The notes under the pieces are model-generated. The model worked only from the letters and a program-made list of their open reading frames with translations. It was not told the origin of the DNA and searched no databases. From contig OZ242029.1 in the NCBI GenBank assembly GCA_965205015.1, positions 1,728,001-1,792,000 on the forward strand: a stretch of DNA of 64,000 nt. The letters run 5' to 3'. The translations under genes were made by a program, and so were the position numbers. Of the stretch, positions 1 to 64,000 are shown piece by piece (within the stretch, counting starts at the first letter, position 1; the number at the start of each line of letters is the position of its first letter). The DNA comes from Candidatus Poribacteria bacterium. GTDB lineage: Bacteria; Poribacteria; WGA-4E; WGA-3G.

Positions 1-554
1 TCGTCAAAAAGCAGGAGGTCCGGCTTTTCAAGAAGTAGTTTTGCGAGTGTCGCTCGGCTTTTCTGTCCACCGCTCAGGACACGAATCGGGAGGTTGAAAT
101 CCAGTTCGCTAAAACCTAAGCCCCCGAGGATACGGTTAATCTCGTACTCATAATCGTAGCCCCCGAGTCGTTCGTGCTGTTCTTGAATCCGAGCGTACGC
201 TGCTAAGAGGTCTGGTGCCTCTTCTGTTTCCATCTCCTCTGCGAGTACGAGCATCTTATCTTCAAGCACCCGCCGTTTTTCAAAAACCTTGAGCATCTCT
301 TGCCTTAGGGTGCAGTCATGTGCGAGATCCGGTTCTTGACTGAGGTAACCGATGCGTAAACCCTTCGCTGAAACAACTTTCCCTTTAAAATTAGCAAGCA
401 AACCGTTTATAATTTTAAGTAACGTTGTTTTTCCGGTGCCGTTACGCCCAATTAATCCGATTCGGTCTCCATGTTCAATGGAAACCGAAATATCGTCAAG
501 AATCAGGTCTGGATCGTACAATTTGGTGACGTGTTCTAATCGTATTAAGGACAT
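1..554 (-). CDS. ABC-F family ATP-binding protein (5' part; runs off the left edge)
   Basis: My translation from ATG at 554: MSLIRLEHVTK...GLIGRNGTGKTTLL (Walker A)...IGYLSQEP...LSGGQKSRATLAKLLLEKPDLLLFD. Not in the ORF track because there is no stop within the window. Confidence 0.9.
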   Translation of the reverse strand, partial: MSLIRLEHVTKLYDPDLILDDISVSIEHGDRIGLIGRNGTGKTTLLKIINGLLANFKGKVVSAKGLRIGYLSQEPDLAHDCTLRQEMLKVFEKRRVLEDKMLVLAEEMETEEAPDLLAAYARIQEQHERLGGYDYEYEINRILGGLGFSELDFNLPIRVLSGGQKSRATLAKLLLEKPDLLLFD

Positions 555-571
555 TTTTTTCTGACTGACCG

Positions 572-1534
572 CTAATTGCTATTTCTGTGACGAGTTTCTG
601 TCAACAGATCGTTCTTATGCAGTGTAAATTGAGTACTGCGGGTAATCATTTCCTGGTATGTGTTGGCGCGATGTGCGTCTGGACGACGAATGTTAAATTG
701 CCTGAATCGCCAGAACGCTATGGAGAGGGCAGCATACTGAACGAAGCAGTCTAAGCACTGCCACTCATTTTCTGTCAAAGGACGCAATGTGTTGTAAGCG
801 TCTAAAAATCGCTGGGCAGCCTCAAGATTTAGCCGATCCTCCGATGTATAGCAACACCCAATAAGCGTCATGCTAACATCGATGAGCAATGTATCATGAC
901 ATCCCTCCTCGAAATCGAGAATCGCGACCATCTGACTGCCCTCGAAAAGGGTATTATCCAAAAAAAGGTCTCCGTGTAGAAGTCCCATCGGAAGGGGGGC
1001 ACCGAGTTGTGGTTTCATCGATTCCAATTGCGATTTCAACGATTCAACGAACGGATGCGTAGCGAATTGTGTGCCTTTGACCTCCTCGAAAAAAGGGGTC
1101 ATTTGTGAAATCCCCATTGCAAAATGGGGAAGTCCAGCGATGGGTGGAATACAATGCAGTTTTGCCAGCGCCTCACCGAGTTTTGCCAGCGTATCTGGTG
1201 AGGATTGTGGGTGTTCCCCTTTCAGGAAGGGATAGAGCATCACATTGCCAAATGTCTCCTGTGTGAGGGGTCTTTGGTCTTTCGTTGAAATAGGGTATAC
1301 CGTCGGATAAGCATGCTGATGGAGGTGTTGCAACAGTGCGATTTGCATGTTAAGTTCTGCTAAGTCTTTTTCATCGCAAATCTTGAGCAGAAACTCGCCC
1401 TTTGTGGTCGTCAGTTTAAAATTACTGTTCCCAAATCCGCCGGGAATCTCCTCGAGTTTCAGTGCCGTACCGATTGGATATTGTGATACGATGCCGTCGA
1501 GTTCTGTGGATGAAAGGGTTGTGTAACGTGCCAT
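572..1534 (-). CDS. thrB: Type II homoserine kinase / APH-family phosphotransferase
   Basis: MARYTTLS N-terminus, GxxNSNF, HGDLFLDN catalytic loop, ILDFE, FWRFRQF: typical of Pseudomonas-type ThrB. Confidence 0.75.
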   Translation of the reverse strand: MARYTTLSSTELDGIVSQYPIGTALKLEEIPGGFGNSNFKLTTTKGEFLLKICDEKDLAELNMQIALLQHLHQHAYPTVYPISTKDQRPLTQETFGNVMLYPFLKGEHPQSSPDTLAKLGEALAKLHCIPPIAGLPHFAMGISQMTPFFEEVKGTQFATHPFVESLKSQLESMKPQLGAPLPMGLLHGDLFLDNTLFEGSQMVAILDFEEGCHDTLLIDVSMTLIGCCYTSEDRLNLEAAQRFLDAYNTLRPLTENEWQCLDCFVQYAALSIAFWRFRQFNIRRPDAHRANTYQEMITRSTQFTLHKNDLLTETRHRNSN

Positions 1535-1614
1535 TTTGGTTTTAGCGATTCACCAGGGAAACGCGCAACTGCGTCAGAAACGGGCTTTTGACGACAGAAA
1601 AGCGGCGCGAGAAC

Positions 1615-2139
1615 CTAATTTGTTAAAAGATCTTGGAATTCTGGGGAATTGCGAATGTTGTCAAATGCGGGTTCCGTTTTCGCGGCGGAAAGTGCCGCCT
1701 TGTCTACGCGAATCGCCTCACGCAATGAGGCAATTGAGAGCCCTTTCTCTGCCTTGTGTGAATAGGCGACCGCGAGGTTATAATGTGCTTTCGCGAAGTC
1801 AGTATCTAACTGAGTGGCGCGCTCCCACGCTTGAATGGCTTTATCAAGTTCTCCCAAGTTTCCATAGACAACACCTAATGTGAAAAATGGCATTACCCAT
1901 CCCGGTTCATTCTCGATTGCCAAACTGAGTTCCGTGATAGCTTGCCCAAAATTGCCGTCCTTGGCATACGCCATGCCCCAATTATAGTGCGCGATGGCAA
2001 CATCGTTCGGTTCAGGGGCGTCCGTGCTTTGTGAATACGGGATCGCTTTCGGACCGCATGCCGTAAGACAGAGCAACAAGCCGGTAATTAATAGTAACCC
2101 ACTGAGGCGTAGTTTGTTCACTCTATATAGAAAAGCCAT
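1615..2139 (-). CDS. TPR-repeat lipoprotein
   Basis: Hydrophobic signal with LTAC lipobox; three TPR motifs (AHYNWG, FFTLGVVY, AHYNLAVAY). Confidence 0.85.
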   Translation of the reverse strand: MAFLYRVNKLRLSGLLLITGLLLCLTACGPKAIPYSQSTDAPEPNDVAIAHYNWGMAYAKDGNFGQAITELSLAIENEPGWVMPFFTLGVVYGNLGELDKAIQAWERATQLDTDFAKAHYNLAVAYSHKAEKGLSIASLREAIRVDKAALSAAKTEPAFDNIRNSPEFQDLLTN

Positions 2140-2188
2140 AATTTTCCTCCATCTCTCCGTTAAATTTTAGCAGAAGATAGGATTGGAA

Positions 2189-3646
2189 TCAAGGGATCCG
2201 TGTTTTTTTAACATAAATGGCGTAGACTTTCGGGTCTTCTGGACGAATACCGGTGTAATTCAGCCTGATTCGGATTGCGCCGTTTCTCTTGTCAATCTGT
2301 TCTCCGTTTTTCCACGCCACCGTCTGATGAAAGCCCGATGTGAGAGGAAGACAATCTTCTCTGGTATATCCTTCAATGGGTTGGAAGTGCTCGTCCAAAA
2401 TGTCAAGTGGAACCTGACTATACGTTGACAAACCATCAACATTCAGTGCCACTGTGCAAGGCTGTCCCTCAAGGTCAATGGGTGCCGAAATCACGTGGCG
2501 AGGTTGTTCTGTTTTTCGATTCATGTCTGCCGCTTGGAGGTAGCCGAGTCGGTCGCGTTTCCATGTTGCGATCCGGACCCCATTACTCAGCTGCTCTGGC
2601 CACGGGGCATACCAGAAAAGGGTCTCATCACCAATGTTCTCAAAACCTTGTCCCTGCATAAGTGCGGCGTGTTTGAAATTCATTGGCGTTGGGAGATGTT
2701 CAAAGTCGTCTTCCGCCGCTTCTACCATCTGAAAATCCGGAATCGGCTCGCGGTAGTGCAAGGCGTCGTTGCTGACGACGAAGCCGAGGTCCATCGTCAC
2801 ATGCCGACGGTCATTATTTTCCGGTCCGTGCCACTGTCCATAGAAGCCGAGGATCACATTCCCACGGTTCCATAGTGCTGCACCGAGATGGACCTGCTCG
2901 CCTTGGTGTGCTCCGGGCACCACGGGTCTTGGTGGGATGTTACCCCTCCTGAACCCCAAGCACGAGGCTTCGATCCAATGTTCAAAGTCGTAAGATGCAT
3001 ACGTTACCATCTGCCGTGTAGGACCGATGTGGCTGCCGCCATGCGCGCTGAGATAGTAGCATCCGTTGAATTTCGTAACACCCGACATCTCGCAGGACGG
3101 TGGATTCGGGTACCGTTCGGCTTCGTGCCATTGAAGTCCATCTTCGCTAAACATGACTGCGAATTTTGGAGAATATTTGGATGTTTCAATAATCGCTTTG
3201 AACCGACGCGCAGGATCGGGGTCGTCTGGTTCATAATACACGACACACGCCTGAATGTGATAGTGTCCACCTTGAATATCGACGAGATTGTTTCGGGTGG
3301 AGCCGTTATATGCTACCAGTCCGAGTTCCGGTTTTTCCCAGTTGTAACCATCACGGCTTTTTGCGAAACACACCCGTTGGTGCCAACTCTCGTCGTCTCC
3401 GTGTCCGAGATACCACATCCAGAGTTCATCACCGACGCGATGGACAGACCCGTAGTAGATGACGCAGGCACTGTCTGGCGCGCCGGGTGGACCGGGGCGT
3501 ACTACAATTTGGGTCCGATCAACCCCGGCTCTGTAAGGCACCAGTTGTAGACGGACACCGTGTTGAAACGGGATGCTGTAGTCATCGAAAGGGAACAGCA
3601 CTATCTGATCGGTGCTGACGTGTTCAGGATTGTTTTTGATGATCAT
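2189..3646 (-). CDS. Hypothetical protein, probable five-bladed beta-propeller glycoside hydrolase-like fold
   Basis: Repeated SxDGxxW/Asp-box-like motifs (SRDGYNW, SEDGLQW, SYDFEHW, SNDALHY) and YGSV...LWMWY; 485 aa. Confidence 0.6.
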   Translation of the reverse strand: MIIKNNPEHVSTDQIVLFPFDDYSIPFQHGVRLQLVPYRAGVDRTQIVVRPGPPGAPDSACVIYYGSVHRVGDELWMWYLGHGDDESWHQRVCFAKSRDGYNWEKPELGLVAYNGSTRNNLVDIQGGHYHIQACVVYYEPDDPDPARRFKAIIETSKYSPKFAVMFSEDGLQWHEAERYPNPPSCEMSGVTKFNGCYYLSAHGGSHIGPTRQMVTYASYDFEHWIEASCLGFRRGNIPPRPVVPGAHQGEQVHLGAALWNRGNVILGFYGQWHGPENNDRRHVTMDLGFVVSNDALHYREPIPDFQMVEAAEDDFEHLPTPMNFKHAALMQGQGFENIGDETLFWYAPWPEQLSNGVRIATWKRDRLGYLQAADMNRKTEQPRHVISAPIDLEGQPCTVALNVDGLSTYSQVPLDILDEHFQPIEGYTREDCLPLTSGFHQTVAWKNGEQIDKRNGAIRIRLNYTGIRPEDPKVYAIYVKKTRIP

Positions 3647-3700
3647 TGTAGTAGTAACCGCAAAAGCGACTGTTGTAGGAAGTTAACCGTTAACTAACAA

Positions 3701-5029
3701 CTATTCCTTTAAGATTGCTCCGTAGATGAGCGGTTTAAGGGTCTGGCTCAATTCGGAAAATGGGATATGTTGTGCGAGCGTGATCGCTACCAATTCATCT
3801 CGCGGTGAAATCCAGAATTCGGTGCTTGTCCCGCCAATCCAGCCGTATTCATCCACTTGGGAAGCGGGTATCCAGTCCGTCTGCTGGACGCGAACGGAGA
3901 CACCGAGTCCGAAACCGAGTCCAGCATAACGTTCATCCGGTTTTTTATCCAGTGGTATCAAATGCTCCGGTAAATGGTTGTGTGTCATCAATTCGACGGA
4001 TTCCGGTTTCATCAACTGTTTTTCCTCAAGTGTGCCCCTGCCTGAGAGCATCAGACAAAAGCGAGCAAAATCAGCAGCGGTAGAGACCAAGCCACCACCG
4101 GCAGATAGGAATTTCGGTTTCTGTATAAAACTACTTTTGGATACATGACCTGTTCCGCCCTCTGGGGCATCAATAGTCTGCAGACCTCCTCCCGGTTTTG
4201 GACCGTGCATACTCGCGAACCGGTCTATTTTCTCCTCCGGTACATAAAATCCGGTATCGTGCATGCCTAACGGTTGGAAGATCCTATCGGCTAAAAACAC
4301 ATCAAAGGGCTGATCGGAAACCACCTCAATCAATCTACCCAAAACATCTGCAGCGATGCTATAGTGCCATTTCGTTCCGGGTTGGTACAACAACGGAATC
4401 CTGCCAAGCCTCTCAACCATTTCCTGTAGGTCGCATTCATGCAGGCGGTGGAGACCCACCTCGCGATAGCGTTTATCGACTGCGGTGTGTCCTGCCATAT
4501 ATCGGGCGGCACCAGGCAATCCAGCGGTGTGACGCATTAAGTCACGGACGGTCATGTCCCGGTCTGCTTCAACCAATGTGAGTGATGCTCCATCTGTATC
4601 CACCGCGACTTTCAATCCACCTAATTCTGGTAGGTACATTGAAGCGGGGGCATCCAAGTACAGTTTCCCTTCCTCACAGAGCAGCATGACTGCAGCGGCG
4701 GCGATCGGTTTGGTCATTGAATAGACGCGGAAGATCGTATCTGTTTGCATCGGCTTATTCGCTGCAATGTCCATCATGCCCGATGCCTTGAAATGTGCTA
4801 CTTTACCGCGCCGTGCCACAACTGTGACCGCACCCGCGAGTCGCTCTTCGTCAATAAACTTTTGCGAGGTCGTAGATATACACGCAAGTTGTTTCGCTGA
4901 GAGTCCCACCTCGTGCGGTGCAGCGATTCGGTTGGGGTTTAATTTTTCGGTGTCCATGATGGCGTTCTTCTTTTTGCGGAGAGTTTCGAGTGCTAAGGAT
5001 TTACGGGTTTCTCCTGTTAAGGATACCAC
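3701..5029 (-). CDS. Serine hydrolase, beta-lactamase class C/esterase family (start may be ATG at 4957)
   Basis: FRVYSMTKP (SxxK), LMRHTAGL, PGTKWHYS, GGGLVST, YGWIG. Confidence 0.9.
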   Translation of the reverse strand: MVSLTGETRKSLALETLRKKKNAIMDTEKLNPNRIAAPHEVGLSAKQLACISTTSQKFIDEERLAGAVTVVARRGKVAHFKASGMMDIAANKPMQTDTIFRVYSMTKPIAAAAVMLLCEEGKLYLDAPASMYLPELGGLKVAVDTDGASLTLVEADRDMTVRDLMRHTAGLPGAARYMAGHTAVDKRYREVGLHRLHECDLQEMVERLGRIPLLYQPGTKWHYSIAADVLGRLIEVVSDQPFDVFLADRIFQPLGMHDTGFYVPEEKIDRFASMHGPKPGGGLQTIDAPEGGTGHVSKSSFIQKPKFLSAGGGLVSTAADFARFCLMLSGRGTLEEKQLMKPESVELMTHNHLPEHLIPLDKKPDERYAGLGFGLGVSVRVQQTDWIPASQVDEYGWIGGTSTEFWISPRDELVAITLAQHIPFSELSQTLKPLIYGAILKE

Positions 5030-5074
5030 ATCAGTGACAGAATGTCACATTTTTTGGTGATGTGCTTTGTGAGG

Positions 5075-6340
5075 CTACACAAGTGCGTTCAGGATTGGGA
5101 GCAAGGTGCGTATGGTTGGGACATCTCGAAATGTGAAACCGAACTCTGAGAAATATGCAGATGCCGCGAGCGCTTCCGCGATAAGTGGCTTTTTTTCCAA
5201 CTCCCTTGAGACACCGAGGATCAGGCACACATCTCTCTGTTCAGCGAGCGTGTTGAGTCGAGCAATGAGATGTCCTTGATGCCATGGGTGAAATAGCTCA
5301 ATGGCGGTTTCTACACCACTTTTGTGAACGAGTTGATAGTCGGGGAAGCAGTAGAAATCGCCCGGTAAAGGGATGAACCGGCTTCCGGGACGGATCTGCC
5401 AGTCGTCAGTTTTGTTGTGGAGCATTGTCTGAAAGAGTTGAATGTCTTCAGGAATATAGGCGAGGAACTGCTGTGAAATCGGTTTAATCCCGCACGATTC
5501 ATCGAGGGATAACCGATGACGCTGGTTATTTCGGAACTGGATCTCCGCAGTGAGTTCCCATTTGGACTGATGCAGCACCGCAACGAAAAAATTCGCCAAA
5601 TTCATGCCGTACCGTTTTGTTTTATAAAAGAGATTGAGCGGTCCATCCACTGAAATTTGATAGCGTTCTTCTTCTTTCCGAATTGTGGAAAGGAGTTGGT
5701 TGAATCTGAGGTACTTGAACAGTTGACGGAGTTCGGCTGTCATGGCGTCAACGAGCTTTAGCGTGAGACTGTTGCTATGGAGAAGTAACCCTTGGACCTG
5801 TGCGGTATTGTAGCGGTGGAGCAAATGCTCAGCAGAAAGCGTCTTGAATCCCAAAACCGGTTGACAACTCGGCAGATCTGCGTAGAGTTTGGCAGCCAGG
5901 TCTTCCCTCTCTGTGGGAACAGGCTCTGGTCGCGGTCCCGCTTCCACCGTCCCGACCCCTTTACATTGTCCCGCAAGTCCACACGCGGCTTGCGCATAAT
6001 CGACGTAATTCTCAAACTGTTCTTCTGAAAGCAGCCGGCTCGTCTCTGTGAAGAGTTTTTGCCGAAACGCGATCAATTCTTCGTTGGGCGTCGTATCAAA
6101 CTCTGTCCGATCTAACAGGAGTTTTTCGAGTCCACGCTTGATGATGGGTATTCCCGGTGTGCTATCAATAATGTGCTTGCTGGTTTCCAAGAGCGTCGCG
6201 CGTGGCGTATCTGGTGATTCTTCAAAAACAGCGATTAATTCCTCAGCGATTGCCAATAACTTCGTATCGGTAGGCTTTACAAATTGTGGATGGATTTCCC
6301 CGTTCTGAGTTTTGTAACGGAGTAAGTCTTTGGTCAGCAT
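5075..6340 (-). CDS. DUF790 family (Bax1-like) nuclease
   Basis: MLTKDLLRY N-terminus, LYADL, RYNTAQVQGLL, DGPLNLF...RYG, PD-(x)n-IELF nuclease-like motif; directly downstream of an XPB-like helicase. Confidence 0.85.
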   Translation of the reverse strand: MLTKDLLRYKTQNGEIHPQFVKPTDTKLLAIAEELIAVFEESPDTPRATLLETSKHIIDSTPGIPIIKRGLEKLLLDRTEFDTTPNEELIAFRQKLFTETSRLLSEEQFENYVDYAQAACGLAGQCKGVGTVEAGPRPEPVPTEREDLAAKLYADLPSCQPVLGFKTLSAEHLLHRYNTAQVQGLLLHSNSLTLKLVDAMTAELRQLFKYLRFNQLLSTIRKEEERYQISVDGPLNLFYKTKRYGMNLANFFVAVLHQSKWELTAEIQFRNNQRHRLSLDESCGIKPISQQFLAYIPEDIQLFQTMLHNKTDDWQIRPGSRFIPLPGDFYCFPDYQLVHKSGVETAIELFHPWHQGHLIARLNTLAEQRDVCLILGVSRELEKKPLIAEALAASAYFSEFGFTFRDVPTIRTLLPILNALV

Positions 6341-6462
6341 TTTTTAATCATACCTTGCGGTTAAATGGCGTGGTTTTGGACTTTAGCACTGTTTTCCCGA
6401 ATCTGAAGAAATACCCTATCAAAAACACCCCTCCATTTCATTACGAGCTACGCGATTTTAGA

Positions 6463-7872
6463 TTATACGAATTTTAAATTTTTACCTTTCCGTTGAGAAG
6501 ACTGGTAAGCGTGGTGTTGTCTGCGCCGCTTGTTGACGTAGTGTTCACCCGTCTGTTTGGAGATGAGTTCGTAGAGCACTGCCTGTTTGCCTTCCTGTTT
6601 GCGGAGGATGCGTCCTAACCGTTGGACGTGTTCCCGAACGCTCCCACTGCCAGAAACGATGATACCAACATTCGCTTCTGGGACATCTACGCCTTCGTTT
6701 AGGACTTTAGAAGTGACGAGAATAGAGTAGGTGCCATCGCGAAATTTGTTCAAAAAATCATTCCGTTCCTTGAGTTTCGTCTGATGCGTTAGCACTGGCA
6801 GGAAGAAACGCGTGCCGAGCTGATATGCCGTATCGTTATCCTGTGTAAAGATAAGGATCCGATCGCCGCGGTGCCTCTGAATGAGTTTCCACACCCACTC
6901 CTGTTTTGTCGTTGAGGCAAAACTGAGGTGTTTCTGGGCGAGATACGCTTTAAAGACAGCACGTCCTTCCTCCGTTCGAGAGGCTTTCCAGAGAAAAGTG
7001 TGCCAGCCGCGCGGTGTCCCCATGTTAATGCGCTCCTCTTTAAGGAAGTCTAAATAGGTGCGGCGGGCTTCTTCGTACTGAACCCGTTCCGTGTCCTCCA
7101 TCTCAACTGCAATCGTCACAACGCGGTACTCGGAAAGTGTTTTCCCGGAAAGTTCTTGTACCTTCGCCTCATAACACGGGTCACCGACGAGCCTATAGAG
7201 TCGGTTTTCTTTTCCATCGGTACGTTCTGGGGTGGCTGTCAATCCCAATCGAAAAGGGGCGATGCTGCTGATTGCGGCATACTGATACTGATCGCTCGGT
7301 AGATGGTGGCATTCGTCGAAAATGGCGAAACCGAACCGATTTCCGTAGTAAGGGGCATGCATGACAGCGGATTGATACGTCGTCACAGTGAGGTCTCGCA
7401 ATTCATGATAGCCGCCGCCATAAAGCCCTACCTCTTGTCCGAAGTGTTCTTTCAACACGGTGTACCATTGATGCATCAAGTCGATTGTCGGCACATGCAC
7501 GAGTGTGGGACGCTGCGTGTCGGCGATCAGCAGAATCGCGATAAAGGTTTTACCCGCACCGGTAGGCAAGCTCACGACGCCGCGTTTGCCGTTAGCGTGC
7601 CATGCGTCGATTGCCTCGGTCTGGTAAGGATACGGAGGCATCGTTTTTTGGTGTGTGAAGGGTTCGACTGTAAACTGCCGTGCTGTGTCCTGATACGCGA
7701 TGTCGTGTGCGCGTAGCTGCGAAACGATGTGCCGGTAGCGGTAGGCGGGGGCGCGGAAGGTAAGCGTGCGTTCATCCCAACGGAGGTCTGGCAATCGGGT
7801 TTCGAGTGTCTCTGGAACGTTCTGGAGGATGAGAGTGCCTTTGTCAAAGTTGATCTTAAGTGGTGAAGACAT
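6463..7872 (-). CDS. XPB/Rad25-like superfamily 2 DNA helicase
   Basis: LPTGAGKT, DECHH, LGLTATPER, VLNEGVDVP, QRLGRILR. Confidence 0.92.
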   Translation of the reverse strand: MSSPLKINFDKGTLILQNVPETLETRLPDLRWDERTLTFRAPAYRYRHIVSQLRAHDIAYQDTARQFTVEPFTHQKTMPPYPYQTEAIDAWHANGKRGVVSLPTGAGKTFIAILLIADTQRPTLVHVPTIDLMHQWYTVLKEHFGQEVGLYGGGYHELRDLTVTTYQSAVMHAPYYGNRFGFAIFDECHHLPSDQYQYAAISSIAPFRLGLTATPERTDGKENRLYRLVGDPCYEAKVQELSGKTLSEYRVVTIAVEMEDTERVQYEEARRTYLDFLKEERINMGTPRGWHTFLWKASRTEEGRAVFKAYLAQKHLSFASTTKQEWVWKLIQRHRGDRILIFTQDNDTAYQLGTRFFLPVLTHQTKLKERNDFLNKFRDGTYSILVTSKVLNEGVDVPEANVGIIVSGSGSVREHVQRLGRILRKQEGKQAVLYELISKQTGEHYVNKRRRQHHAYQSSQRKGKNLKFV

Positions 7873-7968
7873 AATGCTTTCTCAACTTAAATTGGAGTTT
7901 TCTATTCGCTGCTAATGCCTCTATTATACCGAAATCCGGTGAGTATTCAAGCGTTTTTTTTATAAGTC

Positions 7969-7997
7969 TTGACCTTCTGATGTGACTCTGCTAAAAT
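7969..7997 (+). promoter_or_regulatory. Sigma70-type promoter for the 8041 operon
   Basis: TTGACC-17 nt-TAAAAT with an extended -10 TG. A divergent TTGAAT-16-TATAAT lies on the minus strand at 7950-7923. Confidence 0.6.
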
Positions 7998-8040
7998 GCC
8001 TTTACCTTAAACATAAAATCTACAGAGAGGAACAGAACCC

Positions 8041-9006
8041 GTGCCAAAACTCATAATCATGCCGCCACAGGACGCGGAATTATACGAATGGGCTGAACGT
8101 CTCCAGAGCGAATTGCCCGCATACACCGTCGTTTTACCGGAGACAGATGAAGCAGTAAAGGAACACCTTCCCGATGCAGATGCTGTCTACGGCTGGGTGT
8201 CACCGGAACAGCTGCCGTTGGCGAAAAATCTGCGATGGCTCCAGAATCCCGCTGCAGGTCCCTTCCCCGGTTACTATTACCCTGCGTTGATCGAACATCC
8301 CGTCGTCGCCTGTAATCCACGCGGTATTTACAATGACCATATTTCGCAACATATCATGATGTTCGTGCTCGCGCTTTCTCGTGGACTCCCTTACTATATG
8401 AATGCACAACGTGAAGGGGTTTGGGAGAAAGATGCCCGTAAAAGTGGATACATCGACCTCGCAGAAGCGACGGCGTTAATCGTCGGCGTTGGCGGTATCG
8501 GACATGAAACCGCGCGGCTCTGCGATCAATTCGGGATGAGAGTGATCGGTGTCGATCCGCGGTGGGAGTATGAAGTGCCGTTTGTAGAGAAACACGAACC
8601 CGCAGAACTCGACACACTCCTTCCACTCGCCGATTTTGTAATAACTACAACACCACACACACCTGAAACCGAGGGAATGTGGGATAAAGACCGCTTTGCG
8701 TTGATGAAGCAAACGGCTTACTTTATTAACATCGGGCGCGGTAAGACGACAAAACTTGCCGACCTTGTTGAGGCACTTGAGCAGCAGATCATTGCCGGAT
8801 GTGGCTTAGATGTGTTTGAAATTGAACCTTTGCCTGCTGAAAGTCCGTTATGGCATCTGCCCAATGTGTTGATAACACCACATATTGCTGTAAAAGATGC
8901 GGAAAACCTTCTGGGACGGCGGTTCGAGATTCTTTTGGAAAACGCACGTCGGTTCGCCGAAGGGGCACCGTTGCAGAACGTCGTCAATAAGGCGGCATGG
9001 TATTAA
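8041..9006 (+). CDS. D-2-hydroxyacid dehydrogenase
   Basis: GVGGIG Rossmann motif, INIGRG, GLDVFEIEPL, ITPHIA. Confidence 0.93.
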   Translation: MPKLIIMPPQDAELYEWAERLQSELPAYTVVLPETDEAVKEHLPDADAVYGWVSPEQLPLAKNLRWLQNPAAGPFPGYYYPALIEHPVVACNPRGIYNDHISQHIMMFVLALSRGLPYYMNAQREGVWEKDARKSGYIDLAEATALIVGVGGIGHETARLCDQFGMRVIGVDPRWEYEVPFVEKHEPAELDTLLPLADFVITTTPHTPETEGMWDKDRFALMKQTAYFINIGRGKTTKLADLVEALEQQIIAGCGLDVFEIEPLPAESPLWHLPNVLITPHIAVKDAENLLGRRFEILLENARRFAEGAPLQNVVNKAAWY

Positions 9007-9058
9007 AGCATTTCAGAAGGTAGTAGGCACACGCCGTTGTGCCGTGAGAAAAAGAGGT

Positions 9059-11008
9059 ATGAAATTGACAAACAGCACCTTTACATCTCAATATTTGCTT
9101 GCGGATGAACAGATTCGCCATTTTATTGTGAATGGATATATCAACGTCACCGCTGACGTACCGACGCGTATCCACGAAACTATCTACGACAAAACCGATG
9201 AACTCTTTGCCGGCGCGACGGATTTCCGAGGCGATAGGCAACACAACCCGCTCAATAACATTTTACCGTTGGTGCCGGAACTTCAGGTCGTCTTGGAGTC
9301 TCCAGAGGTGCGCGGCGCGCTTACCAGCATTTTGGGGAACGGGTACGTCATGCACCCGCATCGGCATTGCCACCCCAATTTCGCGGGAAGCACACCGAGC
9401 AGGAAGGAAGACAGCGAAGAGCGATTGATGATGCCGCTTCATAAAGATGGACACGCCGGTGGGAAGCGCCCACGGCATCGAACACCTCGCTGGGCGATTC
9501 TCTTCTATTATCCGCAACCTTGTCTTGCCGAGCAGGGACCGACCTGTATCATTCCCGGGACGCAATACCTCCGAGAATTTATGCTGGGGGGTGAACGTCA
9601 ACGGCACGAGATACATGCCGAGGGTGGAAACGGGACACGACGCCTTTCCGAAGATTTCCTGAATCGCAATCTTGTCCCGATGTCCGGTGAACTCGGCACG
9701 GTGTGGATTATGCACTTTGATATGGTGCATTCGTTCCTGCAGAACTATGTTCCTCTGAATCGCTACGGCATGAAATTCGTCTTTATGCGGACCGAGCAGC
9801 CGACAGTCCCTTCATGGAACAGTGATACCTCTATGTGGCAACCGCCTGAAGTCAACCACGTCCCTTACGATGCGGAGATCCTCTGGACGTATATCTGGAA
9901 TTGGATGTACGGCAAGACGGATCTATATGAAACCAACCGTTCAGATACCACGATGGAGATAGCATCAGCGGTTGCGGCATTGAAAGCAGACGATCCGAAC
10001 GAGCGTATGAAAGCCGCCAACGAATTGGGTTTTTGGCACAGCTTGCAAGCCAAAACGTGCTCTAAAAATGCACGAACGGACGCCGCGGCGGCTGTCCCTG
10101 CACTTGTAGATGCGCTTGAAGATAGTTATGAACCCGTCCGTCGGAACGCCATCTATGCACTGGGTGCGATCGGTGAACCCGCCGTTGAACCCCTCGTTGG
10201 TGCGCTTAATTCAGAAAAAGAGGCGTTTGATATGGAGCCGATTCTCCATATCTGTGATGCCGCCCACGGACTCGCCGCAACGGGTACATCGGAAGCCGTG
10301 CCCGCCCTCGTAACGGCTTTACAGGACGAACGCGAGAACGTACGCGCTTCGGCGGCGTATGCGTTAGGCGAGATGGGACCTGTCGCCGCAGAGGCAGTTG
10401 ATGGGCTGATTGCGTTGCTAACGGATGAATCGGAAGAGGTGAGACGGCATGCGATCTCTGCACTCGGTATGATTAAGGTGCCAGTATCCAAGACGGTTCC
10501 CGCGTTGGTAGAAGTGCTGGAGGATCGCGAAGACACGGATTTAGCGTTCTTTGCGGCGCAGGCATTGACCCGTATTGGACCGGATGCAACGGCGGCTATT
10601 CCTGCGTTAGGAGAGGCATTAATGAGCGAATCGGCGTATGTGCGTGGGTTCTCCTCTGAGGCGTTGAGTCGGATTGGCACCGCTGAAGCACTGCAGGCTC
10701 TCGTGCCGTTCCTGCGGACTGCGCGTTGGTTTAACTACGTTAAGAAAACCATGCCAGCTTTCAGCATTGAATTGAAGGACGCAAAATCCGCACCGAGTGA
10801 CGCCGATTCGCTCACGCAATTAATTCAAGAGTGGGCGGAACAGAAAGACATTCCTTTGCCGAAGACGGAGGCGATCTCAAAGGACTCGGATACACAATTT
10901 CAGGTGACCTTCAGCGATGGCAGACGGGTGACTGCACGGGTTGAAGGGGACGTGCTAAACCTCTATCGTAAAACGCGGGTCGAGGCTGGATTTAAGACAT
11001 ATCGTTAG
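9059..11008 (+). CDS. PhyH-like Fe(II)/2-oxoglutarate dioxygenase domain fused to HEAT repeats
   Basis: ATG at 9059 after GAGGT. HKD...MVH facial triad and QGPTCIIPGT; C-terminal VRxxAxxALGxIG HEAT repeats. Confidence 0.85.
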   Translation: MKLTNSTFTSQYLLADEQIRHFIVNGYINVTADVPTRIHETIYDKTDELFAGATDFRGDRQHNPLNNILPLVPELQVVLESPEVRGALTSILGNGYVMHPHRHCHPNFAGSTPSRKEDSEERLMMPLHKDGHAGGKRPRHRTPRWAILFYYPQPCLAEQGPTCIIPGTQYLREFMLGGERQRHEIHAEGGNGTRRLSEDFLNRNLVPMSGELGTVWIMHFDMVHSFLQNYVPLNRYGMKFVFMRTEQPTVPSWNSDTSMWQPPEVNHVPYDAEILWTYIWNWMYGKTDLYETNRSDTTMEIASAVAALKADDPNERMKAANELGFWHSLQAKTCSKNARTDAAAAVPALVDALEDSYEPVRRNAIYALGAIGEPAVEPLVGALNSEKEAFDMEPILHICDAAHGLAATGTSEAVPALVTALQDERENVRASAAYALGEMGPVAAEAVDGLIALLTDESEEVRRHAISALGMIKVPVSKTVPALVEVLEDREDTDLAFFAAQALTRIGPDATAAIPALGEALMSESAYVRGFSSEALSRIGTAEALQALVPFLRTARWFNYVKKTMPAFSIELKDAKSAPSDADSLTQLIQEWAEQKDIPLPKTEAISKDSDTQFQVTFSDGRRVTARVEGDVLNLYRKTRVEAGFKTYR

Positions 11009-11067
11009 GGAAAGTGAAGCACGCCAAGCCCGCGGGCATTAAACGATATGAAAGGGACATTAAAAAA

Positions 11068-11475
11068 ATGGATTGTATCTTTTGTGCGATTGTTGCCGGT
11101 GATATTCCAGCAGCTAAGGTGTATGAAGATGAACATGTCTTCGCATTCATGGATATTGCTCCTGCAAACCCGGGGCATACCCTCGTTATACCGAAGCAAC
11201 ACTATCGAAATATCTATGATATGCCTGCGGAAGTAGGCGGTAAAATTATGCAAGCCGCGGTTTCACTCGCAAATGCGATCCGGACGGCATTGAACCCTGA
11301 CGGGCTTAACCTCTTTCAATCGAATGAAGCCGCAGGATTTCAGACCGTTTTCCATTTCCATCTCCACCTGATCCCGCGATGGGAAGGCGATCCGCTCCGG
11401 TTACCATGGCGACCGAGCGAGGGAGATATGGCAGAAATCGGCAACATTGCAGCAAAAATTCGGGAGGTTCTGTAG
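11068..11475 (+). CDS. HIT family hydrolase
   Basis: MDCIFC zinc motif, GHTLVIPK, HFHLHLIPR histidine triad. Confidence 0.93.
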   Translation: MDCIFCAIVAGDIPAAKVYEDEHVFAFMDIAPANPGHTLVIPKQHYRNIYDMPAEVGGKIMQAAVSLANAIRTALNPDGLNLFQSNEAAGFQTVFHFHLHLIPRWEGDPLRLPWRPSEGDMAEIGNIAAKIREVL

Positions 11476-11478
11476 AAA

Positions 11479-12192
11479 ATGAATATCTTGATTACCTCCG
11501 CTGGTTCTGAACTGGCGCGCAACGTCGCGGGAACATTAGCGGAAGAACACACCCTCCGCTTGACGGAGCTGTATCCTGTTGACACTGTTGAAGGAACGTT
11601 CGTGCAAAGCGAACTTGGACACGACGAGTCAACCAACGAACTCGTCCGCGGCATGGATACCATTATCCACATCGCTGAAATGCCGCCTGATCTCCTGGGG
11701 TCCGAAGCTGACGAACCCGACAATTACGCTATCGATTATCAGACGCGCTGCACTTATAACCTCCTGATGGCAGCATCGGAGGAAGGCGTGAAACATGCCA
11801 TTTACGCAAGTACGCTCCGCCTCTTTGAGCAGCACGGTGAAGACTGGACGGTTACAGAGAGTTGGCGACCTCGTCCTTCTGTTGATAGTTTCGTGCTTTC
11901 AAAGCATCTCGGTGAGTTCACATGTAGAGAATTCGGTCGCGAGGGCAAACTCAATGTGACGTGCCTCCGTCTCGGGAACCTCATTACTGCTGATGCTGCA
12001 GCAACCGCTGAGCCGGATGCAATGTGGCTTGAGATGAGCGATGCGGTCGCTGCCTTCCAAGGGGCGCTTGAATCGCCTTCGCCGTGGCGAGTCTTTCACA
12101 TCCAGTCAGAGTTCCCCGGCTCCCGTTTTTCGATCGGGAAAGCCAAAGGGCATCTGAAGTTCGATCCACAATTCGTGCCATCATCTCAGTAG
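11479..12192 (+). CDS. NAD-dependent epimerase/dehydratase-like protein with degenerate motifs
   Basis: Extended-SDR layout, but TSAGSELA replaces GxxGxxG and FVLSK replaces YxxxK. Confidence 0.7.
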   Translation: MNILITSAGSELARNVAGTLAEEHTLRLTELYPVDTVEGTFVQSELGHDESTNELVRGMDTIIHIAEMPPDLLGSEADEPDNYAIDYQTRCTYNLLMAASEEGVKHAIYASTLRLFEQHGEDWTVTESWRPRPSVDSFVLSKHLGEFTCREFGREGKLNVTCLRLGNLITADAAATAEPDAMWLEMSDAVAAFQGALESPSPWRVFHIQSEFPGSRFSIGKAKGHLKFDPQFVPSSQ

Positions 12193-12220
12193 GAGCGACG
12201 TTTTCTCAAGGAGGAATACA

Positions 12221-12946
12221 ATGAAAGTTCTCATTTTGGGTGGTAATGGGTATCTTGGACCGCATGTCGTCAAGGCGTTGGAGCCTTACTATACTTTGCG
12301 TGTTACAGACATCAACGAGATTGAAACGAAACACGAATCGATGCACATTGATGTCGGTTCACTGGATCAGGTGATGCGAGCGGCTGAGGGGATGGACGCG
12401 ATTCTCAATTGTTCCGTCCTACGACACGATCGACAGCTGGCTTTTGATGTGAGTACACGTGGCTGTTACAATACGATGCGCGCCGCCGTCGAACACGGTA
12501 TCCGTCGCGTTATCAACACGGGACCCCATTTCACCATCCAAGGCGATGACTATACCACCTACGATTACGAGATTAACCCGGATGTTCCACCACATACAAG
12601 CACCGGACTCTATCCGTTAACCAAGGGATTAGGACAGGAAATCTGTAAAGTCTTCACTGAACATTACGACATCTATGTTCTCTGCTATCTGTTCCTGAGT
12701 TTCCGGGAACACGACGATCCTGCGGAAGGCACCGATCTCAATCCATTTTCCGTCAGTTGGCGGGACGCAGGTGAAGCCTTCCGGCTGGGTCTGGAGATCG
12801 ATTTGGAGGACCTCCCATCACGCTGTGAGATTTTCAACATCTTCGCAGATTTACCGCATCAGCAGTTCTCGAACCTCAAAACGAAGCGGATTTTAGGTTT
12901 TGCGCCTCAAGATAACTTTGAACGAATGTGGCATAAGAAGGATTGA
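12221..12946 (+). CDS. NAD-dependent epimerase/dehydratase (uronate dehydrogenase-like)
   Basis: LGGNGYLG, YPLTK; AGGAGG RBS. Confidence 0.85.
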   Translation: MKVLILGGNGYLGPHVVKALEPYYTLRVTDINEIETKHESMHIDVGSLDQVMRAAEGMDAILNCSVLRHDRQLAFDVSTRGCYNTMRAAVEHGIRRVINTGPHFTIQGDDYTTYDYEINPDVPPHTSTGLYPLTKGLGQEICKVFTEHYDIYVLCYLFLSFREHDDPAEGTDLNPFSVSWRDAGEAFRLGLEIDLEDLPSRCEIFNIFADLPHQQFSNLKTKRILGFAPQDNFERMWHKKD

Positions 12947-13078
12947 GTTACGGTCGCATCCACGCGCACAGCACCTTGCATCCGATAGAAATCTGTGTTA
13001 AACTTATAGCATTCAGAAATTATAGATAGGCGCGAGTTAGACCAGAAACGTCTATCAAACATCCAAGGAGGCGTATGG

Positions 13079-13567
13079 ATGGCACACATTGAGAACTCAG
13101 CGGAACTAAGGGTTGAACATTTGCTGCATAGCGTTAAACAGTTATCGCCTGTCGAATTAGATGAATTCACTCGAAAGTTAACAGAATGGCAGCAACGGCA
13201 GGAAGCAGCGATAGGCAAAGATGTGGATCCTAATGCCTCGGATGCTACAATTGTAGCATTCATAAGGAAAAATTCGCAATTGCCTGAAAAGAAGAATCGA
13301 CGTTATTGGCAGTTACGGCACAAACGTGAAGATGAAACTTTAAGCGATAATGAAATGTCAGAGTATGAAGAATTGATCAGACAGTTGGAGACTATGAACG
13401 TCAAACGTCTTGAAGCCTTAACTATCTTAGTGCAACGTTGGGACAAACCTGTAAGGGAAATTATGGCGGAATTGGGACTATACGTGTCTCATTTTGATGA
13501 GCCCCAATTCTCTGAGGCGTCTGTGCAAGGAGTTCGTTCTGAGATCCCAAGACGAGGAGAAGGTTAG
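13079..13567 (+). CDS. Hypothetical helical protein preceding an HNH nuclease
   Basis: Strong AAGGAGG RBS; RYWQLRHKREDETLS...E...NVKRLEAL pattern resembles small proteins found upstream of HNH genes. Confidence 0.7.
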   Translation: MAHIENSAELRVEHLLHSVKQLSPVELDEFTRKLTEWQQRQEAAIGKDVDPNASDATIVAFIRKNSQLPEKKNRRYWQLRHKREDETLSDNEMSEYEELIRQLETMNVKRLEALTILVQRWDKPVREIMAELGLYVSHFDEPQFSEASVQGVRSEIPRRGEG

Positions 13568-13573
13568 AAAGCA

Positions 13574-14005
13574 ATGCCTTCTGATCCGATCTCTCTGACT
13601 TTACGCCGCCGGGTTCAAGAGCGTGCCGGAGGATTTTGCGAATACTGCCGAGCCTCTGATAGTTTTGCCACCTCTCCTTTTCATTGTGAGCATATCATTC
13701 CTCAAAGTGCTGGAGGCGAGAGTATACTGGATAATTTGGCGTGGGCATGCCCGCGGTGCAACAATCATAAACACGCTAAAACGCATGCTCGCGATCCGCA
13801 GACAGGACGACGTGTTCCGCTCTTTAACCCACGTCTGAAAAAGTGGAAACGGCATTTTATATGGAGCGAAAACTCTTTATCTATCATTGGACGGACACAA
13901 ATAGGCAGAGCGACAATTGAAGCGTTGCATATGAATCTTCCTCAGCGGATAAACCTACGAAGAGCGTTGCTAAGTTTAGGGGAACATCCAGCAGAAATTG
14001 ATTGA
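13574..14005 (+). CDS. HNH endonuclease
   Basis: CEYC...EHIIPQSAGG...NLAWACPRCNNHK, LFNPR, GRATIEAL. Confidence 0.93.
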   Translation: MPSDPISLTLRRRVQERAGGFCEYCRASDSFATSPFHCEHIIPQSAGGESILDNLAWACPRCNNHKHAKTHARDPQTGRRVPLFNPRLKKWKRHFIWSENSLSIIGRTQIGRATIEALHMNLPQRINLRRALLSLGEHPAEID

Positions 14006-14014
14006 GTAATAACT

Positions 14015-14785
14015 ATGCGGATTAAACTCTTAGCACACCGGGGAGGCATGGGGCGTGCCCCCGAAAACACCCTTGCTTCCTTCAGGCAGGCATTGGCGGA
14101 CGGGGCTGATGGATATGAGTGTGATGTCTGTCTCACCCAGGATAAACAACCCGTCCTAATTCACGTTGGCTTCAACCGACACAGTATTCGGGAAGCGACG
14201 GGATGCTCTGAATCCCTCAGTGAACTGACTTGGAAAGAGGTCCAGCAACTAACCATGGAGGCATCTAATGAACCTGTTGCCCACCTTGATGATGCCCTCC
14301 GTTTCACACGAGAAAACCAAATGCCGTGCTTCCTTGAACCGAAGACGGACACACCAGAATTACTCCCAATCCTCGTAGAACGGATCCGCCATTTTGAAGT
14401 CGTTCATCTTGTCAATATTCTCACGTTTTACTTCCGAAAGCATCTGCTTGTGGAAGCGAAGCGTTTAGAACCGAAGTTGCAGACGAGTGCCATTCTCATT
14501 AATCCGGCGGCGAACTTCCTCAAGGCGAGGACGGCTATTGATGCAGATCGCATCATCTTAGGCTGGAGTGGGATTAATCACTTCGGGCTTTATAACACGT
14601 TCACACGGACGGTTACGCGCCAAGTCAAGCAGCTCCAGGCACATGGGATCGCTGTAGATGCCGGGTTTATTCTGACAGCGCAGGATGTCGCTTGGGCGGT
14701 TTCGCCGCAGAAAGCAGGGGGTGTTGATGGCTTGTGGGCGGACGATGTGCCTTACATCAGACGGTGTCTCCAAGAGATTTTTTAA
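14015..14785 (+). CDS. Glycerophosphodiester phosphodiesterase family protein
   Basis: AHRGG...PENTLASF...GADGYECDV...IH; C-terminal GVDGLWAD. Confidence 0.88.
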   Translation: MRIKLLAHRGGMGRAPENTLASFRQALADGADGYECDVCLTQDKQPVLIHVGFNRHSIREATGCSESLSELTWKEVQQLTMEASNEPVAHLDDALRFTRENQMPCFLEPKTDTPELLPILVERIRHFEVVHLVNILTFYFRKHLLVEAKRLEPKLQTSAILINPAANFLKARTAIDADRIILGWSGINHFGLYNTFTRTVTRQVKQLQAHGIAVDAGFILTAQDVAWAVSPQKAGGVDGLWADDVPYIRRCLQEIF

Positions 14786-15411
14786 GTTTCCGTGTACCAT
14801 GCAATAGATTCGTTTTGGAGGTAGGGAAGCAGCAGACTCTGGAGTTTCCGACGTGCGTGGTGCAGGTATGTTTTAACCGTGCTCTCCGACTTGCCCAAGC
14901 GTGATGCAATCTCCTTTATCGGGAGTCCCTCCCAGTGACGCAAGTAAAAGGCACTGCGTTGAATAAGAGGCAGCTGGTAGACGGCTTTACGGATGATGTG
15001 TTCGAGTTCTTTCCTTTCGAGAAGTGTACAAGGCGAAGGTTGCACCTCGGCCATTTGAAGTGTATCGTCTGCGTTCTGAGGTAATTCCTCGAATCCTATA
15101 ATATGTTGTTTATTTCGTTTGCGGAGAAAGTCAATGCTACGATTGACGGCAATTTGGTAAAGCCAACTGTAAAATACGCATTGTCCCTTGAAGTTAGGCA
15201 ATGCCTGCCACGCCTTCAGGAAGACCTCTTGGCAGAGGTCTTTCGCTGTTTCTCGATCCCGAACTTTGCGATAAATCAGATTATAGATTTTTTGTTGATA
15301 TTTGTAAACGAGTGGGTTAAACGCCTCTGTATCGCCATTTTGGGCGCGCGCGACAAGTTCCGCCTCGTCGAAATCGTTGAGTTCAGTGTGTGTTGTTAAA
15401 GCACTTCTCAT
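14782..15411 (-). CDS. ECF RNA polymerase sigma factor
   Basis: ATG at 15411 avoids overlap with the upstream gene. AFNPLVYKY, DLCQEVFLKAW, FYSWLYQIAVN (region 2); EIASRLGKSESTVKTYLHHARRKL (region 4). Confidence 0.92.
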   Translation of the reverse strand: MRSALTTHTELNDFDEAELVARAQNGDTEAFNPLVYKYQQKIYNLIYRKVRDRETAKDLCQEVFLKAWQALPNFKGQCVFYSWLYQIAVNRSIDFLRKRNKQHIIGFEELPQNADDTLQMAEVQPSPCTLLERKELEHIIRKAVYQLPLIQRSAFYLRHWEGLPIKEIASRLGKSESTVKTYLHHARRKLQSLLLPYLQNESIAWYTET

Positions 15412-15445
15412 ATTTTTCTCCTTATGGATATCTTTGGTGCGTATC

Positions 15446-16855
15446 CTATTCGATCCATTGCATTGTTTCTCGAAGGTGTTCCTTTGCTTTCGCATAATCT
15501 CGGCGAGCTTGATAAAAGACACGTTGTGCCACTGTAAATTGTGCTTGTGTTTCAAACGCATCGTTATAAGTCATATTTTGATATCCGGGTATTTCAACCG
15601 TGACTTCATCGAGCACGCGTTCTATGGTTCGTAGCCTTTGCTCAAAAATTCTCACGCGTGTTTCTTCGATCTCCGCCCGTTCTTTGGCATTCGCCACGGC
15701 ACGGTAAGCACGTCGCACCTCTACACGGATTGACTTTGTTTTTTCGACGTACTCCAACTGAAGTCGTTCAAGTTCTGCGAGTTCTACGGCGCGAAGATTT
15801 TTCGTTTTGTTCCCATCGTATAACGGAATGTTGAAGTTGAAACGCAGTTCCCACCCATCTTGTGTCCGCGGACGGGTTTGAAAAAGACTTGATGCATCTC
15901 GCTCACGGTCGAGTATCACCGGATCGTAGAGTGCCTTTGCGTCCCAGGTCTGGTTCTGTTGGTGTTGTTCCAGCAGCACATGAAGGTCCTTGTAACGGGC
16001 TTCAGCGGAGAGTTCGGGAAATCGATTCCAGATTGTCTCCGCGGCGAGCCGCTCTTGACGCACGATAGTGCCCTGTAAGTCGTGTAAATCCAGGTTGTTT
16101 GCGAGTGCGAGTTCAACTGCCTTCTCTAATGTCATGTCGTCCTCAGAAAGAGGGTGTGAGAGCATAACTTGTGCCAGTGGATCGAGTCCGGTGAGACGAA
16201 TGAGTTCCGCGGTGTCTACATCAAGCCTACGCTGCAGCTCATTGAGAGCAAGCTGCTGCTCGGAGAGTTCAAGTTCCGTGTTGAGGCGACTGAGGAAAGG
16301 GATCCGTTTTTCTGCGTGCCTGATTTGTGTGCCTTTCAGTTTTTTATTGAGTTCTACCTCAATCGCACGCCGTTCCTGAATCTCTTCCTGTGTAAGGATG
16401 ATATTGTTCCAGAGATTACGAACATCGTGAACGCTCTGCTTTTTGGCGCGTTCGTATTCAATCTCTGCCTTGCGGACCTCCTCCTGTGTGGCATCAAGGG
16501 CTTCGGGGATCTCACCGAATTGGGCGAGCAGCATACTTGCTTGTGCGCGGGTGAGGTAGTCTCTTTCATCAATATCGCCATTTTTTTGGCGTTGATATTC
16601 ACCCGTGACGCCCACTTGTGGGAGGTAAATGGCTTTGGACACACGGAGGTTTGCCTTGGCGCGTTCCACCACTTTTTCCGCCTTTTTCACCGTTTCATTG
16701 TTTTGTAGCGCGAGTTCGATTGCACGTGCCGGCTGAAGTACGACCATCCGCTGTGCTGAGACGGTGCTCCCAATGGTAAAGAATAGGCAGATCGCTAATA
16801 CTTTTGTTAACTTCTTATTCACTACTATCTCCATATATTGGTTATCGGAAACCAC
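15446..16855 (-). CDS. TolC-family outer membrane efflux protein
   Basis: Signal peptide; two repeats AIELALQNN...LPQV and LEKAVELALANN...FPEL; FNIPLYDG. Confidence 0.8.
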   Translation of the reverse strand: MVSDNQYMEIVVNKKLTKVLAICLFFTIGSTVSAQRMVVLQPARAIELALQNNETVKKAEKVVERAKANLRVSKAIYLPQVGVTGEYQRQKNGDIDERDYLTRAQASMLLAQFGEIPEALDATQEEVRKAEIEYERAKKQSVHDVRNLWNNIILTQEEIQERRAIEVELNKKLKGTQIRHAEKRIPFLSRLNTELELSEQQLALNELQRRLDVDTAELIRLTGLDPLAQVMLSHPLSEDDMTLEKAVELALANNLDLHDLQGTIVRQERLAAETIWNRFPELSAEARYKDLHVLLEQHQQNQTWDAKALYDPVILDRERDASSLFQTRPRTQDGWELRFNFNIPLYDGNKTKNLRAVELAELERLQLEYVEKTKSIRVEVRRAYRAVANAKERAEIEETRVRIFEQRLRTIERVLDEVTVEIPGYQNMTYNDAFETQAQFTVAQRVFYQARRDYAKAKEHLRETMQWIE

Positions 16856-16861
16856 TATTTC

Positions 16862-19201
16862 TCAACGTCTGCTGATACGGATTGTAACGATAACAATTCC
16901 AATCATCAGGAGTATTAACGCACCGAACAGCAACGTCGTCACCGACATTTGCGTCTGAGACTCCACTTGCACTGTGATTGATCGGTCGCGTGCCTCAAAC
17001 TTACGGTTATCCACGGTGACTTCGGCGTTCAACTTCGCTTGATATTCCCCCACGCCGATGTCCGCAGGTGGACTCAACGTCAGTTGGATCTCTGTCTCCT
17101 CGTTCCGGCTGAGTGAACCGATGACTTCAGGGATAACCGTGTATTTCCAATCCGTGTTGACATCGACGAGCATACGAATGTCCACGAGATCCCGGGTGCC
17201 GATATTCTTGAGCGTCGCTGTCATGTTCACCTCTTCGCCGATTTTAATCGTCTGGAAGGCGTTCGGCACGAATACCTCAATCTCCGGGACACCCTTTGGA
17301 ATTAATTCGAACCGTTCGACACCGCCTTGGATACTCGCAATCCTATCGGCAGGTAAATCCAAGCGATTGTTGACACCCCCGAGCTCATTTGCCTCGGCGT
17401 CATCGAGCACAGCGACGTAGAACTCAAGCGTGCTATCGAGGTAGGACGCATCCAATTCTTCTGGAAGATAGACAATCAACGATAGATTCCGTTTTGACTG
17501 TTCCTGCGTAAATTTTACCTGAGACTGCCGGGATTTCGTCTCTGGGTCTTGGAATTCAAAGTTGATGCGGTTGAGGAGGTTAATGACGCGGAGTTGGAAG
17601 GTGTTCTCCGTTTCTGCCAACCGGTCGAGCGTCAAATCGTAGGTGACGCTGCTTCCCAAGTTCCCTTCCTGCGAAAAGCGGAGCGAACTGACGTTTACCA
17701 CATCCAACGCCGACTCTTTTTGCAGATAGATAAGGCGTGTATCGGGTTCGACAAGTTCGGGGTACTTCAGCGATACCTTCAGACTTTCCACATCTTTCTG
17801 GAGTTGGAAGGTCAAATCCACGGTTTCGTTGTAACCGAGCACCGGGATCTTCTCTTCGTAGGGTTTGACGATGTTCGTGTCATCCGTAACGTCGAGTAAA
17901 GAGACATAGATAGCGCGGATCTCATTTGCTGCTGCAATCTCCTCAGGGGTCGCATCACTCGGCATTGCCTCAGTCGTGGACGTATTTTTCAGTTGGATCG
18001 TCACCATCATTTGGTTGTCAACGCGAAACTTCTTCGCACTCAGGATGGAGATATGGCGAGTATCCTCCTCAAGATGGATTTTATAGGGGATTTCCCGATC
18101 AAGGTAGTTCAGACTCACAGTGAGGTTATCCACATTGCGTCTCAGTTCAAAATCGAGCGTTTTCTCCTGTCCATCTCTCAATGCCGGAATGCGGTGTTCG
18201 TAAGGAAAACCGATGATAGATTCCGTGTCGTCTTTGATAGAGACGTAGACGTTGTTGATTTCCTGTGCGGTGTTGGTGTCTATTTCCTCTGTTTCACCTG
18301 TAATCACCCCGTACGTAAGGACGACTTCCAAACGCCGCCGGTCCCCCTGTTTGTAACGTCTCGCAGAGACCACAGAAATATACGGATCCTCCTGTTTGAG
18401 GTGGATGTTCTTCTGTTCCTCACGTCCCGAGTACTTCAACTCGACGACGACATCCCGCACGTTCTCTTTTATGAGTTCAAACTCCAGTGTGACAGACTCC
18501 CCTTCTTTGAGCGTCTCAATCCGTTGCTCGTAAGGTTCGGTGATAGTTGCCCCGCTTGTGCCATAACCTTCCTGCTCTTTAATCTCGACGAAGATGTCGT
18601 CAATCTGGGCACTAATGATAATTTCTCGTCCCAGCACTTTCGAGCTTTCAACGAGTTTGACGGGAGACGAACTATTCCGCAAGGTAATTGAGAACAGCTC
18701 CCGACCATCGGCGGATTCATAGAGCCTTGTTTTTTCAACGGTGATGTGCCACTCATCTTTCAGGGAATCAAGTTCCGTCTGTTGCAGCGTCAGCTTTGCC
18801 TGTTCATATTCATCGACGGCGCGTTCGTAAGCCTCCTCTGCGATATTCACTTCGGAGACGGTGACGATGTTATTTTCCTCCATCATCATCGCCTTGAGAT
18901 TTTCGAGGTCCACCTGCTTCTTATCCATTAGCTTTTTTGCCAATTCCATCTTCAGGCGATCGATTTCTATCAGGATTTGACGGTTTTGTTCCTCTTTCGT
19001 TTTCGGGCTGTTATCGTCAACAGGTGGAATCTCTTCTGACGCTGCTGCCAATGGAACAGGCAGTGATACCCCTATTGCACTCATAAATATCAGTGCAAAC
19101 ATCAAAGATTGAAAGATTGGAAAGTTGAAAGATTGGAAGGGTGGGGACCCTATCTTTCCATCCTTCCATCTGTCCTTTCCATACTTTTTCCATCCATCCA
19201 T
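16862..19201 (-). CDS. Exported protein with coiled coil, three tandem novel repeats, a NEW3-like Ig domain and a C-terminal TM anchor (start may be ATG at 19102)
   Basis: Signal-like segment; repeats containing IxxPYExxIxxLxxxxxxxLxFxL; LKNIGTRDL...W...P...L..P..IGVGEY NEW3-like region; C-terminal hydrophobic helix ending ISRR. Confidence 0.75.
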   Translation of the reverse strand: MDGWKKYGKDRWKDGKIGSPPFQSFNFPIFQSLMFALIFMSAIGVSLPVPLAAASEEIPPVDDNSPKTKEEQNRQILIEIDRLKMELAKKLMDKKQVDLENLKAMMMEENNIVTVSEVNIAEEAYERAVDEYEQAKLTLQQTELDSLKDEWHITVEKTRLYESADGRELFSITLRNSSSPVKLVESSKVLGREIIISAQIDDIFVEIKEQEGYGTSGATITEPYEQRIETLKEGESVTLEFELIKENVRDVVVELKYSGREEQKNIHLKQEDPYISVVSARRYKQGDRRRLEVVLTYGVITGETEEIDTNTAQEINNVYVSIKDDTESIIGFPYEHRIPALRDGQEKTLDFELRRNVDNLTVSLNYLDREIPYKIHLEEDTRHISILSAKKFRVDNQMMVTIQLKNTSTTEAMPSDATPEEIAAANEIRAIYVSLLDVTDDTNIVKPYEEKIPVLGYNETVDLTFQLQKDVESLKVSLKYPELVEPDTRLIYLQKESALDVVNVSSLRFSQEGNLGSSVTYDLTLDRLAETENTFQLRVINLLNRINFEFQDPETKSRQSQVKFTQEQSKRNLSLIVYLPEELDASYLDSTLEFYVAVLDDAEANELGGVNNRLDLPADRIASIQGGVERFELIPKGVPEIEVFVPNAFQTIKIGEEVNMTATLKNIGTRDLVDIRMLVDVNTDWKYTVIPEVIGSLSRNEETEIQLTLSPPADIGVGEYQAKLNAEVTVDNRKFEARDRSITVQVESQTQMSVTTLLFGALILLMIGIVIVTIRISRR
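19109..19200 (+). repeat. GGAAGATT/TTCCATCC-type short-period inverted array (copies also at 53691-53772 and 56659-56743)
   Basis: Run of ~8-nt units (ttgaaaga, ttggaaag, ttggaagg) followed by complementary ttccatcc units. Confidence 0.75.
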
Positions 19202-19228
19202 ATTTTTACCCTTCTAACCCAGTTCGGT

Positions 19229-19954
19229 TTAAGCTTCTTCAGGTTCGTATCCGGCAACATAGTGCAAATACAATGCCTCAAGATCCTCTTGTTGAATCTC
19301 TTCGCGCGTCAACTCACGTTCAAGGTTGCCTTCCACGAGGATGCCGATCCTGTCGGCGATCTCTTTCGCACGGAAAATGTCGTGCGTTGACATGAAGATG
19401 GCTTTCCCTTCCTCCTTCAACTCGCGGAGCAGATTCAGGAAATCCGCACCCCCCTTCGGATCCAAGCCCGAAGTCGGTTCATCGAGAAGGACGGCTTGTG
19501 CGTTTTTCATAATCGCAATGGCAATACCCAAGCGTTGACGCATCCCTTTGGAGAAGGTCTTAACACGCCGTGTAAAGGCTTCCTCCGGTAGACCGACACG
19601 TCCAAGTGTCGCATCGAGCTCCTCGTTCGATACCTTCTTGCGTCCACCGAGTTTTGCGAAAAAAGACAGATTTTGCCGCGCCGTAAAGTTGCGATAGAGT
19701 TCGACGTTCTCCGAGACGTAAGCGAGATGCTTCTTTGCCTCCAGTGGGAACTTCGGAATCTCAATATCGCCTATCAGTGCGGTGCCGCTTGTGGGTTCGA
19801 TGAAGTTCAGGAGCATAGAGATGGTTGTGCTTTTCCCAGCACCGTTCGCGCCGAGGACAACATAGATTTCGCCATCGTCTACTTTCAGGTTCAACTTGTT
19901 GACGGCTAAAACACTTTCGTTATAGACTTTCGTGAGCTCACGAGTTTCTAACAT
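19229..19954 (-). CDS. ABC transporter ATP-binding protein
   Basis: GANGAGKST, FSKGMRQR, LLDEPTSGLDP, STH; AGGAGG RBS. Confidence 0.95.
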   Translation of the reverse strand: MLETRELTKVYNESVLAVNKLNLKVDDGEIYVVLGANGAGKSTTISMLLNFIEPTSGTALIGDIEIPKFPLEAKKHLAYVSENVELYRNFTARQNLSFFAKLGGRKKVSNEELDATLGRVGLPEEAFTRRVKTFSKGMRQRLGIAIAIMKNAQAVLLDEPTSGLDPKGGADFLNLLRELKEEGKAIFMSTHDIFRAKEIADRIGILVEGNLERELTREEIQQEDLEALYLHYVAGYEPEEA

Positions 19955-20076
19955 GAGGTTCCTCCTACGGTTGATTTTCTACTATAGTATATGGTATCGG
20001 AAATCTAATTCAAGCAAGACTTGCACCGATTCACTTCTTTAGTTGGTTGCTTGACCTTTAATACGGTTCGTGCCCT

Positions 20077-20119
20077 TTTATAATTTAATGATACACATTT
20101 GGACTGAAAAGGGTGCATA
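20077..20119 (-). promoter_or_regulatory. Repeated putative ECF promoter (TGCA[AC]CCTTTT...TC[AT]TTAA); copies at 20262-20298, 28950-28993 and 35674-35720
   Basis: Four copies, each on the minus strand upstream of a minus-strand gene of the cluster. Confidence 0.6.
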
Positions 20120-20446
20120 TAGAGAATCGAGCAGTACTCCAACGTAATGCTCGGGTTGAACGATCAACCTATAGTGGATCTTAGCATCCGCCATAATATT
20201 CTGCCCCTAATTGCCCTATTTTTTGAATATAGCCATCAAATCACATTTTGGCTTATGTCATAGTGACGCTATTTAGGTGTGAAAAGGTTGCATAATTTGA
20301 AAAAAGTCGTAGAAAATTTGAAAAAATGTAGCTATTCCAGATAGAAGCAGTCTCCTTTTCCTGCAGGAGAGGTTCGTAATTTCGCCTATCTACGATGTTC
20401 AGGTAATTGCGTACTTTGCTGTGATCTAAAGGTTGGAGGTTTTGTT

Positions 20447-20484
20447 TATTAGAGACCCTTCATACGGAAAAAGATAGTAAAAAC
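20447..20484 (-). promoter_or_regulatory. Second repeated motif GTTTTTACTATC-TTTT...GTCTCTAATA (second copy at 34298-34334)
   Basis: Two near-identical copies upstream of transporter genes, with bipartite promoter-like spacing. Confidence 0.5.
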
Positions 20485-20611
20485 TGCCTGGTTTAACTTA
20501 ACCTACGTGTTTAAGCCGAACTCACGTTAATTACACACCATCTTTTCAGAGAAGTTCCTAAATCGGTATTGCATAGAATGGATTCACACTGTCTGGTGGG
20601 ATTTTATAGGA

Positions 20612-22174
20612 TCACACATCTGAACGGATGAAGACTAAGAAGGCACCTGAAAGAAACACACCAAGCAATAAAACGAGTAGCAGCATATCCACTATCGCTG
20701 CATTGAAGGTATCACTAAAGGTGATCTTATCCTCAAAACTTGGAAGTGCCTGAGGTGAAATCGGCTTTTTAGACATTCCCTCAGGGACTCCGATGATATG
20801 GGGGCTCTCTGTATCAGCGCGATCGGTTTCAGTGATGAAGTTTCGGAACTGTCTGATATGAAGATGCACACCTTCAAGGAATTGCAAGTGCCGATTTAAT
20901 CCGGTACCTGTCATTGATTCAAGAGCATATTGGACGATCGCTGCGGGCGAGAACCGGGTCACCATCCTTGCGCGCTGTACCTGCGCGAGTTGTGCCGTTA
21001 AATGTTCACGGTTCAGCCGTTCCCGAATCTCAACATCTTTGTTGACGAGTTCAGCCCTGATGTGCAATTCCTCCACATCTGCCTTTTGGGATTCCAATTC
21101 TGCTATCGCCAATCTGATTTCTTCCTCGTTCTCCTTCGCCAGTTTTTCCGCCGCTTCAGGCGAGGTTTTCCAAAGTTCCTGAAGTCTATGGAGAAGGCTA
21201 CCCGCTGGTAACTGTGCCTCCTGTTTGTTCTGCATTCGCTCGTCAAAATTTGCGTTAATCTGCTCAAGCGCGCTCCTTTTTGCCATTTCTCGTTGGTGAG
21301 CGGTCTGAACGGGTGGCGTCCATTTCGTGGCAAGCGTGCCGAGGGTAGAAGGCATAAAGACGACGAGTGCTACCCAGACAATCAATAACACGACAAGACT
21401 GATTCGGCTATCGCGCGTGCTGGCGGAGACCATTAACCCTACTGCGATGAAGATACTGGCGTATCCTGAAGCAATTAGCATAATCATTCCCAAACGTCCC
21501 CAGTCCGCCGCCCCGAGTTGTGTCCAACTATCTAAAGAGATCACCGCCAGATTCAACAGTACGGCGAAATAGAATGGGATGAGAATGGTTATCAGGGCGC
21601 CTAAGAACTTTCCGACTAACAACGCCGGGCGGGAAATTGGGTTCGCGAGACATAACCGAAGCGTCCCCCTTTCTCTTTCGCCGGAGAGCGCATCAAACGT
21701 GAACAAAAGTGGGATGAAAGAGAGCAGATAGGTGATGATAAATACCCAGTCTATCTTTGTTGCTTTCGGACGCAGGTCCCGCGCATTCGGGTTGGCAGTA
21801 GGATAGTCCACCGACCAGATGCTTTTTACCTGGCCACCGGGTCCCGCCGTTCTACTCCAAGACCCCCAATTTGTTGTTCCCGATCCCGGCAGAAACGCAT
21901 CGCCCCGGTCTGCAATGAAAGTCAGCGCGGAGGGACGTTTGTAAAGTCTACCGGGTCCTTTTTTCAGGAGCTGATAGAGTTCCGTTTGGGACTGCAATTT
22001 GTTTTGGTCGGTGGTAACTTTCTCAGAATACCGTCGGACCTTGTCTGGGTGGTTCTGAAGATGCACCACAGCGTTAGTTACCATGAGTGCCACCAGAATA
22101 AGGGTAGTTAAGGCAAAGCGGAGACTGTTGAGATGGTCAAAGAATTCTCTTTTAACGATATGTCCGATCATCAT
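20612..22174 (-). CDS. ABC-2 type transporter permease subunit
   Basis: IVKREFFDHL, FDALSGERERGTLRLCLANPISR...GKFLG, six TM segments; AAGGAG RBS before ATG at 22174. Confidence 0.9.
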   Translation of the reverse strand: MMIGHIVKREFFDHLNSLRFALTTLILVALMVTNAVVHLQNHPDKVRRYSEKVTTDQNKLQSQTELYQLLKKGPGRLYKRPSALTFIADRGDAFLPGSGTTNWGSWSRTAGPGGQVKSIWSVDYPTANPNARDLRPKATKIDWVFIITYLLSFIPLLFTFDALSGERERGTLRLCLANPISRPALLVGKFLGALITILIPFYFAVLLNLAVISLDSWTQLGAADWGRLGMIMLIASGYASIFIAVGLMVSASTRDSRISLVVLLIVWVALVVFMPSTLGTLATKWTPPVQTAHQREMAKRSALEQINANFDERMQNKQEAQLPAGSLLHRLQELWKTSPEAAEKLAKENEEEIRLAIAELESQKADVEELHIRAELVNKDVEIRERLNREHLTAQLAQVQRARMVTRFSPAAIVQYALESMTGTGLNRHLQFLEGVHLHIRQFRNFITETDRADTESPHIIGVPEGMSKKPISPQALPSFEDKITFSDTFNAAIVDMLLLVLLLGVFLSGAFLVFIRSDV

Positions 22175-22184
22175 ATTTCTCCTT

Positions 22185-23660
22185 TTACACTTCAACTTTG
22201 ATAAAAATCAGAAATGTCACCATAAACAGGATCAGATTCATAAGGAAAAGAAGGGACACATCCGTAAGGGCGCGTTGTGCGTTCTCCGAGACATCCGCCC
22301 GCGCAAAGCGAAACCTTGGCAAATCCCACCAATCCACTGGCCCTTGGTCAGAGGCAAACCACTGTCGACTCGCAAACGCATCTTTGTCGCGGAAATAGTT
22401 AATGAGTGTTTGACGGTATCCTTGCGTGGCGTGGATAAAGTCTAACATACCATTTAGATCCGTGCCTGCCCAGGCGGATGTTGAAAATGCATATAAACTT
22501 GCGGGACTGAACTTCATCAACCGTTTATCCCACGTTGCTTGCCGGATGTCTGTCCGCGCCAAGCGTTGTTCGCGTATCAACGCAGCTTTTTCTGCCAGAC
22601 GGATGTGCGTCGCACCGATGAATGCCTGATACTTTTGGAAATGCGGGACGGACGGCTCCGAATCCGCGTTCACTTTGGTCATATTGAACCCATACCTTCT
22701 GCCACTACGAGCGCTTGACCCTGAATATCCTATGTTAAACCTGGGGGGCTCCCCCGCAAGCGGACTATTTGCTAAGAACCGCTGTTCTTCCCGATCGGCT
22801 TCTTCCCAAATCTGTTCAATCTGTTGACTTGCCGACTGTCTTTCGGCGCGCATATCGCCCACCGGATTGATGGCGAACCGACTCCAGTTCGGATAAACGA
22901 GGACCAAACCGACCCATAAGAACATGCAGAGCATCAAAGATGTAGCCGTGCGGCGGGTTGTCGTGGAAATCAATAGTCCGATGAGGTAGAAAACGGATAA
23001 GTAGACAGTGGTCGTCCAGACTATCCCCCCGATCCGGAGCAAATCCGCTGTGCTGAGCTGTATTGAACTGGCAAGGGAGCACAAAATCAGCACCATCAGC
23101 AGACTCATTAGCACGGGCAGCAGCAAGCATATCATGGCGGCGATATATTTCGCAAATAGAATGGACCCGCGTCGCACTGGATGTGAGATAACCAGACGTA
23201 AGGTACCGCTTTCCCAATCGCCTGCAATCGCATCGTAAGCGAAGAGTAAGGCGAGTAGGCTTAATATAACTTGAAAGATGGACACCAGATCAATCTGTGA
23301 AAAAAGATTGAGATACGGGTTCTCCAGGTTTCGTGCGGAGACACTTGAGAGCACCGGCACTTCCCCGTGATAAATTTCGACGGTCGTTCCGAGTCGCTTA
23401 TCTAATCCTGCACTAAAGAGAGTTAGGGGGTTCGGAGGGCGTTCAACAAAGATTTCTAATCGCGAATAGGTTTCCGCTGCCACCGCTTTCTCACGATGAA
23501 CTTTCTCTTGCTGGCTATAGCTCGCCACTCGGTTTTCGTGCGCATCAATCAGCACAACGGTATTGGCGACGACAAGCAGGAGCGTAATCACGACTGCGGT
23601 AAAGAATCGCGCGCTCATCAGATGCGTGAGCAGTTCTTGGCGTATCAGGGTGCGTAACAT
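22185..23660 (-). CDS. ABC-2 type transporter permease subunit
   Basis: LIRQELL, YDAIAGDWESGTLRLVISHPVRR...AKY. Confidence 0.9.
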   Translation of the reverse strand: MLRTLIRQELLTHLMSARFFTAVVITLLLVVANTVVLIDAHENRVASYSQQEKVHREKAVAAETYSRLEIFVERPPNPLTLFSAGLDKRLGTTVEIYHGEVPVLSSVSARNLENPYLNLFSQIDLVSIFQVILSLLALLFAYDAIAGDWESGTLRLVISHPVRRGSILFAKYIAAMICLLLPVLMSLLMVLILCSLASSIQLSTADLLRIGGIVWTTTVYLSVFYLIGLLISTTTRRTATSLMLCMFLWVGLVLVYPNWSRFAINPVGDMRAERQSASQQIEQIWEEADREEQRFLANSPLAGEPPRFNIGYSGSSARSGRRYGFNMTKVNADSEPSVPHFQKYQAFIGATHIRLAEKAALIREQRLARTDIRQATWDKRLMKFSPASLYAFSTSAWAGTDLNGMLDFIHATQGYRQTLINYFRDKDAFASRQWFASDQGPVDWWDLPRFRFARADVSENAQRALTDVSLLFLMNLILFMVTFLIFIKVEV

Positions 23661-23708
23661 GTTTCAACCTCAATGTAATGTACATAACTGTTTCGTTTAA
23701 TTGATGGA

Positions 23709-25382
23709 TCACCGGATGGAGATATGTGCTCGAAAAGCGTTGATACTTTCCTGCTCATCAACCCAACCCCCAGTCGCTCTCAATTGAAAAACCTGTCCTT
23801 TGTCAAATTGATATATGATTGTTCCTGTTTCACCGGGTTGGATCCCCCATACATGTGCGAGCGCGCCTTTAGATATTCCTTTTGTCGAGAATTCGCTATT
23901 ACCATCGAAGAGATCAAACGAACCTATAAGGGCTGCCCTCCCGACTTGAATATCAATGGTGAGCACGCCACCGTTTTCAAATGCTGTGGCATCAATTTCT
24001 ACAACGGTGTGATCTTGAGAGCCTGCCTCAGCGGTGCGGAAAGTGTCTAATATCTCTATTGAAGGTTGCACAGGATTGAGGGAAATATTGCGACTGCTTG
24101 ATAAAGAGACCCGATCTTTCTCACCCAATCCGGGACGTTTTCCTGTTAAGGCTTCTACAAGGAACAACTGATAGTGTTCTGCTTTCTTGTGCCACTTGTG
24201 CGGGGAGAGTTCATTGACGGCTTGCCTGCCCATGAGTTCAAGTTCGGACGAGATAACCAAACAATCTGTAGGTGAATGTCTCTTCCACGCCCGAACGATT
24301 GTTTGGAGCAAGGAAGACATTTCGTCAATACCTTTTGCATCGCGCAAACGTCTTATATCGGTGTTAAGTACCCATGTGTTGACAAAATTTTCATTCAAGA
24401 ATTTGATGTTCCCATCATCAGAGAGAGCGACTGCCCTCAAATTTTTGCCGCTCGCGCCACAGGCTTCGTCATCAAGCGGACCATTGATTGAAATAACATG
24501 AATGGGCTTCTGTTGTGTCTTTGCTATTTCCAACACTTCGTCTACCGATACCCAATTGATTTGTTGTGATTTGTAGAAACGTAGTATCAGGACACGCTCG
24601 GCTTCTTCTACAGTTATTGCTTCGGAAAATTGCGTGTCTTGAATTATATCTTCTGAACCGGTACGGAGTTCGATTTGTGGACAAAAGCCGGTATCCGCCC
24701 CAAAAGAGGGACCGGCACCATGGTATCGGTTGACATCGAAGTTGAGTGTTCCCTCAGGAACGTACATCTGGAAGAAGGCGATTTTCTTTTCTACTCGATC
24801 GATAACGAGATTCCCAGTAAATTGTGAGGGTGTGAACCAGCCGTTCGCTAACCTGAACTCCGCATGAATACGGAATACGATGTCGGCAAATTCAGCATTG
24901 TAAGCGCGCAAGCACGCCCACATTCCGCGTGAATCTCCGTGATTGATGTGCATATCCAGATTGGGATTGGGGTGAAGTTGTCTCAACAGCTCCAGTACCC
25001 CGTTTTGTTCAATCTGCCAGACTTCGCCGACAGAAACACTGTTTCCTCGGTTTGGAGGATTTTCGCGAAAAAGTCTCTTCAATCCCGGCAAGAACGGTTT
25101 TTCTTTTCCCTTCTGCAGGCGGGCTTCAGTCGGGAGAAACGCCTGAAACACTGAAGTAGGATGGTGCTTTTCAGGCTCAGCGACTCGCAGATGTGCCAAT
25201 GTATCCCACGTCACATGGAAGTTGTCTCGGGTGTACTCGATTGGGGCAATGAAGCCTTTAACCAACACTTTGGCGTTGTTGTCAAGCGTGAGAACAATTC
25301 TGTTAGAAGTAGATACTTCATCCGCGAACCCATGTTGCAAAGACAAGATAAAAATCAGGCAACCGATACCGAATGTTTTCAT
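23709..25382 (-). CDS. Exported selenoprotein N-like protein, non-Sec paralogue (C-G-A-S-G-K) with shared C-terminal domain
   Basis: Signal peptide; VFRIHAEF, WFTPSQFTG, GPLDDEACGASGKNLR...LNENFVNTW, collinear with animal SelN and with the 26932-28836 gene. Confidence 0.85.
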   Translation of the reverse strand: MKTFGIGCLIFILSLQHGFADEVSTSNRIVLTLDNNAKVLVKGFIAPIEYTRDNFHVTWDTLAHLRVAEPEKHHPTSVFQAFLPTEARLQKGKEKPFLPGLKRLFRENPPNRGNSVSVGEVWQIEQNGVLELLRQLHPNPNLDMHINHGDSRGMWACLRAYNAEFADIVFRIHAEFRLANGWFTPSQFTGNLVIDRVEKKIAFFQMYVPEGTLNFDVNRYHGAGPSFGADTGFCPQIELRTGSEDIIQDTQFSEAITVEEAERVLILRFYKSQQINWVSVDEVLEIAKTQQKPIHVISINGPLDDEACGASGKNLRAVALSDDGNIKFLNENFVNTWVLNTDIRRLRDAKGIDEMSSLLQTIVRAWKRHSPTDCLVISSELELMGRQAVNELSPHKWHKKAEHYQLFLVEALTGKRPGLGEKDRVSLSSSRNISLNPVQPSIEILDTFRTAEAGSQDHTVVEIDATAFENGGVLTIDIQVGRAALIGSFDLFDGNSEFSTKGISKGALAHVWGIQPGETGTIIYQFDKGQVFQLRATGGWVDEQESINAFRAHISIR

Positions 25383-25407
25383 TTTGAGAGATCCAAAAAA
25401 AATGAAC

Positions 25408-25474
25408 AGGATTTACACACCCTTTGCTGGCGAGGTTTGAAACCTCACCCGGCGTTGGGCAGTCCGTAGGTCCT
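25408..25474 (+). mobile_element. Degenerate copy of the MITE-like element at 46402-46494
   Basis: AGGATTTACAC...GCTGGCGAGGTTTGAAACCTC...CGTAGGTCCT. Confidence 0.55.
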
Positions 25475-25503
25475 ATTGGAAATAAAGTGTACCTGCTGGG
25501 GGG

Positions 25504-26826
25504 TTACCGAATGGAAATTCGTGCGTGAAAAGCATTGACGCTCCCTTTCTCACTAAACCAATCGCCGGTAGCCCCTAATTGAAAGACTTGGGCTTGATCG
25601 AACCGATAAGCGATTATTCCTGTTCCACCGGGCGGAATTCCCCATTCATGCGCGAGGGCTTTGTTAGGGAAGCCTTCAGTCGTAAGTTCACTGTCTCCCC
25701 TAAATAGATCGAATGAACCCGAGGCTTTGCCACTGCCGACCCGGATATCAATGGTTAACATGCCGCCAGCTTCAAACGCCGTGGCATCAATTTTGACAAC
25801 AGTATAATCCTGATGCCCTCTTTCGGGTGTCCGAAAAAAGTCTAATATTTCTGTTTGAATTTGCTGTGCTTTTTCTATTTGTGCTTGTGTCTCCTGCGTT
25901 TGCGGGCCTGTTACCCGCAGGATGTCTGCTTGCGGATTGGATCTGCTATTCTTTCCCGACATGTCCATCTTTCCCAGTTGTGTTCTCACAGCAGGTTTGG
26001 CTTTAATGATGGGTTCCAGCGTTGCCTCTACAATGTCAACCTTTATAGCAGGGATTGTCTCTAAACTGTAGGGGTGCTGGAAACGGGATAGGTATTCATT
26101 GCTTACGCCAAGCATGAGTGTCGCCAAAATAGCGATTGACGCCGCTATCGCCCATGGCACTACAGGTTTGCCATTTGTAGGAGGAACAGGTTTGATGCGG
26201 TTGGCTTCTCGTATAATATTCTCAGTTAGGTTGGCTGGCAATTGTACACTACTGAGTACTTCACTAACCAAAAGTTCTTCGCCTTGTGTCTGCAAACGCT
26301 TTCGCGCACGGCTAAGCCTACTTTTAATTGTGTTCGCCGATACACCCAAAAATTTGCTAATATCCTTCACTTTCATTTCGCCAAGGTAGTGGAGCGTCAC
26401 GACCGTACGTTCGCTCTCCGGCAGCCTTTGCAGAAGTCTTTTGACGATTTCATGTCGTTGTTCAGTCGTTTCCACGTCGAGCTGCTCCGATACATGATGG
26501 GTATAAGAGGCTTCTTCTATTTCTTCCACAGGTGTGTCCTCCAGCGATTGCATCATATATCTGTTCCTTTGAATCCAATTAATACAGAGTCGATCTACAA
26601 TGACATAAAGCCATCCAGCGAACTGATTGGGATCTTTTAGTGTTGAGAGTTTTTTGTGTACTTGAAGGAAAGCATCTTGCGTAATTTCTTCAGCGAGATG
26701 AAAGTCCCCAAGCTTGCGCCACGCCAGCGCGTGAACGCTCTTCTGATGTTTTCGGACCAATGCACCGAATGCCTCTTCATCCCCTGACAAAATTTTATGA
26801 ATCAGTTGAACATCGTTTTCTTCCAT
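25504..26826 (-). CDS. Membrane-anchored ECF sigma factor with a C-terminal extracytoplasmic domain
   Basis: Regions 2 and 4 (AEEITQDAFL, FAGWLYVI, ISKFLGVSANTIKSRLSRARKRL); TM helix VVPWAIAASIAILATLMLGV; C-terminal domain shared with both flanking SelN-like proteins. Confidence 0.9.
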   Translation of the reverse strand: MEENDVQLIHKILSGDEEAFGALVRKHQKSVHALAWRKLGDFHLAEEITQDAFLQVHKKLSTLKDPNQFAGWLYVIVDRLCINWIQRNRYMMQSLEDTPVEEIEEASYTHHVSEQLDVETTEQRHEIVKRLLQRLPESERTVVTLHYLGEMKVKDISKFLGVSANTIKSRLSRARKRLQTQGEELLVSEVLSSVQLPANLTENIIREANRIKPVPPTNGKPVVPWAIAASIAILATLMLGVSNEYLSRFQHPYSLETIPAIKVDIVEATLEPIIKAKPAVRTQLGKMDMSGKNSRSNPQADILRVTGPQTQETQAQIEKAQQIQTEILDFFRTPERGHQDYTVVKIDATAFEAGGMLTIDIRVGSGKASGSFDLFRGDSELTTEGFPNKALAHEWGIPPGGTGIIAYRFDQAQVFQLGATGDWFSEKGSVNAFHARISIR

Positions 26827-26931
26827 CGGAATACTTCCTTTATGCTGTGCGTTCTTCTATCTGTTCAGATTGCGGGTTGCGAAATTTTCCCAGTCGCCAC
26901 CCTCAATAAATTACCCATTCTGCGGTTTGAA

Positions 26932-28836
26932 TCACTTGTTATCATAAATGAACCACACACCCTCCACTTTTCGCATCTTAACAGATATCTCCGGCGGCTG
27001 CGCCATCGGCATTTTTAATCGAAAGTGGAATTCATCACCCACATATTCGCTGCTCAACACCTCCATCTGACTTAACATTTGACGCACCTGAGGACGCATA
27101 TCCGCTGGCACATCCTCAAAATCATTTTCAAATGTTTCTCTGGCATCTCCTGTAAGCATCGAGCGTAGTGTCTCTGAATCGAGATTCTTAAATGCTTCCA
27201 CGAAAGCGTTCATCGTATCTTCCGCAGATTGCTCCGGGCGCGCTGATGACGCTTTTCTCGGCTCTGGTTTCCGATTCGGTTCGACAGAGATTTTTGCCCA
27301 AAAAGCGTTGACCAACCCTTTCTCACTGGACCAATTGCCGGTTACCCCCAACTTAAAGGGCTGCCCTCGGTCAAAAGGATGAACGATGTGTCCGCTCATG
27401 CCCGGCTCAATTTCCCACGCGGAAACCAGCGCATTATCAGGTATACCTGTCGTGGGAAGTTCCGTGTCTCCGGCGAACAGATCGAACGAACCCGGCACCT
27501 CGCCGTTGCCCACCCAGGTATCAATGGTAAGTGTACCGCCGTCTTCAAACAGTGTGGTGTCAATCTCAACGGTTGTGTAATCCTGATTGCCATGACCGGG
27601 CGCGCGAAAAATGTTCAGGATCTCCATTGAGGTTCGCTGAGCGTTGAGGGCGACGTGTCGGCTACTACCCAATCCGGGACGTTTCCCTTCTAATGATTCC
27701 ACGAGAAACCGTTGGTAAGCCTCGTCTATGTAGCGCATCGCATTGAATAGGTCATTGACCGGTTGACGTCCCATCAGTTCCAGATCGGGCGATATCACCA
27801 AACAATCTACCGGAGAATACCGCTTCCACCCACTAATAATTGTTCGTGCCAAGGGCTGCATTCCGTCAATTCCCTTTGCTTCACGTAATCTTTTCATATC
27901 GGTGTTCAGCACCCAGGTGTTGACAAACTTTTCGTTGAGCGATTCGATGATTCGGTCATTGGAGAGGACAACTGCCCTCAAGGTTTTTCCACTCCCTCAG
28001 CACGCCTCGTCGGTGAGGGGTCCATTGATCGAAACCACATGAATCGGCTTTCGCAGCGATCTTGCTATCTCTAACGCTTTGTCCATCGCTACCCATTTGA
28101 TTTGTTCCGACTTATAGAAACGGTGTATCAGTCTACGTTCCGCTTCTTCTTGGGTGATGGCTTGGGTGAATTGCGTGTCTGACGTGATAGCCTGTGTACC
28201 AGCAAGGAGTGATATTTGAGGACAAAAGCCGGCATCCGTACCGAAGTAGCGACTATTCTCGTGTTTCCGGTTCACATCGAAGTTGAGGGTGCCTTCAGGG
28301 ACGTACATCTCAAAGAAGGCGACTTTCGCCTGCGGACGGTCAATAACCAAACGACCGGCAAACTGGGACGGGGTGAACCAACCGTCCGCTAAGGCAAATT
28401 CTGCATGGATGCGAAACACAATTTCGGCAAAGAGATCATTGTAAGCGCGAAGCGTTGCCCATAACCCTGAGGAATCCACAGGACTGTGCATCTCCACGTA
28501 TGGGTTGGGGTGAAGTTGCTTCAGCAATTCCAGAATGCCCTCCGGTTTAACGTGCCACAGTTCGCCCACGGAGACAGGCTGATGCGGAAGAAATGCTTGA
28601 AAAACCGACGCTGCATATCGCTTTTCTGGTTCAGCGACTTTCAAGTTCGCTAATGTGTCCCAATTCACATGAAAGTTGTCGACTGTATACGCAATCGGAG
28701 CGATGAAGCCTTCGACGGAGACTTCTGACGTGCTGTCAAGGGTAAGTGTGATTTTGTTAGGTGTGGTGTTCTCATCAGCGTGAAGTTGTCCACTCATCAT
28801 CACCAGAATGAGAAATCCAATCGTTAGTGTTTTCAT
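26932..28836 (-). CDS. selN: Selenoprotein N-like exported selenoprotein (Sec at TGA 27999-27997; 634 aa), with the shared domain and a C-terminal NTF2/DUF4878-like domain
   Basis: Two track ORFs are in frame across one TGA: GPLTDEAC-TGA-GSGKTLRAVVLS...LNEKFVNTW, versus animal SelN [22 protein letters not shown]...LNESFISTW. The adjacent paralogue is continuous across this site, and a hairpin follows the TGA. Confidence 0.9.
27961..27999 (-). promoter_or_regulatory. Putative bacterial SECIS element
   Basis: UGA-GGGAGUGGAAAAACCUU-GAGGGC-AGUU-GUCCUC-UCC: a 6-bp upper stem with a G-containing 4-nt loop starting 23 nt after the UGA. Confidence 0.7.
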
Positions 28837-29205
28837 TTTCTATCTCCTTGGTCATAATTAACATTCTATACCAACAACACCTATATAGAAAGTTGTTGCT
28901 TGCGTAAATTTTATAGTGAAGCCCACAATTATTTAAACTTTGTCTCACCCTTTTATAATTAAAGACACAGTTTTAGACAAAAAGGTTGCATAATGTCAAA
29001 GAGTGGGAAAATTTCAATTTTATAGCAAAGTCGAAAAATAAGTTAACACCTCAGGGAGTAGCAGCACCATCCTGCATCCCGCTGGCGAGGTTTCTAACCT
29101 CGCCCCAGTGTCCACGTAATTGTGGGACTTACTATAATCTAAAAGTTGGGAATTTTACTTACGAGAGATCCTAAATAGGTTGGTCAGTCTAAATTTTGTA
29201 GTATG

Positions 29206-29233
29206 GCAGGAGCGAGCTGGCGCTCGCTCCTGC
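29206..29233. repeat. Perfect 12-bp palindrome (REP-like or terminator)
   Basis: GCAGGAGCGAGC-TGGC-GCTCGCTCCTGC, preceded by GTAG. Confidence 0.6.
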
Positions 29234-29359
29234 AGAAGATCGGGCAGCGCAGAATCCAAATGCATTTTAAATAATTTTTACCCGTAATTTTAAGGTGGAC
29301 AATCCATTAGACTTGCATTAGGTAGGATTGTGGACACAAATCCCTATTAAAAAATTAGC

Positions 29360-30073
29360 CTACTGTCGCTTCAGACGAATTTTGCCGGCAGCGGAGGACA
29401 ATTTCAGTAGCGGTCCACCCCCGTTAAGTGTTCCCTTTAATCTATTTTCTATGGTGTCACCTTGAGGTTGGATAGGGAAGTCGCTTGAGATTTTCCCTTG
29501 GGTTTGCGCGTCTATGTCAACGGCAATATCGGGGTGGAGCGTGACATCTATCGCTCCATCCATGGATGTGTGCAAGGTCCACGGATGTTGCGGTTGTACT
29601 GTCATTTCCGCACGGATATCTCCACCAGAGGCAGTTTTGAGCGTGACATTATACGAACGCGGGACTGTCACGTGAACTTCAACCGTCAACCACTTCAATC
29701 CGTCTTGCCAATATTCCCGCCCCTGCTTGAAGTTTCCTTCAACTCGGACATCGGATTCGGTATCTGAATCGTTGTGTTCAATTGTGAACTCAAAATCCTC
29801 AAGCAGGTCATCAATCCATTTACCAAAATTGGGTTTCAATATTCTAAATTTTGAGCTCCAGTCTTTTCTGGCGGTAATATCTACATGATGCTGATCTGTG
29901 GTTTCTATAGTGATCGTACCGTACTCTATGTCAACTGTTAGATGCCCGATAGAATTAACGGGGTACCCTGTCTGTATGACGTGCGAAATTTCCTTAATGC
30001 GTATGATGTAGAGAAGGACAACCACTCCCAGACACAAGATGAGAAAAATGACGAACCGCTTAGATTTTGTCAT
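29360..30073 (-). CDS. DUF4097-like beta-strand repeat protein with N-terminal TM anchor
   Basis: VTVPRSYNVTLKTASGGDI, GTLNGGGPLLKLSSAAGKIRL; appears short in its repeat region. Confidence 0.75.
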   Translation of the reverse strand: MTKSKRFVIFLILCLGVVVLLYIIRIKEISHVIQTGYPVNSIGHLTVDIEYGTITIETTDQHHVDITARKDWSSKFRILKPNFGKWIDDLLEDFEFTIEHNDSDTESDVRVEGNFKQGREYWQDGLKWLTVEVHVTVPRSYNVTLKTASGGDIRAEMTVQPQHPWTLHTSMDGAIDVTLHPDIAVDIDAQTQGKISSDFPIQPQGDTIENRLKGTLNGGGPLLKLSSAAGKIRLKRQ

Positions 30074-30099
30074 TTAAGGATCCTTTTGTCGGAAGCTGT

Positions 30100-30987
30100 T
30101 TATTTGTCCCCCGCATCAGCAGATTTGACTTCATACGTCTTTAATTCAAGGGTTTTGACGGTGGTTGAAACCTTAAATAGAGGATGTGGAGGTGGAGGAA
30201 GCGTTTTCAGAAGGGTATCCTCCCTTTTTTGGTGAAACTTGACGATGCCGACCTCGGGTGCTACCCACAGCGTCGTAACGGATTCGCCGGGCGGATTCAT
30301 GGTCTGGTCAGGAGGAGATGTTTCCACTTTTGTCTCTGTCTGGTATTCAATCTTCAAACAGTTTTCAAAAGTACCGGCGGGTGTCTCAACATCTTCCGTG
30401 CCTAACACTTTGCCTGTTTCAACAATAGTGATTTCAAATATGATTTCTTCAGGAGCTTGTGGTGGATCAGATCGCATCGTAATTTTGGCTTTTATCTGTG
30501 TTGCCTCCCACGCTTCGTCGAAGGTGATAGACGTTGGAAGCACATAGAAAGAGTCTTCCGTCTCTGCTTCGATCTCGTAGAGAAGATCAAATCCCTCCAT
30601 CATCAGCCGTAAAATCGTCCGGAGGGTTCCCATCTCTTTGGTAAGGCGCGCCTTGATCGCTTTCTGTGCCGCATCCCCGACCAAGAACGTAACCTTCTCT
30701 TCACCAACCTTGTAGAAATTCGGATGGATGTGATAGTCATAATTTATCCAATCCTCCAAGGTCGGTTCATAGCTGAAGCTGCTATACGTCTCACCCTCAA
30801 TTTCTCTTTTCTCTACAGCCGACCGTGTTAATTCATTTCCATCCTGATCCTCGTAAACCCAGTAACTTCCAGGTGTCTCTGGAAAATATTGGATAGTTTC
30901 CGATGCATTGCCCATCAGTGCTGCACTGAGTCCACAGACAAGTAAAAGTGTAAAAAAGGTGCGAAATCTTTTCAACATTATAATCAC
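30100..30987 (-). CDS. Exported hypothetical protein (DUF3108/TapB-like)
   Basis: Signal peptide; YFP..PGSYWVY, EDVETPAGTFENCLKI, WVAPEVGIVK. Confidence 0.7.
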   Translation of the reverse strand: MIIMLKRFRTFFTLLLVCGLSAALMGNASETIQYFPETPGSYWVYEDQDGNELTRSAVEKREIEGETYSSFSYEPTLEDWINYDYHIHPNFYKVGEEKVTFLVGDAAQKAIKARLTKEMGTLRTILRLMMEGFDLLYEIEAETEDSFYVLPTSITFDEAWEATQIKAKITMRSDPPQAPEEIIFEITIVETGKVLGTEDVETPAGTFENCLKIEYQTETKVETSPPDQTMNPPGESVTTLWVAPEVGIVKFHQKREDTLLKTLPPPPHPLFKVSTTVKTLELKTYEVKSADAGDK

Positions 30988-31081
30988 GGTTGTTTCTCCT
31001 TTTGTTTGGTGACGAGCCGTTGATGCTCATTAGTGTTGATAGATAAAGTGCCGGGTTCCTTTCAGTATCCTTCGTGGGTGT

Positions 31082-32608
31082 TCACACCTCCGAACGTATA
31101 AAGATAAGAAATGCCCCCGAAAAAAATACGCCGAGGAGTAGAACGAGTAGCAGCAGATCCAAAGTCGCGGTATGGAGCGTATCGCTGAAGGCGATCTTAT
31201 CCTCAAATTTCGGAATCGCCTCACTTGAGAACGGCTTCTCGGACATGCCTTCAGGGATGCCGATGAGATGGCGACTTTGTGTGTCTGCTCTATCGGTTTC
31301 TACGATGAATTGTCGAAATTGTCTTGTGTAATCGTGCACGTGTTCTAAGTATTGCAGATGGCGGTTGAAACCGGTGCCAGCCATTGATTCAAGGGCGTAT
31401 TGGACAATCGCCGCCGGTGAAAACCGGGTCACCCCCCTTGCGCGTTGGACCTGTGCGATTTGTGCGTCTAAATACTCGCGGTTAAAGCGTTCTCGGGTTT
31501 CTACATCTCTGTTGACGAGTTCCGCCTTGAGCACCAGTTCTTCGTCACCTTCGACTTCCCACGCTGCCATGAGTTTTTCTGCTTCGGCTCTGGCAGCTTC
31601 AGGGGACGTTTCAAAAAGCTTCTGAAGTTCATCTAAGTTTAAAAGGTTAGGGGTCTTTTTTTCCTTGATTGCGTTCAATCGGTCATTATAGTCTGTGTCA
31701 ATCTGCTTAAGGGCAGCGTCTCTTGCGGCATGAAATTGATCAATCGTTTGGAGCGGTGGCATCCATTTTGTGGAGAGGGTACCGAGGGTCGACGGCATAA
31801 AAACCACGGTGGCTACCCAAATCAGTAGCAGAATAACCAGACTCACCCGAGGTTCTCGCGTGCCAGCGGAGATCATCAGCCCCAATCCAACAAAGATACC
31901 GGCGTAACTGAAAGCAATTAACAGAATCAACCCCAAACGTCCCCAATCGGCTGCGCTCAGTTGTGTCCAACTGTCGACAGAGATCACCGTCAAATTCAGC
32001 AATACCGCAAAAACGAAAGGAATGAGGACGGTTATTAAGGTGCCGAGGAATTTACCGATTAACAGAACCGGGCGCGAAATCGGATTCGCCAGACACAATC
32101 GCAAGGTTCCCTGCTGTCGCTCGCCAGAAAGCGCGTCGAAGGTGAACAGGAGCGGAATGAAGGAGAGCAGGTAGGTGATAATGAATACCCAATCTATCTT
32201 TGTTGCCTGCGGACGTAAATCTTTCGCGTCTGGATTCGCGGATCCGTAACTCAGCCACCAATTGCTTTTTGCCTTCCACCCCGGACCGCTTTTGGACCAA
32301 GACCCCTCGTTCCCTATATTTCCCGGCAGATAAGCATTGCCGCCATCCGCGATGAAGGCAAGCGAAGAGGGACGTTTGTGAAGTTGACTGGGTCCCTTTT
32401 GCGCTAAGGTGTACAAATCCGTCCGGGATTTCAACTTGTTGAGCGAACCTGTAACATTCTCAGAATAATCACGGATCCTTTCCGAGTGCGTCCGAAGGTG
32501 CACCACGGCGTTGGTAACCATTAAGATGGAGAGTATTACAACGGTTAGAATGAAACGCAGACTATTGATGTGGTCAAAGAGTTCTCGTTTAATGATATGC
32601 CAAATCAT
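31082..32608 (-). CDS. ABC-2 type transporter permease subunit (paralogue of 20612-22174)
   Basis: ATG at 32608 gives MIWHIIKRELFDH; long stretches identical to 20612-22174 (ATKIDWVFIITYLLSFIPLLFTFDALSGER). Confidence 0.9.
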   Translation of the reverse strand: MIWHIIKRELFDHINSLRFILTVVILSILMVTNAVVHLRTHSERIRDYSENVTGSLNKLKSRTDLYTLAQKGPSQLHKRPSSLAFIADGGNAYLPGNIGNEGSWSKSGPGWKAKSNWWLSYGSANPDAKDLRPQATKIDWVFIITYLLSFIPLLFTFDALSGERQQGTLRLCLANPISRPVLLIGKFLGTLITVLIPFVFAVLLNLTVISVDSWTQLSAADWGRLGLILLIAFSYAGIFVGLGLMISAGTREPRVSLVILLLIWVATVVFMPSTLGTLSTKWMPPLQTIDQFHAARDAALKQIDTDYNDRLNAIKEKKTPNLLNLDELQKLFETSPEAARAEAEKLMAAWEVEGDEELVLKAELVNRDVETRERFNREYLDAQIAQVQRARGVTRFSPAAIVQYALESMAGTGFNRHLQYLEHVHDYTRQFRQFIVETDRADTQSRHLIGIPEGMSEKPFSSEAIPKFEDKIAFSDTLHTATLDLLLLVLLLGVFFSGAFLIFIRSEV

Positions 32609-32776
32609 TTTTTTAATGTTCCTTGCGGTTCGATGAAGTTCGTTTGGTAATTGAGGTCCATCTCTGTTGAGCCAGCCCGGCGCGTCGCTTGGACTTACGG
32701 TCTCTAACGAATGCGTGTAGCGGACACAACAAGAAAACACGTTCACTTGAATACTTTGCTCGCGCGCAAGCAACAT

Positions 32777-34264
32777 TTAGACTTCAAGTTTGGTGAAAAT
32801 CAGAAATGTCACCGTGAACACAACCAGGTTGATGAGTAGCAGCAAAAACAGTTCTGGCAGTGCCCGTGTTGCGTTTTCCGAGACATCCGCCCGTGCGAAA
32901 CGGAACTGGGGCAGATCCCACCAGTCTACCGCGCCTTTGTCAGAGGCGAACCATTGCCGACTGCCGAACGCATCTTTGTCATGGAAATAGTCAATAATGG
33001 TGCGGCGGTAACCTTGGACGGCTTGGACGAAATCAGACATACCGTCCAGATCGGTACCTGCCCACGCCGCGGTTGCAAACGTGTACAGACTCGCAGGACT
33101 GAGTTTCATCAGGCGTTCATGCCATATCGCTCGCCGGAGAGAGGTACTCTCTAAAGTCTGTTTTCGGACGAAAGCGATCTGTTCTGCCGAGCGGATGTAC
33201 AAGGCTCCCATAGTGGCATGATACTCTTGAACATGTGGCACGAGAGGGTCTGATTGGTTTGCCAATTTCATATCTATTCCATACCGTCTGTTGTGGCCTC
33301 CCGACGACGAGAAACTATTTGACTGCTTGGTATTTAGATTGAACTTTTGTGGCTTACCTTCAAGCGGACTGTTCGCTAAAAACCCGCTTTCTTCTCTGTC
33401 AACCTCTTCCCATATCTGTTCAATCTGTTGATCGCCTGATGACCGTATGGCGCGCGTATCACCAACGGGGGTGATAGTAAACCGGCTCCAATTCGGATAG
33501 ACAAGCACCAAAGTTACCCACAAAAACATACAGAGCATCAGGGATGTGGCAGTGCGGCGTGTTGCTGTAGAAATCAACAGTCCAATCAGGTAAAATACGG
33601 ACAAGTAGATGCCGGTCGTTAAAACTATCCCACCGATCCGGAGAAAATCCGCTCCATCCAATTGGATCGAACCGACAGTCGATAACAGAATCATGACCAT
33701 CAGGAGACTGATTAGCACCGGGAGCAGCAGACAAACCATTGCCCCAATATATTTGGCAAGCAGGATGGTTCCACGTCGCACTGGGTGGGAGATAACCAAA
33801 CGCAATGTGCCATTTTCCCAATCTCCTGCAATCGCGTCATAAGCGAAGAGCAGTGCCATCAGGCTCAAAACCACTTGAAAAATGAGGACGAGATCGATCT
33901 TTGAAAAGAGGTTCAGGAACGCGTTATCGAGACTTCGCGCCGAGCCGTCCGAAATCAGTGGGACGGAACCGTGGTAAATTTCGAAGGTGCTTCCCAGCCG
34001 CTTATCCAATCCCGCACTAAACAGACTTAAAGGGTTCGGCGGACGTTCAACGGACAGTTTTAAAGTTGAGTACGTTTTCGCCTCCTGCGCTTTCTGACGA
34101 TGTGTATTTTCTTGCTGGTTATATCTCCCTAATCGACGCTCGTAATCTTCGAGAAGGACGACGGCATTGGCGACAACGAGAAGAAGCGTAATCACGACAG
34201 CGGCAAGAAAGCGAGCGCTCATCAGATGGGAGAGGAGTTCTTGACGGATGAGGTTTCGAAACAT
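32777..34264 (-). CDS. ABC-2 type transporter permease subunit (paralogue of 22185-23660)
   Basis: YDAIAGDWENGTLRLVISHPVRR; AAGGAGG RBS. Confidence 0.9.
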   Translation of the reverse strand: MFRNLIRQELLSHLMSARFLAAVVITLLLVVANAVVLLEDYERRLGRYNQQENTHRQKAQEAKTYSTLKLSVERPPNPLSLFSAGLDKRLGSTFEIYHGSVPLISDGSARSLDNAFLNLFSKIDLVLIFQVVLSLMALLFAYDAIAGDWENGTLRLVISHPVRRGTILLAKYIGAMVCLLLPVLISLLMVMILLSTVGSIQLDGADFLRIGGIVLTTGIYLSVFYLIGLLISTATRRTATSLMLCMFLWVTLVLVYPNWSRFTITPVGDTRAIRSSGDQQIEQIWEEVDREESGFLANSPLEGKPQKFNLNTKQSNSFSSSGGHNRRYGIDMKLANQSDPLVPHVQEYHATMGALYIRSAEQIAFVRKQTLESTSLRRAIWHERLMKLSPASLYTFATAAWAGTDLDGMSDFVQAVQGYRRTIIDYFHDKDAFGSRQWFASDKGAVDWWDLPQFRFARADVSENATRALPELFLLLLINLVVFTVTFLIFTKLEV

Positions 34265-34395
34265 GGTGCCTCCTTACTTAAAAGTTTCGGGTTTGTCTAT
34301 TAGAGACGCTTGAAATGAAAAGGATAGTAAAAACGACGCGGGATAGAAAAAGAGGAGGATTTTCCGATTGGAATCTGCGCAGTGTGGAAGTTGAA

Positions 34396-34760
34396 TTAAA
34401 TATCAGATCGGAAGAATTTCAGGAATGCCACGGTCGTCGAATAATCCCAGTACGCGTCATTCCAAGATAACCCGGCAAGGCATCCCCTAATCCGTTTGCG
34501 AATACGCTTAAAGGTGACGGTTTCAGGAAAAGCTTAGAAACTTCCAGCTCCGGTTTCAATTCGATCTTCGGGTTCATCGTGGTTTCTTCGATGTTTGCGA
34601 GTTTAACGGCTTCTTGATAGTCAACGAGGTTTTGTTGGTAGTGTCGATAATTAATAGAGAGGGTGAGCGGAATGAGTAAGAGACACATCAAAAGGAGCGC
34701 GACAAATCGGACGCTCAGAATATGATGCATCATCTCTTTTTGAATGAGCGTCGTTAACAT
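34396..34760 (-). pseudogene. ABC permease pseudogene with a large internal deletion
   Basis: The first ~107 codons match 35740-37170, then join out of frame to the terminal TTVAFLKFFRSDI-stop (paralogue ends TTVAFLKFFRLDI). Confidence 0.85.
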
Positions 34761-34801
34761 CTGGTACGCTCCTTATGTGGTGGACAAGGTATACCTATGT
34801 C

Positions 34802-35608
34802 CTACAGAGGTGGATAGGGTGATGTCTTTCTCATGTTCCGCTTTGGCGTGTTCGGCGATGGTTTGGGAGTCTTGGCTCGTTCGAATTCCGTCTTGATCCG
34901 TTCAAGTTGTGCTTTGGTACGTTCAAGCCTTTTTTGATTGTGGGGAATCTCAAGTTCTATAAAGCTTTCAAGTTGCGCCTTGATGCGCTCAAGTTGCACT
35001 TCGGTGCGTTCAATCCATGCCTTGTCCCGTTCTTCAGCTTGTTTCTTGGTGCGTTTAACCTGTTTCAAAGTTTCCTTGACCTTGGCGCGAATGTGCTTGT
35101 TTGCCAACTTATCAATATAAGCGGTTTTGTATATTTTCCAGTCTTTTGTCGGTGAAATACTGGAAAGTTTAAGCGTGCGAAGATTCGGGTTGTCCTCCAA
35201 AAATGCCAAAGTATGCCGTTTTGACAGATAGATCCTATAATCGTCGAAATTCTCTATAGTGATACCTCTCTCTAAAAGCATCTGAAGCCATTCTACTCGT
35301 GGATATCTCGTATCGATTTCGCCACTAATTGCAAACTCACTTTTATAAATACCATCCCCGCTAAAAGATGCGATCACCGTCGTTTTTGAATACTTTCGGT
35401 TGTACGCCGCATCGAAGGCGTTCATCAATCCCTTCACGGTTTGCGGTCCGTCGTATGCTTCAGGGATGGTATCTGGTGCGGGTGACCTGCCTTCTATCGA
35501 TTCCATGAAGAAATTAACTGTTTGCGAATTCGCTTGGAACCCCCAGAGAGCCATAATACCCAAAACGGTCAAAAATGTGAACATTTTAACAACGTTTTTA
35601 CTTCTCAT
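34802..35608 (-). CDS. Exported hypothetical protein with C-terminal coiled coil
   Basis: AAAGGAGG RBS before ATG at 35608; signal-like N-terminus; heptad repeats of the form LERIKAQ. Confidence 0.7.
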   Translation of the reverse strand: MRSKNVVKMFTFLTVLGIMALWGFQANSQTVNFFMESIEGRSPAPDTIPEAYDGPQTVKGLMNAFDAAYNRKYSKTTVIASFSGDGIYKSEFAISGEIDTRYPRVEWLQMLLERGITIENFDDYRIYLSKRHTLAFLEDNPNLRTLKLSSISPTKDWKIYKTAYIDKLANKHIRAKVKETLKQVKRTKKQAEERDKAWIERTEVQLERIKAQLESFIELEIPHNQKRLERTKAQLERIKTEFERAKTPKPSPNTPKRNMRKTSPYPPL

Positions 35609-35739
35609 TTTCGTTATACCTCCTTTGTTAGTGTTGACTGGTTTAAACCGATTTCTCCTTAGAAATGGAGTCTCTATAATTAATGATCCAATATGTGGGT
35701 GAAAAGGGTGCATAATTTCAGAACCGGCTAATGTGCACA

Positions 35740-37170
35740 TCAAATATCCAACCTGAAGAATTTCAGAAACGCCACGGTCGTCAATACGACTCCAAAGAAA
35801 CAGAGGAGCAGCACATCTATTGCTGATTGACGGAACGTTTCTCCTAAGGTAGTTGTCGCCAAAGGGGGCGGTTGTGTAATTTTGACAATATCCGTCTCTG
35901 GGTTGTACATCCTCATACTTGCATGATCTACAATTTTACTGAACAGATCCGTATGGAGTTCATTATAGTAACGCTCGCCGGCTTGATAGTAATTGTTCAT
36001 TTTTCGTTTTCCTGTCTGTGTCAAGTTCGTGGCGAGATAGATAAGGGAGGATGTCGGCGTGATTCGAGAAAGTGTCTCACCGACCTGTTCTTGTCGTGCC
36101 GTTTCACGTTTGTAATCCCGATCAAGTTTATCCGCCTGCTCTTGGAATTTCTGTTGATATTCTTCTTCCAAAGGCTTCATGCGTTCATCAACTTCGTTTA
36201 GTACATCTCCGGCTATGACTCTGGCAACGTGACCCGCCGCGGACATCTCCTCTGCGGGTGTCTCCATGATAATTTTCATTTTTTCCTCTTGGAGCGCCGC
36301 GTCAAAATCGTCTCGCATCGCTTTCTTTTCCATATAGACGCTCTGTGAAGTTCGTGCGGGTGCGATAACTTTCGCTGCAAGAAAACCGACGCGGGGCGTA
36401 ATCAGCACAGCAAACACCCAGACAGTAAAGACGACGATGAGGGCTGTCTTGGCACTGTCTAAATAGGTGGAAATGACGGTTCCTATCGCAAAAAACACCC
36501 CAATGTAGAGGAGCGAGATACCTGTTAAGCTGAGAACCCGTGGAAAAATATCAGGCTCACCGAGCGGGAACCCTTGCCAGACAAGCACGAGTAAACCGAA
36601 CAGCAGCGATACCAAAAACGGAACTACAAACACAAGGTAGCCACCGATTAACTTGCTCCATAAGAAGATGTCCCGCGGCAGCGAATTTGCTAAGGTAACT
36701 CGCAGGGTCCCTATCTCTCGCTCGCCTGCGACGGCATCAAATGTGAACAGCAGGGCAAGCAAGCTGAAAACAGTACCTACCACAAACAGAAAGTCGAGAT
36801 GACCTAAAAGTTCGGAGAGAGGCGAAGAAAATGTTGTTGGGGGTCCCTGTGTAATTCCATTGCGCGTCATTCCAAGATAACTTGGGAGTGAGTCCTCTAA
36901 TCCCTTTGCAAAGACGCTCAAAGGTGTCGGTTTGAGGATAAGTTTGGAAACTTCCAGCTCCGGTTCCAGCGGCATCTTCGGGTTTACCCTAGTCTCTTCG
37001 ATGTTCGCCAGTTTCACGGCTTCTTGGTAGTCAACAATGTTTTGGTGATAGCTCCGATAATTGATAAAAAGCGTAAATGGAACAAGTAGGAGACACATCA
37101 GAAGGAGCGCGACAAACCGAACACTGAGAACATGATGCATTATCTCTTTTTGGATAAGCGTTCGTAGCAT
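35740..37170 (-). CDS. ABC-2 type transporter permease subunit
   Basis: FDAVAGEREIGTLRVTLANSLPR...SKLIGG, multiple TM segments. Confidence 0.9.
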   Translation of the reverse strand: MLRTLIQKEIMHHVLSVRFVALLLMCLLLVPFTLFINYRSYHQNIVDYQEAVKLANIEETRVNPKMPLEPELEVSKLILKPTPLSVFAKGLEDSLPSYLGMTRNGITQGPPTTFSSPLSELLGHLDFLFVVGTVFSLLALLFTFDAVAGEREIGTLRVTLANSLPRDIFLWSKLIGGYLVFVVPFLVSLLFGLLVLVWQGFPLGEPDIFPRVLSLTGISLLYIGVFFAIGTVISTYLDSAKTALIVVFTVWVFAVLITPRVGFLAAKVIAPARTSQSVYMEKKAMRDDFDAALQEEKMKIIMETPAEEMSAAGHVARVIAGDVLNEVDERMKPLEEEYQQKFQEQADKLDRDYKRETARQEQVGETLSRITPTSSLIYLATNLTQTGKRKMNNYYQAGERYYNELHTDLFSKIVDHASMRMYNPETDIVKITQPPPLATTTLGETFRQSAIDVLLLCFFGVVLTTVAFLKFFRLDI

Positions 37171-37219
37171 ATTTTACCTCTAATCCCAAAAATCTTGGTT
37201 CAGACAATTAAAACCAGCA

Positions 37220-38812
37220 TTACCGAATTAAACTTTTAATCTTCGTTGAAAGGTTCTCTGGATCCAAGTCTATAAACACATCTTTGACGACCAGTTCTCT
37301 ATTTAAAAGGAGGGTTATGAGTTCCGTTTGCGGTTCGGAGGTATCTCGGTTGAGGAGCGTTTGTATATTGAGGAGCGTCTGCATCTGGTCGTTTTTATCC
37401 ATCCAGATGGGCATCGAAAGTTGGTGTCTCTCTTTGAACGCCGCAATCGCCTTCACGGAACCGCTGGTGCTAATCCCAACTGCTTGTAATTGGGGGGCAT
37501 CGTAGTTTGAAAGCCGTTTCTCTATCTGTTTTAACTTCGGCCCACAAGTGGTAGAATCTGGTGAAAAAAGGTTCACAAGGACAAACTTGCCGCGGAGTGC
37601 CTCTAACTTAACGGGTTGTCCTGAAAGGTCAGTCAGCGCGATGTCTGGCATCGGTTTGCCCAATAGGAGTGCCAATTCTTCCTGATCTATAGACACGGGG
37701 GATGTCGGTGTCAATTGCTTGAGCAGTGCTTTTCCTTCTACGGAGTCAAAAAACGCTTCACCCAATTGCTCTTCCAATTGCTCTTTAAGTTTCGCCTCTA
37801 AGTTGTCCGAGGGATGGATTTGGAAGGTGATCCTTTTTACCATTTTGGGGTTCTTGAGCAGCTGCGCTTCCATTTGCTTTCTGACTTCTGCGGGTAAACC
37901 CTCCGGCAGTTGCGTTTGGGTGGAAATCATTTTTACGATTGTTCTGTCATAGATGTTTCTTTGCGGTCCGTTTCGATAAAGTTTTCCACTGACGCTTAGG
38001 TTCAGCAGATGATGCTGGCAGCGCACGATGGGTACCATATCGCCCTCTATTTCCAATAGAAATTCCTGTCCTGCCTTCTGTTCGGGACGAAATTCATAGA
38101 GATAACTACACGGCAGGATCGGGTCCGATGCACCTTCGGTGAGAACTCCTGGACTTCCTGCTGTTGGATCCGCAGGACAAAGTAGCACTTTTTTCTTCAG
38201 GTATTCTGGAGAAAGTTCGGAAAGCCATTGCGGTTCCGTCCCTACCTCAGCGCGGTGGTTTTCGAGAGCAAGCTGTATTTGTCTTAAATTCTCTCGGCAG
38301 GTCTGAATCTCTTTGGAATTGTCAAGGGGCTGTTTTTCTGAGGGTGAGGCTAACTCATAAGGGTAGAGGTCTGCTAAGAGGAGGCGGTTCAAACGGATTA
38401 AATCTCCACCGCTTTGCGGATTTCGCGCAAGGAGCTCTTGGGTCTGTTCACTGAGTTCGATATTAGCAAGATGTTGTGCATCGTAGAGGGAGGGAACCTG
38501 GAGCAATCGGTTCAAGTCGTCGAGCAGTGCTTTCTGAAAAGCCGGGGAAGGGATACTTATACCATCATATGCATCCAGCAGCCTCTGGGTCTCCGCAGAC
38601 AATTGTGTGGCTATAGGTTTGGATACCGCAGCGCGCGGGTCTTGAAGTTTCACTGCCAAGCTGCCGGGATCTTTAAGATCTTTACTGTGAAACAGAAGTT
38701 GATTTCCATCTGCGGGGACAACTGAAGTCAGACTCAGTAGGATGGCAATCAGAAACGTTGCGATTGTGTTCAGTAGGACGCGAACCTTCAATCGTCCGAG
38801 TGTGTCTGGCAT
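37220..38812 (-). CDS. Exported protein with a C-terminal TlpA/redoxin-like domain (SxxC site)
   Basis: Signal peptide; GKPMPDIALTDLSGQPVKLEALRGKFVLVNLF-SPDSTTC; the central CRENLRQIQLAL...LLCPAD...CSY segment resembles pseudopilin/DUF1559-type segments. Confidence 0.75.
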   Translation of the reverse strand: MPDTLGRLKVRVLLNTIATFLIAILLSLTSVVPADGNQLLFHSKDLKDPGSLAVKLQDPRAAVSKPIATQLSAETQRLLDAYDGISIPSPAFQKALLDDLNRLLQVPSLYDAQHLANIELSEQTQELLARNPQSGGDLIRLNRLLLADLYPYELASPSEKQPLDNSKEIQTCRENLRQIQLALENHRAEVGTEPQWLSELSPEYLKKKVLLCPADPTAGSPGVLTEGASDPILPCSYLYEFRPEQKAGQEFLLEIEGDMVPIVRCQHHLLNLSVSGKLYRNGPQRNIYDRTIVKMISTQTQLPEGLPAEVRKQMEAQLLKNPKMVKRITFQIHPSDNLEAKLKEQLEEQLGEAFFDSVEGKALLKQLTPTSPVSIDQEELALLLGKPMPDIALTDLSGQPVKLEALRGKFVLVNLFSPDSTTCGPKLKQIEKRLSNYDAPQLQAVGISTSGSVKAIAAFKERHQLSMPIWMDKNDQMQTLLNIQTLLNRDTSEPQTELITLLLNRELVVKDVFIDLDPENLSTKIKSLIR

Positions 38813-38926
38813 ATTCGAATCTCCTTAGCACTTACAATTGTGTAAGGCGCAGTGTCGTATTATCGGATTGCACACCCCCTTTCCAAAAAAGTTCCCGCAA
38901 AAATAATTGGTATAAAAACCGCAGTG

Positions 38927-39349
38927 CTACGCGCCTAACAATTCAGCTTTATATTCTTCAACAATTGCCGCTAAAACAGATTCAGGGATATCCTCCAATT
39001 GCGACGCTAACTCTTCTTCGACGTTAACCATCAGGCTGTGATCGAATGTTTCGCGTTCGGCGCACGGATCGAAGTATTCACCGTGTGCTTCCAGCAAAGT
39101 TGCCAAGTGTGCTGGGGTCAACCCCTCAGAGATACCGTGTAGACTCCATGCTGTCCCTCGGTAGCCTTTCTCATAATCGTCACCGAGGTGTTTCTGTAGA
39201 ATTTCTTCTCTTTCAGTGCCTTGTGCCCCACTGTTTTCAAGGTCTTCTGCTGCGGCAATTGCGCGCGGATCCAGTTCCACTTGAAACGCAGTTGCAGCAT
39301 CCGCCGCTGGAACGGGATAAATTTTGTAGATTTCCATGTTTTTCTCCAT
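38927..39349 (-). CDS. Acidic hypothetical protein
   Basis: 140-aa ORF with protein-like composition, in the same orientation as its neighbours. Confidence 0.6.
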   Translation of the reverse strand: MEKNMEIYKIYPVPAADAATAFQVELDPRAIAAAEDLENSGAQGTEREEILQKHLGDDYEKGYRGTAWSLHGISEGLTPAHLATLLEAHGEYFDPCAERETFDHSLMVNVEEELASQLEDIPESVLAAIVEEYKAELLGA

Positions 39350-39414
39350 AAGCTGTTAACTTTGGTATATAGCAAGTTTTGATGAAGTTTAAATAAATAT
39401 TTCGGTAATTCTAT

Positions 39415-39512
39415 TTGAAAGAACGATTGTAGGGGCAGGTCTTGTGCCTGCCCACGCATTACGGATTGAAAGAACGATTGTAGGGGCAGGTCTTGTACCT
39501 GCCCACGCATTA
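39415..39512 (+). repeat. Tandem pair (51-bp period) of GTAG-family REP palindromes
   Basis: GTAG-GGGCAGG-TCTTGT[GA]-CCTGCCC twice. Further copies at 45152-45176, 45235-45259 and 46671-46695. Confidence 0.85.
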
Positions 39513-39513
39513 A

Positions 39514-39545
39514 AGGCGGTCCCATCGGATGGGAACCGCCCATTT
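39514..39545 (-). terminator. Intrinsic terminator-like hairpin downstream of the SDR gene
   Basis: GGCGGTTCCCATC-C-GATGGGACCGCC followed by TTT on the minus strand. Confidence 0.55.
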
Positions 39546-39567
39546 CTCTACGTTTAGAAAATGTCTA

Positions 39568-40350
39568 CTATACCACCGCGGAAAGTCCGCCATCAATATT
39601 GATCGCAGTCCCTGTAATAAACGATGCACACTCCGAAACGAGGAAGGCGACAAGATTGCCCACCTCACCCGGTTCCCCTAAACGTCCGAGCGGATGCTCC
39701 GCACCCCGTTCTTCCCAATAGTCCTCGAGCGTTCCGGGTGAACCCGCGGCTTTCCAGGCGCGTTCCCCCTGGGCACTCTTAATCGAGGTCAGACAGACCG
39801 TGTTAACCAAGATTTTGTGAGGTAGCAGTTCTTTAGAGAGTGCCTTCGTCAGAGCGATGCCAGCCGCTCGACTGACGGAGGTCGGACAAGAACCTGCACT
39901 GGGCTGTTTGCCGCCCGGATGCGTGATGTTGATAATCCTACCACTGCCGTTGTTTTTCATGTGCGGGATTGCCAATCGTGCGCAGCGGATAGCACCCATT
40001 AACTTGAGATCCAAGTCCTCGTACCAATCCGCATCGCTGGTACTTTCAAACGCACCCCCCGCAGACTTGCCCGCGTTATTGACTAAAATGTCAATCTTTC
40101 CGAAATGGGTTACGGTTTGTCCAATAAGGTTCTCCAGCGTCTCCGGTTTCGTTACATCCGCCGGGATTGCCAGCACTTCACCACCGGTTTGTGCGCGGAT
40201 ATCTTCAGCCGCATCTGCTAAGACTGATTCGCGTCTCCCGCAAATTGCGACTTTCGCGCCCTCTTCACACAAACGGAGCGCAATACCTTTGCCAATTCCC
40301 TCGCTACCACCGGTAATAATGGCTACTTTTCCAGTTAATCCGAGTTCCAT
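39568..40350 (-). CDS. Short-chain dehydrogenase/reductase
   Basis: TGGSEGIG, ILVNNAG, ASFITGTAINIDGG; atypical SVSRA in place of YxxxK. Confidence 0.9.
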   Translation of the reverse strand: MELGLTGKVAIITGGSEGIGKGIALRLCEEGAKVAICGRRESVLADAAEDIRAQTGGEVLAIPADVTKPETLENLIGQTVTHFGKIDILVNNAGKSAGGAFESTSDADWYEDLDLKLMGAIRCARLAIPHMKNNGSGRIINITHPGGKQPSAGSCPTSVSRAAGIALTKALSKELLPHKILVNTVCLTSIKSAQGERAWKAAGSPGTLEDYWEERGAEHPLGRLGEPGEVGNLVAFLVSECASFITGTAINIDGGLSAVV

Positions 40351-40434
40351 ATTTTTAATTTTCCTTGCGGTTAAACGACGTGAGTTAAATGTGTGTCGTG
40401 CCTTCCTCAGGTCCGCCTGCGCCGTTGTTGCAGG

Positions 40435-42063
40435 CTACCGTTTTGGCTCTGGCATTCTTTGGGTTAAAGAATAAATTACTTGCGGGACTGCTTTGAGCAC
40501 GTCGCTGGCAATGAGTCCGTGCATCCCCAATCTCTCCGCTGCACTATCTCCCGCTAAACCGTGTAGATAGACGCCAAGCGCGGCTGCATGTTCGCTGGAT
40601 ATGCCTTGCGCTACTAATCCCGCGATGATACCTGTGAGCACATCACCCATGCCACCTGTTGCCATGCCGGGATTACCAGTTGAATTTACCCATAGATTAC
40701 CCTTTGGATCGCTGATAACGGTTGGTGCCCCTTTAAATACAAGGGTTACACCGTGTTCACTCGCAAATTGCTGGGCGGTGCTAATCCTATCTGACTCTAA
40801 TGTAGGCACTGCGGTATTCGTTAACCGCGCCATCTCACCGGGATGCGGTGTGAGCACCGTCTCGGTGTTGAGGAATGAGAGGGTTTCTCTATCTTGCGCG
40901 AGGGCATTCAATCCATCCGCATCGATAACCATTCGTAACGCAAGTCCCGATTCTCGATTCTCACGTATTAATTGATGGACGAGTGCTACTGTTTCGGGAT
41001 GTTGGGAAAGTCCCGGACCGATTGCAAGTATTGATTTGGTTTTTTCCGCAAATTCGAGGATAGTTGAAGTCGTGGAGGCTGCTAAGCTCCCCGCGTCCGT
41101 TTCTGGGAGTGGTAGGGTCATCACCTCGGGGAGAAGACCCTCTAAAATTGGGTTGAGATGTTTCGGTGTCGCGAGTGTCACCAACCCTGCACCGGCGCGC
41201 AAAGCCGCTTCGCTTGCGAGTGCAGCGGCTCCAGTCATGCCTGTCGAGCCAGCGACGACAAGCACGCGTCCATAACTCCCTTTGTGGGAAGATAGCGGAC
41301 GCGAGGGCATCCATTGTGATGCTTGTGTTGCTGTGGTCCAGTTTACCTTGATGTCTTGTGCGTTTACAACCTGTTCTGGGAAACCGATGTCGGCAACTTC
41401 CAGTTTTCCGGCGAGTTCGGCACCCGGATGCATCAACAGTCCCCTTTTGGGTAAGCCTATCGTTACGGTTCGATCCGCTCGAACACAGGTACCTAACGGA
41501 TGTCCCGTGTCTGCATCCAGACCGGAAGGCAGGTCGACAGAAAGGGTGGGTGTTGGAAGCCTGTTGATGGCGTTAATTACGGTAGCGATTGGATCGCGCA
41601 CCGCACCCCGCAACCCGGTACCCAAGATCGCATCCACAAGAAGCTCGCAACGCGCGAAGGTAGTAGGCACAGTCCCTGTGCCGTAAAACCCCGTCCCCGT
41701 CAGAATTTCCTCAATTCGCAACCCACCTTTTGGCGCAGCTTGCAAGCCAAAACTTGCTATTAAACGTTTCGCAATTTGAAGATTAATCTGTGCCTCTCCC
41801 GTAAAACTGTCTTCAGGAGAAACCAAGAAGAGAAGCACATCGCGCCCTATGTGAGCGAGTTGACGTGCGATAACGATCCCATCGCCGCCATTGTTACCCT
41901 TACCCGCAAAAATGCCAATCCGTTGACAGGTCGGGTAGTGTTGTTCGATTGCGCGGACAATGGCACTCCCAGCGGTTTCCATCAGAACGATGCCGGGAAT
42001 GCCAATACCTTCAATGGTGTCCTGATCGATCTGGCGCATTTCCGTCGCTGTCACGACTCTCAT
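40435..42063 (-). CDS. nnr: Bifunctional NAD(P)H-hydrate epimerase/dehydratase
   Basis: LMETAG, GKGNNGGDG, VDAILGTG, DLPSG, HKGSYG, IGPGL, DADGLN, TPHPGEMARL, GMATGGMGDVLTG. Confidence 0.95.
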   Translation of the reverse strand: MRVVTATEMRQIDQDTIEGIGIPGIVLMETAGSAIVRAIEQHYPTCQRIGIFAGKGNNGGDGIVIARQLAHIGRDVLLFLVSPEDSFTGEAQINLQIAKRLIASFGLQAAPKGGLRIEEILTGTGFYGTGTVPTTFARCELLVDAILGTGLRGAVRDPIATVINAINRLPTPTLSVDLPSGLDADTGHPLGTCVRADRTVTIGLPKRGLLMHPGAELAGKLEVADIGFPEQVVNAQDIKVNWTTATQASQWMPSRPLSSHKGSYGRVLVVAGSTGMTGAAALASEAALRAGAGLVTLATPKHLNPILEGLLPEVMTLPLPETDAGSLAASTTSTILEFAEKTKSILAIGPGLSQHPETVALVHQLIRENRESGLALRMVIDADGLNALAQDRETLSFLNTETVLTPHPGEMARLTNTAVPTLESDRISTAQQFASEHGVTLVFKGAPTVISDPKGNLWVNSTGNPGMATGGMGDVLTGIIAGLVAQGISSEHAAALGVYLHGLAGDSAAERLGMHGLIASDVLKAVPQVIYSLTQRMPEPKR

Positions 42064-42467
42064 GCAGCATCGCTCTGCAATTTGTCCGCGAGCCCTAACA
42101 GGTGCGCTTCCATTTGCGGGATTGCCTGTTCTAAGGTTTCCTGCGCTATCTGTATTTCTTGAACCCTTTCATCTTGGTGGGTTTGGAGACAGAAATTCAA
42201 ATTTTTGCGGAGATCGAACAGGCTCTGCTGAATGTGGTCTTGGAAAGTACCGTCTGGGTACATCCACCGTCTACCGCGGGTCTGCCGCAGATTAAAATGG
42301 CAATGCCCATTATCGCCACCGAAGCAATCGAAGCGCATAATTTCATCGTCATAAACGAATAACGAAGCCGCAGGACCGCGTCCGCCGGCATCGTCACGCC
42401 AGTATGATTCTAACCGAACGTTCTCCTGGATGGGGTATTCAACCAGGTCGTGTTTTTCATTCGCCAT
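42060..42467 (-). CDS. Hypothetical protein (DUF7700-like RFDCF...HxH motif)
   Basis: AAGGAGG before ATG at 42467; MRFDCFGGDNGHCHF; its stop overlaps the nnr start codon. Confidence 0.7.
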   Translation of the reverse strand: MANEKHDLVEYPIQENVRLESYWRDDAGGRGPAASLFVYDDEIMRFDCFGGDNGHCHFNLRQTRGRRWMYPDGTFQDHIQQSLFDLRKNLNFCLQTHQDERVQEIQIAQETLEQAIPQMEAHLLGLADKLQSDAA

Positions 42468-42622
42468 CTGTAGACCCTCCTTGGGTGTTTCTACGCGATT
42501 ATGGTCGCGTCTAACAGGACCAGGATAAAAAAGTGACTTGAATTTGAACCAGATTTGCGCTAAAGTATAGCAAACCCAGAAATAGAAGTCAATAAGCAAT
42601 TTATAAAGGATGGAGCGATAAC

Positions 42623-43588
42623 GTGCATATTTCGATCGCTGATGCGCGGCAGCTCGCGGAAACTTTTTTGGCAAAAAGCGGCATGCCCCCAACGGATGCC
42701 GCTATTATTGCAGATGTTCTATTAGAAGCAGAACTCCGCGGGCGAAAAACACACGGCTTTATCCGATTGACCGGAATTAAAAGCCGTTATGAACAGGGCG
42801 AACGGACTGACATCCGGATTGACGAGGAAAAAGGACCCTGCGTGCGGATTGATGGTGGAAATCAACCCGGTTACCTCGTCGCTTATCGTGCAATGGAGCT
42901 CGCCATTGAACGCGCAAAACAGAGCGGTGCAAGCATCGTTGGTGTTTACAATACATCACATTGTGGTATGGCAGGATACTACGTCGATATGGCACGAAAG
43001 GCGGATGTCGTTGGACTCCTCTTCGTTGACTGTCTACCCCGAATTACGCCCGAGGGCGGAACCGAAGCCATTTTAGGCACCAATCCAATCGCTGTTGGAA
43101 TCCCATCCAACACAGTCCCACTTCTCTTTGATATGTCTACCGCTGCGATTACCAATGGCGATCTGCTCGTCGCCATGCAGGAAGGTGCTCCAATTGCTGA
43201 AGGAATCGCCTTTGATCCGGAGGGTGAGCCGACCACGGATGCCGATGCAGCGTTGAAGGGGAGTGTGCGTCCATTCGGTGGACATAAGGGGTTCGGACTT
43301 GCGCTTATCACACAAATCCTTGCGGGTGCCTTGGTCAATGCCGCGACAATCCCACTTCCCGGTAAAAACTACGGCTTACTTATTGTTGCGATAGACCCAA
43401 CAAGTTTTGTTCCATTGCCCCAGTTCAAGACGGAAGTCGATACCCTCATTGCGCGCGTCAAAAAGAACCGCCGAGAAGCAGGCGTTGCGGAAATCCTGAT
43501 CCCCGGTGAACGCGCCTATCGTCAAAGGGAGATACACCTCGCGAACGGTATCCACTTAGAGGACACACTCGTTAATCAATTAACGTAA
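42623..43588 (+). CDS. Ldh_2 family oxidoreductase (ComC/AllD/YiaK-like)
   Basis: AELRGRKTHG, SHCG, GTNPIA, FDMST, GGHKGFGL, IPGE. Confidence 0.93.
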   Translation: MHISIADARQLAETFLAKSGMPPTDAAIIADVLLEAELRGRKTHGFIRLTGIKSRYEQGERTDIRIDEEKGPCVRIDGGNQPGYLVAYRAMELAIERAKQSGASIVGVYNTSHCGMAGYYVDMARKADVVGLLFVDCLPRITPEGGTEAILGTNPIAVGIPSNTVPLLFDMSTAAITNGDLLVAMQEGAPIAEGIAFDPEGEPTTDADAALKGSVRPFGGHKGFGLALITQILAGALVNAATIPLPGKNYGLLIVAIDPTSFVPLPQFKTEVDTLIARVKKNRREAGVAEILIPGERAYRQREIHLANGIHLEDTLVNQLT

Positions 43589-43616
43589 TAGATTTTCCGT
43601 CGCGTTGAAAAGCAAC

Positions 43617-43645
43617 TTGCTTAAGGTTCGCCTTTCTGATATACT
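43617..43645 (+). promoter_or_regulatory. Sigma70 promoter (second copy at 44252-44280)
   Basis: TTGCTT-17 nt-TATACT with an extended -10 TG. Confidence 0.75.
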
Positions 43646-43652
43646 ATAAAAA

Positions 43653-43738
43653 CCAGTTTGGGTGGCACTGCGAAGCATCCCCGCAAGGGATATCTGCCAC
43701 CTTCCCACCTTCGCAGGGGGATAAAACACTGGCACTGG
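43653..43738 (+). ncRNA. Putative structured RNA leader (second copy at 44288-44373)
   Basis: Complementary segments CCAGU/ACUGG, GGGUGGCA/UGCCACCU, CUGCGAAG/CUUCGCAG, AUCCCC/GGGGAU. Differences in copy 2 keep the pairing. Confidence 0.55.
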
Positions 43739-43746
43739 AACCTCCC

Positions 43747-44109
43747 ATGAAAATGATTTTGCTTTTCTCAATACTCTTCTGTGTGATCGCCATGCCAGCA
43801 ATTGGGGCACTCAGCGATGCTGACCTTGACAAAATCCGCTTGATGGTCAAGGAGGAACTCAATGAGGAACTCAAGCCTGTAAAAGCAGATATAGAAACAT
43901 TAAAAACTGAAGTCGCCTATGTGCGAGGCAAACTTGATATTCTGGATAAATACGTTATCGCTGTGATAGCATTGATCGTCATTGCTGTTGGGGCACCACA
44001 AATCGTCACGGCATGGCGCAGTAGAAGAGACCGCACTCTCGAAAAGCAGATTGAAACCCTTACACAGGAAATCGAAACGATCAAGCAACAGCGGATTGTA
44101 AGTCCGTGA
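43747..44109 (+). CDS. Small exported coiled-coil protein with a single TM helix
   Basis: Signal peptide, coiled coil, TM helix VIAVIALIVIAVGAP, C-terminal coiled coil. Confidence 0.85.
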   Translation: MKMILLFSILFCVIAMPAIGALSDADLDKIRLMVKEELNEELKPVKADIETLKTEVAYVRGKLDILDKYVIAVIALIVIAVGAPQIVTAWRSRRDRTLEKQIETLTQEIETIKQQRIVSP

Positions 44110-44240
44110 CCCCCACAGACCGTGGGTGTTTTTGCTTGGGTGTCCATAGTGTTTTTCTCAGTTCCGCGCAACCCAACCTACGATGCTAACGAGGGACGGG
44201 AAAATGTTTATCTATTTTTAGGATTCCCTATGATGCTGTC

Positions 44241-44792
44241 TGAAAAGCAACTTGCTTAAGGTTCGCCTTTCTGATATACTATAAAAACCAGTTTGGGTGG
44301 CACTGCGAAGCATCCCCGCAACGGATGTCTGTCACTCTCCTACCTTCGCAGGGGGATAAAACACTGGCACTGGAACCTCCCATGAAAATGATTTTGCTTT
44401 TCTCAATACTCTTCTGTGCAATCGCCATGCCAGCAATTGGGGCACTCAGCGATGCTGACCTTGACAAAATCCGCTTGATTGTCAATGATTCCGAAAAGCG
44501 TGTTAAAGAGGAAGTCAAAGCAGAGATCACGATAACCCACACGAAACTTGACGGGTTAGACACACGACTTCGAACTGTAGAGACAAACGTTGCATGGACG
44601 CGCGGAAAACTTGACAGTCTCGACAAACACATCAATTGGCTGATGGCACTCATTATAGTCGCCGTCGGGATTCCACAGGTTATCGTCGCGTGGCGCAGCA
44701 GAAAAGACCGCGCCCTCGAAAAGCAGATTGAAACCCTTACACAGGAAATCGAAACGATCAAGCAACAGCGGATTGTAAGCCCCTGACCCCCA
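44241..44792 (+). repeat. Cassette copy 2
   Basis: Matches 43606-44115 at both ends. Confidence 0.9.
44382..44786 (+). CDS. Small exported coiled-coil protein with a single TM helix (paralogue of 43747-44109)
   Basis: Start assigned by homology with copy 1 (MKMILLFSILFC); identical C-terminus LEKQIETLTQEIETIKQQRIVSP. Confidence 0.85.
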   Translation: MKMILLFSILFCAIAMPAIGALSDADLDKIRLIVNDSEKRVKEEVKAEITITHTKLDGLDTRLRTVETNVAWTRGKLDSLDKHINWLMALIIVAVGIPQVIVAWRSRKDRALEKQIETLTQEIETIKQQRIVSP

Positions 44793-44971
44793 TCCGAAAA
44801 CAGGTCTTTCACCTCTATTACGGAGAAGACCTGTCCATCAAAGCCATCGCATCACTTTTGAAACGTTCCCAAGGCACGATCAAAACCCACCTCCGCCACG
44901 CACGCCTTCAGCGCCGAGAGTTGCTCACACCATATCTGCAAAACCGAGACCTCCCTCACATGCGCACTTAG
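44783..44971 (+). pseudogene. 3' fragment (region 4) of an ECF sigma factor gene
   Basis: My translation: LTPIRKQVFHLYYGEDLSIKAIASLLKRSQGTIKTHLRHARLQRRELLTPYLQN...stop. It aligns with the C-terminus of the 14782-15411 sigma and has no upstream start. Confidence 0.8.
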
Positions 44972-45047
44972 AGACTTCTCAGAATCTCTTGCATTTTATC
45001 GCAAACCTGTTATAAAATGAACATCGGAAACACCTCTTTTGTAGAAT

Positions 45048-45267
45048 AGGACTTACGCAATTTCTATGGAAGACCTACGGCCCACACGCCGCTGGCGAGG
45101 TTTGATGAAGTTTAAGACAATATTTCGGTAATTCTATCCCAAAAAACAACTGTAGGGGCAGGTCTTGTGCCTGCCCACGCATTATCTTGTGCCTGCCCAC
45201 GCATTACCGAATTAAATTGTTAATCCTAACGACTGTAGGGACAGGTCTTGTGCCTGCCCACGCATTA
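45048..45267 (+). mobile_element. Nested MITE/REP composite
   Basis: Left part of the AGGACTTACGCA element, broken at GGCGAGGTTTGA and followed by TGAAGTTTAA...TTCGGTAAT-REP-ATTACCGAA and a further REP. Confidence 0.65.
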
Positions 45268-45332
45268 CTATTATGGTTGATTCGTGTGATTTAACCAATT
45301 GACTTGACCGAACCGCAAGGAATAATTAAAAA

Positions 45333-46343
45333 ATGGAAACTACTTTTAAAGCAGGCGTTATCGGTTGTGGCGGACGGGGACGCTCGCATGCACGCGGGTA
45401 TCAAGCCTCCTCAGATGTGGACATCGTCGCCTGCTCTGACCCAGTTGAAGATGCGCGGAACGACTTTGCAGAGCAGTTTGAGGTACCCAACACCTACGAA
45501 AGTTATCAAGAGATGCTGGATACAGAATCCCTTGATTTCGTCAGCGTCTGCACGTGGATTGAACTCCATAAGGATATGGTCATCGCCGCCGCCAAGAGTG
45601 GAATTCGAGCCATCCATTGTGAGAAACCGATGGCACCCACGTGGGGTGATGCGAAGGCGCTCTATCAAGCCTGTGTTGATAACAACGTCGTGATAACGTT
45701 CTGTCATCAACGCCGTTTCGGCGCGCAGTTCGTCAAAGCGAAACGCTTGGCAAATGAAGGCGCAATCGGTGAGTTGCGGCGGCTTGAAGGGGCATGTCCC
45801 AATTTGCTTGACTGGGGAACACACTGGTTTGATATGTTCCTTTTCTACAATAATGACGAACCTGTTGACTGGGTTATCGGTCAAATAGATGTAGCAGAGG
45901 AAAAGACCGTCTTCGGTGTTCAGGTTGAAACGAGTGGAATCTCGTGGATTCGCTGGAAGAACGGCGTTGAAGGGCTGCTCGCAACGGGGGATACGTCTTT
46001 AGGCGGCTTCGGCAACCGTCTCATCGGTACGAAAGGTATCATTGATGTGGGAGGGGGTGGCGCGCCGTTGCGGATGCTCCGTGAAGGCGGAGACGGATGG
46101 GAAGTGCCCGATTTAAGCGATTTAAGCCCTGAACGCGACGCAACCACACTCTCTATACTTGATCTGATCCACGGTGTAAAGACAGGACGAGAGCCGGAAC
46201 TCAGCGGTCGCAAAGCACTTCAGGCAACCGAACTCATTTTTGCAACGTATCAGTCGAGCCGACAGCGTGCAAAGGTGAATTTGCCGCTGACAGTGGACGA
46301 TTCGGCGTTGCTGACCATGGTTGCCACTGGCGATATCGGTTAG
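45333..46343 (+). CDS. Gfo/Idh/MocA family oxidoreductase
   Basis: GVIGCGGRG, CEKPMA, HQRRF, DWGTHWFD. Confidence 0.93.
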   Translation: METTFKAGVIGCGGRGRSHARGYQASSDVDIVACSDPVEDARNDFAEQFEVPNTYESYQEMLDTESLDFVSVCTWIELHKDMVIAAAKSGIRAIHCEKPMAPTWGDAKALYQACVDNNVVITFCHQRRFGAQFVKAKRLANEGAIGELRRLEGACPNLLDWGTHWFDMFLFYNNDEPVDWVIGQIDVAEEKTVFGVQVETSGISWIRWKNGVEGLLATGDTSLGGFGNRLIGTKGIIDVGGGGAPLRMLREGGDGWEVPDLSDLSPERDATTLSILDLIHGVKTGREPELSGRKALQATELIFATYQSSRQRAKVNLPLTVDDSALLTMVATGDIG

Positions 46344-46401
46344 ACGCTATACGACAGGTTACAGGCGCGGTTCACAAGTTAACCGCGCATTGTAACAGTT
46401 C

Positions 46402-46494
46402 AGGACTTACGCAATTTGCGGGTGATACGCTACAATTCACACGCCGCTGGCGAGGTTTGAAACCTCGCCCAGCACAGGGTGCTGCGTAAGTCCT
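46402..46494. mobile_element. 93-bp MITE-like element with 12-bp terminal inverted repeats
   Basis: AGGACTTACGCA ... TGCGTAAGTCCT with an internal hairpin GGCGAGGTTT-G-AAACCTCGCC. Confidence 0.7.
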
Positions 46495-46851
46495 ACAGTG
46501 TTTCGCTCCGTTGGTGTCTCTATAATTTTATCAACCTAATTGAAATTTCTGCGTCTAATCAGAATAAAGGGGATTCTTACACATCTGTTCCCCAAGAACG
46601 TGAAATCAAATAATCGGAAGCAGTCAATAGATACAAAATATGGTAAACCCGAAAAATAAATAGACATCTCGTAGGGGCAGGTCTTGTACCTGCCCGCCAA
46701 TGCATAGGTCCATAATGTCCAATTAATTCTAAGGTTTACCATAGTTAACAGAGGTCGGTTAAGGGACTGTCCTGTTGAACCAGAGTCCTCTTTAAATTTT
46801 AATGAATAACTGGCACCTGTAAAAATAGGGCACGGAATCTGTCCGGAAAAC

Positions 46852-49800
46852 TTGTGCCTTCACGCGAATCGCCGAAATTTAGTTAGCTTCGGACTCGCGA
46901 CAAGTAGGGAGAAGCGAGTGTCAACAAATAAAGATATGTACGGTGTAACTTGCAGGTCGATGCACAACAGTCGAGATCAACGTGATAGTGGAAGTTATCC
47001 TCCCACCCGATTCCCAATCCGCTCCGGGTTGGCGAATTTTCTCTTTTTTCTGAGTTTTGTTTGTTTCGCAATCCTAACGATACCGACCCCCGGTTGGACA
47101 AAACTGACCGGTTTGAGAGTCGATGCGGGTGGGGATAACATTTTCAGAGGCGGCGTAGATAGATTGCGGATTACCTTCAGTGTCGATGATGAGGACGACG
47201 AGGCTCCCTATATCGTTCAGGTGATGAACGAGGGTAAGACTGAGACCTTGGGGATCATCGATCAAGGGACCGTGTCGGCAGATGAGACGGTGAACCTTTT
47301 TTGGGACGGCACTATTAACGGCACACGCCTGCCGGACGCTATCTATACGATCCGTGTTACTGTTGATGATGGTGTTGTTGATGATGGTGTTCCTCCGGCA
47401 GATGAGGTTTTGACAGCAAAAGCAACTTTGGATACCAGTAGACCGCGTGTTTCCGGTGTCTTCGCAAACGATGATCCTGCTAAAGAGATTACCGATGGCA
47501 GTTTTATCACGGAACCGCTCGAATCAATTATGGTAACAGGGGTGGATGAAGGCGTAGGCGGTGATATTGATCTCGGTAACAGGCGAAACACTATTTTCCT
47601 GAGAAATGCACAGCAGGTTGTCGTGCGCGGAACTCTCGATTATCGTCCTGGACAGGAGGGCGGACAAGACAGGCCAGCGGTTCCTGGCAGTCTAACCTTT
47701 ACTTTAGTAGATCCCTTGGACGAACCTTCTGAAAATGGAAAATACACCCTTATTCTCATCTTAATAGATGAAGCCGGTAATGTGGTCCAAAGTTTGCGGG
47801 AATTTACCTTTGATAACATCAAACCCCGTTTGAGAAGAGTCTCGACCAACAGAGGGGGACTCATTCCGGGGGGCGGTGTGAGTCAGCGCCTCAATTATGT
47901 TGAAGCGGTACTCACGGATAACCTTGAAGACGGTGTCGATCTCTTTGAATCTACCATAAAGCTCTATCGCAAAGCCGACGGTACTGGCGAGCAGACTCTT
48001 ATACCGGGAGAAAAAACGGAGGATGTTGAAAGTGGTAAAATCCGGTGGAGCCTCCTAACACCCTTGTTAGGCAGAGACGATTCCCAAGATGGTGAATATA
48101 TTATTGAGGTCACCGTCGTTGATAAGGCAGGTAACCCAGCGGATGCGGTGCAGATTCCGTTTCGCTACGATAACCGGGCACCGAGCCCTGTGTCGGTAAG
48201 CCCTATGGACAATAGGGACGAACCCTTTGGTCCCTTTCCCGATACCAATTATTACAATGCCCCCATCACCGGATTTATCGTTGACTTTGGTGATACGGAA
48301 ACGGACGTGGACCTTGCCGGCAGGCGGCGATCTACGCAGATTGTGTTTGGGACACCGAAAGAATCTGGGGAGGGTGTGAATGTCCTTGAAGGACGCGTCG
48401 TCACAGATACCGATAGCAATACATTAACTTACATCCTCAATCAGCCGATCGTCAGTCGCGATGGCACCCAAGATGGACAGTATCTCCTCAACGTGCAGGC
48501 AACGGACACCCTCGGCAATATCAAGACTTACGATTACCAAATCGTCTACGATACGCAGCCGCCAGCACTCGTTTCTACAACGCCAACCTCCAACGAGACC
48601 GTCTCAGAGTTATCACAGGTTCAGATCAAGCTCGATGAAAAAACCAGCGGCATCGATTTCGTTCAGAGCGACATCAACTTTCAACTCTGGAAAGGGAGAG
48701 CGGCAGATGTTCTCCAAGACGAGCCGTCTGAAGCAAGACAGGTGCCTGTGAATATCGCGAGTAACGGCATGGATACAGTTACGCTGACCCTCTTGAAACC
48801 GATTGCTTTGGACTTTTCAGATGATGGCACCTACACAATTAAAGTCGCTCCCATTGACCGCGCGGGCAATCCAGGTGGGAATGCCGTGCGCGAGTTCTAC
48901 CTCGTCAGCCAGAAGCACGAACCCGAAGTCCGATTGACACTGCCCGAAACGACAACCGTCAACACGTTCCCGATGGTTGCCGTGGAACTGGTGGATTATG
49001 TCGGCGCGGGTATCGACTTTAACGCGTCAACGCTGGTTGTCAGAAACCCCGAGGGGGCTCCGGTCTCACAGGAAAAAATTGTACGCGATGCAGCAAACAA
49101 CGCATTAACCTGGACGACTGAAGCGGTGATCCCGCCTGATGGAAGTGCGGATGGTGAATATACCATAATTGCGACGTTTGTCGATTTTACGGGAAAAAGT
49201 TTTACACAGCAGTTCTCGTTTGTTTTGGACACACAGGTTCCCGAAGTTGAAAGCGTACACGTGGCAATCGAATCCCAACCCGAGCTTTCTGTGGAGACCA
49301 TAACGACGTTTACCGAGAGTTTTTCGCAAATCATCGTAACTTTTGAGGACACCCGCGGAGACGCTGAACAAGATTCGCAGGGACTCAGTAATGATGTTGA
49401 TTTTGCGGATACCGTGGTTGCGTTAGCGGGACCGGAGGGTTCCATTTCGACGAATGTCTCTGTCTATAGTCCCACGCAACTCGCCATCCGTTTTGTTGAA
49501 TTGATAGAGGATGGTTCGTATACGCTGTCGGTGACCCCTCAAGATATTGCTGGTAATACTGCCCGAGGTGCCCTGCACTACGCATTTCTGATTGATACTG
49601 AGAGTCCTCGGATAACTGCGGCCTCTCCGATAACATTGAGTGAACCTGTCTCTTATATCGGCACGGATTTCAGACAGTTTGTGTTTACGATTGAAGATGT
49701 GGGGCCCGCGGATCTATTTCTTGAGGAACAGACTGTTACGTTATTAGACGCTGCTGGCAATACTGTTCCCACTACACTAACGTATGATGAGCCAACAGGT

Positions 49801-52800
49801 CAGCTGTACCTCAGGATTGTGTCTCCATTTGCCCAAGATGGGAGTTCAGATGGCGAATATAGCGTGAAAATATCGCTTGTTGACAAAGCGGGGAACCGTT
49901 CGGATTCTGAACACACCGTCGTTTATGATTCCAAAGTGCCGCAGCTTTCTTCTGTCGTGTTGAATACTGAGCCTTCAACAGTGCTGGAACCGCAGCTGAT
50001 TGAGATGATTACTGAGCCCGTTAGCAGTATTACCCTTCAATTTTTTGAGGAAGCGACACGCATTGACTTTACCAATACCGCGGTTGAGTTAGCAGGTCCA
50101 GTAGAGGCTGCTGTCCCGGTCAATGTATCTGTGGATACGCCTACACAACTCACTCTCCGTTTTGTTGAATTGATAGAGGACGGTTCCTATACACTGTCGA
50201 TAACGCCGCGGGATATTGTGGGGAATGCTGCACAAGGTGCCGTGCGTTACGCGTTTATGATCGACACGGAAGCCCCTCAGATCACTGCCCCGACACCTTT
50301 GATATTTAACCAGAGTCCTGTTACGTATATCGGTAGCGCATTAAGACAATTTCAGTTCGCGTTTACTGTTACAGATGTAGGTCCAGCGGATCTGTATTTG
50401 GAGGAACAAACCATTGAAGTCGTGAGTGCATCTGGGGTGAATATTCCGGTCGCTGTGACGTATGACGAGTTGACGAATCAAATCTTTTTGTCACTGCCTG
50501 CCTCCTTTCCTCGAGACGGGAGTGTGGATGGTGAATATACCGTAAAAGTCTCGCTCGTCGACAAGGCGGGGAATCGTTCGGATTCCGAGTACACCGCGGT
50601 TTATGATTCCAAGGCACCTCAAATAGGTTCGGTGATGGTGAATACTGACCCCCCGATGGAGCTTATCCCGAATCGGGTTCCCGAGCTCGTGGAACCTATC
50701 AACAGTATCACCCTTCAATTTGAAGAGGCGACGCGGATTAATTTTGCCAATACGCAGATCACGTTGATGGGACCCGAATCAACGACTACGGACGGTGAGG
50801 CTACAACACCCACAATTCCGCTGACATTGGAGGATGATGGCGTATCTCAGATGACCCTCAGTTTCTTGGATTTGGAACAGATCGGTGCGTATGTCCTGTC
50901 TGTTACACCGCAAGACGTAGCAGGAAATGCCGCCGCAGGTCCTACTGAGTATAGATTCCTTGTGGAGATACCGCTGCCGCGCGTCGGTGCTGTTGTTATC
51001 GGGGAAGTAGAAACAGAGGCAAGCGGGGATGTCGCCTACGTCAATGCAGGCAATATGCGCATCGGCGCGTTTCTCCTTGACCCGACGGAGACGGGGTTAT
51101 CCTTTGGTAATGAAGGATCGGTTATCCAGGTGACGGAATCCGATGGAACCACAATTGTTCCCGGTAGAATAGGCTCCAATGGAGAAGACCTGATCGTTTG
51201 GGAACCGGTAACCCTTACATCGGATGGCACCACGGATGGCAGATACAATGTAGTCGTTGTACCCATTGATAAAGCCGGGCGGCAAGGAAGCGCGGTGTAT
51301 CGTGAATTTATCTATGACACACAGGAACCAGAGATCACAGCGGCTGGCCCAATCCCAATAGATTTGAGTCAACCCGTCTCCTATATGAGCCAGAGTTTGA
51401 CACAATTCAACTTCACTATCCAAGATATCGGTCCCGCAGACCTTGAGTTGTCGGATCAGGAAGTCAGCCTCCGCGATGCAGGGGGTGGTTTGGTCCCGGC
51501 ACAACTCACGAACAATGCTGAAAACCGACTCTTCCTCACGTTAGACCAACCCTTACCCCTCGATGGCAGTATGGATGGGGAATATACCCTCCGTGTTGCG
51601 TTGGTGGATAAGGCAGGAAACCCCTACACGGTCGAACACCTGATCGTCTATGATACACAGGCACCCACGCTTGTTTCTACAGTGCCAGCTGATGGTGCCC
51701 TACTGACAGAGGATATTACGGAGGTACACGTAACGCTCAACGATGAAGGTGGGAGTGGTATTGACTGGACAGCAACGACGGTGATGTTGGTTGACCCGAC
51801 TGGCGAGCAAATATCCGGTGAACTCGTCAGTGACGGAGAAACCGAGTTAACCCTTACGACAAACCAACTCGTTGAAGATGGTCGATATATCGTCCGTGTG
51901 CAAGCCTTTGACCGTGCAGGCAACGGAGGCGCGGTCATCTTTGAGCAGAGTTTTCTCTTGTCAAGGCGTTTGCCCACCATTGTTTCGACGGAACCTATTA
52001 CAGCACCCGTGGATGAAGCGTTTATGAATGAAGAACTCGAGCGGATAGAAGTAACGCTTGAAACAGATGACGAAAATCACTTATCAACACTTCGTTTACT
52101 AAATCCTGCTACTGAGGTCGTCGCGGGACAACTGCAACGAGAAACTGATCAGTTGATCTATAATCTTGTCCGGCCACTCGCCACCGACGGGTCCGAAGAT
52201 GGGGTCTATACCATTGAATTTACACCCATCAGTGCTTCTGGACGGAGCGGGGCGCTTCAACGATTGACCTTCACCTACGACACAGAGGCACCAGAGATTG
52301 AGACAGATGAAGCAATTAACCTCGTTGTCGTGCAACCGGAGGTTAACAATTCTCTGACAGAAATTCACGTCAGTCTTACCGACGACACGTCCGGCATTGA
52401 TTGGAAAAGCCTTGACGAGAAATGGTTGACCTTTGAACGACTGTCACCGAATCCAGCCAAAATTTCGGGACACATCTCTGACGATGGAGAAGAGACCCTG
52501 ACTTTCCGGTTGACTGTGCCGCTCGCAGACAACGGTTCCGCAGATGGTGAATATCGAATTACCCTTAACCCGAAGGACCGGGCAGGTAACGACGATGAAC
52601 CTTATGAAAAGGTCTTCGTCTACGATACCAGTCCGCCGATGATTGATTCAAGCACGTTACTTATCAATGAGGTGCCACTCCTTGTTGACATCAATGCGGA
52701 AAATTACCCAACCGCGGTTTCAACAACAGGCGGTGTTGTCCTCCAGGCGAACATCTTTGACACTGGTTTAGGGGTGAACTTGGCGAAATCGAGGATTGTT

Positions 52801-53682
52801 GTGAGAGGTCCCGATGGATCGGAGATTTCGGGTAGCACGCAGCAGAACGGCGTGGACACTCTCATTTTCAAATCCGATGGATTTAGGGTCGAAGGTATCT
52901 ATAATGTCACGATTGTGAGCATCGGGAATGATTCCGAACTCCTCGGATTCGCACCAACGGATTCGTTGACCACCGCATTTCTATATGAAACCACCGTACC
53001 GACTGCCGCTATAACGAGCGATGGGGGTGAAACCGAGCTGACCGATAAGGCACTCCCTTTAGAAGGTACAGCCGCCGACCCAAGTGGCACGCAGCGGATC
53101 GGTGAAAACGAAATTCAAGTCCCGGCATCCGGCGTATGGCTCGTTGAGATCGTCGGCACCGGACCCGACAAACAACCCATAGATCCTGTTGCTGCTGTTG
53201 ATGATAGCGACGCAGAACAGGAACCGTGGAGCGTTTGGTCGATTGACTTTCTGCCAACACGTTCCGGTGAATACGACTTAGATGTCCGGGTCACTGACAA
53301 TGCGGGGAACTATGAGGTTTACGACATTGGCGAGTATACGATGTCTGTATCTCTCACTTTCCGAGGGTCGACCTTTGGATGGCCAAACCCACTCCGACTT
53401 TCAAAGCGGGATGTTGCTTTCTTCTCCTTTGATGTCAATGTGCCACGCGGAGACACGATTGAACTCACACTGAGTATCTACGATTGGAGTGGTGACATGG
53501 TACTCTCCCAAACGTATCCCGATGTTGTATCAGGGCAGCGCAACGATCAGTTGGTGAAGTGGAATTTGGAGAATCAGGCGGGTACCCCTGTCGCACGAGG
53601 CCTCTATGTCTTCAGATTGGAAGCCGTCAATTCAGCGGGAAATCGCGCCAACATTGTCGGCAAAGTGTTGGTCGTGGAATAG
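46852..53682 (+). CDS. Giant exported Ig-like repeat protein with an N-terminal FlgD-Ig-like and a C-terminal T9SS-sorting/FlgD-like domain (start probably ATG at 46960)
   Basis: Hydrophobic signal segment; many repeats ending DGxxDGxYxxxVxxxDxAGN...YDTxxP; C-terminus GWPNP...IYDWSGDMV...WNLENQAGTPVARGLYVFRL. Confidence 0.88.
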   Translation: MCLHANRRNLVSFGLATSREKRVSTNKDMYGVTCRSMHNSRDQRDSGSYPPTRFPIRSGLANFLFFLSFVCFAILTIPTPGWTKLTGLRVDAGGDNIFRGGVDRLRITFSVDDEDDEAPYIVQVMNEGKTETLGIIDQGTVSADETVNLFWDGTINGTRLPDAIYTIRVTVDDGVVDDGVPPADEVLTAKATLDTSRPRVSGVFANDDPAKEITDGSFITEPLESIMVTGVDEGVGGDIDLGNRRNTIFLRNAQQVVVRGTLDYRPGQEGGQDRPAVPGSLTFTLVDPLDEPSENGKYTLILILIDEAGNVVQSLREFTFDNIKPRLRRVSTNRGGLIPGGGVSQRLNYVEAVLTDNLEDGVDLFESTIKLYRKADGTGEQTLIPGEKTEDVESGKIRWSLLTPLLGRDDSQDGEYIIEVTVVDKAGNPADAVQIPFRYDNRAPSPVSVSPMDNRDEPFGPFPDTNYYNAPITGFIVDFGDTETDVDLAGRRRSTQIVFGTPKESGEGVNVLEGRVVTDTDSNTLTYILNQPIVSRDGTQDGQYLLNVQATDTLGNIKTYDYQIVYDTQPPALVSTTPTSNETVSELSQVQIKLDEKTSGIDFVQSDINFQLWKGRAADVLQDEPSEARQVPVNIASNGMDTVTLTLLKPIALDFSDDGTYTIKVAPIDRAGNPGGNAVREFYLVSQKHEPEVRLTLPETTTVNTFPMVAVELVDYVGAGIDFNASTLVVRNPEGAPVSQEKIVRDAANNALTWTTEAVIPPDGSADGEYTIIATFVDFTGKSFTQQFSFVLDTQVPEVESVHVAIESQPELSVETITTFTESFSQIIVTFEDTRGDAEQDSQGLSNDVDFADTVVALAGPEGSISTNVSVYSPTQLAIRFVELIEDGSYTLSVTPQDIAGNTARGALHYAFLIDTESPRITAASPITLSEPVSYIGTDFRQFVFTIEDVGPADLFLEEQTVTLLDAAGNTVPTTLTYDEPTGQLYLRIVSPFAQDGSSDGEYSVKISLVDKAGNRSDSEHTVVYDSKVPQLSSVVLNTEPSTVLEPQLIEMITEPVSSITLQFFEEATRIDFTNTAVELAGPVEAAVPVNVSVDTPTQLTLRFVELIEDGSYTLSITPRDIVGNAAQGAVRYAFMIDTEAPQITAPTPLIFNQSPVTYIGSALRQFQFAFTVTDVGPADLYLEEQTIEVVSASGVNIPVAVTYDELTNQIFLSLPASFPRDGSVDGEYTVKVSLVDKAGNRSDSEYTAVYDSKAPQIGSVMVNTDPPMELIPNRVPELVEPINSITLQFEEATRINFANTQITLMGPESTTTDGEATTPTIPLTLEDDGVSQMTLSFLDLEQIGAYVLSVTPQDVAGNAAAGPTEYRFLVEIPLPRVGAVVIGEVETEASGDVAYVNAGNMRIGAFLLDPTETGLSFGNEGSVIQVTESDGTTIVPGRIGSNGEDLIVWEPVTLTSDGTTDGRYNVVVVPIDKAGRQGSAVYREFIYDTQEPEITAAGPIPIDLSQPVSYMSQSLTQFNFTIQDIGPADLELSDQEVSLRDAGGGLVPAQLTNNAENRLFLTLDQPLPLDGSMDGEYTLRVALVDKAGNPYTVEHLIVYDTQAPTLVSTVPADGALLTEDITEVHVTLNDEGGSGIDWTATTVMLVDPTGEQISGELVSDGETELTLTTNQLVEDGRYIVRVQAFDRAGNGGAVIFEQSFLLSRRLPTIVSTEPITAPVDEAFMNEELERIEVTLETDDENHLSTLRLLNPATEVVAGQLQRETDQLIYNLVRPLATDGSEDGVYTIEFTPISASGRSGALQRLTFTYDTEAPEIETDEAINLVVVQPEVNNSLTEIHVSLTDDTSGIDWKSLDEKWLTFERLSPNPAKISGHISDDGEETLTFRLTVPLADNGSADGEYRITLNPKDRAGNDDEPYEKVFVYDTSPPMIDSSTLLINEVPLLVDINAENYPTAVSTTGGVVLQANIFDTGLGVNLAKSRIVVRGPDGSEISGSTQQNGVDTLIFKSDGFRVEGIYNVTIVSIGNDSELLGFAPTDSLTTAFLYETTVPTAAITSDGGETELTDKALPLEGTAADPSGTQRIGENEIQVPASGVWLVEIVGTGPDKQPIDPVAAVDDSDAEQEPWSVWSIDFLPTRSGEYDLDVRVTDNAGNYEVYDIGEYTMSVSLTFRGSTFGWPNPLRLSKRDVAFFSFDVNVPRGDTIELTLSIYDWSGDMVLSQTYPDVVSGQRNDQLVKWNLENQAGTPVARGLYVFRLEAVNSAGNRANIVGKVLVVE

Positions 53683-53800
53683 CTGTCAGCGGGAATGGAA
53701 GGTTAGAAGGTTGGAAGATTGAGGTCTCCATCCTTCCACCCTTCCTTTCTTCCATCCGAGGACCTTCCACTCTTTAAATCATCAAAAAGGAGAATTTATA

Positions 53801-54781
53801 ATGCTGAAAAGGGGAATCGGTCTAATCGCAATAGTACTTCTCATGTTAACTGTGGCTGCCCCAAGCGCACACGCAATTAGTATCCACGATGGCGCGGGAA
53901 CAGTCGGTGCCGCTTTCTTAAAAATTGAAGGTGGAACTCGGCCTGTTGGAATGGGGGGTGCCTTCACTGGACTTGCGAATGATGTCAGCACTATCTTTTG
54001 GAATCCAGCAGGGTTAACCGCTGTCCACGATCAGGAACTCACCGCAATGCAACACTTCTCGTTTGCGGACATCAACAATCAAACCATCGGATACGCGCAG
54101 CGGATCGACCAACTCGTCTGGGGCGCGAGTTTTCTCGGAAGTTTCACTGAAATCGAACGCCGACAAGGACCAACAGAAGACCCAGATAGTACTGTGACAG
54201 TCGGGGGGTTCGCTACGGGGTTGTCTCTCGCCTACCCGCTTGGCACAGCACTGTCAGTCGGTGGCACGGCAAAGATGATTTCGCAACAATTGGACATTCA
54301 GAATGCCTATGGTGTTGCAGCAGATGTCGGTGTGATCTTACGTTTATTTGACAATCACCTCGGAATCGGGGTTGCTGTCCAAAATGCTGGGGTCTTAGAT
54401 GGTGGGGAAAATCTGCCGATGGCACTCCGGGCTGGGCTGGCTTATAGAACTTGGAAACAACCCGCGGAAACCGAAACAGAAGAAACAATGCCGCCAAGTG
54501 AGCTGTGGGCATTCGTTGCGGACGCAAACCTCCCGCTCCTTGATGCACATCCGAGTTTTCACATCGGGGCAGAACGGTGGTTTTACGAGAGCATTGCTGC
54601 ACGTATCGGATACCGGATCGGGATGAACGAGAATCCCAGTGATGGGTTAGCACTCGGTGTCGGTGTGCGACGCAGCGGTGAAGATGCATTGGCGAATATT
54701 GATTTCCAATTCGACTACGCTTTCGTGCCAGACGCCTATGTCGGTAATGCGCATCGCGTCTCTTTCATCACGCGGTTTTGA
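53801..54781 (+). CDS. PorV/PorQ-family (UPF0164) outer-membrane beta-barrel protein
   Basis: Signal peptide; AAFLKIEGGTRPVGMGGAFTGLANDVSTIFWNPAGL; FDYAF...HRVS; C-terminal Phe. Confidence 0.85.
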   Translation: MLKRGIGLIAIVLLMLTVAAPSAHAISIHDGAGTVGAAFLKIEGGTRPVGMGGAFTGLANDVSTIFWNPAGLTAVHDQELTAMQHFSFADINNQTIGYAQRIDQLVWGASFLGSFTEIERRQGPTEDPDSTVTVGGFATGLSLAYPLGTALSVGGTAKMISQQLDIQNAYGVAADVGVILRLFDNHLGIGVAVQNAGVLDGGENLPMALRAGLAYRTWKQPAETETEETMPPSELWAFVADANLPLLDAHPSFHIGAERWFYESIAARIGYRIGMNENPSDGLALGVGVRRSGEDALANIDFQFDYAFVPDAYVGNAHRVSFITRF

Positions 54782-54848
54782 CCCGGATTTTTACCATGCT
54801 AATGAGACCGTCGCCCTCTTATATCGGAGGGCAGGGCAATCCTTCAAT

Positions 54849-54875
54849 GTAGGGGCTGGGGAACCCAGCCCTTAC
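54849..54875 (+). repeat. GTAG-family REP palindrome between convergent genes
   Basis: GTAG-GGGCTGGG-GAA-CCCAGCCC-TTAC. Confidence 0.7.
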
Positions 54876-54910
54876 GGAAGATTGATAATCCGAGTTCAGA
54901 CTTTATTCAT

Positions 54911-56038
54911 TTACACACTTGCTTCAAGCATTCGCTGGATCGGCGTGCGCGCTTTATCAATAATTTCAGGACTCAATGTAACTTCGTATTCACCGAGATC
55001 CGCGTTCTGATCGATCGCTTCCAGAATGTTCGCTATTTTCCCCAAGCTCACCTGTGCCATATGTGAGCATCGGACTGAGCACGCTGTCCAGAACTGAACT
55101 TCTGGAAACTCTTGTGCCAGATTCGAGGTCAATTCACACTCCGAAGCAACAAAGGCACGCTCAAGTTGGTTCGCTCCAACACGCTCCGCTATATCCTTCA
55201 TGATTTGACTGGTACTGCCGTAAAAATCTGCTTCCTGTAAAACGTTTGGACGACATTCCCAGTGCGCGTAGAGTTTACGGCGAGGATGTCCTTTCGGGAT
55301 TTCAAACGATTCACGGATTCCGAGGAGATCATCCAGTGTGAATCTTTCATGAACTTCACAAACGGCGCCGCGCGCTGTGTTGTCTTTGCCGGGATAGACG
55401 ACATTTTTCTCGCCCTTCAGTTCTTCCTCCAAATTCTGCGCAAAGAAAATATCGGGCACGAAAATCACGGTATCCCCGGGCATCGTCTTCGCGATGTGTG
55501 CTGCATTCGCTGACGTACAGCAGATATCCGATTCTGCTTTCGCGTCGGCGTAGCTATTGACGTAAATCATCACTGGCGCACCGGGATAAAGTGCTTTCAA
55601 TTTTCTGACATCTTCGGCACCGAAGTTATCGGCGAGCGAGCATCCTGCTGTTTTATCTGCAACCAGCACTGTTTTGCTTGGATTTAGAATTTTCGCTGTT
55701 TCTGCCATGAAGGGTACGCCGTTAAAGATAAGATACGGGGCTTCTGTTTTTGCGGCGTACATACTCAGCCCGAGCGAATCGCCCTGCTCCTCTTTTTCAG
55801 AAAGTCCAAAAACCAGCGGCTCCATATAGTTGTGACCGAGCATCACAACGTTGTGTTTCTGTTTCAGTGTCCGTATCTTGTGAATCGTCTTCGCATGGGC
55901 TTCTATGTCAAGAAACGTTAAACTCGGGTGGTGACGGCTATATAATTCCTGTTTAACGTCCTCAAGGCTCAGTTCTGTCGTACAATTCGGTGCATCTGCT
56001 GTGTCGGGAGTCTCTCCCTTAGAATGTCTGACAGTCAT
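54911..56038 (-). CDS. nadA: Quinolinate synthase
   Basis: HNYM, GDSL, FMAETAKILNP, GCSLA, YVNS, CCTSANA, CEVHE, HWEC, GSTS, CSHM (three Fe-S Cys); ATG at 56038 after GGGAG. Confidence 0.95.
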   Translation of the reverse strand: MTVRHSKGETPDTADAPNCTTELSLEDVKQELYSRHHPSLTFLDIEAHAKTIHKIRTLKQKHNVVMLGHNYMEPLVFGLSEKEEQGDSLGLSMYAAKTEAPYLIFNGVPFMAETAKILNPSKTVLVADKTAGCSLADNFGAEDVRKLKALYPGAPVMIYVNSYADAKAESDICCTSANAAHIAKTMPGDTVIFVPDIFFAQNLEEELKGEKNVVYPGKDNTARGAVCEVHERFTLDDLLGIRESFEIPKGHPRRKLYAHWECRPNVLQEADFYGSTSQIMKDIAERVGANQLERAFVASECELTSNLAQEFPEVQFWTACSVRCSHMAQVSLGKIANILEAIDQNADLGEYEVTLSPEIIDKARTPIQRMLEASV

Positions 56039-56213
56039 TTTTTTACACGCTCCCAGTAGGTGTCGGTTATCGGTTGTCGGGCGTCGGTTACAAGCGGGTG
56101 TTTTTGCGGGGGTGTTTCCCTCGCTAAACGAGAACCTCTTCACCGAAAACTGAGAACCGAAAGGATTTTCATTAGAAAATCCGAACCGAAAACCATTTTT
56201 ATTCGTTCCAATT

Positions 56214-56242
56214 AGGATACTCCCAAAATATTTTTTTGTCAA
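56214..56242 (-). promoter_or_regulatory. Sigma70 promoter of nadA
   Basis: TTGACA-17 nt-TATCCT. Confidence 0.6.
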
Positions 56243-56270
56243 GCCCTAATATATTCAAAAGGACACACAA

Positions 56271-56903
56271 ATGTTAAATTTATGTCATATTTTCTCGCTA
56301 AAACGAAAAAAAATCTGTGCATTCGTCCTTATTGTGTGTCTCATCCCGGGATTAGCACCAACTGCGGAGGGTGTTTCAGTCAAATTAAGAGGGAAAATAG
56401 TTTTAGGTGGGATTCTTTCGGGGGTGGCGTATGCGACGTATGCGCTTGTTAAACGTGACAAGCGGGCAGCGGAGAAGTTGCAGCTTCACCTCGGCCCGCC
56501 TGATCGGGTTATCCAGTTTGAACGTGGGTTTGATCGATGGCGTATCAACGCTTACGGAGAGCAGTGTTATCTATTTCGCAACAACCGGTTGGTAGGCAAG
56601 ACAGCTCTGAAAATTTCCTGTTCCTGTTCCATAAAGAGGCTTCCTTGGAAGACCCTCGGATGGAAGAACGGAGGAATGGAAGGATGGAACCTCCAACCTT
56701 CCAATCTTCCAACCTTCCAATCAAACACCTTCCAACCTTCCAATCAAACGCCATTTCTTATTGATACACCTGTTTCAGACCGCCCCACGTGGTTGCGGCT
56801 TTCCCTTTCGCGTCCACAGCGAGTCCCTCAATCTGTATCTTCCTATCTTTATCGGTTGGAAGCCGGACGTTTGCTTGGTCGGCGACTGTGGCTTTCACGT
56901 TAG
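56271..56903 (+). CDS. Hypothetical exported/membrane protein; C-terminal third derived from a repeat array and probably non-native
   Basis: Signal peptide, second hydrophobic segment, LGPPDRV...YLFRNNRL. After ~56620 it reads through the TTCCAA array and overlaps the convergent gene. Confidence 0.5.
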   Translation: MLNLCHIFSLKRKKICAFVLIVCLIPGLAPTAEGVSVKLRGKIVLGGILSGVAYATYALVKRDKRAAEKLQLHLGPPDRVIQFERGFDRWRINAYGEQCYLFRNNRLVGKTALKISCSCSIKRLPWKTLGWKNGGMEGWNLQPSNLPTFQSNTFQPSNQTPFLIDTPVSDRPTWLRLSLSRPQRVPQSVSSYLYRLEAGRLLGRRLWLSR

Positions 56904-57432
56904 TCGTCACGAAAATCGCATCCAACATCGTGGCATCTTCCCGCACTGCGATCCGTAGGAGTGTTTCACCGGCTTTGTTGAATTTCCATTCCCGGTCGAA
57001 GGTTCCGCCATCTAACCAGTGATTGATCCGATCCCAATGCCAAGCAGCACCTTGACCAACACCCCAACGGAACTGTGTATTCTGGGTTGCTTGTGCATCT
57101 TCCTTTGGGTCGGCGGGTTCCCATGTTACCCAGAAGGAATCACTGTTGCCGTCCCACGCGATAACGTGACCCCAGAGTGCGTACTTCCCGGGTTCTGGGA
57201 TGTTGACAATAAAATCTGCATGACCTGCACCGCCGCCACCTTGTACAGGGGCACCTTCCATCCAGATGAATTTCCCATCAGAGGCGTCTTTCTCTTCATC
57301 AATAATCATCGGTTCTACGATCTCTTGTGCCAGTTCGGCTTCAAGTGCAATTTCTACCTCCGCCCTAAGCCCCACAATACCGCATAAAAACGCTGTCAAT
57401 ATAATCAGTGGAAAAATTATTCCGTATCTCAT
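56758..57432 (-). CDS. Exported CBM6/35-like beta-sandwich protein with a TTWG C-terminal tail
   Basis: Signal peptide; LEAE...DASDGKFI...GKYALWG...NSDSFWV...REDATMLD; ends AVDAKGKAATTWGGLK. Confidence 0.75.
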   Translation of the reverse strand: MRYGIIFPLIILTAFLCGIVGLRAEVEIALEAELAQEIVEPMIIDEEKDASDGKFIWMEGAPVQGGGGAGHADFIVNIPEPGKYALWGHVIAWDGNSDSFWVTWEPADPKEDAQATQNTQFRWGVGQGAAWHWDRINHWLDGGTFDREWKFNKAGETLLRIAVREDATMLDAIFVTTNVKATVADQANVRLPTDKDRKIQIEGLAVDAKGKAATTWGGLKQVYQ

Positions 57433-57456
57433 TTTTTAATGTATGACCTCCTTATC

Positions 57457-57479
57457 GTAGGGGCGGGGTTTCCCCGCCC
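57457..57479 (+). repeat. GTAG-family REP palindrome
   Basis: GTAG-GGGCGGGG-TTT-CCCCGCCC. Confidence 0.7.
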
Positions 57480-57498
57480 ACTTATCCGCAAGGGAAAA

Positions 57499-58152
57499 TT
57501 AAAAACCCGCTTTGAGTTGACCCCACGTTGTCGTGAGTTTATCTTGCGGTTCGACAGGTGTTAAGGAATCTTCAGGAATTGGATCCCGCGGATTCACCTC
57601 TGCTTCGTCTTCTGAAAGATTGTCGGTGATGTAGATCACGTCCAGCATTGTTGCATCTTCCCGAACGGCGATACGCAGCGTGGTGTCCCCGGCTGCGTCT
57701 ATCTCCCATTCCCGTTCAAACGTGCCACCGTCTAACCAGTGGTTAATCCGATCCCAATGCCAGTCGTTACCTTGAGCAACGCCCCAGCGGAACTCAGTGT
57801 TCTGAGTGGCTTGTGCGTCTTCGTCTGGATCGGCGGGTTGCCATGTCACCCAGAAGGAATCGCTATTACCATCCCAAGCGATGACTTTGCCCCAGAGTGC
57901 GTAAGTGCCGGGTGCGGGGATATGGAGCGTGTATTCCGCCCACCCTTCACCACCACCACCAGCAACGGGTTCACCTTCCATCCAGATGAACTGTCCACCG
58001 GAAGCATCTGCATCGTCAGCGACGACCATCGGTGCTTCGATTGCATCCGCCATCTCTGCCTCGATCGCCCGTTCATAGCCGTAACTGATACCGCTTGTGA
58101 GCAGTAAACCAAGTATAAAGAACATACCGAATACTAACGTTTTGAAACGCAT
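57499..58152 (-). CDS. Exported CBM6/35-like protein, tandem paralogue, with a TTWG tail
   Basis: Highly similar to 56758-57432; ends PVEPQDKLTTTWGQLK. Confidence 0.75.
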   Translation of the reverse strand: MRFKTLVFGMFFILGLLLTSGISYGYERAIEAEMADAIEAPMVVADDADASGGQFIWMEGEPVAGGGGEGWAEYTLHIPAPGTYALWGKVIAWDGNSDSFWVTWQPADPDEDAQATQNTEFRWGVAQGNDWHWDRINHWLDGGTFEREWEIDAAGDTTLRIAVREDATMLDVIYITDNLSEDEAEVNPRDPIPEDSLTPVEPQDKLTTTWGQLKAGF

Positions 58153-58169
58153 GAAATGTCTCCTTTCAT

Positions 58170-58240
58170 AAGTTGTCAGTTGTCAGTTATCAGTTGTCAG
58201 TTAAAGAGATGTCTGATTTGTATCCTGATACTGAAAACTG
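58170..58240 (+). repeat. Heptamer tandem repeat (AGTT[GA]TC)n with a downstream inverted arm; related array in the nadA leader at 56060-56193
   Basis: agttgtc agttgtc agttatc agttgtc agttaaagag ... ctgatactgaaaactg. Confidence 0.7.
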
Positions 58241-58267
58241 TTGTATAATCTGTTCTACCTATTTACC

Positions 58268-59266
58268 TTACATTTTCTTATGAGCCCGGATTTTGCCCCA
58301 TTGCTGAATCTGTAATGTTGACGGTTCTATAGGCAGGATATCCGAGTTTCCGCTGAACCATTTCGGTTGCGCTGCCCATGCCCCATTGTTAATCAATTCA
58401 CGACGTTCGGTTCCATCGGCATGCATCAGGTGGATAACCCATCTGCCGTCCTTTTCAAATTGAAACGCAAGCGTTTTGCCATTAGGCGCCCAAGCGGGAA
58501 CTGCCTCATCCGTTGGTGTGTCGGTGAGTGCTTGCTTGTTCCCACCATCAAGTGCATCCATAATATACAAGTCGAAATCGGCGAGTTCTACCTCTTGATG
58601 CATAGACGCGTATACGATCCGTGTGCCATCGGGCGACCAGGCAGGATAGGTGTCCATTAGCGGTTGATCTGTCAATCGCCGCTCCACCCGACTGCTTACA
58701 TCAATCACGTAGATATCCCAGTTAAGTTCCCGTTTTGAGTGGAAAACTAAGGTATTTCCATCGGGTGCCCACGCCGGGGCTTCATCTTCAAATGGATTAT
58801 CGGTGAGGTGGGTTACCTCGCCGTTCTTGAGATGCAGCAGGTAAATATTGAAATGCCCATCTCGATTTGACGTGAAAGCAAGTCGCTTACCATCGGGTGC
58901 CCAAGCAGGCGCCTTATCCGTTGCTGGGTGATGTGTTAAGCGTCGCTGATGGGTGCCATCAGCCTGCATCACATAAATTTCATGATTCCCATCGCGCCGA
59001 GAAAAAAAAGCGATCTGAACGCCATCAGGTGCCCACGTCGGGTAATAATCCGCAGCCGGATTTTGCGTAAGATTCACCGGTCGTCTGCCGGTTGTATCCG
59101 TCAAGTAAATTTCCCAATCACCGCTCACGTCCGAAGCAAAAGCGATCGTCACCGGCGGGTGCGGTTGGCACAGAGCACTGCTGATTAAAAGTGCAAACGT
59201 CACAAAAACACTGCCGAAGGTCGCGATTCGGAGATCGCGCCTACCGTATACTAACAAAATTTGCAT
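58268..59266 (-). CDS. TolB-like (PD40) beta-propeller protein with a degenerate TTWG tail
   Basis: Repeats PxWAPDGxxIAFxSxRDGxxxIY; ends PIEPSTLQIQQWGKIR. Confidence 0.9.
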   Translation of the reverse strand: MQILLVYGRRDLRIATFGSVFVTFALLISSALCQPHPPVTIAFASDVSGDWEIYLTDTTGRRPVNLTQNPAADYYPTWAPDGVQIAFFSRRDGNHEIYVMQADGTHQRRLTHHPATDKAPAWAPDGKRLAFTSNRDGHFNIYLLHLKNGEVTHLTDNPFEDEAPAWAPDGNTLVFHSKRELNWDIYVIDVSSRVERRLTDQPLMDTYPAWSPDGTRIVYASMHQEVELADFDLYIMDALDGGNKQALTDTPTDEAVPAWAPNGKTLAFQFEKDGRWVIHLMHADGTERRELINNGAWAAQPKWFSGNSDILPIEPSTLQIQQWGKIRAHKKM

Positions 59267-59304
59267 TTTTTGTCTATGTTGTTTTTACCGGCTGGGACAA
59301 AATA

Positions 59305-60372
59305 TCAAAACTTTCCGTCGCGCACCTCGAAATGCGTCGGTTTACGGAGTGTTGTACCGCCTCTCCGAACCCACTCTGCTATCCACTCGATCATCTGCTC
59401 CAAAGAAACACGTGGGTATCCAAATAGACGATGACACCGAGATGCATTACTGAGCAATGCCGTTTCTGCCTCTTCGCCCTCGAACCGTAGCCGTTTGTTG
59501 AAAAGCGCGCCGAAACGTAAAGCAAGGTATCGGACAGAAACAGTCTCCGGTCCGGTCACGTTGAGGATCAAGGGTGGGCTTTGGCAGTATGCGAAAGCCC
59601 GCAAAACCACAGAATTGGCATCGCCTTGCCATATTACATTCACGGTGCCCATCTCAAGTGGAATCGGTTGTTCTGTGTAAACTTTTTCGGCGATATCCAG
59701 CAGTATTCCGTAGCGGAGATCGATCGCGTAATTTAAGCGCAAAATCGCCATAGGTGTACCGAATTGCGATGAAAAGTAGGCACATATACGCTCACGGCTC
59801 AGGCAGGATTGCGCATATTCACCGATTGGGGCGGGGGGCAAACATTCTGTCGCACCCCCATGGGAGACTCGGGTCAGCGGATAGACATTCCCCGTTGAAA
59901 AAACGACCAGTCGAGAATCTCTGAACTTATCTGCTATACGTCCCGGCATGTAGCTATTCATCGCCCAAGTTAGACTTTCATTATCTGTAGAACCGAACTT
60001 CCTACCTGCCATCAAGATCACATTTTGGATGTGAGGCAGGTTTTGCAGACACTCTTCCGAAAGCAGATCCGCCGCAATCGTTTCAATACCGGCTCCGTGC
60101 AAACCTGCTTGCACACTGGGCGTCGAAAAACGGGACACACCGATAACCTTTTTTGTTATCCCTGCGAGGTCAATGGCGCGTTTCGCCTGTTTGGCGAGCG
60201 TCGGGCCCATCTTTCCACCAACACCGAGGATAAGGATATCCCCCTCCAGTGCAGCCATGGACGCTATGACTTCGTCTGTCGGTTCGGATAGATATGATTC
60301 TAACTGGGTTTCTGTTTTTATCAAGGGAAGGGTCCTATACAAACTTGATAGCGATTTAGGATATAATACCAA
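59305..60372 (-). CDS. NAD-dependent epimerase/dehydratase family protein (start uncertain)
   Basis: LGVGGKMG, MAGRKFGS, FSTGNVY, EYAQSC, RLNYA. Confidence 0.88.
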   Translation of the reverse strand: MVLYPKSLSSLYRTLPLIKTETQLESYLSEPTDEVIASMAALEGDILILGVGGKMGPTLAKQAKRAIDLAGITKKVIGVSRFSTPSVQAGLHGAGIETIAADLLSEECLQNLPHIQNVILMAGRKFGSTDNESLTWAMNSYMPGRIADKFRDSRLVVFSTGNVYPLTRVSHGGATECLPPAPIGEYAQSCLSRERICAYFSSQFGTPMAILRLNYAIDLRYGILLDIAEKVYTEQPIPLEMGTVNVIWQGDANSVVLRAFAYCQSPPLILNVTGPETVSVRYLALRFGALFNKRLRFEGEEAETALLSNASRCHRLFGYPRVSLEQMIEWIAEWVRRGGTTLRKPTHFEVRDGKF

Positions 60373-60442
60373 AAGTTCTTTTTGATGTCAAAGAGAAAAG
60401 ATAGGGATGTGTAAAGCTTTTGACATTCACTGTCCCGAGCCT

Positions 60443-60543
60443 GTAGGTTGGGTTGAACGGAACAGAAAAATCCCACCATTGGTCCAGAGAACTCAAACCC
60501 CTTCAAACCCTTTAGAATTCCTGAAAAATCAGTGAAACCCAAC
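60443..60543 (+). repeat. GTAGGTTGGGTTG...AACCCAAC REP-like element (partial inverted copy at ~44135-44181)
   Basis: GTAG followed by GTTGGGTT...AACCCAAC arms. Confidence 0.6.
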
Positions 60544-60581
60544 ATCTTCGGTTTTGACAAGATATTACATCCCCGATGGTG

Positions 60582-63386
60582 CTAATGGTTTTTATATCGC
60601 TCAAGTTCGTATCCCAGGATTCGAGGATTGCGGCACACCAGAAAATCCCATCTGCCAAACTTTTGGGAGTGATTGACAGCCTGAACCCATCGCCGTGCCG
60701 CTTGATGTTTCGCCTGGTCTTGCATCGTTTCTTGCCCTTTGATTTCAATAATCAGATGTATACCGTTCGTCATATTAACAATGAAATCTGGGACGTAGTC
60801 GCGCGTCGTGCCTGCGAAATGATAAGGTATTGTAAACCAGAGACCGTCATTCCGAACGTAGCTTTTAACATGTTCCGAACGTTCAAGTCGGAACGCTGCA
60901 CTTGCTTCCCATGTACTATCGACTGCAACCAAGTTAACGTGGCTTTTTTCCGTTGAGTGACAGTCTTTAGTCGTACTGAAATCCACGTCTTTAGAACTGC
61001 CGATCGGTTTGTTCAGATTGATAATCGGGAGTAACGGGGTTTCGCCTGCCGTTTCATTTGGCTGAATAGCGGCTAGGAAAAGCCCCACGATGTGATTCTT
61101 ATATTTTACATTGCCTAATTCGCGCGGATCGGTGTATCCAAATTTAACTCTCTGGTGCATGTAGTTCTCTATAAGCCTGTAGATTTGTGGAAAGAGTTGC
61201 CGACGAGACAGCATGGGTTTTCGTTCCCATTGGTCTATTGGGAGTTTTGCCAGAATTTGCCGAGCGATATCGAATTTGATGGTTTGGAAGTGATTGGACT
61301 CGTAAAATTTTTGTCTGTTATGCACTTCGCGTTCCCCGAGATAAACAGGTTTGCCTTCGTGCAAAACGATCCCTCCTGCGAAAAGTTCATCGGGACCGAG
61401 TTCGAGTTTGAGTTTCTCCATCTGATCAATGTTGGCGGTAATTGCATCGTGACGTAGTTCAAAGCTATAACTTTCAACGTTGGGAAACTGAATCTCGTAA
61501 GACTTTCGTGTCGGCAAGGCGCGCACACGGTAGGTAGGTTTATCAGGTCTTTGTTGCCGACGCTGGCGACCTTTAAATGGAATGAGTGTGAAGGGGATAC
61601 CGTAGATGTCGACGTACTCCGGGGGTAACAGTCCTGTTTCTGGATTGATATCGTAACTCATACGGCGCAGCCCGCGTCCGACAACCTGTTCGCATAACAA
61701 TTGGCTCTGAAAGGCGCGTAATCCGATGATCTGTGTTACGTTATTAGCATCCCACCCTTCGTTTAGCATTGAGACGGAAACGACGCACCGGATCTGTTCA
61801 CCCGGCTGCCCTTCTTTACCGATTGTGCTAACGACTTTTCGCAACTGCTCCGCGTCGCTTCCTTCCTCCGTGAGTCTTCTGCTGTCAATACGGAACGTTT
61901 TTACATCCCCATTTCTGTTTTCAAGCTCTGGAAACAGATCCCCGTGTCCATAAACAACTTCACCGTCTGTCACCGTTTCACCGGAGATACCGCGGTGAAA
62001 TACCTCGGCAACTTTCGTCTCTGGACAGACGACTATCATGCAGTTCGGTATATCCGATCCATTTGCATCAAACTGCGTTTTCCATTGACTGGCGAGTGTT
62101 ATGAGTGCATCGTTGGCTTCGGTATAGATATCCTCTGGTTTCGGTTTCGTACCGAGTTCGTCCGTGATGTGTTCCCACAGTCGAAAATACTTCGGTTCCG
62201 GTCGACCGGTACTGTCACTGATAGGGATACGCGGGATTTTTGTAATACCACTCTCAATCGCATCACCTAAACTGAAGTCACTGACGAGCCATTCAAAGGG
62301 TTTCCCTTCTGAGTGTCCGCTGCCTTGAAGATAGAAAGGCGTTGCTGACAAATCAACCGCAAATCGGATTCCACACGCTTGCTGAATTCGGTCCAGTCCC
62401 TGGATCCAGATGGTTGCGGTCTGTTGTTCCTCTTTCTCGTTTCTGTTAAGTTTTAGGTTGGATTCGAGGGGGCGGTAGGCATGATGTCCTTCATCGTTTA
62501 GGATCATGATTTCACCGCGTCCAGCGAGTTCCCCTAAAATACGCTCGGTATACGCTTCTGCTGTTTCTTCGCCTTTACTAACGACTTTATGGGATGTACC
62601 ACTTTCTATGTTCTCTGAAGCCAACTCGAGTTGATGCCAGTTAGTAATCTTGACTTTACCGCGCCGGAGAAACGCTTTAAGTGTCGGTGGAATCAGATCG
62701 AATGTGTCGTAATAATTCTCATCCGAGTCTGGGCGTAAAACCTGTAGGCGTTCTTTGATAGTGAGATTCGGACAGACTGCAAGTACAGCGGATGGAAAGC
62801 GTGTATCCGCACGCACTTTTCCACGATTGCAAAACGCCCATGCGATAAGCATTGCCATGACGACGGTTTTTCCGCTCCCAGTTGCCATTTTACACCCGTA
62901 ACGGATGATCTCATCGTCGCGGAGCTGCTCCAAATCTGGATCCTCAAATTCAGGGGTGAAGCCAAGACGGTGTCCTGCTCTGCGGATTTCGGCGATATAG
63001 ATAACGGTTTCTACTGCTTCTAATTGACAGAAGAAGAGTGGGCGTTGTCTCCCTTCGCGCTGCCAATACCGTAGCAGCTGCTTTGTAATGTTTGTAGCAT
63101 TTCTATAGCCAGATGCGCGCCAGCGTTTAACATCGTTGCGAAGTTTACTAACCAACGGGAGCGTGCTCCATCCCTCTTCCCGAGTGATGCTCAGTTCTAG
63201 CTGCTCATCACTGGTCCCCTGATCTCCTATCCAGTAACCGGCAGGACGACGCCCTGGCATTTCGCGAGGGTTACCAGTATCTTTGTCGTAAACCCAGTGT
63301 TTCATCGGTTCTTCGTAAGGCGAACACAAGATGGGTTCATCTACTGGTTGAATAGGGATCTCCTGTTGTTCTCGGTTTCTATCCAT
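60582..63386 (-). CDS. res: Type III restriction endonuclease Res subunit (BPTD_3080-like)
   Basis: FFCQLEAVET, KMATGSGKT, NDEGHH, DLSATP, MLNEGWD, QVVGRGLRR, C-terminal YVPDF...IEIKG nuclease motif. Confidence 0.92.
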   Translation of the reverse strand: MDRNREQQEIPIQPVDEPILCSPYEEPMKHWVYDKDTGNPREMPGRRPAGYWIGDQGTSDEQLELSITREEGWSTLPLVSKLRNDVKRWRASGYRNATNITKQLLRYWQREGRQRPLFFCQLEAVETVIYIAEIRRAGHRLGFTPEFEDPDLEQLRDDEIIRYGCKMATGSGKTVVMAMLIAWAFCNRGKVRADTRFPSAVLAVCPNLTIKERLQVLRPDSDENYYDTFDLIPPTLKAFLRRGKVKITNWHQLELASENIESGTSHKVVSKGEETAEAYTERILGELAGRGEIMILNDEGHHAYRPLESNLKLNRNEKEEQQTATIWIQGLDRIQQACGIRFAVDLSATPFYLQGSGHSEGKPFEWLVSDFSLGDAIESGITKIPRIPISDSTGRPEPKYFRLWEHITDELGTKPKPEDIYTEANDALITLASQWKTQFDANGSDIPNCMIVVCPETKVAEVFHRGISGETVTDGEVVYGHGDLFPELENRNGDVKTFRIDSRRLTEEGSDAEQLRKVVSTIGKEGQPGEQIRCVVSVSMLNEGWDANNVTQIIGLRAFQSQLLCEQVVGRGLRRMSYDINPETGLLPPEYVDIYGIPFTLIPFKGRQRRQQRPDKPTYRVRALPTRKSYEIQFPNVESYSFELRHDAITANIDQMEKLKLELGPDELFAGGIVLHEGKPVYLGEREVHNRQKFYESNHFQTIKFDIARQILAKLPIDQWERKPMLSRRQLFPQIYRLIENYMHQRVKFGYTDPRELGNVKYKNHIVGLFLAAIQPNETAGETPLLPIINLNKPIGSSKDVDFSTTKDCHSTEKSHVNLVAVDSTWEASAAFRLERSEHVKSYVRNDGLWFTIPYHFAGTTRDYVPDFIVNMTNGIHLIIEIKGQETMQDQAKHQAARRWVQAVNHSQKFGRWDFLVCRNPRILGYELERYKNH

Positions 63387-63548
63387 CTTTCTCTCCTAAT
63401 TTAACCCAAGTTGCTACTTACAAGATTGTAGCATGCAGACACTGTTTCTAATTGAGAGAGGTTCACTGTTCCAAAGGTTTCGTAGTGTAAACTTTTAGTT
63501 TGGGCACTCACGAGCACAATCTAACAGATTATGCTACAACGGGACAAC

Positions 63549-64000
63549 TTAGGTTAATTTATGAATTCGCATGAGTTCATTCCCGCGGCGGTCTATAACC
63601 TTCACGGCGACGCGTTTGTGTTCACCTACTGAAAATGGAAGTGACTCTGTCCCGGAAAATGCTGCTAAACTTTCTTCGTCGATGACTGCTTTCAATGAAC
63701 GCGCGATGTTGTTCCATGCACTTCTGTTTGGGAAAAACGATTGCGTCGGACAAAATGTTCTGCCATCATAATTTGCATCTAAAAACCATGCTGCAACTTG
63801 CGATCCCTGCGTCGGTTCGATGGTATTATCAACCGGATTGTAAGTATCAATACCCTCCATGATGACTTTGAACTGTCCATCCGTCGCCTTTATCACCTCT
63901 GTTCGCGGGGCCCCGATAACAGTGAAGAGTTTATCGGTCTGCGTTTTTCGGAGTAGATCTGTCATAGCGACATCTGGTGCAATTTGCACGAGATGTGTTT
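63549..64000 (-). CDS. mod: Type III R-M DNA methyltransferase Mod subunit, C-terminal part (runs off the right edge)
   Basis: LFTVIGAP, WFLDANYDGRTF, SLPF...VAVKVIDRRGNE C-terminal signature; directly upstream of res. Catalytic motifs lie outside the window. Confidence 0.85.
   Translation of the reverse strand, partial: THLVQIAPDVAMTDLLRKTQTDKLFTVIGAPRTEVIKATDGQFKVIMEGIDTYNPVDNTIEPTQGSQVAAWFLDANYDGRTFCPTQSFFPNRSAWNNIARSLKAVIDEESLAAFSGTESLPFSVGEHKRVAVKVIDRRGNELMRIHKLT

Follow-up and report, generated by a model that had tools for sequence, protein, structure and literature searches.

Why should a membrane-bound sigma factor display, outside the membrane, the same domain as the secreted-type proteins encoded on both sides of it? 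The question is raised by three consecutive genes, all on the minus strand, in DNA of a sponge-associated member of the Poribacteria. The stretch analyzed, hereafter the window, is 64,000 nucleotides long, and two of the three genes encode proteins resembling selenoprotein N (SelN-like). The genes, their principal domains and their surroundings are the following:

28836..26932, minus strand: gene 1, SelN-like selenoprotein, one frame if TGA is Sec (634 aa, U280)
27283..27636, minus strand: jelly-roll copy 1, aa 401-518 of the Sec protein
26935..27282, minus strand: C-terminal tail of gene 1, ~115 aa, weak NTF2-like hints only
26826..25504, minus strand: gene 2, predicted membrane-tethered ECF sigma factor, 440 aa
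25507..25863, minus strand: jelly-roll copy 2, the sigma ectodomain, aa 322-440
25382..23709, minus strand: gene 3, Sec-less SelN-like protein of 557 aa, conserved partner of the sigma factor on its downstream side
24138..24581, minus strand: thioredoxin-fold domain of gene 3, aa 268-415
23712..24068, minus strand: jelly-roll copy 3, aa 439-557 of the gene 3 product
19229..23660, minus strand: downstream ABC context, syntenic with the sigma/SelN-like pair

In the gene 1 product a signal peptide precedes a beta-rich N domain; the thioredoxin-like domain, the jelly roll and the tail follow in that order. The tail is 70-81% identical across loci L002-L005, L008 and L009, and its profile matches are all below cut-off (Tim44-like, E 0.17 in Pfam; Rv0361_Cterm, E 0.074). 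Gene 3 and gene 1 share 57% identity across 556 aligned columns (pLDDT 83.4 for the AF2 model of gene 3), and the N-termini of both proteins are signal-peptide-like, with MKT..., a hydrophobic core and then HA-DE or FA-DE. The downstream context consists of ABC-2 permeases with DUF3526 (23660..22185 and 22195..20612, same strand as the sigma gene) and an ABC ATPase (19954..19229, minus strand). A 530-aa protein with an AhpC/TSA domain is encoded upstream of the locus (38812..37220).

The likeness of the domain among the three genes is far beyond chance. The sigma copy shares 76 of 119 positions with the copy of gene 3 (E 5e-45) and 69 of 121 with that of gene 1 (E 6e-42), which is 57-64% identity over a domain of ~119 aa. 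A tblastn search of the whole window with the sigma copy returned exactly three copies (E 2.7e-81 for itself, 9.9e-46 and 2.8e-41), the next match being at E 0.42. No Pfam or NCBIfam model matches the domain, and the preliminary description, which had reported one unannotated domain of ~115 aa in three consecutive proteins, is thus borne out; its coordinates were corrected to the in-frame copies listed above, since its third range (23709-24057) was out of frame. Fold prediction was among the checks that it had proposed. The AF2 model of the sigma copy is an 8-strand beta jelly roll (pLDDT 97.9) whose neighbors include GOLD (7rrm, Z 11.3), the Tk-SP jelly roll (3afg, Z 11.1), PliG (4dzg, Z 10.8), the collagen-binding domain of ColH (3jqw, Z 9.3) and CBM51 (Z 9.1), while Foldseek returned 5gu5 (E 3.9e-8), with TM values of 0.56-0.64 among the best matches; aa 425-557 of gene 3 match PliG 4dzg at Z 13.1. 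The best structural matches lie between Z 11.3 and 10.6, and the list, with 50 chains at Z >= 8, is too even and unspecific for a ligand to be named from it. The domain occurs in 323 cluster representatives at E <= 1e-3, fused among others to caspase, TPR, TIR and S9 domains; of 150 representatives, 127 contain no SelN-like and no sigma part, and eight are BlaR1/M56 transducers; 7 of 10 representatives checked have the domain behind the M56 region, in the place of the sensor. Most domain-bearing SelN-like genes also have no adjacent sigma gene (for example the tandem array in L011), and the module must therefore serve some purpose apart from sigma signaling. The preliminary description had held its proposal to be in danger if the domain was a promiscuous module that did not bring SelN-like and sigma genes together. 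Promiscuous it is, but the pairing with sigma holds within Poribacteria. These data define a widespread extracytoplasmic domain that has no Pfam model.

Gene 2 matches Sigma70_r2 (E 1.9e-13), r4_2 (E 1.4e-17) and Sigma70_ECF (E 1e-6) in Pfam, and TIGR02937 at E 1.2e-30 (106.3 bits, cut-off 42.9). It has sigma-2 and sigma-4 regions only and matches ECF models, as is characteristic of ECF (group 4) factors. Its remaining parts are arranged as follows:

26284..26775, minus strand: sigma-2 and sigma-4 regions, aa 18-181 (TIGR02937 span)
26101..26163, minus strand: single transmembrane helix, about aa 222-242, as read from the sequence
25957..26094, minus strand: outer juxtamembrane segment, aa 245 to about 290, conserved

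A hydrophobicity scan of the orthologue P0102 also places a helix at 220, and K220, P221, P224, W225, A226 and G240, at or near the helix, are invariant among nine paralogues. Because the flanks of the helix are R/K-rich on the sigma side and the jelly roll lies on the opposite side, the latter is predicted to be extracytoplasmic, within an outer part of 198 residues (aa 243-440). In the juxtamembrane segment Y245, L246, R248, Q250, P252 and Y253 are invariant, and from this conservation we infer a candidate cleavage or regulatory segment; matches of paralogues to the sigma factor stop at about query aa 290-316, while its orthologues are 85-89% identical (L001-L006). No anti-sigma family appeared among 16 Pfam matches at E <= 1, nor in neighboring ORFs of at least 150 aa. 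The sigma chain itself has no anti-sigma-like segment either, the ~36 aa between sigma-4 and the helix leaving no room for one that could be recognized. The tether may therefore not hold sigma inactive, which counts against the explanation favored below. All of this is in accordance with the preliminary description, which had seen signal peptides on both SelN-like proteins, no apparent anti-sigma gene, and a one-component sigma factor tethered to the membrane with its copy of the domain beyond the helix. The ECF matches, the one helix and the outer jelly roll show gene 2 to encode a predicted one-component membrane-anchored ECF factor whose ectodomain copies the C-terminal module of SelN-like proteins.

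By language-model features, the Atlas cluster closest to the SelN-like proteins is "Selenoprotein N" (score 0.92, 206/256 features); no PDB relative was found by sequence, and the N domain alone matches only bacterial hypothetical clusters in the Atlas. The thioredoxin domain has structural matches in DsbH (2ju5, Z 12.5, rmsd 4.0 over 125 aligned residues), 3f9u (Z 11.8), AGR3 (3ph9, Z 10.9), the C-terminal domain of DsbD (1vrs, Z 9.9) and UAS domains (2dlx, Z 9.6; 2ec4, Z 8.7). In the model of gene 3 the Cys-Gly dyad, Cys-Sec in relatives, lies between strand 294-299 and helix 313-319, which is the CxxC position. In animals, selenoprotein N has an ER membrane anchor and an EF-hand, the human protein (SELENON) has the motif SCUG, and the biochemical function is still poorly understood. 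Compared by motif and fold, SELENON and the bacterial proteins share a Cys-Sec dyad followed by G/A-S-G-K/R-x-L-R and a thioredoxin/UAS-like fold; no eukaryotic protein was present among the 61 and 32 matches of word-indexed sequence searches with SelN-like queries. The bacterial proteins differ in having a signal peptide (predicted secretion) instead of the ER anchor, an extra C-terminal jelly roll and many paralogues per genome, and no EF-hand family was found in them in Pfam at E <= 1. A term search of the main text of reviews on prokaryotic selenoproteins gave no mention of SELENON, SelN, selenoprotein N or Poribacteria. These results indicate a sizeable family of secreted proteins in bacteria that resemble selenoprotein N. 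With one of its members tied to a known partner and operon, SelN function could become open to experiment.

The two SelN-like genes of the window differ at the Sec position:

27997..27999, minus strand: in-frame TGA read as Sec (residue 280 of gene 1), directly after Cys279
27964..27979, minus strand: SECIS-like hairpin, 6 bp, GAGGGC AGUU GUCCUC, starting 17 nt after UGA
24456..24458, minus strand: GGC (Gly309) of gene 3, where gene 1 has TGA

The motif around Sec in gene 1 is DEAC-U-GSGKTLRAV. In 21 distinct segments of TGA plus 54 nt, taken from the window and 10 loci and including paralogues and orthologues, the frame is open downstream in every case. Orthologues and paralogues conserve it before as well as after TGA, as expected for a selenoprotein, and both SelA and SelB were found in five of five related Poribacteria genomes. 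Three of the six pairs of the hairpin are invariant in the 21 sequences, and at the remaining ones the changes (G-C, G-U, A-U) affect a single side; double compensation was found in none of the 21, where the coding constraint (LRAxxLS) confounds the signal. The single-sequence fold of the hairpin is not better than that of shuffles (z 0.02), and the hairpin persists in the Gly gene. Orthologues of gene 3 have TGA in five of six loci and GGC in one. Judged from these orthologues the Gly form is a derived loss of Sec, which does not support SelN(Gly), the label of the preliminary description, as a fixed design. Sec was lost in several lineages, with Gly, Thr or Trp in its place, and the neighboring Cys is changed to Ser or Gly.

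The sigma gene and the SelN-like gene downstream of it occur together in 6/6 orthologous Poribacteria loci (a seventh locus returned, L007, is a paralogue with a different ectodomain and is outside the six), with a gap of 121 nt here and down to 51 nt in relatives. The upstream Sec gene has the domain in one of the six loci and is without it in three, while one locus keeps a remnant and one a truncated gene. At the level of sequence, this comparison shows that the conserved unit is the pair and not the triad that had been proposed. A second, paralogous locus combines a SelN-like gene with a sigma-TM-domain fusion in all three genomes examined (G001, G004 and G005), and the paralogues are 51-54% identical. 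Among 45 sigma modules in a phylogeny, those bearing the domain form two groups in separate, well-supported clades (SH-aLRT 96 each). Forcing the groups together costs 50.4 lnL (p-AU 0.0104), so that a joint clade is rejected; the two loci therefore do not carry sister sigma modules, which means that the pairing originated, or was reassembled, on two or more occasions. In a tree of 31 domain copies the domains of sigma-1 (7 copies, support 100/99) are sister, with moderate support (90/87), to those of the downstream SelN-like proteins (7 copies, 100/98). Orthologous domains group by gene and not by genome, hence gene conversion is not ongoing. In P0002 (588 aa, one contig) a single chain unites a sigma factor, a TM helix, a domain of the sigma type, and a linker and domain of the SelN(Gly) type (72% over 147 aa). 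No shared promoter-like block was found in the aligned intergenic regions, and no regulon, promoter motif or protease was identified for the sigma locus.

The sigma factor is one of a large family. A single genome, G001, has at least 41 ORFs for membrane-tethered ECF sigma-TM proteins. Ten of the 41 have ectodomains other than propellers, and five of these ten share the ectodomain with a non-sigma gene within 8 kb: the jelly roll twice, lectin/CarboxypepD_reg (47%, 10 neighbors), Reg_prop (64%) and M16_C (58%). About 31 of the sigma ORFs are in the propeller class, and 5 of them have a "non-sigma" neighbor with a propeller, at least one of these neighbors being itself a sigma paralogue. One member of the family in G001 has an AhpC/TSA ectodomain.

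The copied domain suggests that the sigma factor monitors the neighboring SelN-like proteins or what they bind. A model of the complex between the sigma domain and the SelN-like domain scored 0.65 (runs 0.67, 0.65 and 0.60) against 0.01 for the best of three controls, with 100% contact agreement between runs and partner pLDDT of at least 89; the mark for this score is reached by 58/80 solved complexes and 2/110 mismatched pairs, rates that are approximate, with our own alignments used. The modeled interface is formed symmetrically by residues 6-9, 41-45, 79 and 109-113 of each chain and agrees with the homotypic contacts suggested earlier. However, a close cousin of the true partner also passes this test, and the model may therefore mean plain homodimerization, SelN-SelN or sigma-sigma. 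The explanation we tentatively favor, with less than even confidence, is that the sigma jelly roll pairs outside the membrane with the SelN-like copy and that this pairing controls proteolytic release of sigma. The jelly roll would be a self-pairing module, and the sigma copy would pair with the SelN-like copy on the outside of the membrane, or with itself if the partner is absent or engaged. Occupancy would govern a cut in the juxtamembrane segment followed by intramembrane cleavage, for which IutY (see below) offers a precedent, and the freed sigma domains would then transcribe the operon of sigma, SelN-like gene and ABC-2 exporter. As the partner here has Gly in place of Sec, it would be a binding partner and not an enzyme. 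Several observations count against this explanation: the domain is promiscuous, at the second locus the SelN-like gene lies directly upstream of sigma and not downstream, a single duplicated pair may be the ancestor of both loci, the other five non-propeller fusions of G001 have no neighbor with the same ectodomain, and all evidence comes from one phylum.

It is also conceivable, though rather unlikely, that the proteins never touch. The jelly roll would then bind the substrate of the enzymes or the envelope, and the sigma copy, binding the same molecule, would switch on enzymes and exporter according to the logic of RsgI/SigI, a known principle. The fold neighbors of the jelly roll are binding modules, the domain takes the sensor position in BlaR1/M56 proteins, and other family members copy the lectin, Reg_prop and M16 domains of their neighbors, all of which would fit a common ligand. 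The generic character of the fold list speaks against it, as do the confident symmetric interface, which uses some of the best-conserved residues, and P0002, where both domain types share one chain.

Equally doubtful is the view that there is no coupling at all and that the jelly roll is a generic periplasmic module for oligomerization or anchoring, gained by local recombination between adjacent genes, with sigma sensing something unrelated or nothing. The promiscuity of the module, the ease with which adjacency would allow domain capture, the free decay of the upstream SelN-like gene and the repeated losses of Sec are in accordance with it. It does not explain well why both fusions and their SelN-like neighbors are intact across genomes (orthologues 85-89%) and paralogues (51-54%), and it is also at odds with the rejected joint clade of the sigma groups, the clustering of domains by gene without ongoing conversion, and the recurrence of the neighbor rule with three unrelated ectodomains. 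Sensing of oxidative or selenium stress by a seleno-oxidoreductase that passes its redox state to the sigma ectodomain, the "redox-sensing" of the preliminary description, draws on the thioredoxin fold of the neighbors with a Cys-Sec dyad at the CxxC position and on the two AhpC/TSA proteins mentioned above, but is very improbable, since the outer part of sigma (aa 243-440) is without cysteine, which makes a thiol or selenol relay to it impossible, the conserved partner is here the form without Sec (some orthologues also have no Cys), and the common part is the jelly roll and not the redox domain.

Returning to pairing of the jelly rolls, a wider and rather unlikely proposal is that Poribacteria use modular one-component signaling, in which dozens of tethered ECF sigma factors per genome copy their sensors from adjacent genes for secreted proteins. 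In the present locus the self-pairing jelly roll would dock on a SelN-like (pseudo)selenoprotein and measure the free pool of its own operon's product, a feedback by domain mimicry, with the Sec-less Gly form kept as a dedicated co-sensor. If true, this would be a simple general recipe for wiring new outside signals to transcription: a portable sigma-plus-helix module and a sensor copied from the adjacent gene, with four unrelated sensor types in one genome.

The preliminary description knew of no system with this architecture, but ECF sigma factors fused to membrane segments, IutY/ECF243 and ECF52, are among those described in PMC8999054. In the part of that account concerning IutY of Pseudomonas putida (ECF243), the protein is a sigma/anti-sigma hybrid released by Prc and RseP, and removal of the tether activates it (PMC8999054). 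Like the present protein, it joins in one polypeptide an ECF sigma factor, one membrane helix and an outer sensing part, but it retains an anti-sigma part of the FecR type and acts together with a TonB-dependent receptor. The sigma factor described here is likewise joined by a transmembrane helix to an extracytoplasmic C-terminal part; it has no detected anti-sigma family, there is no FecR-like or ZAS/zf-HC2 domain between sigma-4 and the membrane, and its sensor is a jelly roll copied from adjacent genes. ECF52, ECF48 and ECF53 of Actinobacteria (e.g. SCO4117) are extended at the C-terminus by transmembrane helices and an outer domain of carbohydrate-binding type, and activation by proteolysis has been proposed for them (PMC8999054). 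They differ in a zinc-finger (ZAS-like) segment and a proline-rich region and belong to a different phylum, and the passages of that source devoted to them report no sensor copied from a neighbor.

A parallel in logic is found outside the ECF factors. RsgI/SigI are biomass sensors of Clostridium thermocellum with RseP-type release. Their outer sensor is reported to belong to the same class as modules found in the secreted proteins that they control, and there are many paralogous systems per genome. The sensor described here is similarly homologous (57-64%) to modules of adjacent predicted-secreted proteins, these neighbors being a candidate regulon only. RsgI is a separate anti-sigma factor whose periplasmic domain is autoproteolytic, and SigI does not belong to the ECF factors, whereas here everything is in a single chain whose sigma part matches ECF models. 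BlaR1 has its sensor after the M56 membrane-protease part, and in seven proteins the jelly roll starts about 90-130 residues after the M56 match; the output of BlaR1/MecR1 is a protease acting on a repressor, here it is a sigma factor. From these comparisons we conclude that the system is a variant of one-component sigma signaling, whose function we infer, with a sensor shared with the proteins encoded next to it.

Three consecutive genes on the minus strand of the window, two coding for SelN-like proteins and one for an ECF sigma factor, have in common a domain of about 119 residues:

28836..26932, minus strand: gene 1, SelN-like; translation table 11 splits it into ORFs of 279 and 349 aa, while reading TGA as Sec gives one protein of 634 aa
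27999..27997, minus strand: in-frame TGA of gene 1, in the motif DEAC-U-GSGKTLRAV
26826..25504, minus strand: gene 2, ECF sigma factor of 440 aa (Sigma70_r2 E 1.9e-13, r4_2 E 1.4e-17, TIGR02937 E 1.2e-30)
25382..23709, minus strand: gene 3, SelN-like, 557 aa, with 57% identity to gene 1 in an alignment of 556 columns
24456..24458, minus strand: GGC (Gly) in gene 3, at the position of the TGA of gene 1
27283..27636, 25507..25863 and 23712..24068, minus strand: in-frame copies of the domain in genes 1, 2 and 3

The last ~119 residues of the sigma factor match gene 3 with 76/119 identities (E 5e-45) and an internal stretch of gene 1 with 69/121 (E 6e-42). In a tblastn search of the whole window this stretch has matches at these three places only; the E value of the next one is 0.42. 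The sharing of one domain by all three proteins, as claimed in the preliminary description, is thereby confirmed, with coordinates corrected that were slightly off and, for the third copy, out of frame. In gene 1 the domain is followed by a tail of about 115 aa (26935..27282, minus strand) which is 70-81% identical in the related loci L002-L005, L008 and L009. Of the sequence immediately preceding the sigma gene it is the part kept best, and it persists in L003, where the rest has decayed; Pfam and NCBIfam gave only sub-threshold NTF2-like hints for it. Many SelN-like C-terminal fragments (P0031, P0122 and others; alignment A5) carry two tandem copies of the domain.

Decoding of the TGA as Sec is very likely. 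In 21 distinct sequences from the window and ten loci, D-[DE]-x-C-TGA is followed by an open and conserved frame, a 6-bp hairpin starting 17 nt past the UGA is present in 21/21 with three pairs invariant, and SelA and SelB are encoded in five of five related genomes. The remaining hairpin pairs show one-sided changes only (G-C, G-U, A-U) and no double compensations, the same bases being under coding constraint, and when one sequence was folded singly, the stretch past the UGA did no better than shuffles. Orthologues of gene 3 have TGA at the Sec position in five of six loci and GGC in one; the 'SelN(Gly)' of the preliminary description is thus a derived loss of Sec. A pseudogene or an assembly artefact is rejected for the Gly form, as C-G-[AG]-S-G-K is common to at least 12 clusters (90% identity) of otherwise conserved full-length relatives. 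Other full-length relatives have Thr (one) or Trp (two) for Sec, and in two relatives the neighbouring Cys is also lost, one having Ser and the other Gly in its place. Judged from these replacements, the relatives lacking Sec (proteins P0270-P0283, P0126 and P0323) look like redox-dead derivatives retained for another property.

The AlphaFold2 model of gene 3 (pLDDT 83.4) contains a predicted thioredoxin fold at aa 268-415, matching DsbH 2ju5 (Z 12.5), 3f9u (Z 11.8), AGR3 (Z 10.9), DsbD-C (Z 9.9) and UAS domains (Z 9.6 and 8.7), with the Cys-Gly (Cys-Sec) dyad between strand and helix at the usual place of CxxC. This part was found by VIA wide only, whole-protein Foldseek of the SelN-like model being swamped by the shared domain; the N-terminal domain (aa 30-250) was covered by no listed fold match, and a PDB sequence search with the SelN-like query gave no match at E <= 1. 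With the Gly paralogue as query, the nearest ESM Atlas cluster by features was eukaryotic 'Selenoprotein N' (0.92, 206 of 256 features), and the N-terminal domain alone led to unnamed bacterial clusters only. Word-indexed protein searches with SelN-like queries retrieved no eukaryotic protein; membership in the SelN family is therefore a supported lead and not a demonstrated one.

All named relatives belong to Candidatus Poribacteria. We compared seven loci from species-representative genomes, of which L001-L006 are orthologous and L007 is paralogous. The sigma orthologues in the former are 85-89% identical, and the order sigma factor, domain-bearing SelN-like gene, two ABC-2 permeases and ABC ATPase is kept in 6/6. 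The upstream SelN-like gene is divergent with the domain present in L001, lacks exactly the domain and retains the C-terminal tail in L002, L004 and L005, is reduced to the tail in L003 and stops before the domain in L006. The upstream gene is thus unstable while the sigma factor and the downstream gene are constant, so that the conserved unit is a pair and not the triad originally proposed. This conservation of the sigma/SelN-like pair is demonstrated. When the stretches preceding the sigma gene and the downstream gene were aligned, only the ribosome-binding sites proved conserved, and no promoter-like block was shared. No RNA data set containing this DNA is listed among public runs, which has no bearing on whether the locus is expressed. 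In the intergenic region between the sigma and SelN-like genes (25383..25503, minus strand) lies a perfect inverted repeat rich in GC (GGCGAGGTTT/GAAACCTCGCC type); the window and L002 have it and the five other loci lack it, so that it seems to be a repeat element that was inserted. The pair is set in a long same-strand envelope locus, in order of transcription:

38812..37220, minus strand: protein of 530 aa with a C-terminal AhpC/TSA (redoxin) domain, heading the gene run
then five ABC-2/DUF3526 permeases in all, a DUF3108-like protein and a 237-aa protein, and genes 1-3
19954..14782, minus strand, downstream of the permeases: ABC ATPase, 779-aa NEW3/CARDB-like protein, TolC-like OEP and a second ECF sigma factor
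15561..14782, minus strand: this second sigma factor, an ordinary one of 259 aa

Together with the permeases, the genes at 14782..19954 look like an envelope-spanning ABC-2 export locus. Elsewhere in the window, a DUF790 protein adjoins an XPB/ERCC3-type helicase with a damage-recognition domain (5075..7872, minus strand), presumably resembling the XPB-Bax1 pair; a 2276-aa protein with many bacterial Ig-like repeats (46852..53682, plus strand; Big_13, Big_3_2, Big_5, CopC-like, FlgD_ig) is probably a giant surface protein; and a 934-aa protein (60582..63386, minus strand) has both a TnsA-like endonuclease N-terminal domain and a ResIII helicase part.

No Pfam or NCBIfam model covers the shared domain. 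AlphaFold2, given an alignment of 51 sequences, predicts an eight-stranded all-beta structure (pLDDT 97.9, pTM 0.90) that Foldseek matches to the p24 GOLD domain 5gu5 (E 3.9e-8, TM 0.56) and the Tk-SP C-terminal domain 3afg (TM 0.62), and VIA wide to TMED1 GOLD (Z 11.3), Tk-SP (Z 11.1), SIDT2 (Z 11.0), PliG (Z 10.8), the ColH collagen-binding domain (Z 9.3) and CBM51 (Z 9.1). The matches are beta jelly rolls in a flat list, with 50 chains at Z >= 8 in VIA wide; the predicted fold class is that of binding modules, and a flat list names neither family nor ligand. A three-copy profile searched against 1.84 billion cluster representatives matched 323 proteins at E <= 1e-3, 205 at <= 1e-10 and 24 at <= 1e-30. 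Among the best 150 of the 323, SelN-like parts were present in 21, the sigma module in two (one of them a mere fragment covering the membrane-proximal part) and neither in 127. Most of the 21 start right after the Sec position and are therefore miscalled halves of selenoprotein genes. In the same 150, Pfam identified Peptidase_M56 (BlaR1) in eight, caspase C14 in six, TonB_C, Lcl_C and TPR_2 in two each, and TIR, S9 and others once each; in seven M56 proteins examined the domain starts ~90-130 residues past the M56 match. Because of this survey we regard the domain as a widespread, promiscuous, extracytoplasmic module. The preliminary description would have been contradicted by a promiscuous module with no co-occurrence of SelN and sigma genes, and the first half of this, promiscuity, is what the profile and Pfam survey of these 150 found. 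In related genomes there are 6-12 domain matches each, mostly in clusters of SelN-like genes, and L011 has a tandem array of four to five such genes with no sigma gene nearby.

The sigma factor itself is a member of a very large family. Residues 1-320 gave 80 and 81 matches at E <= 1e-10 in the two complete genomes G001 and G005, and dozens of these, with identities of 46-61%, reach from aa 1 to about aa 300 and lie in open frames of 440-1290 aa. When the surroundings of 40 matches in G001 were inspected and ORFs counted if aligned through the membrane helix, at least 41 membrane-tethered ECF sigma fusions were obtained. An alignment of nine paralogues has K220, P221, P224, W225, A226 and G240 invariant around the helix and Y245, L246, R248, Q250, P252 and Y253 invariant in the outer juxtamembrane segment, after which similarity ends. 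This architecture and topology count as shown; sigma-4 and the helix lie only ~36 residues apart, and a Pfam search of the sigma protein detected no anti-sigma family. The 977-aa paralogue at L007 agrees in its sigma, linker, helix and juxtamembrane parts but has a Sortilin/BNR-type propeller outside, and a common propeller is the ectodomain of about 31 of the 41 G001 fusions. Other ectodomains of the family (G001, G005; L083:8001-10151) are lectin, Reg_prop, inactive-M16, AhpC/TSA and unknown types. The AhpC/TSA fusion is from G001, and the protein at 37220..38812 of the window also has such a domain.

The association with SelN-like genes is found at a second locus, where in three of three genomes fetched (G001, G004, G005) a Sec-type SelN-like gene lies directly upstream of another sigma-helix-domain fusion of 442-474 aa, 51-54% identical to the window sigma. 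A phylogeny of 45 sigma modules places the two groups that bear the domain in separate clades (SH-aLRT 96 each), and the best tree uniting them falls short by 50.4 log-likelihood units (p-AU 0.0104). This implies two or more joinings of the jelly roll to the sigma module, or else a later exchange of one module; on both occasions the site was beside SelN-like genes, and we consider this repeated joining demonstrated. In a tree of 31 domain copies, the domains of the window sigma and its orthologues (7 rows, 100/99) are sister to those of the downstream SelN-like proteins (7 rows, 100/98) with moderate support (90/87), and the sigma domain is by this phylogeny an old local capture. Orthologues in this tree cluster by gene and not by genome, which rules out ongoing gene conversion between the sigma gene and its neighbour. 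Five of the ten G001 fusions with non-propeller ectodomains share the ectodomain with a non-sigma gene within 8 kb and five do not; the former are two jelly-roll fusions (64% and 53% identity to the neighbour), a lectin/CarboxypepD_reg type (47%, ten neighbours), a Reg_prop type (64%) and an M16_C type (58%). For the propeller class, five sigma ORFs have a 'non-sigma' propeller neighbour, at least one of which is a sigma paralogue. These comparisons show a family-wide tendency to copy a neighbour's domain.

Complex prediction for the downstream SelN-like domain and the sigma ectodomain gave a score of 0.65 (runs 0.67, 0.65 and 0.60), the best of three controls reaching 0.01, and thus passed the mark of the test. 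Of 80 solved complexes 58 attain this mark, as do 2 of 110 mismatched pairs; with own alignments as input, these rates are approximate. Contacts are identical between the runs (100%), partner pLDDT is at least 89, and the predicted interface is two-fold symmetric (residues 6-9, 41-45, 79 and 109-113 of each domain), including on the sigma side ILDF, RVGSG and VNAFH, segments that contain several of the best-conserved positions. The model supports binding between the two domains and does not show it; a close cousin of a true partner also passes, therefore the result may reflect simple homodimerisation. Interface residues are alike at 9-10 of 15 positions within each sigma/neighbour pair and at 6-8 of 15 across loci, which shared ancestry explains equally well. 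One protein of 588 aa (P0002, a single member on one 29-kb contig) has in one chain a sigma module, membrane helix, sigma-type domain and a linker plus domain of the SelN(Gly) type (72% over 147 aa), and is apparently a fusion of both putative partners.

The locus is real and conserved, and its function we infer. The best explanation as a whole, although we hold it tentatively and at somewhat less than even chances, is that the jelly roll would be a self-pairing module, through which the sigma copy would pair with the co-transcribed SelN-like protein; occupancy of this pairing would control a cut in the conserved juxtamembrane segment and the intramembrane cleavage after it, and the sigma factor so released would activate transcription of the operon. 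Release by proteolysis has been shown for IutY and proposed for ECF52, according to the available text of PMC8999054. Two alternatives are unlikely, and equally so: that both domains sense a shared ligand, by the logic of RsgI, or that the domain was captured with no functional coupling. A redox relay to the sigma factor, the headline of the preliminary description, is very improbable, since cysteine is absent from the 198 outer residues of the sigma factor, the redox domain is not the part that is shared and the conserved partner in the window lacks Sec.

A search of the open-access literature, supplements being outside its scope, found nothing on bacterial SelN-like proteins, Poribacteria sigma fusions or Poribacteria SelN, nor on the features named below as setting the present system apart, and the main text of reviews of prokaryotic selenoproteomes, as far as available, does not mention SelN. 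ECF groups with C-terminal extensions, possibly including related ones, are the subject of supplements to PMC7826278 (Text S2, Table S2), as indicated in its accessible part. Membrane-fused ECF sigma factors are already known from IutY/ECF243 and ECF52 (available text of PMC8999054). ECF48/53 are likewise membrane-fused, and sensing via a module common to the regulated enzymes is known from RsgI/SigI, both as given in partial sources. Unlike the known membrane-fused ECF sigma factors, the one described here has no anti-sigma segment and carries a sensor copied from a neighbouring gene; it differs from known systems also in the size of its family, with at least 41 members in one genome, and in its partner, a SelN-like (pseudo)selenoprotein.

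Follow-up and report, generated by a model that had tools for sequence, protein, structure and literature searches.

The human gene for selenoprotein N (SELENON) is a disease gene (SEPN1-related myopathy), and it is established that the animal protein carries selenocysteine (Sec) at the position discussed here. An adjacent pair of cysteine and selenocysteine is also known from thioredoxin reductase, whose C-terminal Gly-Cys-Sec-Gly centre forms a selenenylsulfide. SELENON is a type II membrane glycoprotein of the ER, possesses an EF-hand, and its Sec codon is decoded with the help of a SECIS element in the 3'-UTR. It is described in PMC9344019 as a calcium-sensing redox protein of the ER lumen acting on SERCA. 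In bacteria Sec-containing thioredoxin-fold proteins comprise Trx, DsbA-like and Prx-like families (PMC13188914, Table 1), which are decoded by bSECIS elements within the ORF, carry Sec at the strand-helix junction and use UxxC or CxxU motifs.

The window analysed here is a stretch of 64,000 nucleotides from a Candidatus Poribacteria bacterium. On its minus strand two ORFs, one of 279 aa with an ATG start (28836-27997) and one of 349 aa with a TTG start (27981-26932), lie in a common frame, which is interrupted solely by TGC-TGA at 28002-27997. The minus-strand letters around the break are GAC GAG GCG TGC TGA GGG AGT GGA AAA ACC TTG AGG GCA GTT GTC CTC TCC, the TGA being located at 27999-27997. 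If this TGA is translated as U, positions 28836-26932 encode 634 residues from an ATG (28836-28834) to a terminal codon that is also TGA (26934-26932), with U280 within GPLTDEAC-U-GSGKTLRAVVLS and no second interruption. An AAGGAG sequence (28849-28844) precedes the ATG by 7 nt. The partner of Sec280 is Cys279, whose TGC codon (28002-28000) is read directly from the sequence and, like the in-frame UGA, is conserved in relatives. We conclude that 28836-26932 is very probably a single gene for an exported SELENON-family selenoprotein of 634 residues, with selenocysteine inserted at UGA-280 through the usual bacterial mechanism. The original prediction that the two ORFs are one gene read through UGA is borne out by the common frame, the single internal TGA and the recurrence of TGC-TGA in relatives. 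It had also assumed that standard gene callers cut the gene in two, and this is indeed the case: the 349-aa C-terminal ORF alone is a separate database protein (P0003), and dozens of relatives are split likewise, either beginning with MRAVVLS or MRAGVLS or stopping at ...DESC.

The protein is a genuine homologue of animal selenoprotein N. The suggested HMM comparison of the product family with SELENON gave a clear result, as a profile of 23 exclusively Poribacteria sequences reaches animal proteins at E-values of about 1e-47 (Nematostella, wombat and jellyfish, 4e-49 to 7e-46). BLASTP against the wombat protein P0158, the nearest named relatives of which are called 'Selenoprotein N', yields 31% identity over 239 aa (E 7e-31); query residues 101-308 are aligned to residues 256-490 including the Sec site, and the N-terminal regions are unaligned. 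All five upstream blocks that had been proposed to match animal selenoprotein N appear in this alignment, namely FRIHAEF in both proteins and, for window and wombat respectively, WFTPSQFAG/WFCPSQFTG, GFCPQ/GYLPQ, EEAERRL/EEAAQQL and LNEKFVNTW/LNEKFISTW. The significant similarity covers the region specific for SelN, and at the aligned position Cys-Sec is followed by GSG(R/K)xLR, with A-C-U-G-S-G-K-T-L-R in the window and S-C-U-G in most relatives. The animal sequences align at the Sec site, however the automated animal gene models seen omit or garble U-G, and the animal U was therefore taken from established knowledge. Two bacterial-type fragments are labelled 'selenoprotein N' by JGI. Unlike SELENON the bacterial protein has no EF-hand detectable by Pfam at E <= 0.01, and it probably lacks the type II anchor, having instead a short N-terminal hydrophobic segment that, by its sequence, resembles a cleavable signal peptide.

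Selenoprotein N had been regarded in the original prediction as mainly eukaryotic. This view can not be maintained; going by the sequences recovered, the SelN-like family is broadly bacterial. The representatives considered are 150 of 943. In an unrooted tree of 117 sequences, which includes no sponge sequence, all 10 animal sequences group in a single clade (support 100) on the 47-row side, together with metagenome sequences of the '...DDQSC' type, whose N-termini resemble those of bacterial lipoproteins. The 70 rows opposite (support 98) include the Poribacteria, which fall into two clades, each nearest to other bacterial-type sequences. The unrooted tree suggests a position of the animal gene within the bacterial diversity of the family. 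A recent transfer of animal SELENON from the sponge host to its symbiont might come to mind, as Poribacteria live in sponges, sponge metagenomes are among the DNA data sets holding the window stretch (no RNA run is listed among the sequencing runs holding it), and SelN is present in sponges according to PMC3473315. Such a transfer is nevertheless highly unlikely. It is unsupported because the family is broadly bacterial, animals and Poribacteria fall on opposite sides of this sponge-free tree, and the gene has a bacterial in-ORF SECIS and a signal peptide and lacks the EF-hand. A phylogeny had been proposed as a check on the direction of transfer; the unrooted tree, with no sponge sequence in it, gives no support for a specific link between sponge or other animal sequences and Poribacteria.

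Literature searches did not turn up a published description of selenoprotein N from Poribacteria or other bacteria. A 2012 review by Castets et al. is said to mention a Poribacteria homologue. The SelN-like family is absent from the 119 prokaryotic selenoprotein families and subfamilies in Table 1 of a 2026 review (PMC13188914). In the searched text of PMC4807772 (Planctomycetes), 'selenoprotein N' occurs in a reference title only; its S9 Table of selenoprotein candidates may bear on prior knowledge. Likewise, all places shown for BSepDB (PMC13326102) read 'selenoprotein name' and not selenoprotein N.

The interrupting codon itself is strongly conserved. Across the window and all 41 related Poribacteria loci, 73 genes have TGC-TGA at the aligned position, so that the identity of the site is far beyond chance. 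Across the phylum 130 of 175 genomes contain a match, and among the matches listed 143 of 150 carry one TGA. Matches containing both TGA and TAA have the TGA at the site in all three cases examined, the TAA being a flanking stop, and in two examined matches with TAA only, this codon lies outside the Sec site. None of the orthologues examined has TAA or TAG at the Sec site; the codon of the orthologues, which had been put forward as a check, is always TGA where it is a stop. A syntenic close relative with 86-90% DNA identity retains GPLTDEAC-TGA-GSGKTLRAVVLS. The codon equivalent to Cys279 is TGC in 71 of 71 distinct relatives, a set preselected by a pattern demanding TGC-TGA, and TGT or TGC in 13 of 13 independently found metagenome loci. 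In these 13 loci, of a GC-rich lineage outside the Poribacteria, Cys-TGA is present throughout, and the frame runs on as G-[ST]-G-x-x-LRAGPLS in 11. Homologues with Cys in place of Sec are known outside the Poribacteria (P0064, P0071, P0076, P0082 and P0094); they are uninterrupted, with C-C at the site and the second Cys aligned with the in-frame UGA. The TGA-less Poribacteria copies examined have Gly, Trp or Thr at the Sec position and not Cys.

The codons +1 to +6 after the TGA show synonymous changes at fixed amino acids (AGC 58, AGT 12; GGC 56, GGT 11, GGA 4; CTG 55, TTG 14). Since this variation lies upstream of any usable start codon, the stretch from TGA to TTG must be translated. The TGA could alternatively be a true stop, which would leave either two genes or one gene broken by a nonsense mutation, with the C-terminal ORF started at TTG 27981 or not made at all. 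The standard table 11 does split the locus, TGA is a normal terminator in the window (15 of 54 long ORFs, the end of the SelN-like gene itself included), and GGGAG is found 10 nt upstream of TTG 27981; some independent initiation of the C-terminal half at this codon may therefore occur in the window copy. As a general explanation a true stop is very improbable, however, for the same codon would have to stop 73 genes from 41 loci and 143 of the 150 matches listed across the phylum, always as TGA. The amino acids between TGA and TTG are kept through synonymous changes, the would-be start codon of the C-terminal half is CTG in 55 of 71 sequences, the Cys homologues are uninterrupted and the animal homologues align across the site. 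The TGA almost certainly codes for selenocysteine.

A candidate bSECIS hairpin, GAGGGC-AGUU-GUCCUC, is located at 27979-27964 on the minus strand and starts 17 nt past the UGA. The bSECIS model of PMC13188914 (section 5) comprises a loop of 3-9 nt, an upper stem of 4-16 bp, a G in the first two loop positions, a distance of 16-37 nt from UGA to loop and an MFE <= -7.5 kcal/mol. The hairpin agrees with it in every respect: the stem has 6 bp, the loop AGUU has 4 nt with G as second base followed by U, and the distance from UGA to loop is 23 nt. The MFE of the 16-nt hairpin (-7.7 kcal/mol) passes the cut-off narrowly, while 45 nt give -11.8. All six stem pairs are formed in 60 of 62 distinct sequences, with AGGU (54) or AGUU (8) as loop. 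The codons +7 to +11 (Arg, Ala, Gly, Val, Leu) are near-invariant (AGG 71/71, GCA 66/66, GGT 63/63, GTC 66/67, CTC 71/71), and this near-zero synonymous change contrasts with 1.6-1.9 bits at flanking 4- to 6-fold degenerate codons. The SECIS-like hairpin is thus under constraint at the RNA level. In the GC-rich lineage outside the Poribacteria a hairpin with another 3' arm, GAGGGCG-GGUC-CGCUCUC, is present at the equivalent place. RNAalifold on 31 hairpin regions of both lineages detected three invariant pairs only and no compensatory change, and the variation is one-sided (G-U to A-U or G-C). Because the two lineages pair in different registers, classical covariation is not claimed. Over the 68 nt that follow the TGA, the fold does not exceed shuffled sequences in stability (z = -0.38). 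Rfam and tRNA scans of the window gave no match; bSECIS hairpins in coding regions may have no Rfam family.

The machinery for Sec decoding was looked for in relatives. Above cut-off, selA, selB, selD and tRNA-Sec are all present in five of five complete Poribacteria genomes, as the proposed check of the lineage's complete genomes required, and the selD gene of these relatives itself contains an in-frame TGA. Furthermore, selB occurs in 166 of the 175 phylum genomes, the close relative G145 among them; of the 130 that carry the SelN-like family, 126 have it. The prediction of Sec at the UGA is in line with the conserved TGC-TGA, the SECIS-like hairpin and the Sec machinery of relatives. Insertion of a different amino acid at the UGA, be it near-cognate Trp, Cys or Arg or, as in genetic code 25, Gly, would fit the paralogues with Gly (GGA/GGC) or Trp at the site, each one base from TGA, but it is hardly credible in view of the many window genes terminated by TGA, the hairpin conforming to the SECIS model after the codon, the complete Sec machinery with a Sec-containing SelD in relatives, and the animal SelN position, which is dropped or garbled in the gene models seen as expected of a Sec codon. 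A genome-wide reassignment of TGA was also considered and rejected, given the share of long ORFs in the window that it terminates.

In the decoding as selenocysteine, the hairpin in the coding region would recruit SelB with Sec-tRNA(Sec) at UGA-280. The product would consist of a signal peptide, a SelN-homology region with a beta-rich and a thioredoxin-fold part, a beta-sandwich and a small C-terminal domain. Residues 1-20 (MKTLTIGFLILVMMSGQLHA, 28836-28777) were recognized by eye as a probable signal peptide, and relatives have comparable N-termini or lipobox-like motifs. According to an AlphaFold2 model, residues ~30-225 (28749-28162) form the beta-rich N-terminal part of the SelN-homology region, which holds FRIHAEF and FTPSQF; residues 101-225 of it are covered by the BLASTP alignment and 30-100 are unaligned. 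The thioredoxin-fold domain is predicted for residues 229-385 (28152-27682). Residues 394-520 (27657-27277) are modelled as a beta-sandwich, which is absent in animal SELENON and in the short bacterial form of 415 aa. The C-terminal alpha+beta domain (residues 538-631, 27225-26944), modelled with low confidence, occurs only in the subfamily of ~660 aa. Neither Pfam (E <= 0.01) nor NCBIfam scans assigned the read-through product or its relatives to a family, and no PDB entry was matched by the sequence of the window's protein.

Foldseek with the whole 634-aa model was swamped by generic beta-sandwich matches, and the core was therefore modelled alone (pLDDT 94.3, pTM 0.89). In core numbering, a strand (41-46) is followed by C55-U56 and a helix (58-64), which would put the redox pair at the start of the first helix of a thioredoxin fold. 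The best matches are DsbH-type thioredoxin-like domains, AGR2/AGR3, ERp19, DsbD-gamma and the UAS domain (7tkv, E 3e-5; 2ju5, E 1.4e-4; 3ph9, E 4e-4; 2dlx, E 1e-2); no entry described as SELENON is among the matches listed for either model. The DsbH-type, AGR2/AGR3, ERp19 and UAS neighbours show only 11-22% identity and TM-scores of ~0.4-0.55; they are devoid of Sec and do not have the N-terminal beta-rich domain specific to SelN.

Cys279-Sec280 would thus occupy the canonical redox-active position between first strand and first helix. Sequence and model are consistent with an exported thiol/selenol oxidoreductase of the cell envelope, which would cycle via a Cys-Sec selenenylsulfide and might act on its envelope targets by reducing peroxides or oxidised cysteines. 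The enzymatic function is extrapolated from that of animal SELENON, whose own chemistry is understood only in part. Both proteins share the beta-rich and thioredoxin-like region as well as the adjacent Cys-Sec with the following GSG(K/R)xLR. The ER lumen, where PMC9344019 places SELENON, and the periplasm or envelope, the probable site of the bacterial protein, are both oxidising and extracytoplasm-equivalent. SERCA, however, cannot be a target in bacteria, and the bacterial protein differs further in its additional beta-sandwich and C-terminal domains, its in-ORF hairpin instead of a 3'-UTR SECIS and the many tandem paralogues per genome in Poribacteria. With the Sec-containing Trx, DsbA-like and Prx-like families it has decoding, fold and Sec position in common, but it uses an adjacent C-U. 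Thioredoxin reductase likewise has Cys-Sec followed by Gly; there the motif resides on the flexible C-terminal tail of a flavoenzyme, whereas in the SelN-like protein it lies inside the thioredoxin fold and a flavin domain is missing.

Poribacteria possess a large, tandemly expanded set of such genes, to which the present gene belongs and which is part of a wide bacterial family. Next to the selenoprotein gene, an ECF sigma-factor gene (26826-25504, minus strand) encodes a sigma factor in residues 1-183, followed by a hydrophobic segment and an extracytoplasmic beta-sandwich (25872-25510), which is homologous to selenoprotein residues 398-518 with 57% identity. The paralogue at 25382-23709 on the same strand (557 aa, 57% identical) is uninterrupted at the site as had been predicted, but the Sec position is taken by Gly (TGT-GGC, Cys-Gly, at 24461-24456) and not by Cys. 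It keeps a relic of the hairpin (GAGGGC-AGUC-GCUCUC), and orthologues of its subfamily in other genomes have TGC-TGA, TGT/TGC-GGA or, in L068, AGC-GGA. The Cys-Gly paralogue descends from Sec-containing ancestors. An ESM Atlas search with it retrieved only a cluster of 'hypothetical' Poribacteria proteins at 0.77.

Tentatively, and with rather less than even confidence, we propose that selenoprotein N originated in bacteria as a Cys-Sec oxidoreductase of the cell envelope. It would form a large prokaryotic family outside the 2026 review table, comprising hundreds of 50%-identity clusters, most of them cut at the UGA by gene callers. Animal SELENON would have arisen by a single transfer from one '...DDQSC' bacterial branch of this family. 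In some bacteria the domain or a companion beta-sandwich would be coupled to an ECF sigma factor that spans the membrane, and would serve as a redox sensor outside the cytoplasm. If this ancestral-bacterial reading is true, the bacterial proteins would be a tractable model for the chemistry and structure of the human myopathy protein. A soluble exported homologue that shares the Cys-Sec centre, occurs in many paralogues and has natural variants with Cys, Gly or Trp would provide material for structural work, enzymology and the role of the Cys-Sec pair. Selenoproteins of the SelN-like type seem to be widespread and to be halved by routine annotation. Since the family is split in this way and absent from the 119-family inventory and from NCBIfam, the selenoproteome counts of Poribacteria, and probably of Planctomycetota and others, would be underestimated.

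The two ORFs at 28836-26932 on the minus strand constitute a real, single selenoprotein gene, whose product is a bacterial member of the SELENON family and one of many Poribacteria paralogues. Around the internal TGA (27999-27997, minus strand) the sequence reads GAC GAG GCG TGC TGA GGG AGT GGA AAA ACC TTG AGG GCA GTT GTC CTC TCC. Translation table 11 yields two ORFs on the same strand, 28836-27997 (279 aa) and 27981-26932 (349 aa). With TGA translated as U, 28836-26932 forms one uninterrupted frame encoding 634 residues, U280 lying in GPLTDEAC-U-GSGKTLRAVVLS, and AAGGAG, a good Shine-Dalgarno sequence, is located 7 nt upstream of the ATG at 28836. The original prediction of two ORFs in one frame broken by TGA is borne out in every detail, as is the uninterrupted frame of the neighbouring paralogue, which has TGT-GGC (Cys-Gly) at the site.

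A protein search with the product retrieved only unnamed or Poribacteria proteins. Many of them start exactly with MRAVVLS or MRAGVLS, so these relatives are split at the same place as the window gene; one match consists of the C-terminal half of a preceding copy and then ends at ...DDESC. Scanning one genome for each prokaryote species identified 41 loci, every one titled as Poribacteria or uncultured bacterium. Each of them, like the window, contains at least one gene in which TGC-TGA precedes Gly/Ala-Ser/Thr-Gly-Lys/Arg codons, which amounts to 73 genes with 62 distinct 60-nt downstream stretches. A syntenic relative (86-90% DNA identity) keeps both GPLTDEAC-TGA-GSGKTLRAVVLS and the hairpin described below. 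In a six-frame survey of the phylum, 130 of 175 genomes had a family match at E <= 1e-20. Among the 150 matches listed (608 further), 143 contain one TGA, five no stop and two only TAA. Three matches scored as TGA plus TAA were examined and have TGC-TGA at the site, and their TAA terminates either a flanking gene or the gene itself; the two matches with TAA only and one without a stop carry GGA (Gly) there. The codon in orthologues was a point to be checked, and no TAA or TAG was found at the site among the orthologues examined.

The codons after the TGA were compared in 71 distinct 150-nt stretches. At codons +1 to +6 the amino acids are kept and the changes are synonymous (AGC 58/AGT 12; GGC 56/GGT 11/GGA 4; CTG 55/TTG 14), which is the signature of translated sequence. 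The start codon chosen by the gene caller, TTG in the window, is CTG in 55 of the 71 sequences. Codons +7 to +11 (Arg, Ala, Gly, Val, Leu) hardly vary in spite of their 4- to 6-fold degeneracy (AGG 71/71, GCA 66/66, GGT 63/63, GTC 66/67, CTC 71/71), compared with a synonymous entropy of 1.6-1.9 bits at comparable upstream codons.

These frozen codons build the hairpin GAGGGC-AG(G/U)U-GUCCUC, the candidate bacterial SECIS element (27979-27964, minus strand). All six pairs are present in 60 of the 62 distinct sequences, with 368 of 372 paired cells as against 182-302 after shifting the 3' partner by 1-3 nt. The exceptions, L029_5739 and L031_4906, belong to a subfamily with another predicted hairpin slightly upstream. 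No two-sided compensatory changes were seen in the hairpin, and the wider 68-nt fold after the TGA is not more stable than shuffles. The bacterial SECIS consensus, as given in section 5 of a 2026 review (PMC13188914), comprises a loop of 3-9 nt with a G in its first two positions, a stem of 4-16 bp, 16-37 nt from UGA to loop and an MFE <= -7.5 kcal/mol. The window hairpin has a 4-nt loop (AGUU), 6 bp, a spacing of 23 nt and -7.7 kcal/mol, the last passing the -7.5 kcal/mol cut-off narrowly. A GC-rich non-Poribacteria lineage is represented by 13 metagenome loci, all with TGA directly after the Cys codon. The frame continues as G-[ST]-G-x-x-LRAGPLS in 11 of them, for about 100 residues or up to the contig end; of the other two, one is cut off by the contig end and the other contains an additional stop. 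Ten of the 12 loci of foldable length have, at the same place, a predicted 7-bp hairpin (GAGGGCG-GGUC-CGCUCUC), whose 3' arm differs in sequence from that of Poribacteria. These loci partly make up for the weaknesses of the hairpin evidence.

We also looked for the genes of Sec decoding in the relatives. selA, selB, selD and tRNA-Sec (selC) are all over the curated cut-offs in five of the five complete Poribacteria chromosomes carrying the family (G001-G005, loci L042-L051). The distance between tRNA-Sec and the end of the selB match is 40-46 nt in four of them and 183 nt in G005; selD, a selenoprotein gene in its own right, contains one in-frame TGA. In the phylum as a whole, 166 of 175 genomes have selB above the cut-off, including 126 of the 130 carrying the family (exceptions G077, G119, G129 and G130).

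The predicted homology to animal SELENON, including the upstream blocks, was confirmed by BLASTP and profile matches. A profile built from 23 Poribacteria sequences (alignment A1) was run against 1.84 billion representatives. It gave 943 matches at E <= 1e-3, of which 624 reach <= 1e-10 and 244 reach <= 1e-30; some of the matches may lack the SelN core, as the profile includes the beta-sandwich domain. Three animal proteins are among the best 150 of the 943, namely from Nematostella (4.3e-49), wombat (3.6e-47) and the jellyfish Sanderia (7.3e-46). The nearest named relatives of the wombat protein are "Selenoprotein N" of many vertebrates (about 60% identity), and BLASTP aligns it to the window product with E 7e-31 and 31% identity over 239 residues, spanning FRIHAEF, FxPSQF, the Sec site and LNEKF(V/I)xTW. 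In the animal database entries, which are automatic gene models, the U-G at the site is skipped or garbled. The EF-hand and membrane-anchor features of SELENON were not found in the window product. In the whole-protein model (pLDDT 77), which has four parts, a beta-rich region (about 30-225) precedes an alpha/beta domain (229-385), and a beta-sandwich (394-520) is followed by a C-terminal domain of poor model quality. The core modelled alone from 40 sequences (pLDDT 94.3, pTM 0.89) places C279-U280 between a strand and the next helix, and its best PDB neighbours are thioredoxin-like domains of DsbH type, AGR2/AGR3, ERp19, DsbD-gamma and a UAS domain.

The view that SelN is mainly eukaryotic did not hold. 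We surveyed 148 of the best 150 profile representatives (P0062-P0209), P0016 and P0035 being already part of the sequence set. Seventy-one of the 148 are fragments of 240-400 residues that belong to a motif type other than that of Poribacteria and whose last residue is exactly the Cys preceding the site (...FGTLDDESC, ...EGVLDDQSC, ...WGALDDQSC), most with signal-peptide or lipoprotein-like N-termini. A profile of these fragments retrieved 180 proteins. Two are named "selenoprotein N" by JGI, thus the homology has already been touched by automatic annotation; NCBI titles of others are Planctomycetes/Planctomycetota and Poribacteria MAGs. Our literature searches found no paper on a bacterial SelN-like family. 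The family is absent from Table 1 of the 2026 review, which presents "the most comprehensive inventory" with 119 prokaryotic selenoprotein families/subfamilies, and a search of the review for the terms SelN and SELENON gave nothing relevant (PMC13188914). This is a broad bacterial family which was missed by catalogues and gene callers. In Poribacteria the copy number is high, with at least eight scored matches in many genomes and as many as 30 first-look candidates. The genes often stand three to five in tandem (e.g. G002 489-500 kb, G169 5.657-5.668 Mb), and some genes contain two beta-sandwich domains (L031, L041).

An unrooted tree (quick IQ-TREE, LG+C20, SH-aLRT; 278 columns) was calculated from 117 sequences, comprising the 23 Poribacteria rows, the 71 N-terminal fragments, 13 longer metagenome proteins and ten hand-picked animal sequences, none from sponges. 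The animals form one clade (support 100) on a long branch inside a side of 47 rows (98), which otherwise consists of metagenome sequences of the ...DDQSC type. Poribacteria form two clades on the other side (70 rows, 98), the long forms, including the window protein, and a 415-aa lipoprotein-like short form, and the nearest neighbours of each are non-Poribacteria metagenome sequences. A specific link between animals or sponges and Poribacteria is unsupported; this unrooted, sponge-free tree argues against it and does not fix the direction of transfer between bacteria and animals.

The Gly paralogue (25382-23709, minus strand; TGT-GGC at 24461-24456) is 57% identical to the selenoprotein. Gly paralogues form a group (support 100) within the Sec-containing clade. 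Their orthologues (loci L068-L073) keep TGC-TGA in genomes G138, G168 and G005 and have a Gly codon in G131 (TGT-GGA) and G126 (TGC-GGA); in G156 (L068) the site is AGC-GGA, the Cys also being changed to Ser. As GGA is one base from TGA, these codons and the position inside the Sec clade show a recent loss of Sec to Gly in this subfamily, with a hairpin relic left behind, as retained in the window paralogue. Replacement of Sec by Cys was not seen in Poribacteria, and other subfamilies have Trp (proteins P0016, P0018) or Thr (P0019) at the site. In a Gly-type copy of G163 (L065) the stem GAGGGC/GCCCUC is perfect and the loop AACU is without the G of the SECIS model, which may reflect decay of the SelB-binding loop after Sec loss.

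The selenoprotein gene sits within a long minus-strand array. On its higher-coordinate side are minus-strand genes for ABC-2 permeases, a DUF3108-like protein, a 237-aa unknown protein and, between permease genes, a 530-aa protein with a C-terminal AhpC/TSA-redoxin domain (37220-38812, minus strand), possibly a redox partner or a parallel envelope antioxidant. The lower-coordinate side encodes more ABC-2 permeases, an ABC ATPase, a TolC-like outer-membrane protein and another ECF sigma factor. Between the selenoprotein gene and the Gly paralogue lies an ECF sigma factor gene (26826-25504, minus strand) encoding a fusion of sigma regions 2 and 4 (residues 1-183), a hydrophobic segment and a C-terminal beta-sandwich (25510-25872), the latter 57% identical to selenoprotein residues 398-518. 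A relative of this protein, P0075, is 58% identical over residues 3-299, a span covering the sigma regions, and has a SelN-like domain ending in ...DDESC in place of the beta-sandwich. This suggests that some sigma factors carry a SelN-type extracytoplasmic sensor domain on the same chain, and the gene context would fit an envelope stress or redox setting. Elsewhere in the window, a very long ORF (46852-53682, plus strand; 2276 aa) begins with TTG.

Sec decoding at UGA-280 is well supported; the hairpin would recruit SelB together with Sec-tRNA(Sec), and Sec would be inserted there. The product is presumably exported, and Cys279 and Sec280 may cycle between selenol/thiol and selenenylsulfide, thereby reducing oxidised envelope targets. 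This chemistry and these targets are proposed by analogy with SELENON, which is reported to reduce hyperoxidised luminal cysteines of SERCA (PMC9344019). The family is of interest for its breadth and for the experimental access that it offers, and because SELENON, a human disease gene, probably has bacterial roots.

Follow-up and report, generated by a model that had tools for sequence, protein, structure and literature searches.

Comparison with relatives indicates that the window, the whole 64,000-nt stretch of Candidatus Poribacteria DNA analysed here, holds, in two copies, a genuine folded RNA that is not yet catalogued and that heads many Poribacteria messages. The RNA belongs to a large family of structured 5' leaders of Poribacteria mRNAs, ~95 nt long. 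A search of 150 genomes found class 1, the window type, in 73, and class 2, in which the element has other helix letters, in 78, with more than 1000 class 2 matches. We give about even odds (probability ~0.5) to the reading that the leader acts at the 5' end of the message in translation initiation and stability, with a closing helix that can take two registers.

Layout of the duplicated leader

The tandem duplication in the window comprises a promoter, a leader and a small-protein gene, with copy 2 offset by 635 nt. The repeat unit of 248 nt at 96% identity (43606–43853 versus 44241–44488; plus strand, as are all coordinates below unless marked) bears out the duplicated leader proposed in a sequence-only reading of this DNA; each leader copy is ~98 nt long. 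Two probes of 23–25 nt gave two matches each within the window, where none was expected by chance. Both leaders are class 1 and, with the ATG included, span 43652–43749 (covariance model R1: 108 bits, E = 3e-25) and 44287–44384 (R1: 102.1 bits, E = 1e-23), the parts of copy 2 lying at the copy 1 positions shifted by 635 nt. A further R1 match on the minus strand (62861–62940, E = 0.16–0.26) fell within coding-like sequence and had no core, and was discarded as noise.

Copy 1 is preceded by a promoter (43617–43645) consisting of TTGCTT (43617–43622), a 17-nt spacer and a TG-extended –10 box, TATACT (43640–43645), with 6 nt from there to the first leader base. The promoter of copy 2 (44252–44280) is identical to it letter for letter. 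Among 56 related loci, the distance from the –10 box to the first leader base was exactly 6 nt in 44, a TGn preceded the –10 box in 45, and the closing helix P1 began at the predicted +1 or +2 (gap of 6–7 nt) in 50. Conservation in relatives supports the 'strong promoter' of the sequence-only reading. Its –35 hexamer matches the consensus at only 3/6 positions, which is why the window promoter was absent from the consensus-scan list.

The predicted transcript 5' end of copy 1 coincides with the 5' strand of P1, CCAGUUU (43653–43659, with the outer CCAGU at 43653–43657; partner 43728–43732). It is followed by the 5' strand of helix c, GGGUGGCA (43660–43667; partner 43695–43702), the 5' strand of helix a, CUGCGAAG (43668–43675; partner 43709–43716), which would be the pseudoknot (kissing) strand, and segment b, AUCCCC (43677–43682). 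Segment b shares its place with a local hairpin, P3 (AUCCC-loop-GGGAU, 43677–43691), which is variable and takes insertions. Next come c', UGCCACCU (43695–43702), the conserved linker UCCCAC (43703–43708), whose UCCC is strand d, and a', CUUCGCAG (43709–43716); c' and a' were read in the sequence, and their pairing was taken from relatives. Segment b', GGGGAU (43717–43722), opens the conserved GGGGAUAAAAC (43717–43727), near-invariant in the alignments, in which GGGA (43718–43721) is strand d' and the A-rich part leads into P1. The first (proximal) 3' strand of P1, ACUGG (43728–43732), again assigned from pairing in relatives, is followed by a second (distal) tandem copy, ACUGG (43734–43738), 8 nt 5' of the ATG at 43747. 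All the segments named by the sequence-only reading could be read in the window where it had placed them.

The two leaders differ at six positions, all within 43687–43706. Three of these lie in c', which is UGUCACUC in copy 2 (44330–44337 in the aligned rows), and all three keep their pairs, two G-C pairs becoming G-U and one G-U becoming G-C. Of the remainder, one is a C-to-U change in the linker and two move the P3 hairpin by one pair, with copy 2 arms CAUCC (44311–44315) and GGAUG (44323–44327) in the aligned rows. The copy 2 changes are compatible with pairing, as had been proposed.

ORF 1 (43747–44109, 120 aa) carries a signal peptide, a coiled coil, a transmembrane helix and a C-terminal coiled coil. 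ORF 2 (44382–44786, 134 aa) is its paralogue by sequence comparison. Searches of these small proteins against Pfam, PHROGs and NCBIfam returned weak coiled-coil-type matches, all below cut-off. A scan located a terminator-like hairpin with a T-run 3' of ORF 1 (44112–44135). The 153-aa ORF listed from 44325 starts at an ATG inside leader copy 2; gene callers can run ORFs into the leader in this way, which is a practical point for annotation. A sigma-factor fragment following copy 2 had no counterpart in the flanks of the related loci examined.

Covarying helices of the leader fold

The fold was assessed in 55 distinct class 1 sequences (alignment A7, fitted to P1, a:a' and P3, with c:c' outside the model) and in 22 class 2 sequences aligned with MAFFT. 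In class 1, 93.7% of cells were paired compared to 83.8% in shuffles, with a covariation score of 0.308 compared to 0.134 (0/500 shuffles reached 0.308; slid controls, 0.04–0.08), and in class 2, 93.2% compared to 76.9%, with a score of 0.526 compared to 0.217; these shuffle controls overstate significance, because the leader copies are kin, many of them being insertion-sequence copies. Pairs that changed on both sides numbered 19/32 in class 1 and 24/32 in class 2. Many G-U cells in both classes fit the sense strand only.

The individual helices behaved differently. P1, proposed earlier as a CCAGU/ACUGG helix enclosing the rest, was paired in 96.0% of cells in the 55 relatives, with 5/7 pairs changing on both sides. 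Helix c:c', although outside the model, was paired in 96.3% in the same relatives and covaries across classes. In a:a', 6/8 pairs changed on both sides in class 1 and 6/6 counted pairs did so in class 2. The local hairpin suggested for segment b corresponds to P3, in which every pair changed on both sides (5/5 in class 1, 7/7 in class 2) and into which a stem is inserted at two loci (L185, L204). There is also support for a fourth, short helix, d:d' (UCCC:GGGA), which was paired in 94.9% of cells in class 1 and whose U:A pair swaps with A:U in class 2 (13 vs 7 of 22 sequences). The proposed b:b' helix found no support: 48.1% of its cells were paired in the 55 distinct relatives, compared to 46.5% in shuffles, and segment b pairs locally into P3. 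Interleaving inside P1 holds for c:c' and a:a', both of which covary, and the earlier picture of three mutually crossing helices is not supported.

Folded as single sequences, the window copies were unremarkable (z = –1.08 and +0.26), as would be expected of chance complementarity in a recent tandem duplication, and because they are 96% identical the two copies add no independent evidence. Predicted folds were very stable in 4/5 of the relatives folded (z of –2.8 to –4.3). Covariation in further copies, on which the sequence-only reading had staked its case, was present across more than 100 related copies that have diverged and keep the helices through compensatory changes. Together with the wide distribution among genomes given above, these changes refute chance complementarity, to which we assign next to no weight.

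The nested part of the fold is predicted to be a three-way arrangement, in which P1 closes the junction, an arm formed by c:c' is capped by the variable P3, and d:d' forms a hairpin. Strand a, between c and P3, probably pairs with a' in the loop of the d:d' hairpin as a crossing helix of 7–8 bp, which would make the strand order that of a nested double pseudoknot. With linkers of zero length in class 2, it may be that not every helix can form completely at the same time, and c:c' and a:a' could be mutually exclusive.

HDV-like ribozymes have the same nested double-pseudoknot order (5' strand of helix 1, 5' strand of helix 2, hairpin, 3' strand of helix 1, linker, 3' strand of helix 2) and are often tied to mobile elements; many ribozyme classes are associated with mobile or selfish genes. 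The leader resembles them in its order c, a, P3, c', a', in the 3' strand of its hairpin being contiguous with the 3' strand of the first helix, as seen in class 2, and in its own association with such genes. We nevertheless consider it very unlikely that the leader is a new self-cleaving ribozyme or processing signal trimming the message near its 5' end. HDV-like ribozymes have a short P3, a conserved loop pairing with the strand after P1 (P1.1) and a conserved G-U wobble at the cleavage-site end of P1. The leader's P3 is long (5–7 bp) with every pair variable and free loops (GCAA, GCUU, UCUC and longer), it has neither P1.1 nor P4, and it adds d:d' and an enclosing helix with a duplicated 3' strand. 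The first c:c' pair was G-C in 47, G-U in 7 and other in 1 of the 55 class 1 sequences, and G-C in 18 and G-U in 4 of the 22 class 2 sequences, so that no G-U is conserved there. No Rfam ribozyme model, HDV models included, matched, and because the promoter lies directly in front of the leader there is little to trim.

The proposal of an unrecognised structured RNA agrees both with the covarying helices and with the Rfam searches, in which no family matched. With Rfam 15, the region 43400–44900 gave at E ≤ 10 only a chance snoR43 match (17.5 bits against a gathering score of 50), 12 related loci gave 0 matches at E ≤ 1, and the window plus 13 loci (104,539 bases) gave 0 matches at the gathering score. 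A motif called 'Poribacteria-1' is said to come from a 2017 survey of 224 candidate RNAs, and may or may not be this leader; if present in Rfam 15, it gave no match to it. The main text of that survey mentions neither Poribacteria nor IS605. Our literature search returned nothing on a Poribacteria RNA motif, 'Poribacteria-1' or Poribacteria TnpB and, among the abstracts listed, no description of a conserved tnpB 5' leader.

Genes behind the leader and the missing Shine-Dalgarno site

Inside IS605-family insertion sequences, class 2 forms the 5' leader of tnpB and lies between a left-end hairpin, ~95 nt upstream of the leader, and the tnpB start, with another hairpin at the right end (L122, L123, L125, L115, L116). 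Class 1 stands in front of genes for small membrane proteins and of other small genes, and its copies, including those of the window, lie outside any insertion sequence, directly between promoter and start codon. The earlier guess of a mobility-related RNA was close, given this place of the element ahead of tnpB. In IS200/IS605 transposition the sense strand would be the one that moves and would tolerate G-T pairs, so a single-stranded DNA structure serving transposition could be imagined for a leader that sits inside such elements. We find this, as against an RNA, highly improbable, as separate subterminal hairpins mark both element ends and class 1 lies where no element is.

In a whole-genome search of five genomes, 38/47 matches ended where an ORF of 50 aa or more has its start codon, and the other 9 ended elsewhere than at an ORF start. 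The 38 ORFs comprised 21 TnpB-like proteins, 10 small membrane proteins, 6 members of a ~90-aa unknown family and 1 other. Sixteen of the 21 TnpB-like ORFs were tested, and every one had a match to TnpB models; 14 scored no lower than the curated cut-off. The downstream genes are diverse, methylase genes being also among them, and TnpB proteins only 20–37% identical carry leaders that are 62–82% identical. A scan with a 17-base core pattern returned true matches (to R1 or R2) at 1/7 viral-contig and 8/80 metagenome loci, the rest being chance; the true matches precede TnpB or the small-protein family, as elsewhere. Three metatranscriptome runs contained, as contigs, 0.06–0.08 of the sampled words. 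The contig pieces, 90–95% alike, are relatives' copies; some extend upstream of the promoter, and no ends are readable in them.

TnpB elements have a further structured RNA, the omega RNA or reRNA, located at the 3' end of tnpB and running across the right end into the guide. One published account likewise places IS605-orfB-type RNAs at the tnpB 3' end, running into the right end (PMC4615843). The leader resembles these RNAs in coming from the same IS605-family elements, but it is 5', directly follows its own promoter and also heads genes other than tnpB. RF03065, an IS605-orfB motif in Rfam 15, had no match among the 12 related loci.

No purine-rich Shine-Dalgarno (SD) site precedes the window ATG, and CCUCCC stands there instead, as the sequence-only reading had noted. 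This holds for the family, as an SD-like 4-mer within 16 nt of the start occurred in 2/56 related leaders. Among paralogues of the window protein, such a 4-mer was present in 54/57 leaderless genes compared to 4/16 leader-bearing ones (degenerate leaders counted). The leader stands in place of the usual ribosome-binding site. The 5' leader of IS200 tnpA is a simple stem-loop covering a normal SD, which hides the ribosome-binding site. The two are alike in being transposon-encoded structures at the start codon of an element's gene, and differ in that the present leader is a pseudoknotted fold of ~95 nt without an SD and is used outside insertion sequences as well.

A possible two-register closing helix near the start codon

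The distal copy of the P1 3' strand can also pair with the P1 5' strand. In class 1, 93.0% of its cells were paired and 3/5 pairs changed on both sides; in class 2, 86.3% were paired and 4/7 pairs changed on both sides. It lies 5–8 nt before the AUG. By nested-energy folding, the two P1 registers were within 1.5 kcal/mol of each other in 19/22 class 2 and 32/55 class 1 sequences, and for L127 and L134 the distal register is that of the minimum-free-energy fold. Some class 1 copies (L004(-), L089, L098, L111) have no second 3' strand. A conformational switch had been proposed earlier from competition between b, b' and GGAU. That competition is not borne out, and the alternative pairing that does find support is between P1 and its tandem, covarying second 3' strand.

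Under the reading we favour, the leader would work in cis on its own message, substitute for the SD site and set the efficiency of start-codon use. P1 would bury the 5' end, which should shield the message from 5'-end-dependent decay. The P1 5' strand would pair with either of its two tandem partners: the proximal one would close the folded core and free the last 12–15 nt before the AUG, and the distal one would occupy the place of an SD helix. Such a two-state closing helix could link initiation to whether the core is folded. Candidate triggers are a ligand, a protein, an ion and temperature, though the helix may also need none, and either register may be the 'on' state.

If the trigger were a small molecule or ion, the core would be an aptamer, and the bound ligand would hold P1 in its pairing with the proximal 3' strand. 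This sub-case of the switch, a ligand-sensing riboswitch, is possible though unlikely. It accords with a conserved structured domain in a 5' leader, with a complex fold that has conserved junction letters (UCCCAC, GGGGAUAAA) and with the alternative partner of the P1 strand next to the start codon. Purine-class riboswitches are three-way junctions with clamped arms, and the add adenine riboswitch has a register-shifted P1. The leader similarly has a P1 closing a junction, two arms tied by long-range pairing and, as in add, one P1 strand with a putative alternative partner beside the start codon. What ties its arms, however, is a 7–8-bp helix that joins a bulge-like strand to a hairpin loop, in place of loop-loop tertiary pairing. 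It also involves no SD and heads no coherent regulon: the downstream genes (TnpB of several subfamilies, small membrane or unknown proteins, methylases) share no common pathway. Few conserved unpaired bases are left once d:d' is counted, and a fixed position at the first transcribed base is not characteristic of riboswitches.

Alternatively, the leader could be a constitutive, cap-like 5' stabiliser, in which the pseudoknot and the paired 5' end only block 5'-end-dependent RNases and the second 3' copy is spare. The position of P1 at the predicted transcript start, the stable predicted folds of the relatives and the diversity of downstream genes all suit this explanation. We think it rather unlikely, as a plain hairpin would suffice for the purpose and neither the consistent loss of the SD nor a covarying second copy at a fixed distance from the AUG would be explained.

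A bolder version, which we regard as quite improbable, is that the leader recruits ribosomes through a substitute SD helix of its own making. The first 5–7 bases of the transcript and the distal copy would form a blunt-ended helix 5–8 nt upstream of the AUG, exactly at the place of the SD:anti-SD duplex on the 30S platform, and the pseudoknotted core and the proximal copy would hold or release the P1 5' strand. Such mimicry would explain why P1 starts at the first transcribed base, the missing SD, the covarying distal copy and the fixed spacing to the AUG. If so, IS605 elements would have spread an initiation module that works by structure and needs no SD, and host genes would have captured it.

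A complex, strongly covarying fold with more than 1000 copies in one little-studied phylum of sponge symbionts joins the few structured RNAs that still lack an assigned function. It ties a fold to the expression of TnpB, the ancestor of Cas12 nucleases; work on TnpB has so far centred on the 3' guide RNA. One protein family with both SD-bearing and leader-bearing paralogues is a natural test case for SD-less initiation. This contrast could show how bacterial translation starts without an SD, and whether a closing helix with two registers can serve as a general switch of expression.

The duplicated unit and its small-protein family

A tandem duplication was seen when the sequence was read across 43200-44900. 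Its first block (248 nt; 43606-43853 compared to 44241-44488, spacing 635) is 96% identical between the copies and its second (220 nt) 75%. In each unit a promoter-like sequence (TTGCTT-17 nt-TATACT, with TG ahead of the –10 box) is followed by a ~95-nt leader and then by a small ORF, of 120 aa in unit 1 (43747-44109) and 134 aa in unit 2 (44382-44786); a terminator-like hairpin lies 3′ of ORF 1 at 44112-44135. This promoter was absent from the list of a consensus scan because its –35 hexamer matches at only 3/6 positions. The complementary segments described in the sequence-only reading (c, a and b, followed by c′, a′ and b′, within a CCAGU/ACUGG helix) were all present at the positions given there. 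Six differences, all within 43687-43706, separate the two leaders. Three fall in c′ and all keep their pairs, as had been claimed; one lies in the linker and two shift the local hairpin by one pair. Neither window leader folded better than its shuffled controls when taken singly (z = –1.08 and +0.26), and it is therefore the other copies that carry the case.

Among 1014 candidates, 993 were related to the small protein at E ≤ 0.01. Members of its family share a signal peptide, a coiled coil with varying repeat number, a transmembrane helix and, at the C-terminus, a further, conserved coiled coil. Scanning species-representative genomes yielded 80 loci, 77 with titles naming Poribacteria. Some carry a window-type leader upstream of the paralogue start and three paralogues have a variant leader with different helix letters and an unchanged plan; most have a plain AAGGAG-type ribosome-binding site in its place. 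Run over the window and these loci at E ≤ 5, R1, a covariance model built from 13 leaders of the window's type (class 1), gave 27 matches, some of which precede genes outside this family. An ATG inside the leader (window 44325-44381; also in the related proteins P0011 and P0014) is taken by gene callers as the small-ORF start, yielding forms of 146–153 aa whose spurious N-terminal extension is translated leader.

Right at the ORF 2 stop, in the –1 frame, begins an orphan sigma-70 region 4 fragment without a start codon (44783-44968, plus strand; Pfam Sigma70_r4_2, E 6e-10); translation slipping by –1 at the junction C-CCC-TGA would continue into it. On the minus strand, 14803-14964 holds a paralogue of 48% identity, and no counterpart was found at any related locus compared. 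A 26-nt GC-rich repeat, present four times in two intergenic pairs (39436-39512 and 45159-45267, plus strand; 0 expected by chance), resembles a small REP-like dispersed repeat.

Covariation and fold of the leader

Comparison of the copies showed a large covarying leader family, SD-less and with its closing strand duplicated, which is predicted to be pseudoknotted and, by promoter position, 5′-terminal. In class 1 (55 distinct sequences; alignment A7, fitted only to the closing helix P1, a:a′ and the local hairpin P3), the full pseudoknotted structure, worked out by eye from the same sequences used to test covariation, was paired in 93.7% of cells compared to 83.8% in shuffles, with both sides changed in 19/32 pairs. 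The covariation score of 0.308 was reached by 0/500 shuffles (0.134; a generous control because the copies are related) and was 0.04–0.08 with partners slid. c:c′ was paired in 96.3% of cells though outside the model. Class 2, which has the same plan with other helix letters, was paired in 93.2% of cells compared to 76.9% (22 sequences, MAFFT alignment), with both sides changed in 24/32 pairs and a score of 0.526 compared to 0.217; in a:a′ and P3 all counted pairs covary. Covariation among further copies, on which the sequence-only reading had made its fold depend, was strong in both classes. Its b:b′ helix fell away (48.1% of cells paired compared to 46.5% in shuffles), and segment b is the 5′ arm of P3.

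A fourth short helix, d:d′, pairs linker UCCC with GGGA of the conserved GGGGAUAAA. Its outer pair in class 2 is U:A in 13/22 and A:U in 7/22; in class 1 the helix is 94.9% paired and nearly invariant. Nested folding of relatives gave P1, c:c′-P3 and d:d′ (z from –1.5 to –4.3), and a:a′ links the d:d′ loop to the stretch separating c from P3. Some fraying may be needed for all class 2 helices to form together, since the junctions have zero or one base throughout, and c:c′ and a:a′ could conceivably be alternating helices. The strand order is that of a nested double pseudoknot. A ribozyme would share the topology and nothing more, and the leader lacks three features of the ribozyme family.

The central 4–5 bp of a:a′ in class 2 (e.g. 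L127-L156) vary across nearly all lineages, every change being compensated, and are flanked by nearly fixed c:c′ and junction letters; this turnover is unusually fast. Two class 2 leaders (L185:1801-1918, minus strand, from a record filed as viral, and L204:315-433, minus strand) have an additional ~25-nt stem within P3, which argues for P3 being a peripheral arm that tolerates insertions.

A motif reportedly named 'Poribacteria-1' could in principle be the same RNA; if part of Rfam 15, it gave no match. No Rfam 15 family matched the leader in the window region or related loci, in line with its earlier description as unrecognised, and the IS605-orfB-I entry in Rfam 15 also gave no match. In the literature searched, neither an RNA motif of Poribacteria nor a tnpB 5′ leader was described, and Poribacteria are absent from the main text of a 2017 survey of 224 motifs.

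Distribution and downstream genes

The leader family was shown to be common to tnpB and unrelated small genes. In five whole Poribacteria genomes, an unbiased set, R1 gave 6, 10, 13, 7 and 11 matches at E ≤ 0.01 (total 47), of which 38 end at the start codon of an ORF of ≥50 aa: 21 TnpB-like, 10 of the window's protein family, six of a ~90-aa family matching nothing in Pfam, PHROGs or NCBIfam, and one of another type. For the other nine, an ORF starts 22–23 nt downstream in three (two being the same methylase-like gene), >100 nt further on in two, and nowhere within 200 nt in four. This incoherent gene set weakens the idea of a metabolite riboswitch, a sub-case of reading the leader as a switch. 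TnpB identity was tested for 16 of those 21: Pfam OrfB_IS605 matched five and NCBIfam guided_TnpB eleven, ten above its cut-off. One of the five, the truncated TnpB at L105, scored 29 bits against OrfB_IS605, slightly below the 30.5-bit cut-off, and a TnpB from a further genome (L044) also matched. Of 150 genomes searched in the phylum, 73 had R1 matches (E ≤ 1e-8, 216 matches) and at least 78 had matches to R2, the class 2 model (E ≤ 1e-4, at least 150 + 932 matches); the R2 figures are lower bounds, as only 28 candidates were scored per genome.

Class 2 sits within IS605-family elements having tnpB alone, and same-genome copies align in the order left-end hairpin (~95 nt upstream), promoter, leader, tnpB and right-end hairpin. 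A role as a single-stranded DNA structure is unlikely, because the ends of these insertion sequences are marked by hairpins of their own and class 1 sits outside the elements. Leaders 62–82% identical head TnpB proteins with only 20–37% mutual identity, and conversely one pair of TnpB proteins 73% identical has leaders only 65% identical; with these identities at odds, the promoter-leader module looks exchangeable between genes. Near-identical copies within one genome (L122/L123/L125 and L115/L116) point to recent activity of the elements. TTCAC, just outside the left end in 3/3 copies of the first, is a possible target or TAM site.

Partial leaders (L011:2286-2377, L082:1956-2049, L124:114-182 and L031:3823-3895, minus strand) retain only the 3′ half, with GGGGAUAAA, the duplicated P1 3′ strand and the start codon, frequently where the gene is the second in a tandem pair, as if units recombine within the leader. 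In L042:856-955 and L064 (upstream of 2001), the core is interrupted or replaced by another short palindromic repeat (C-run, GATAA, G-run and so on), which points to insertion of small repeats into the element.

Transcript start, start codon and two P1 registers

The –10 hexamer, TG-extended in 45/56 loci, lies exactly 6 nt from the first leader base in 44/56 and 6–7 nt in 50/56, a promoter position by which the leader is predicted to begin with the transcript's first bases. An SD-like 4-mer was present within 16 nt of the start in 2/56 leaders. Among window-protein paralogues, 54/57 without the leader had one compared to 4/16 with it, degenerate leaders counted among the latter. The P1 3′ strand is doubled in tandem (ACUGG-N-ACUGG in the window; in class 2, e.g. 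CCUGAU-ACCUGAU). The second copy, lost in a minority of class 1 leaders, covaries with the 5′ strand, being paired in 93.0% of cells in class 1 (3/5 pairs changed on both sides) and 86.3% in class 2 (4/7), and lies 8 nt and about 5 nt upstream of the AUG, respectively. Under nested energy modelling, no more than 1.5 kcal/mol separated the two registers in 32/55 class 1 and 19/22 class 2 leaders. A leader that was purely a stabiliser would leave this second copy and the absent SD unexplained. We believe instead that the leader would act in cis on initiation as well as 5′-end stability, and that the choice of P1 register may couple the folded core to start-codon access.
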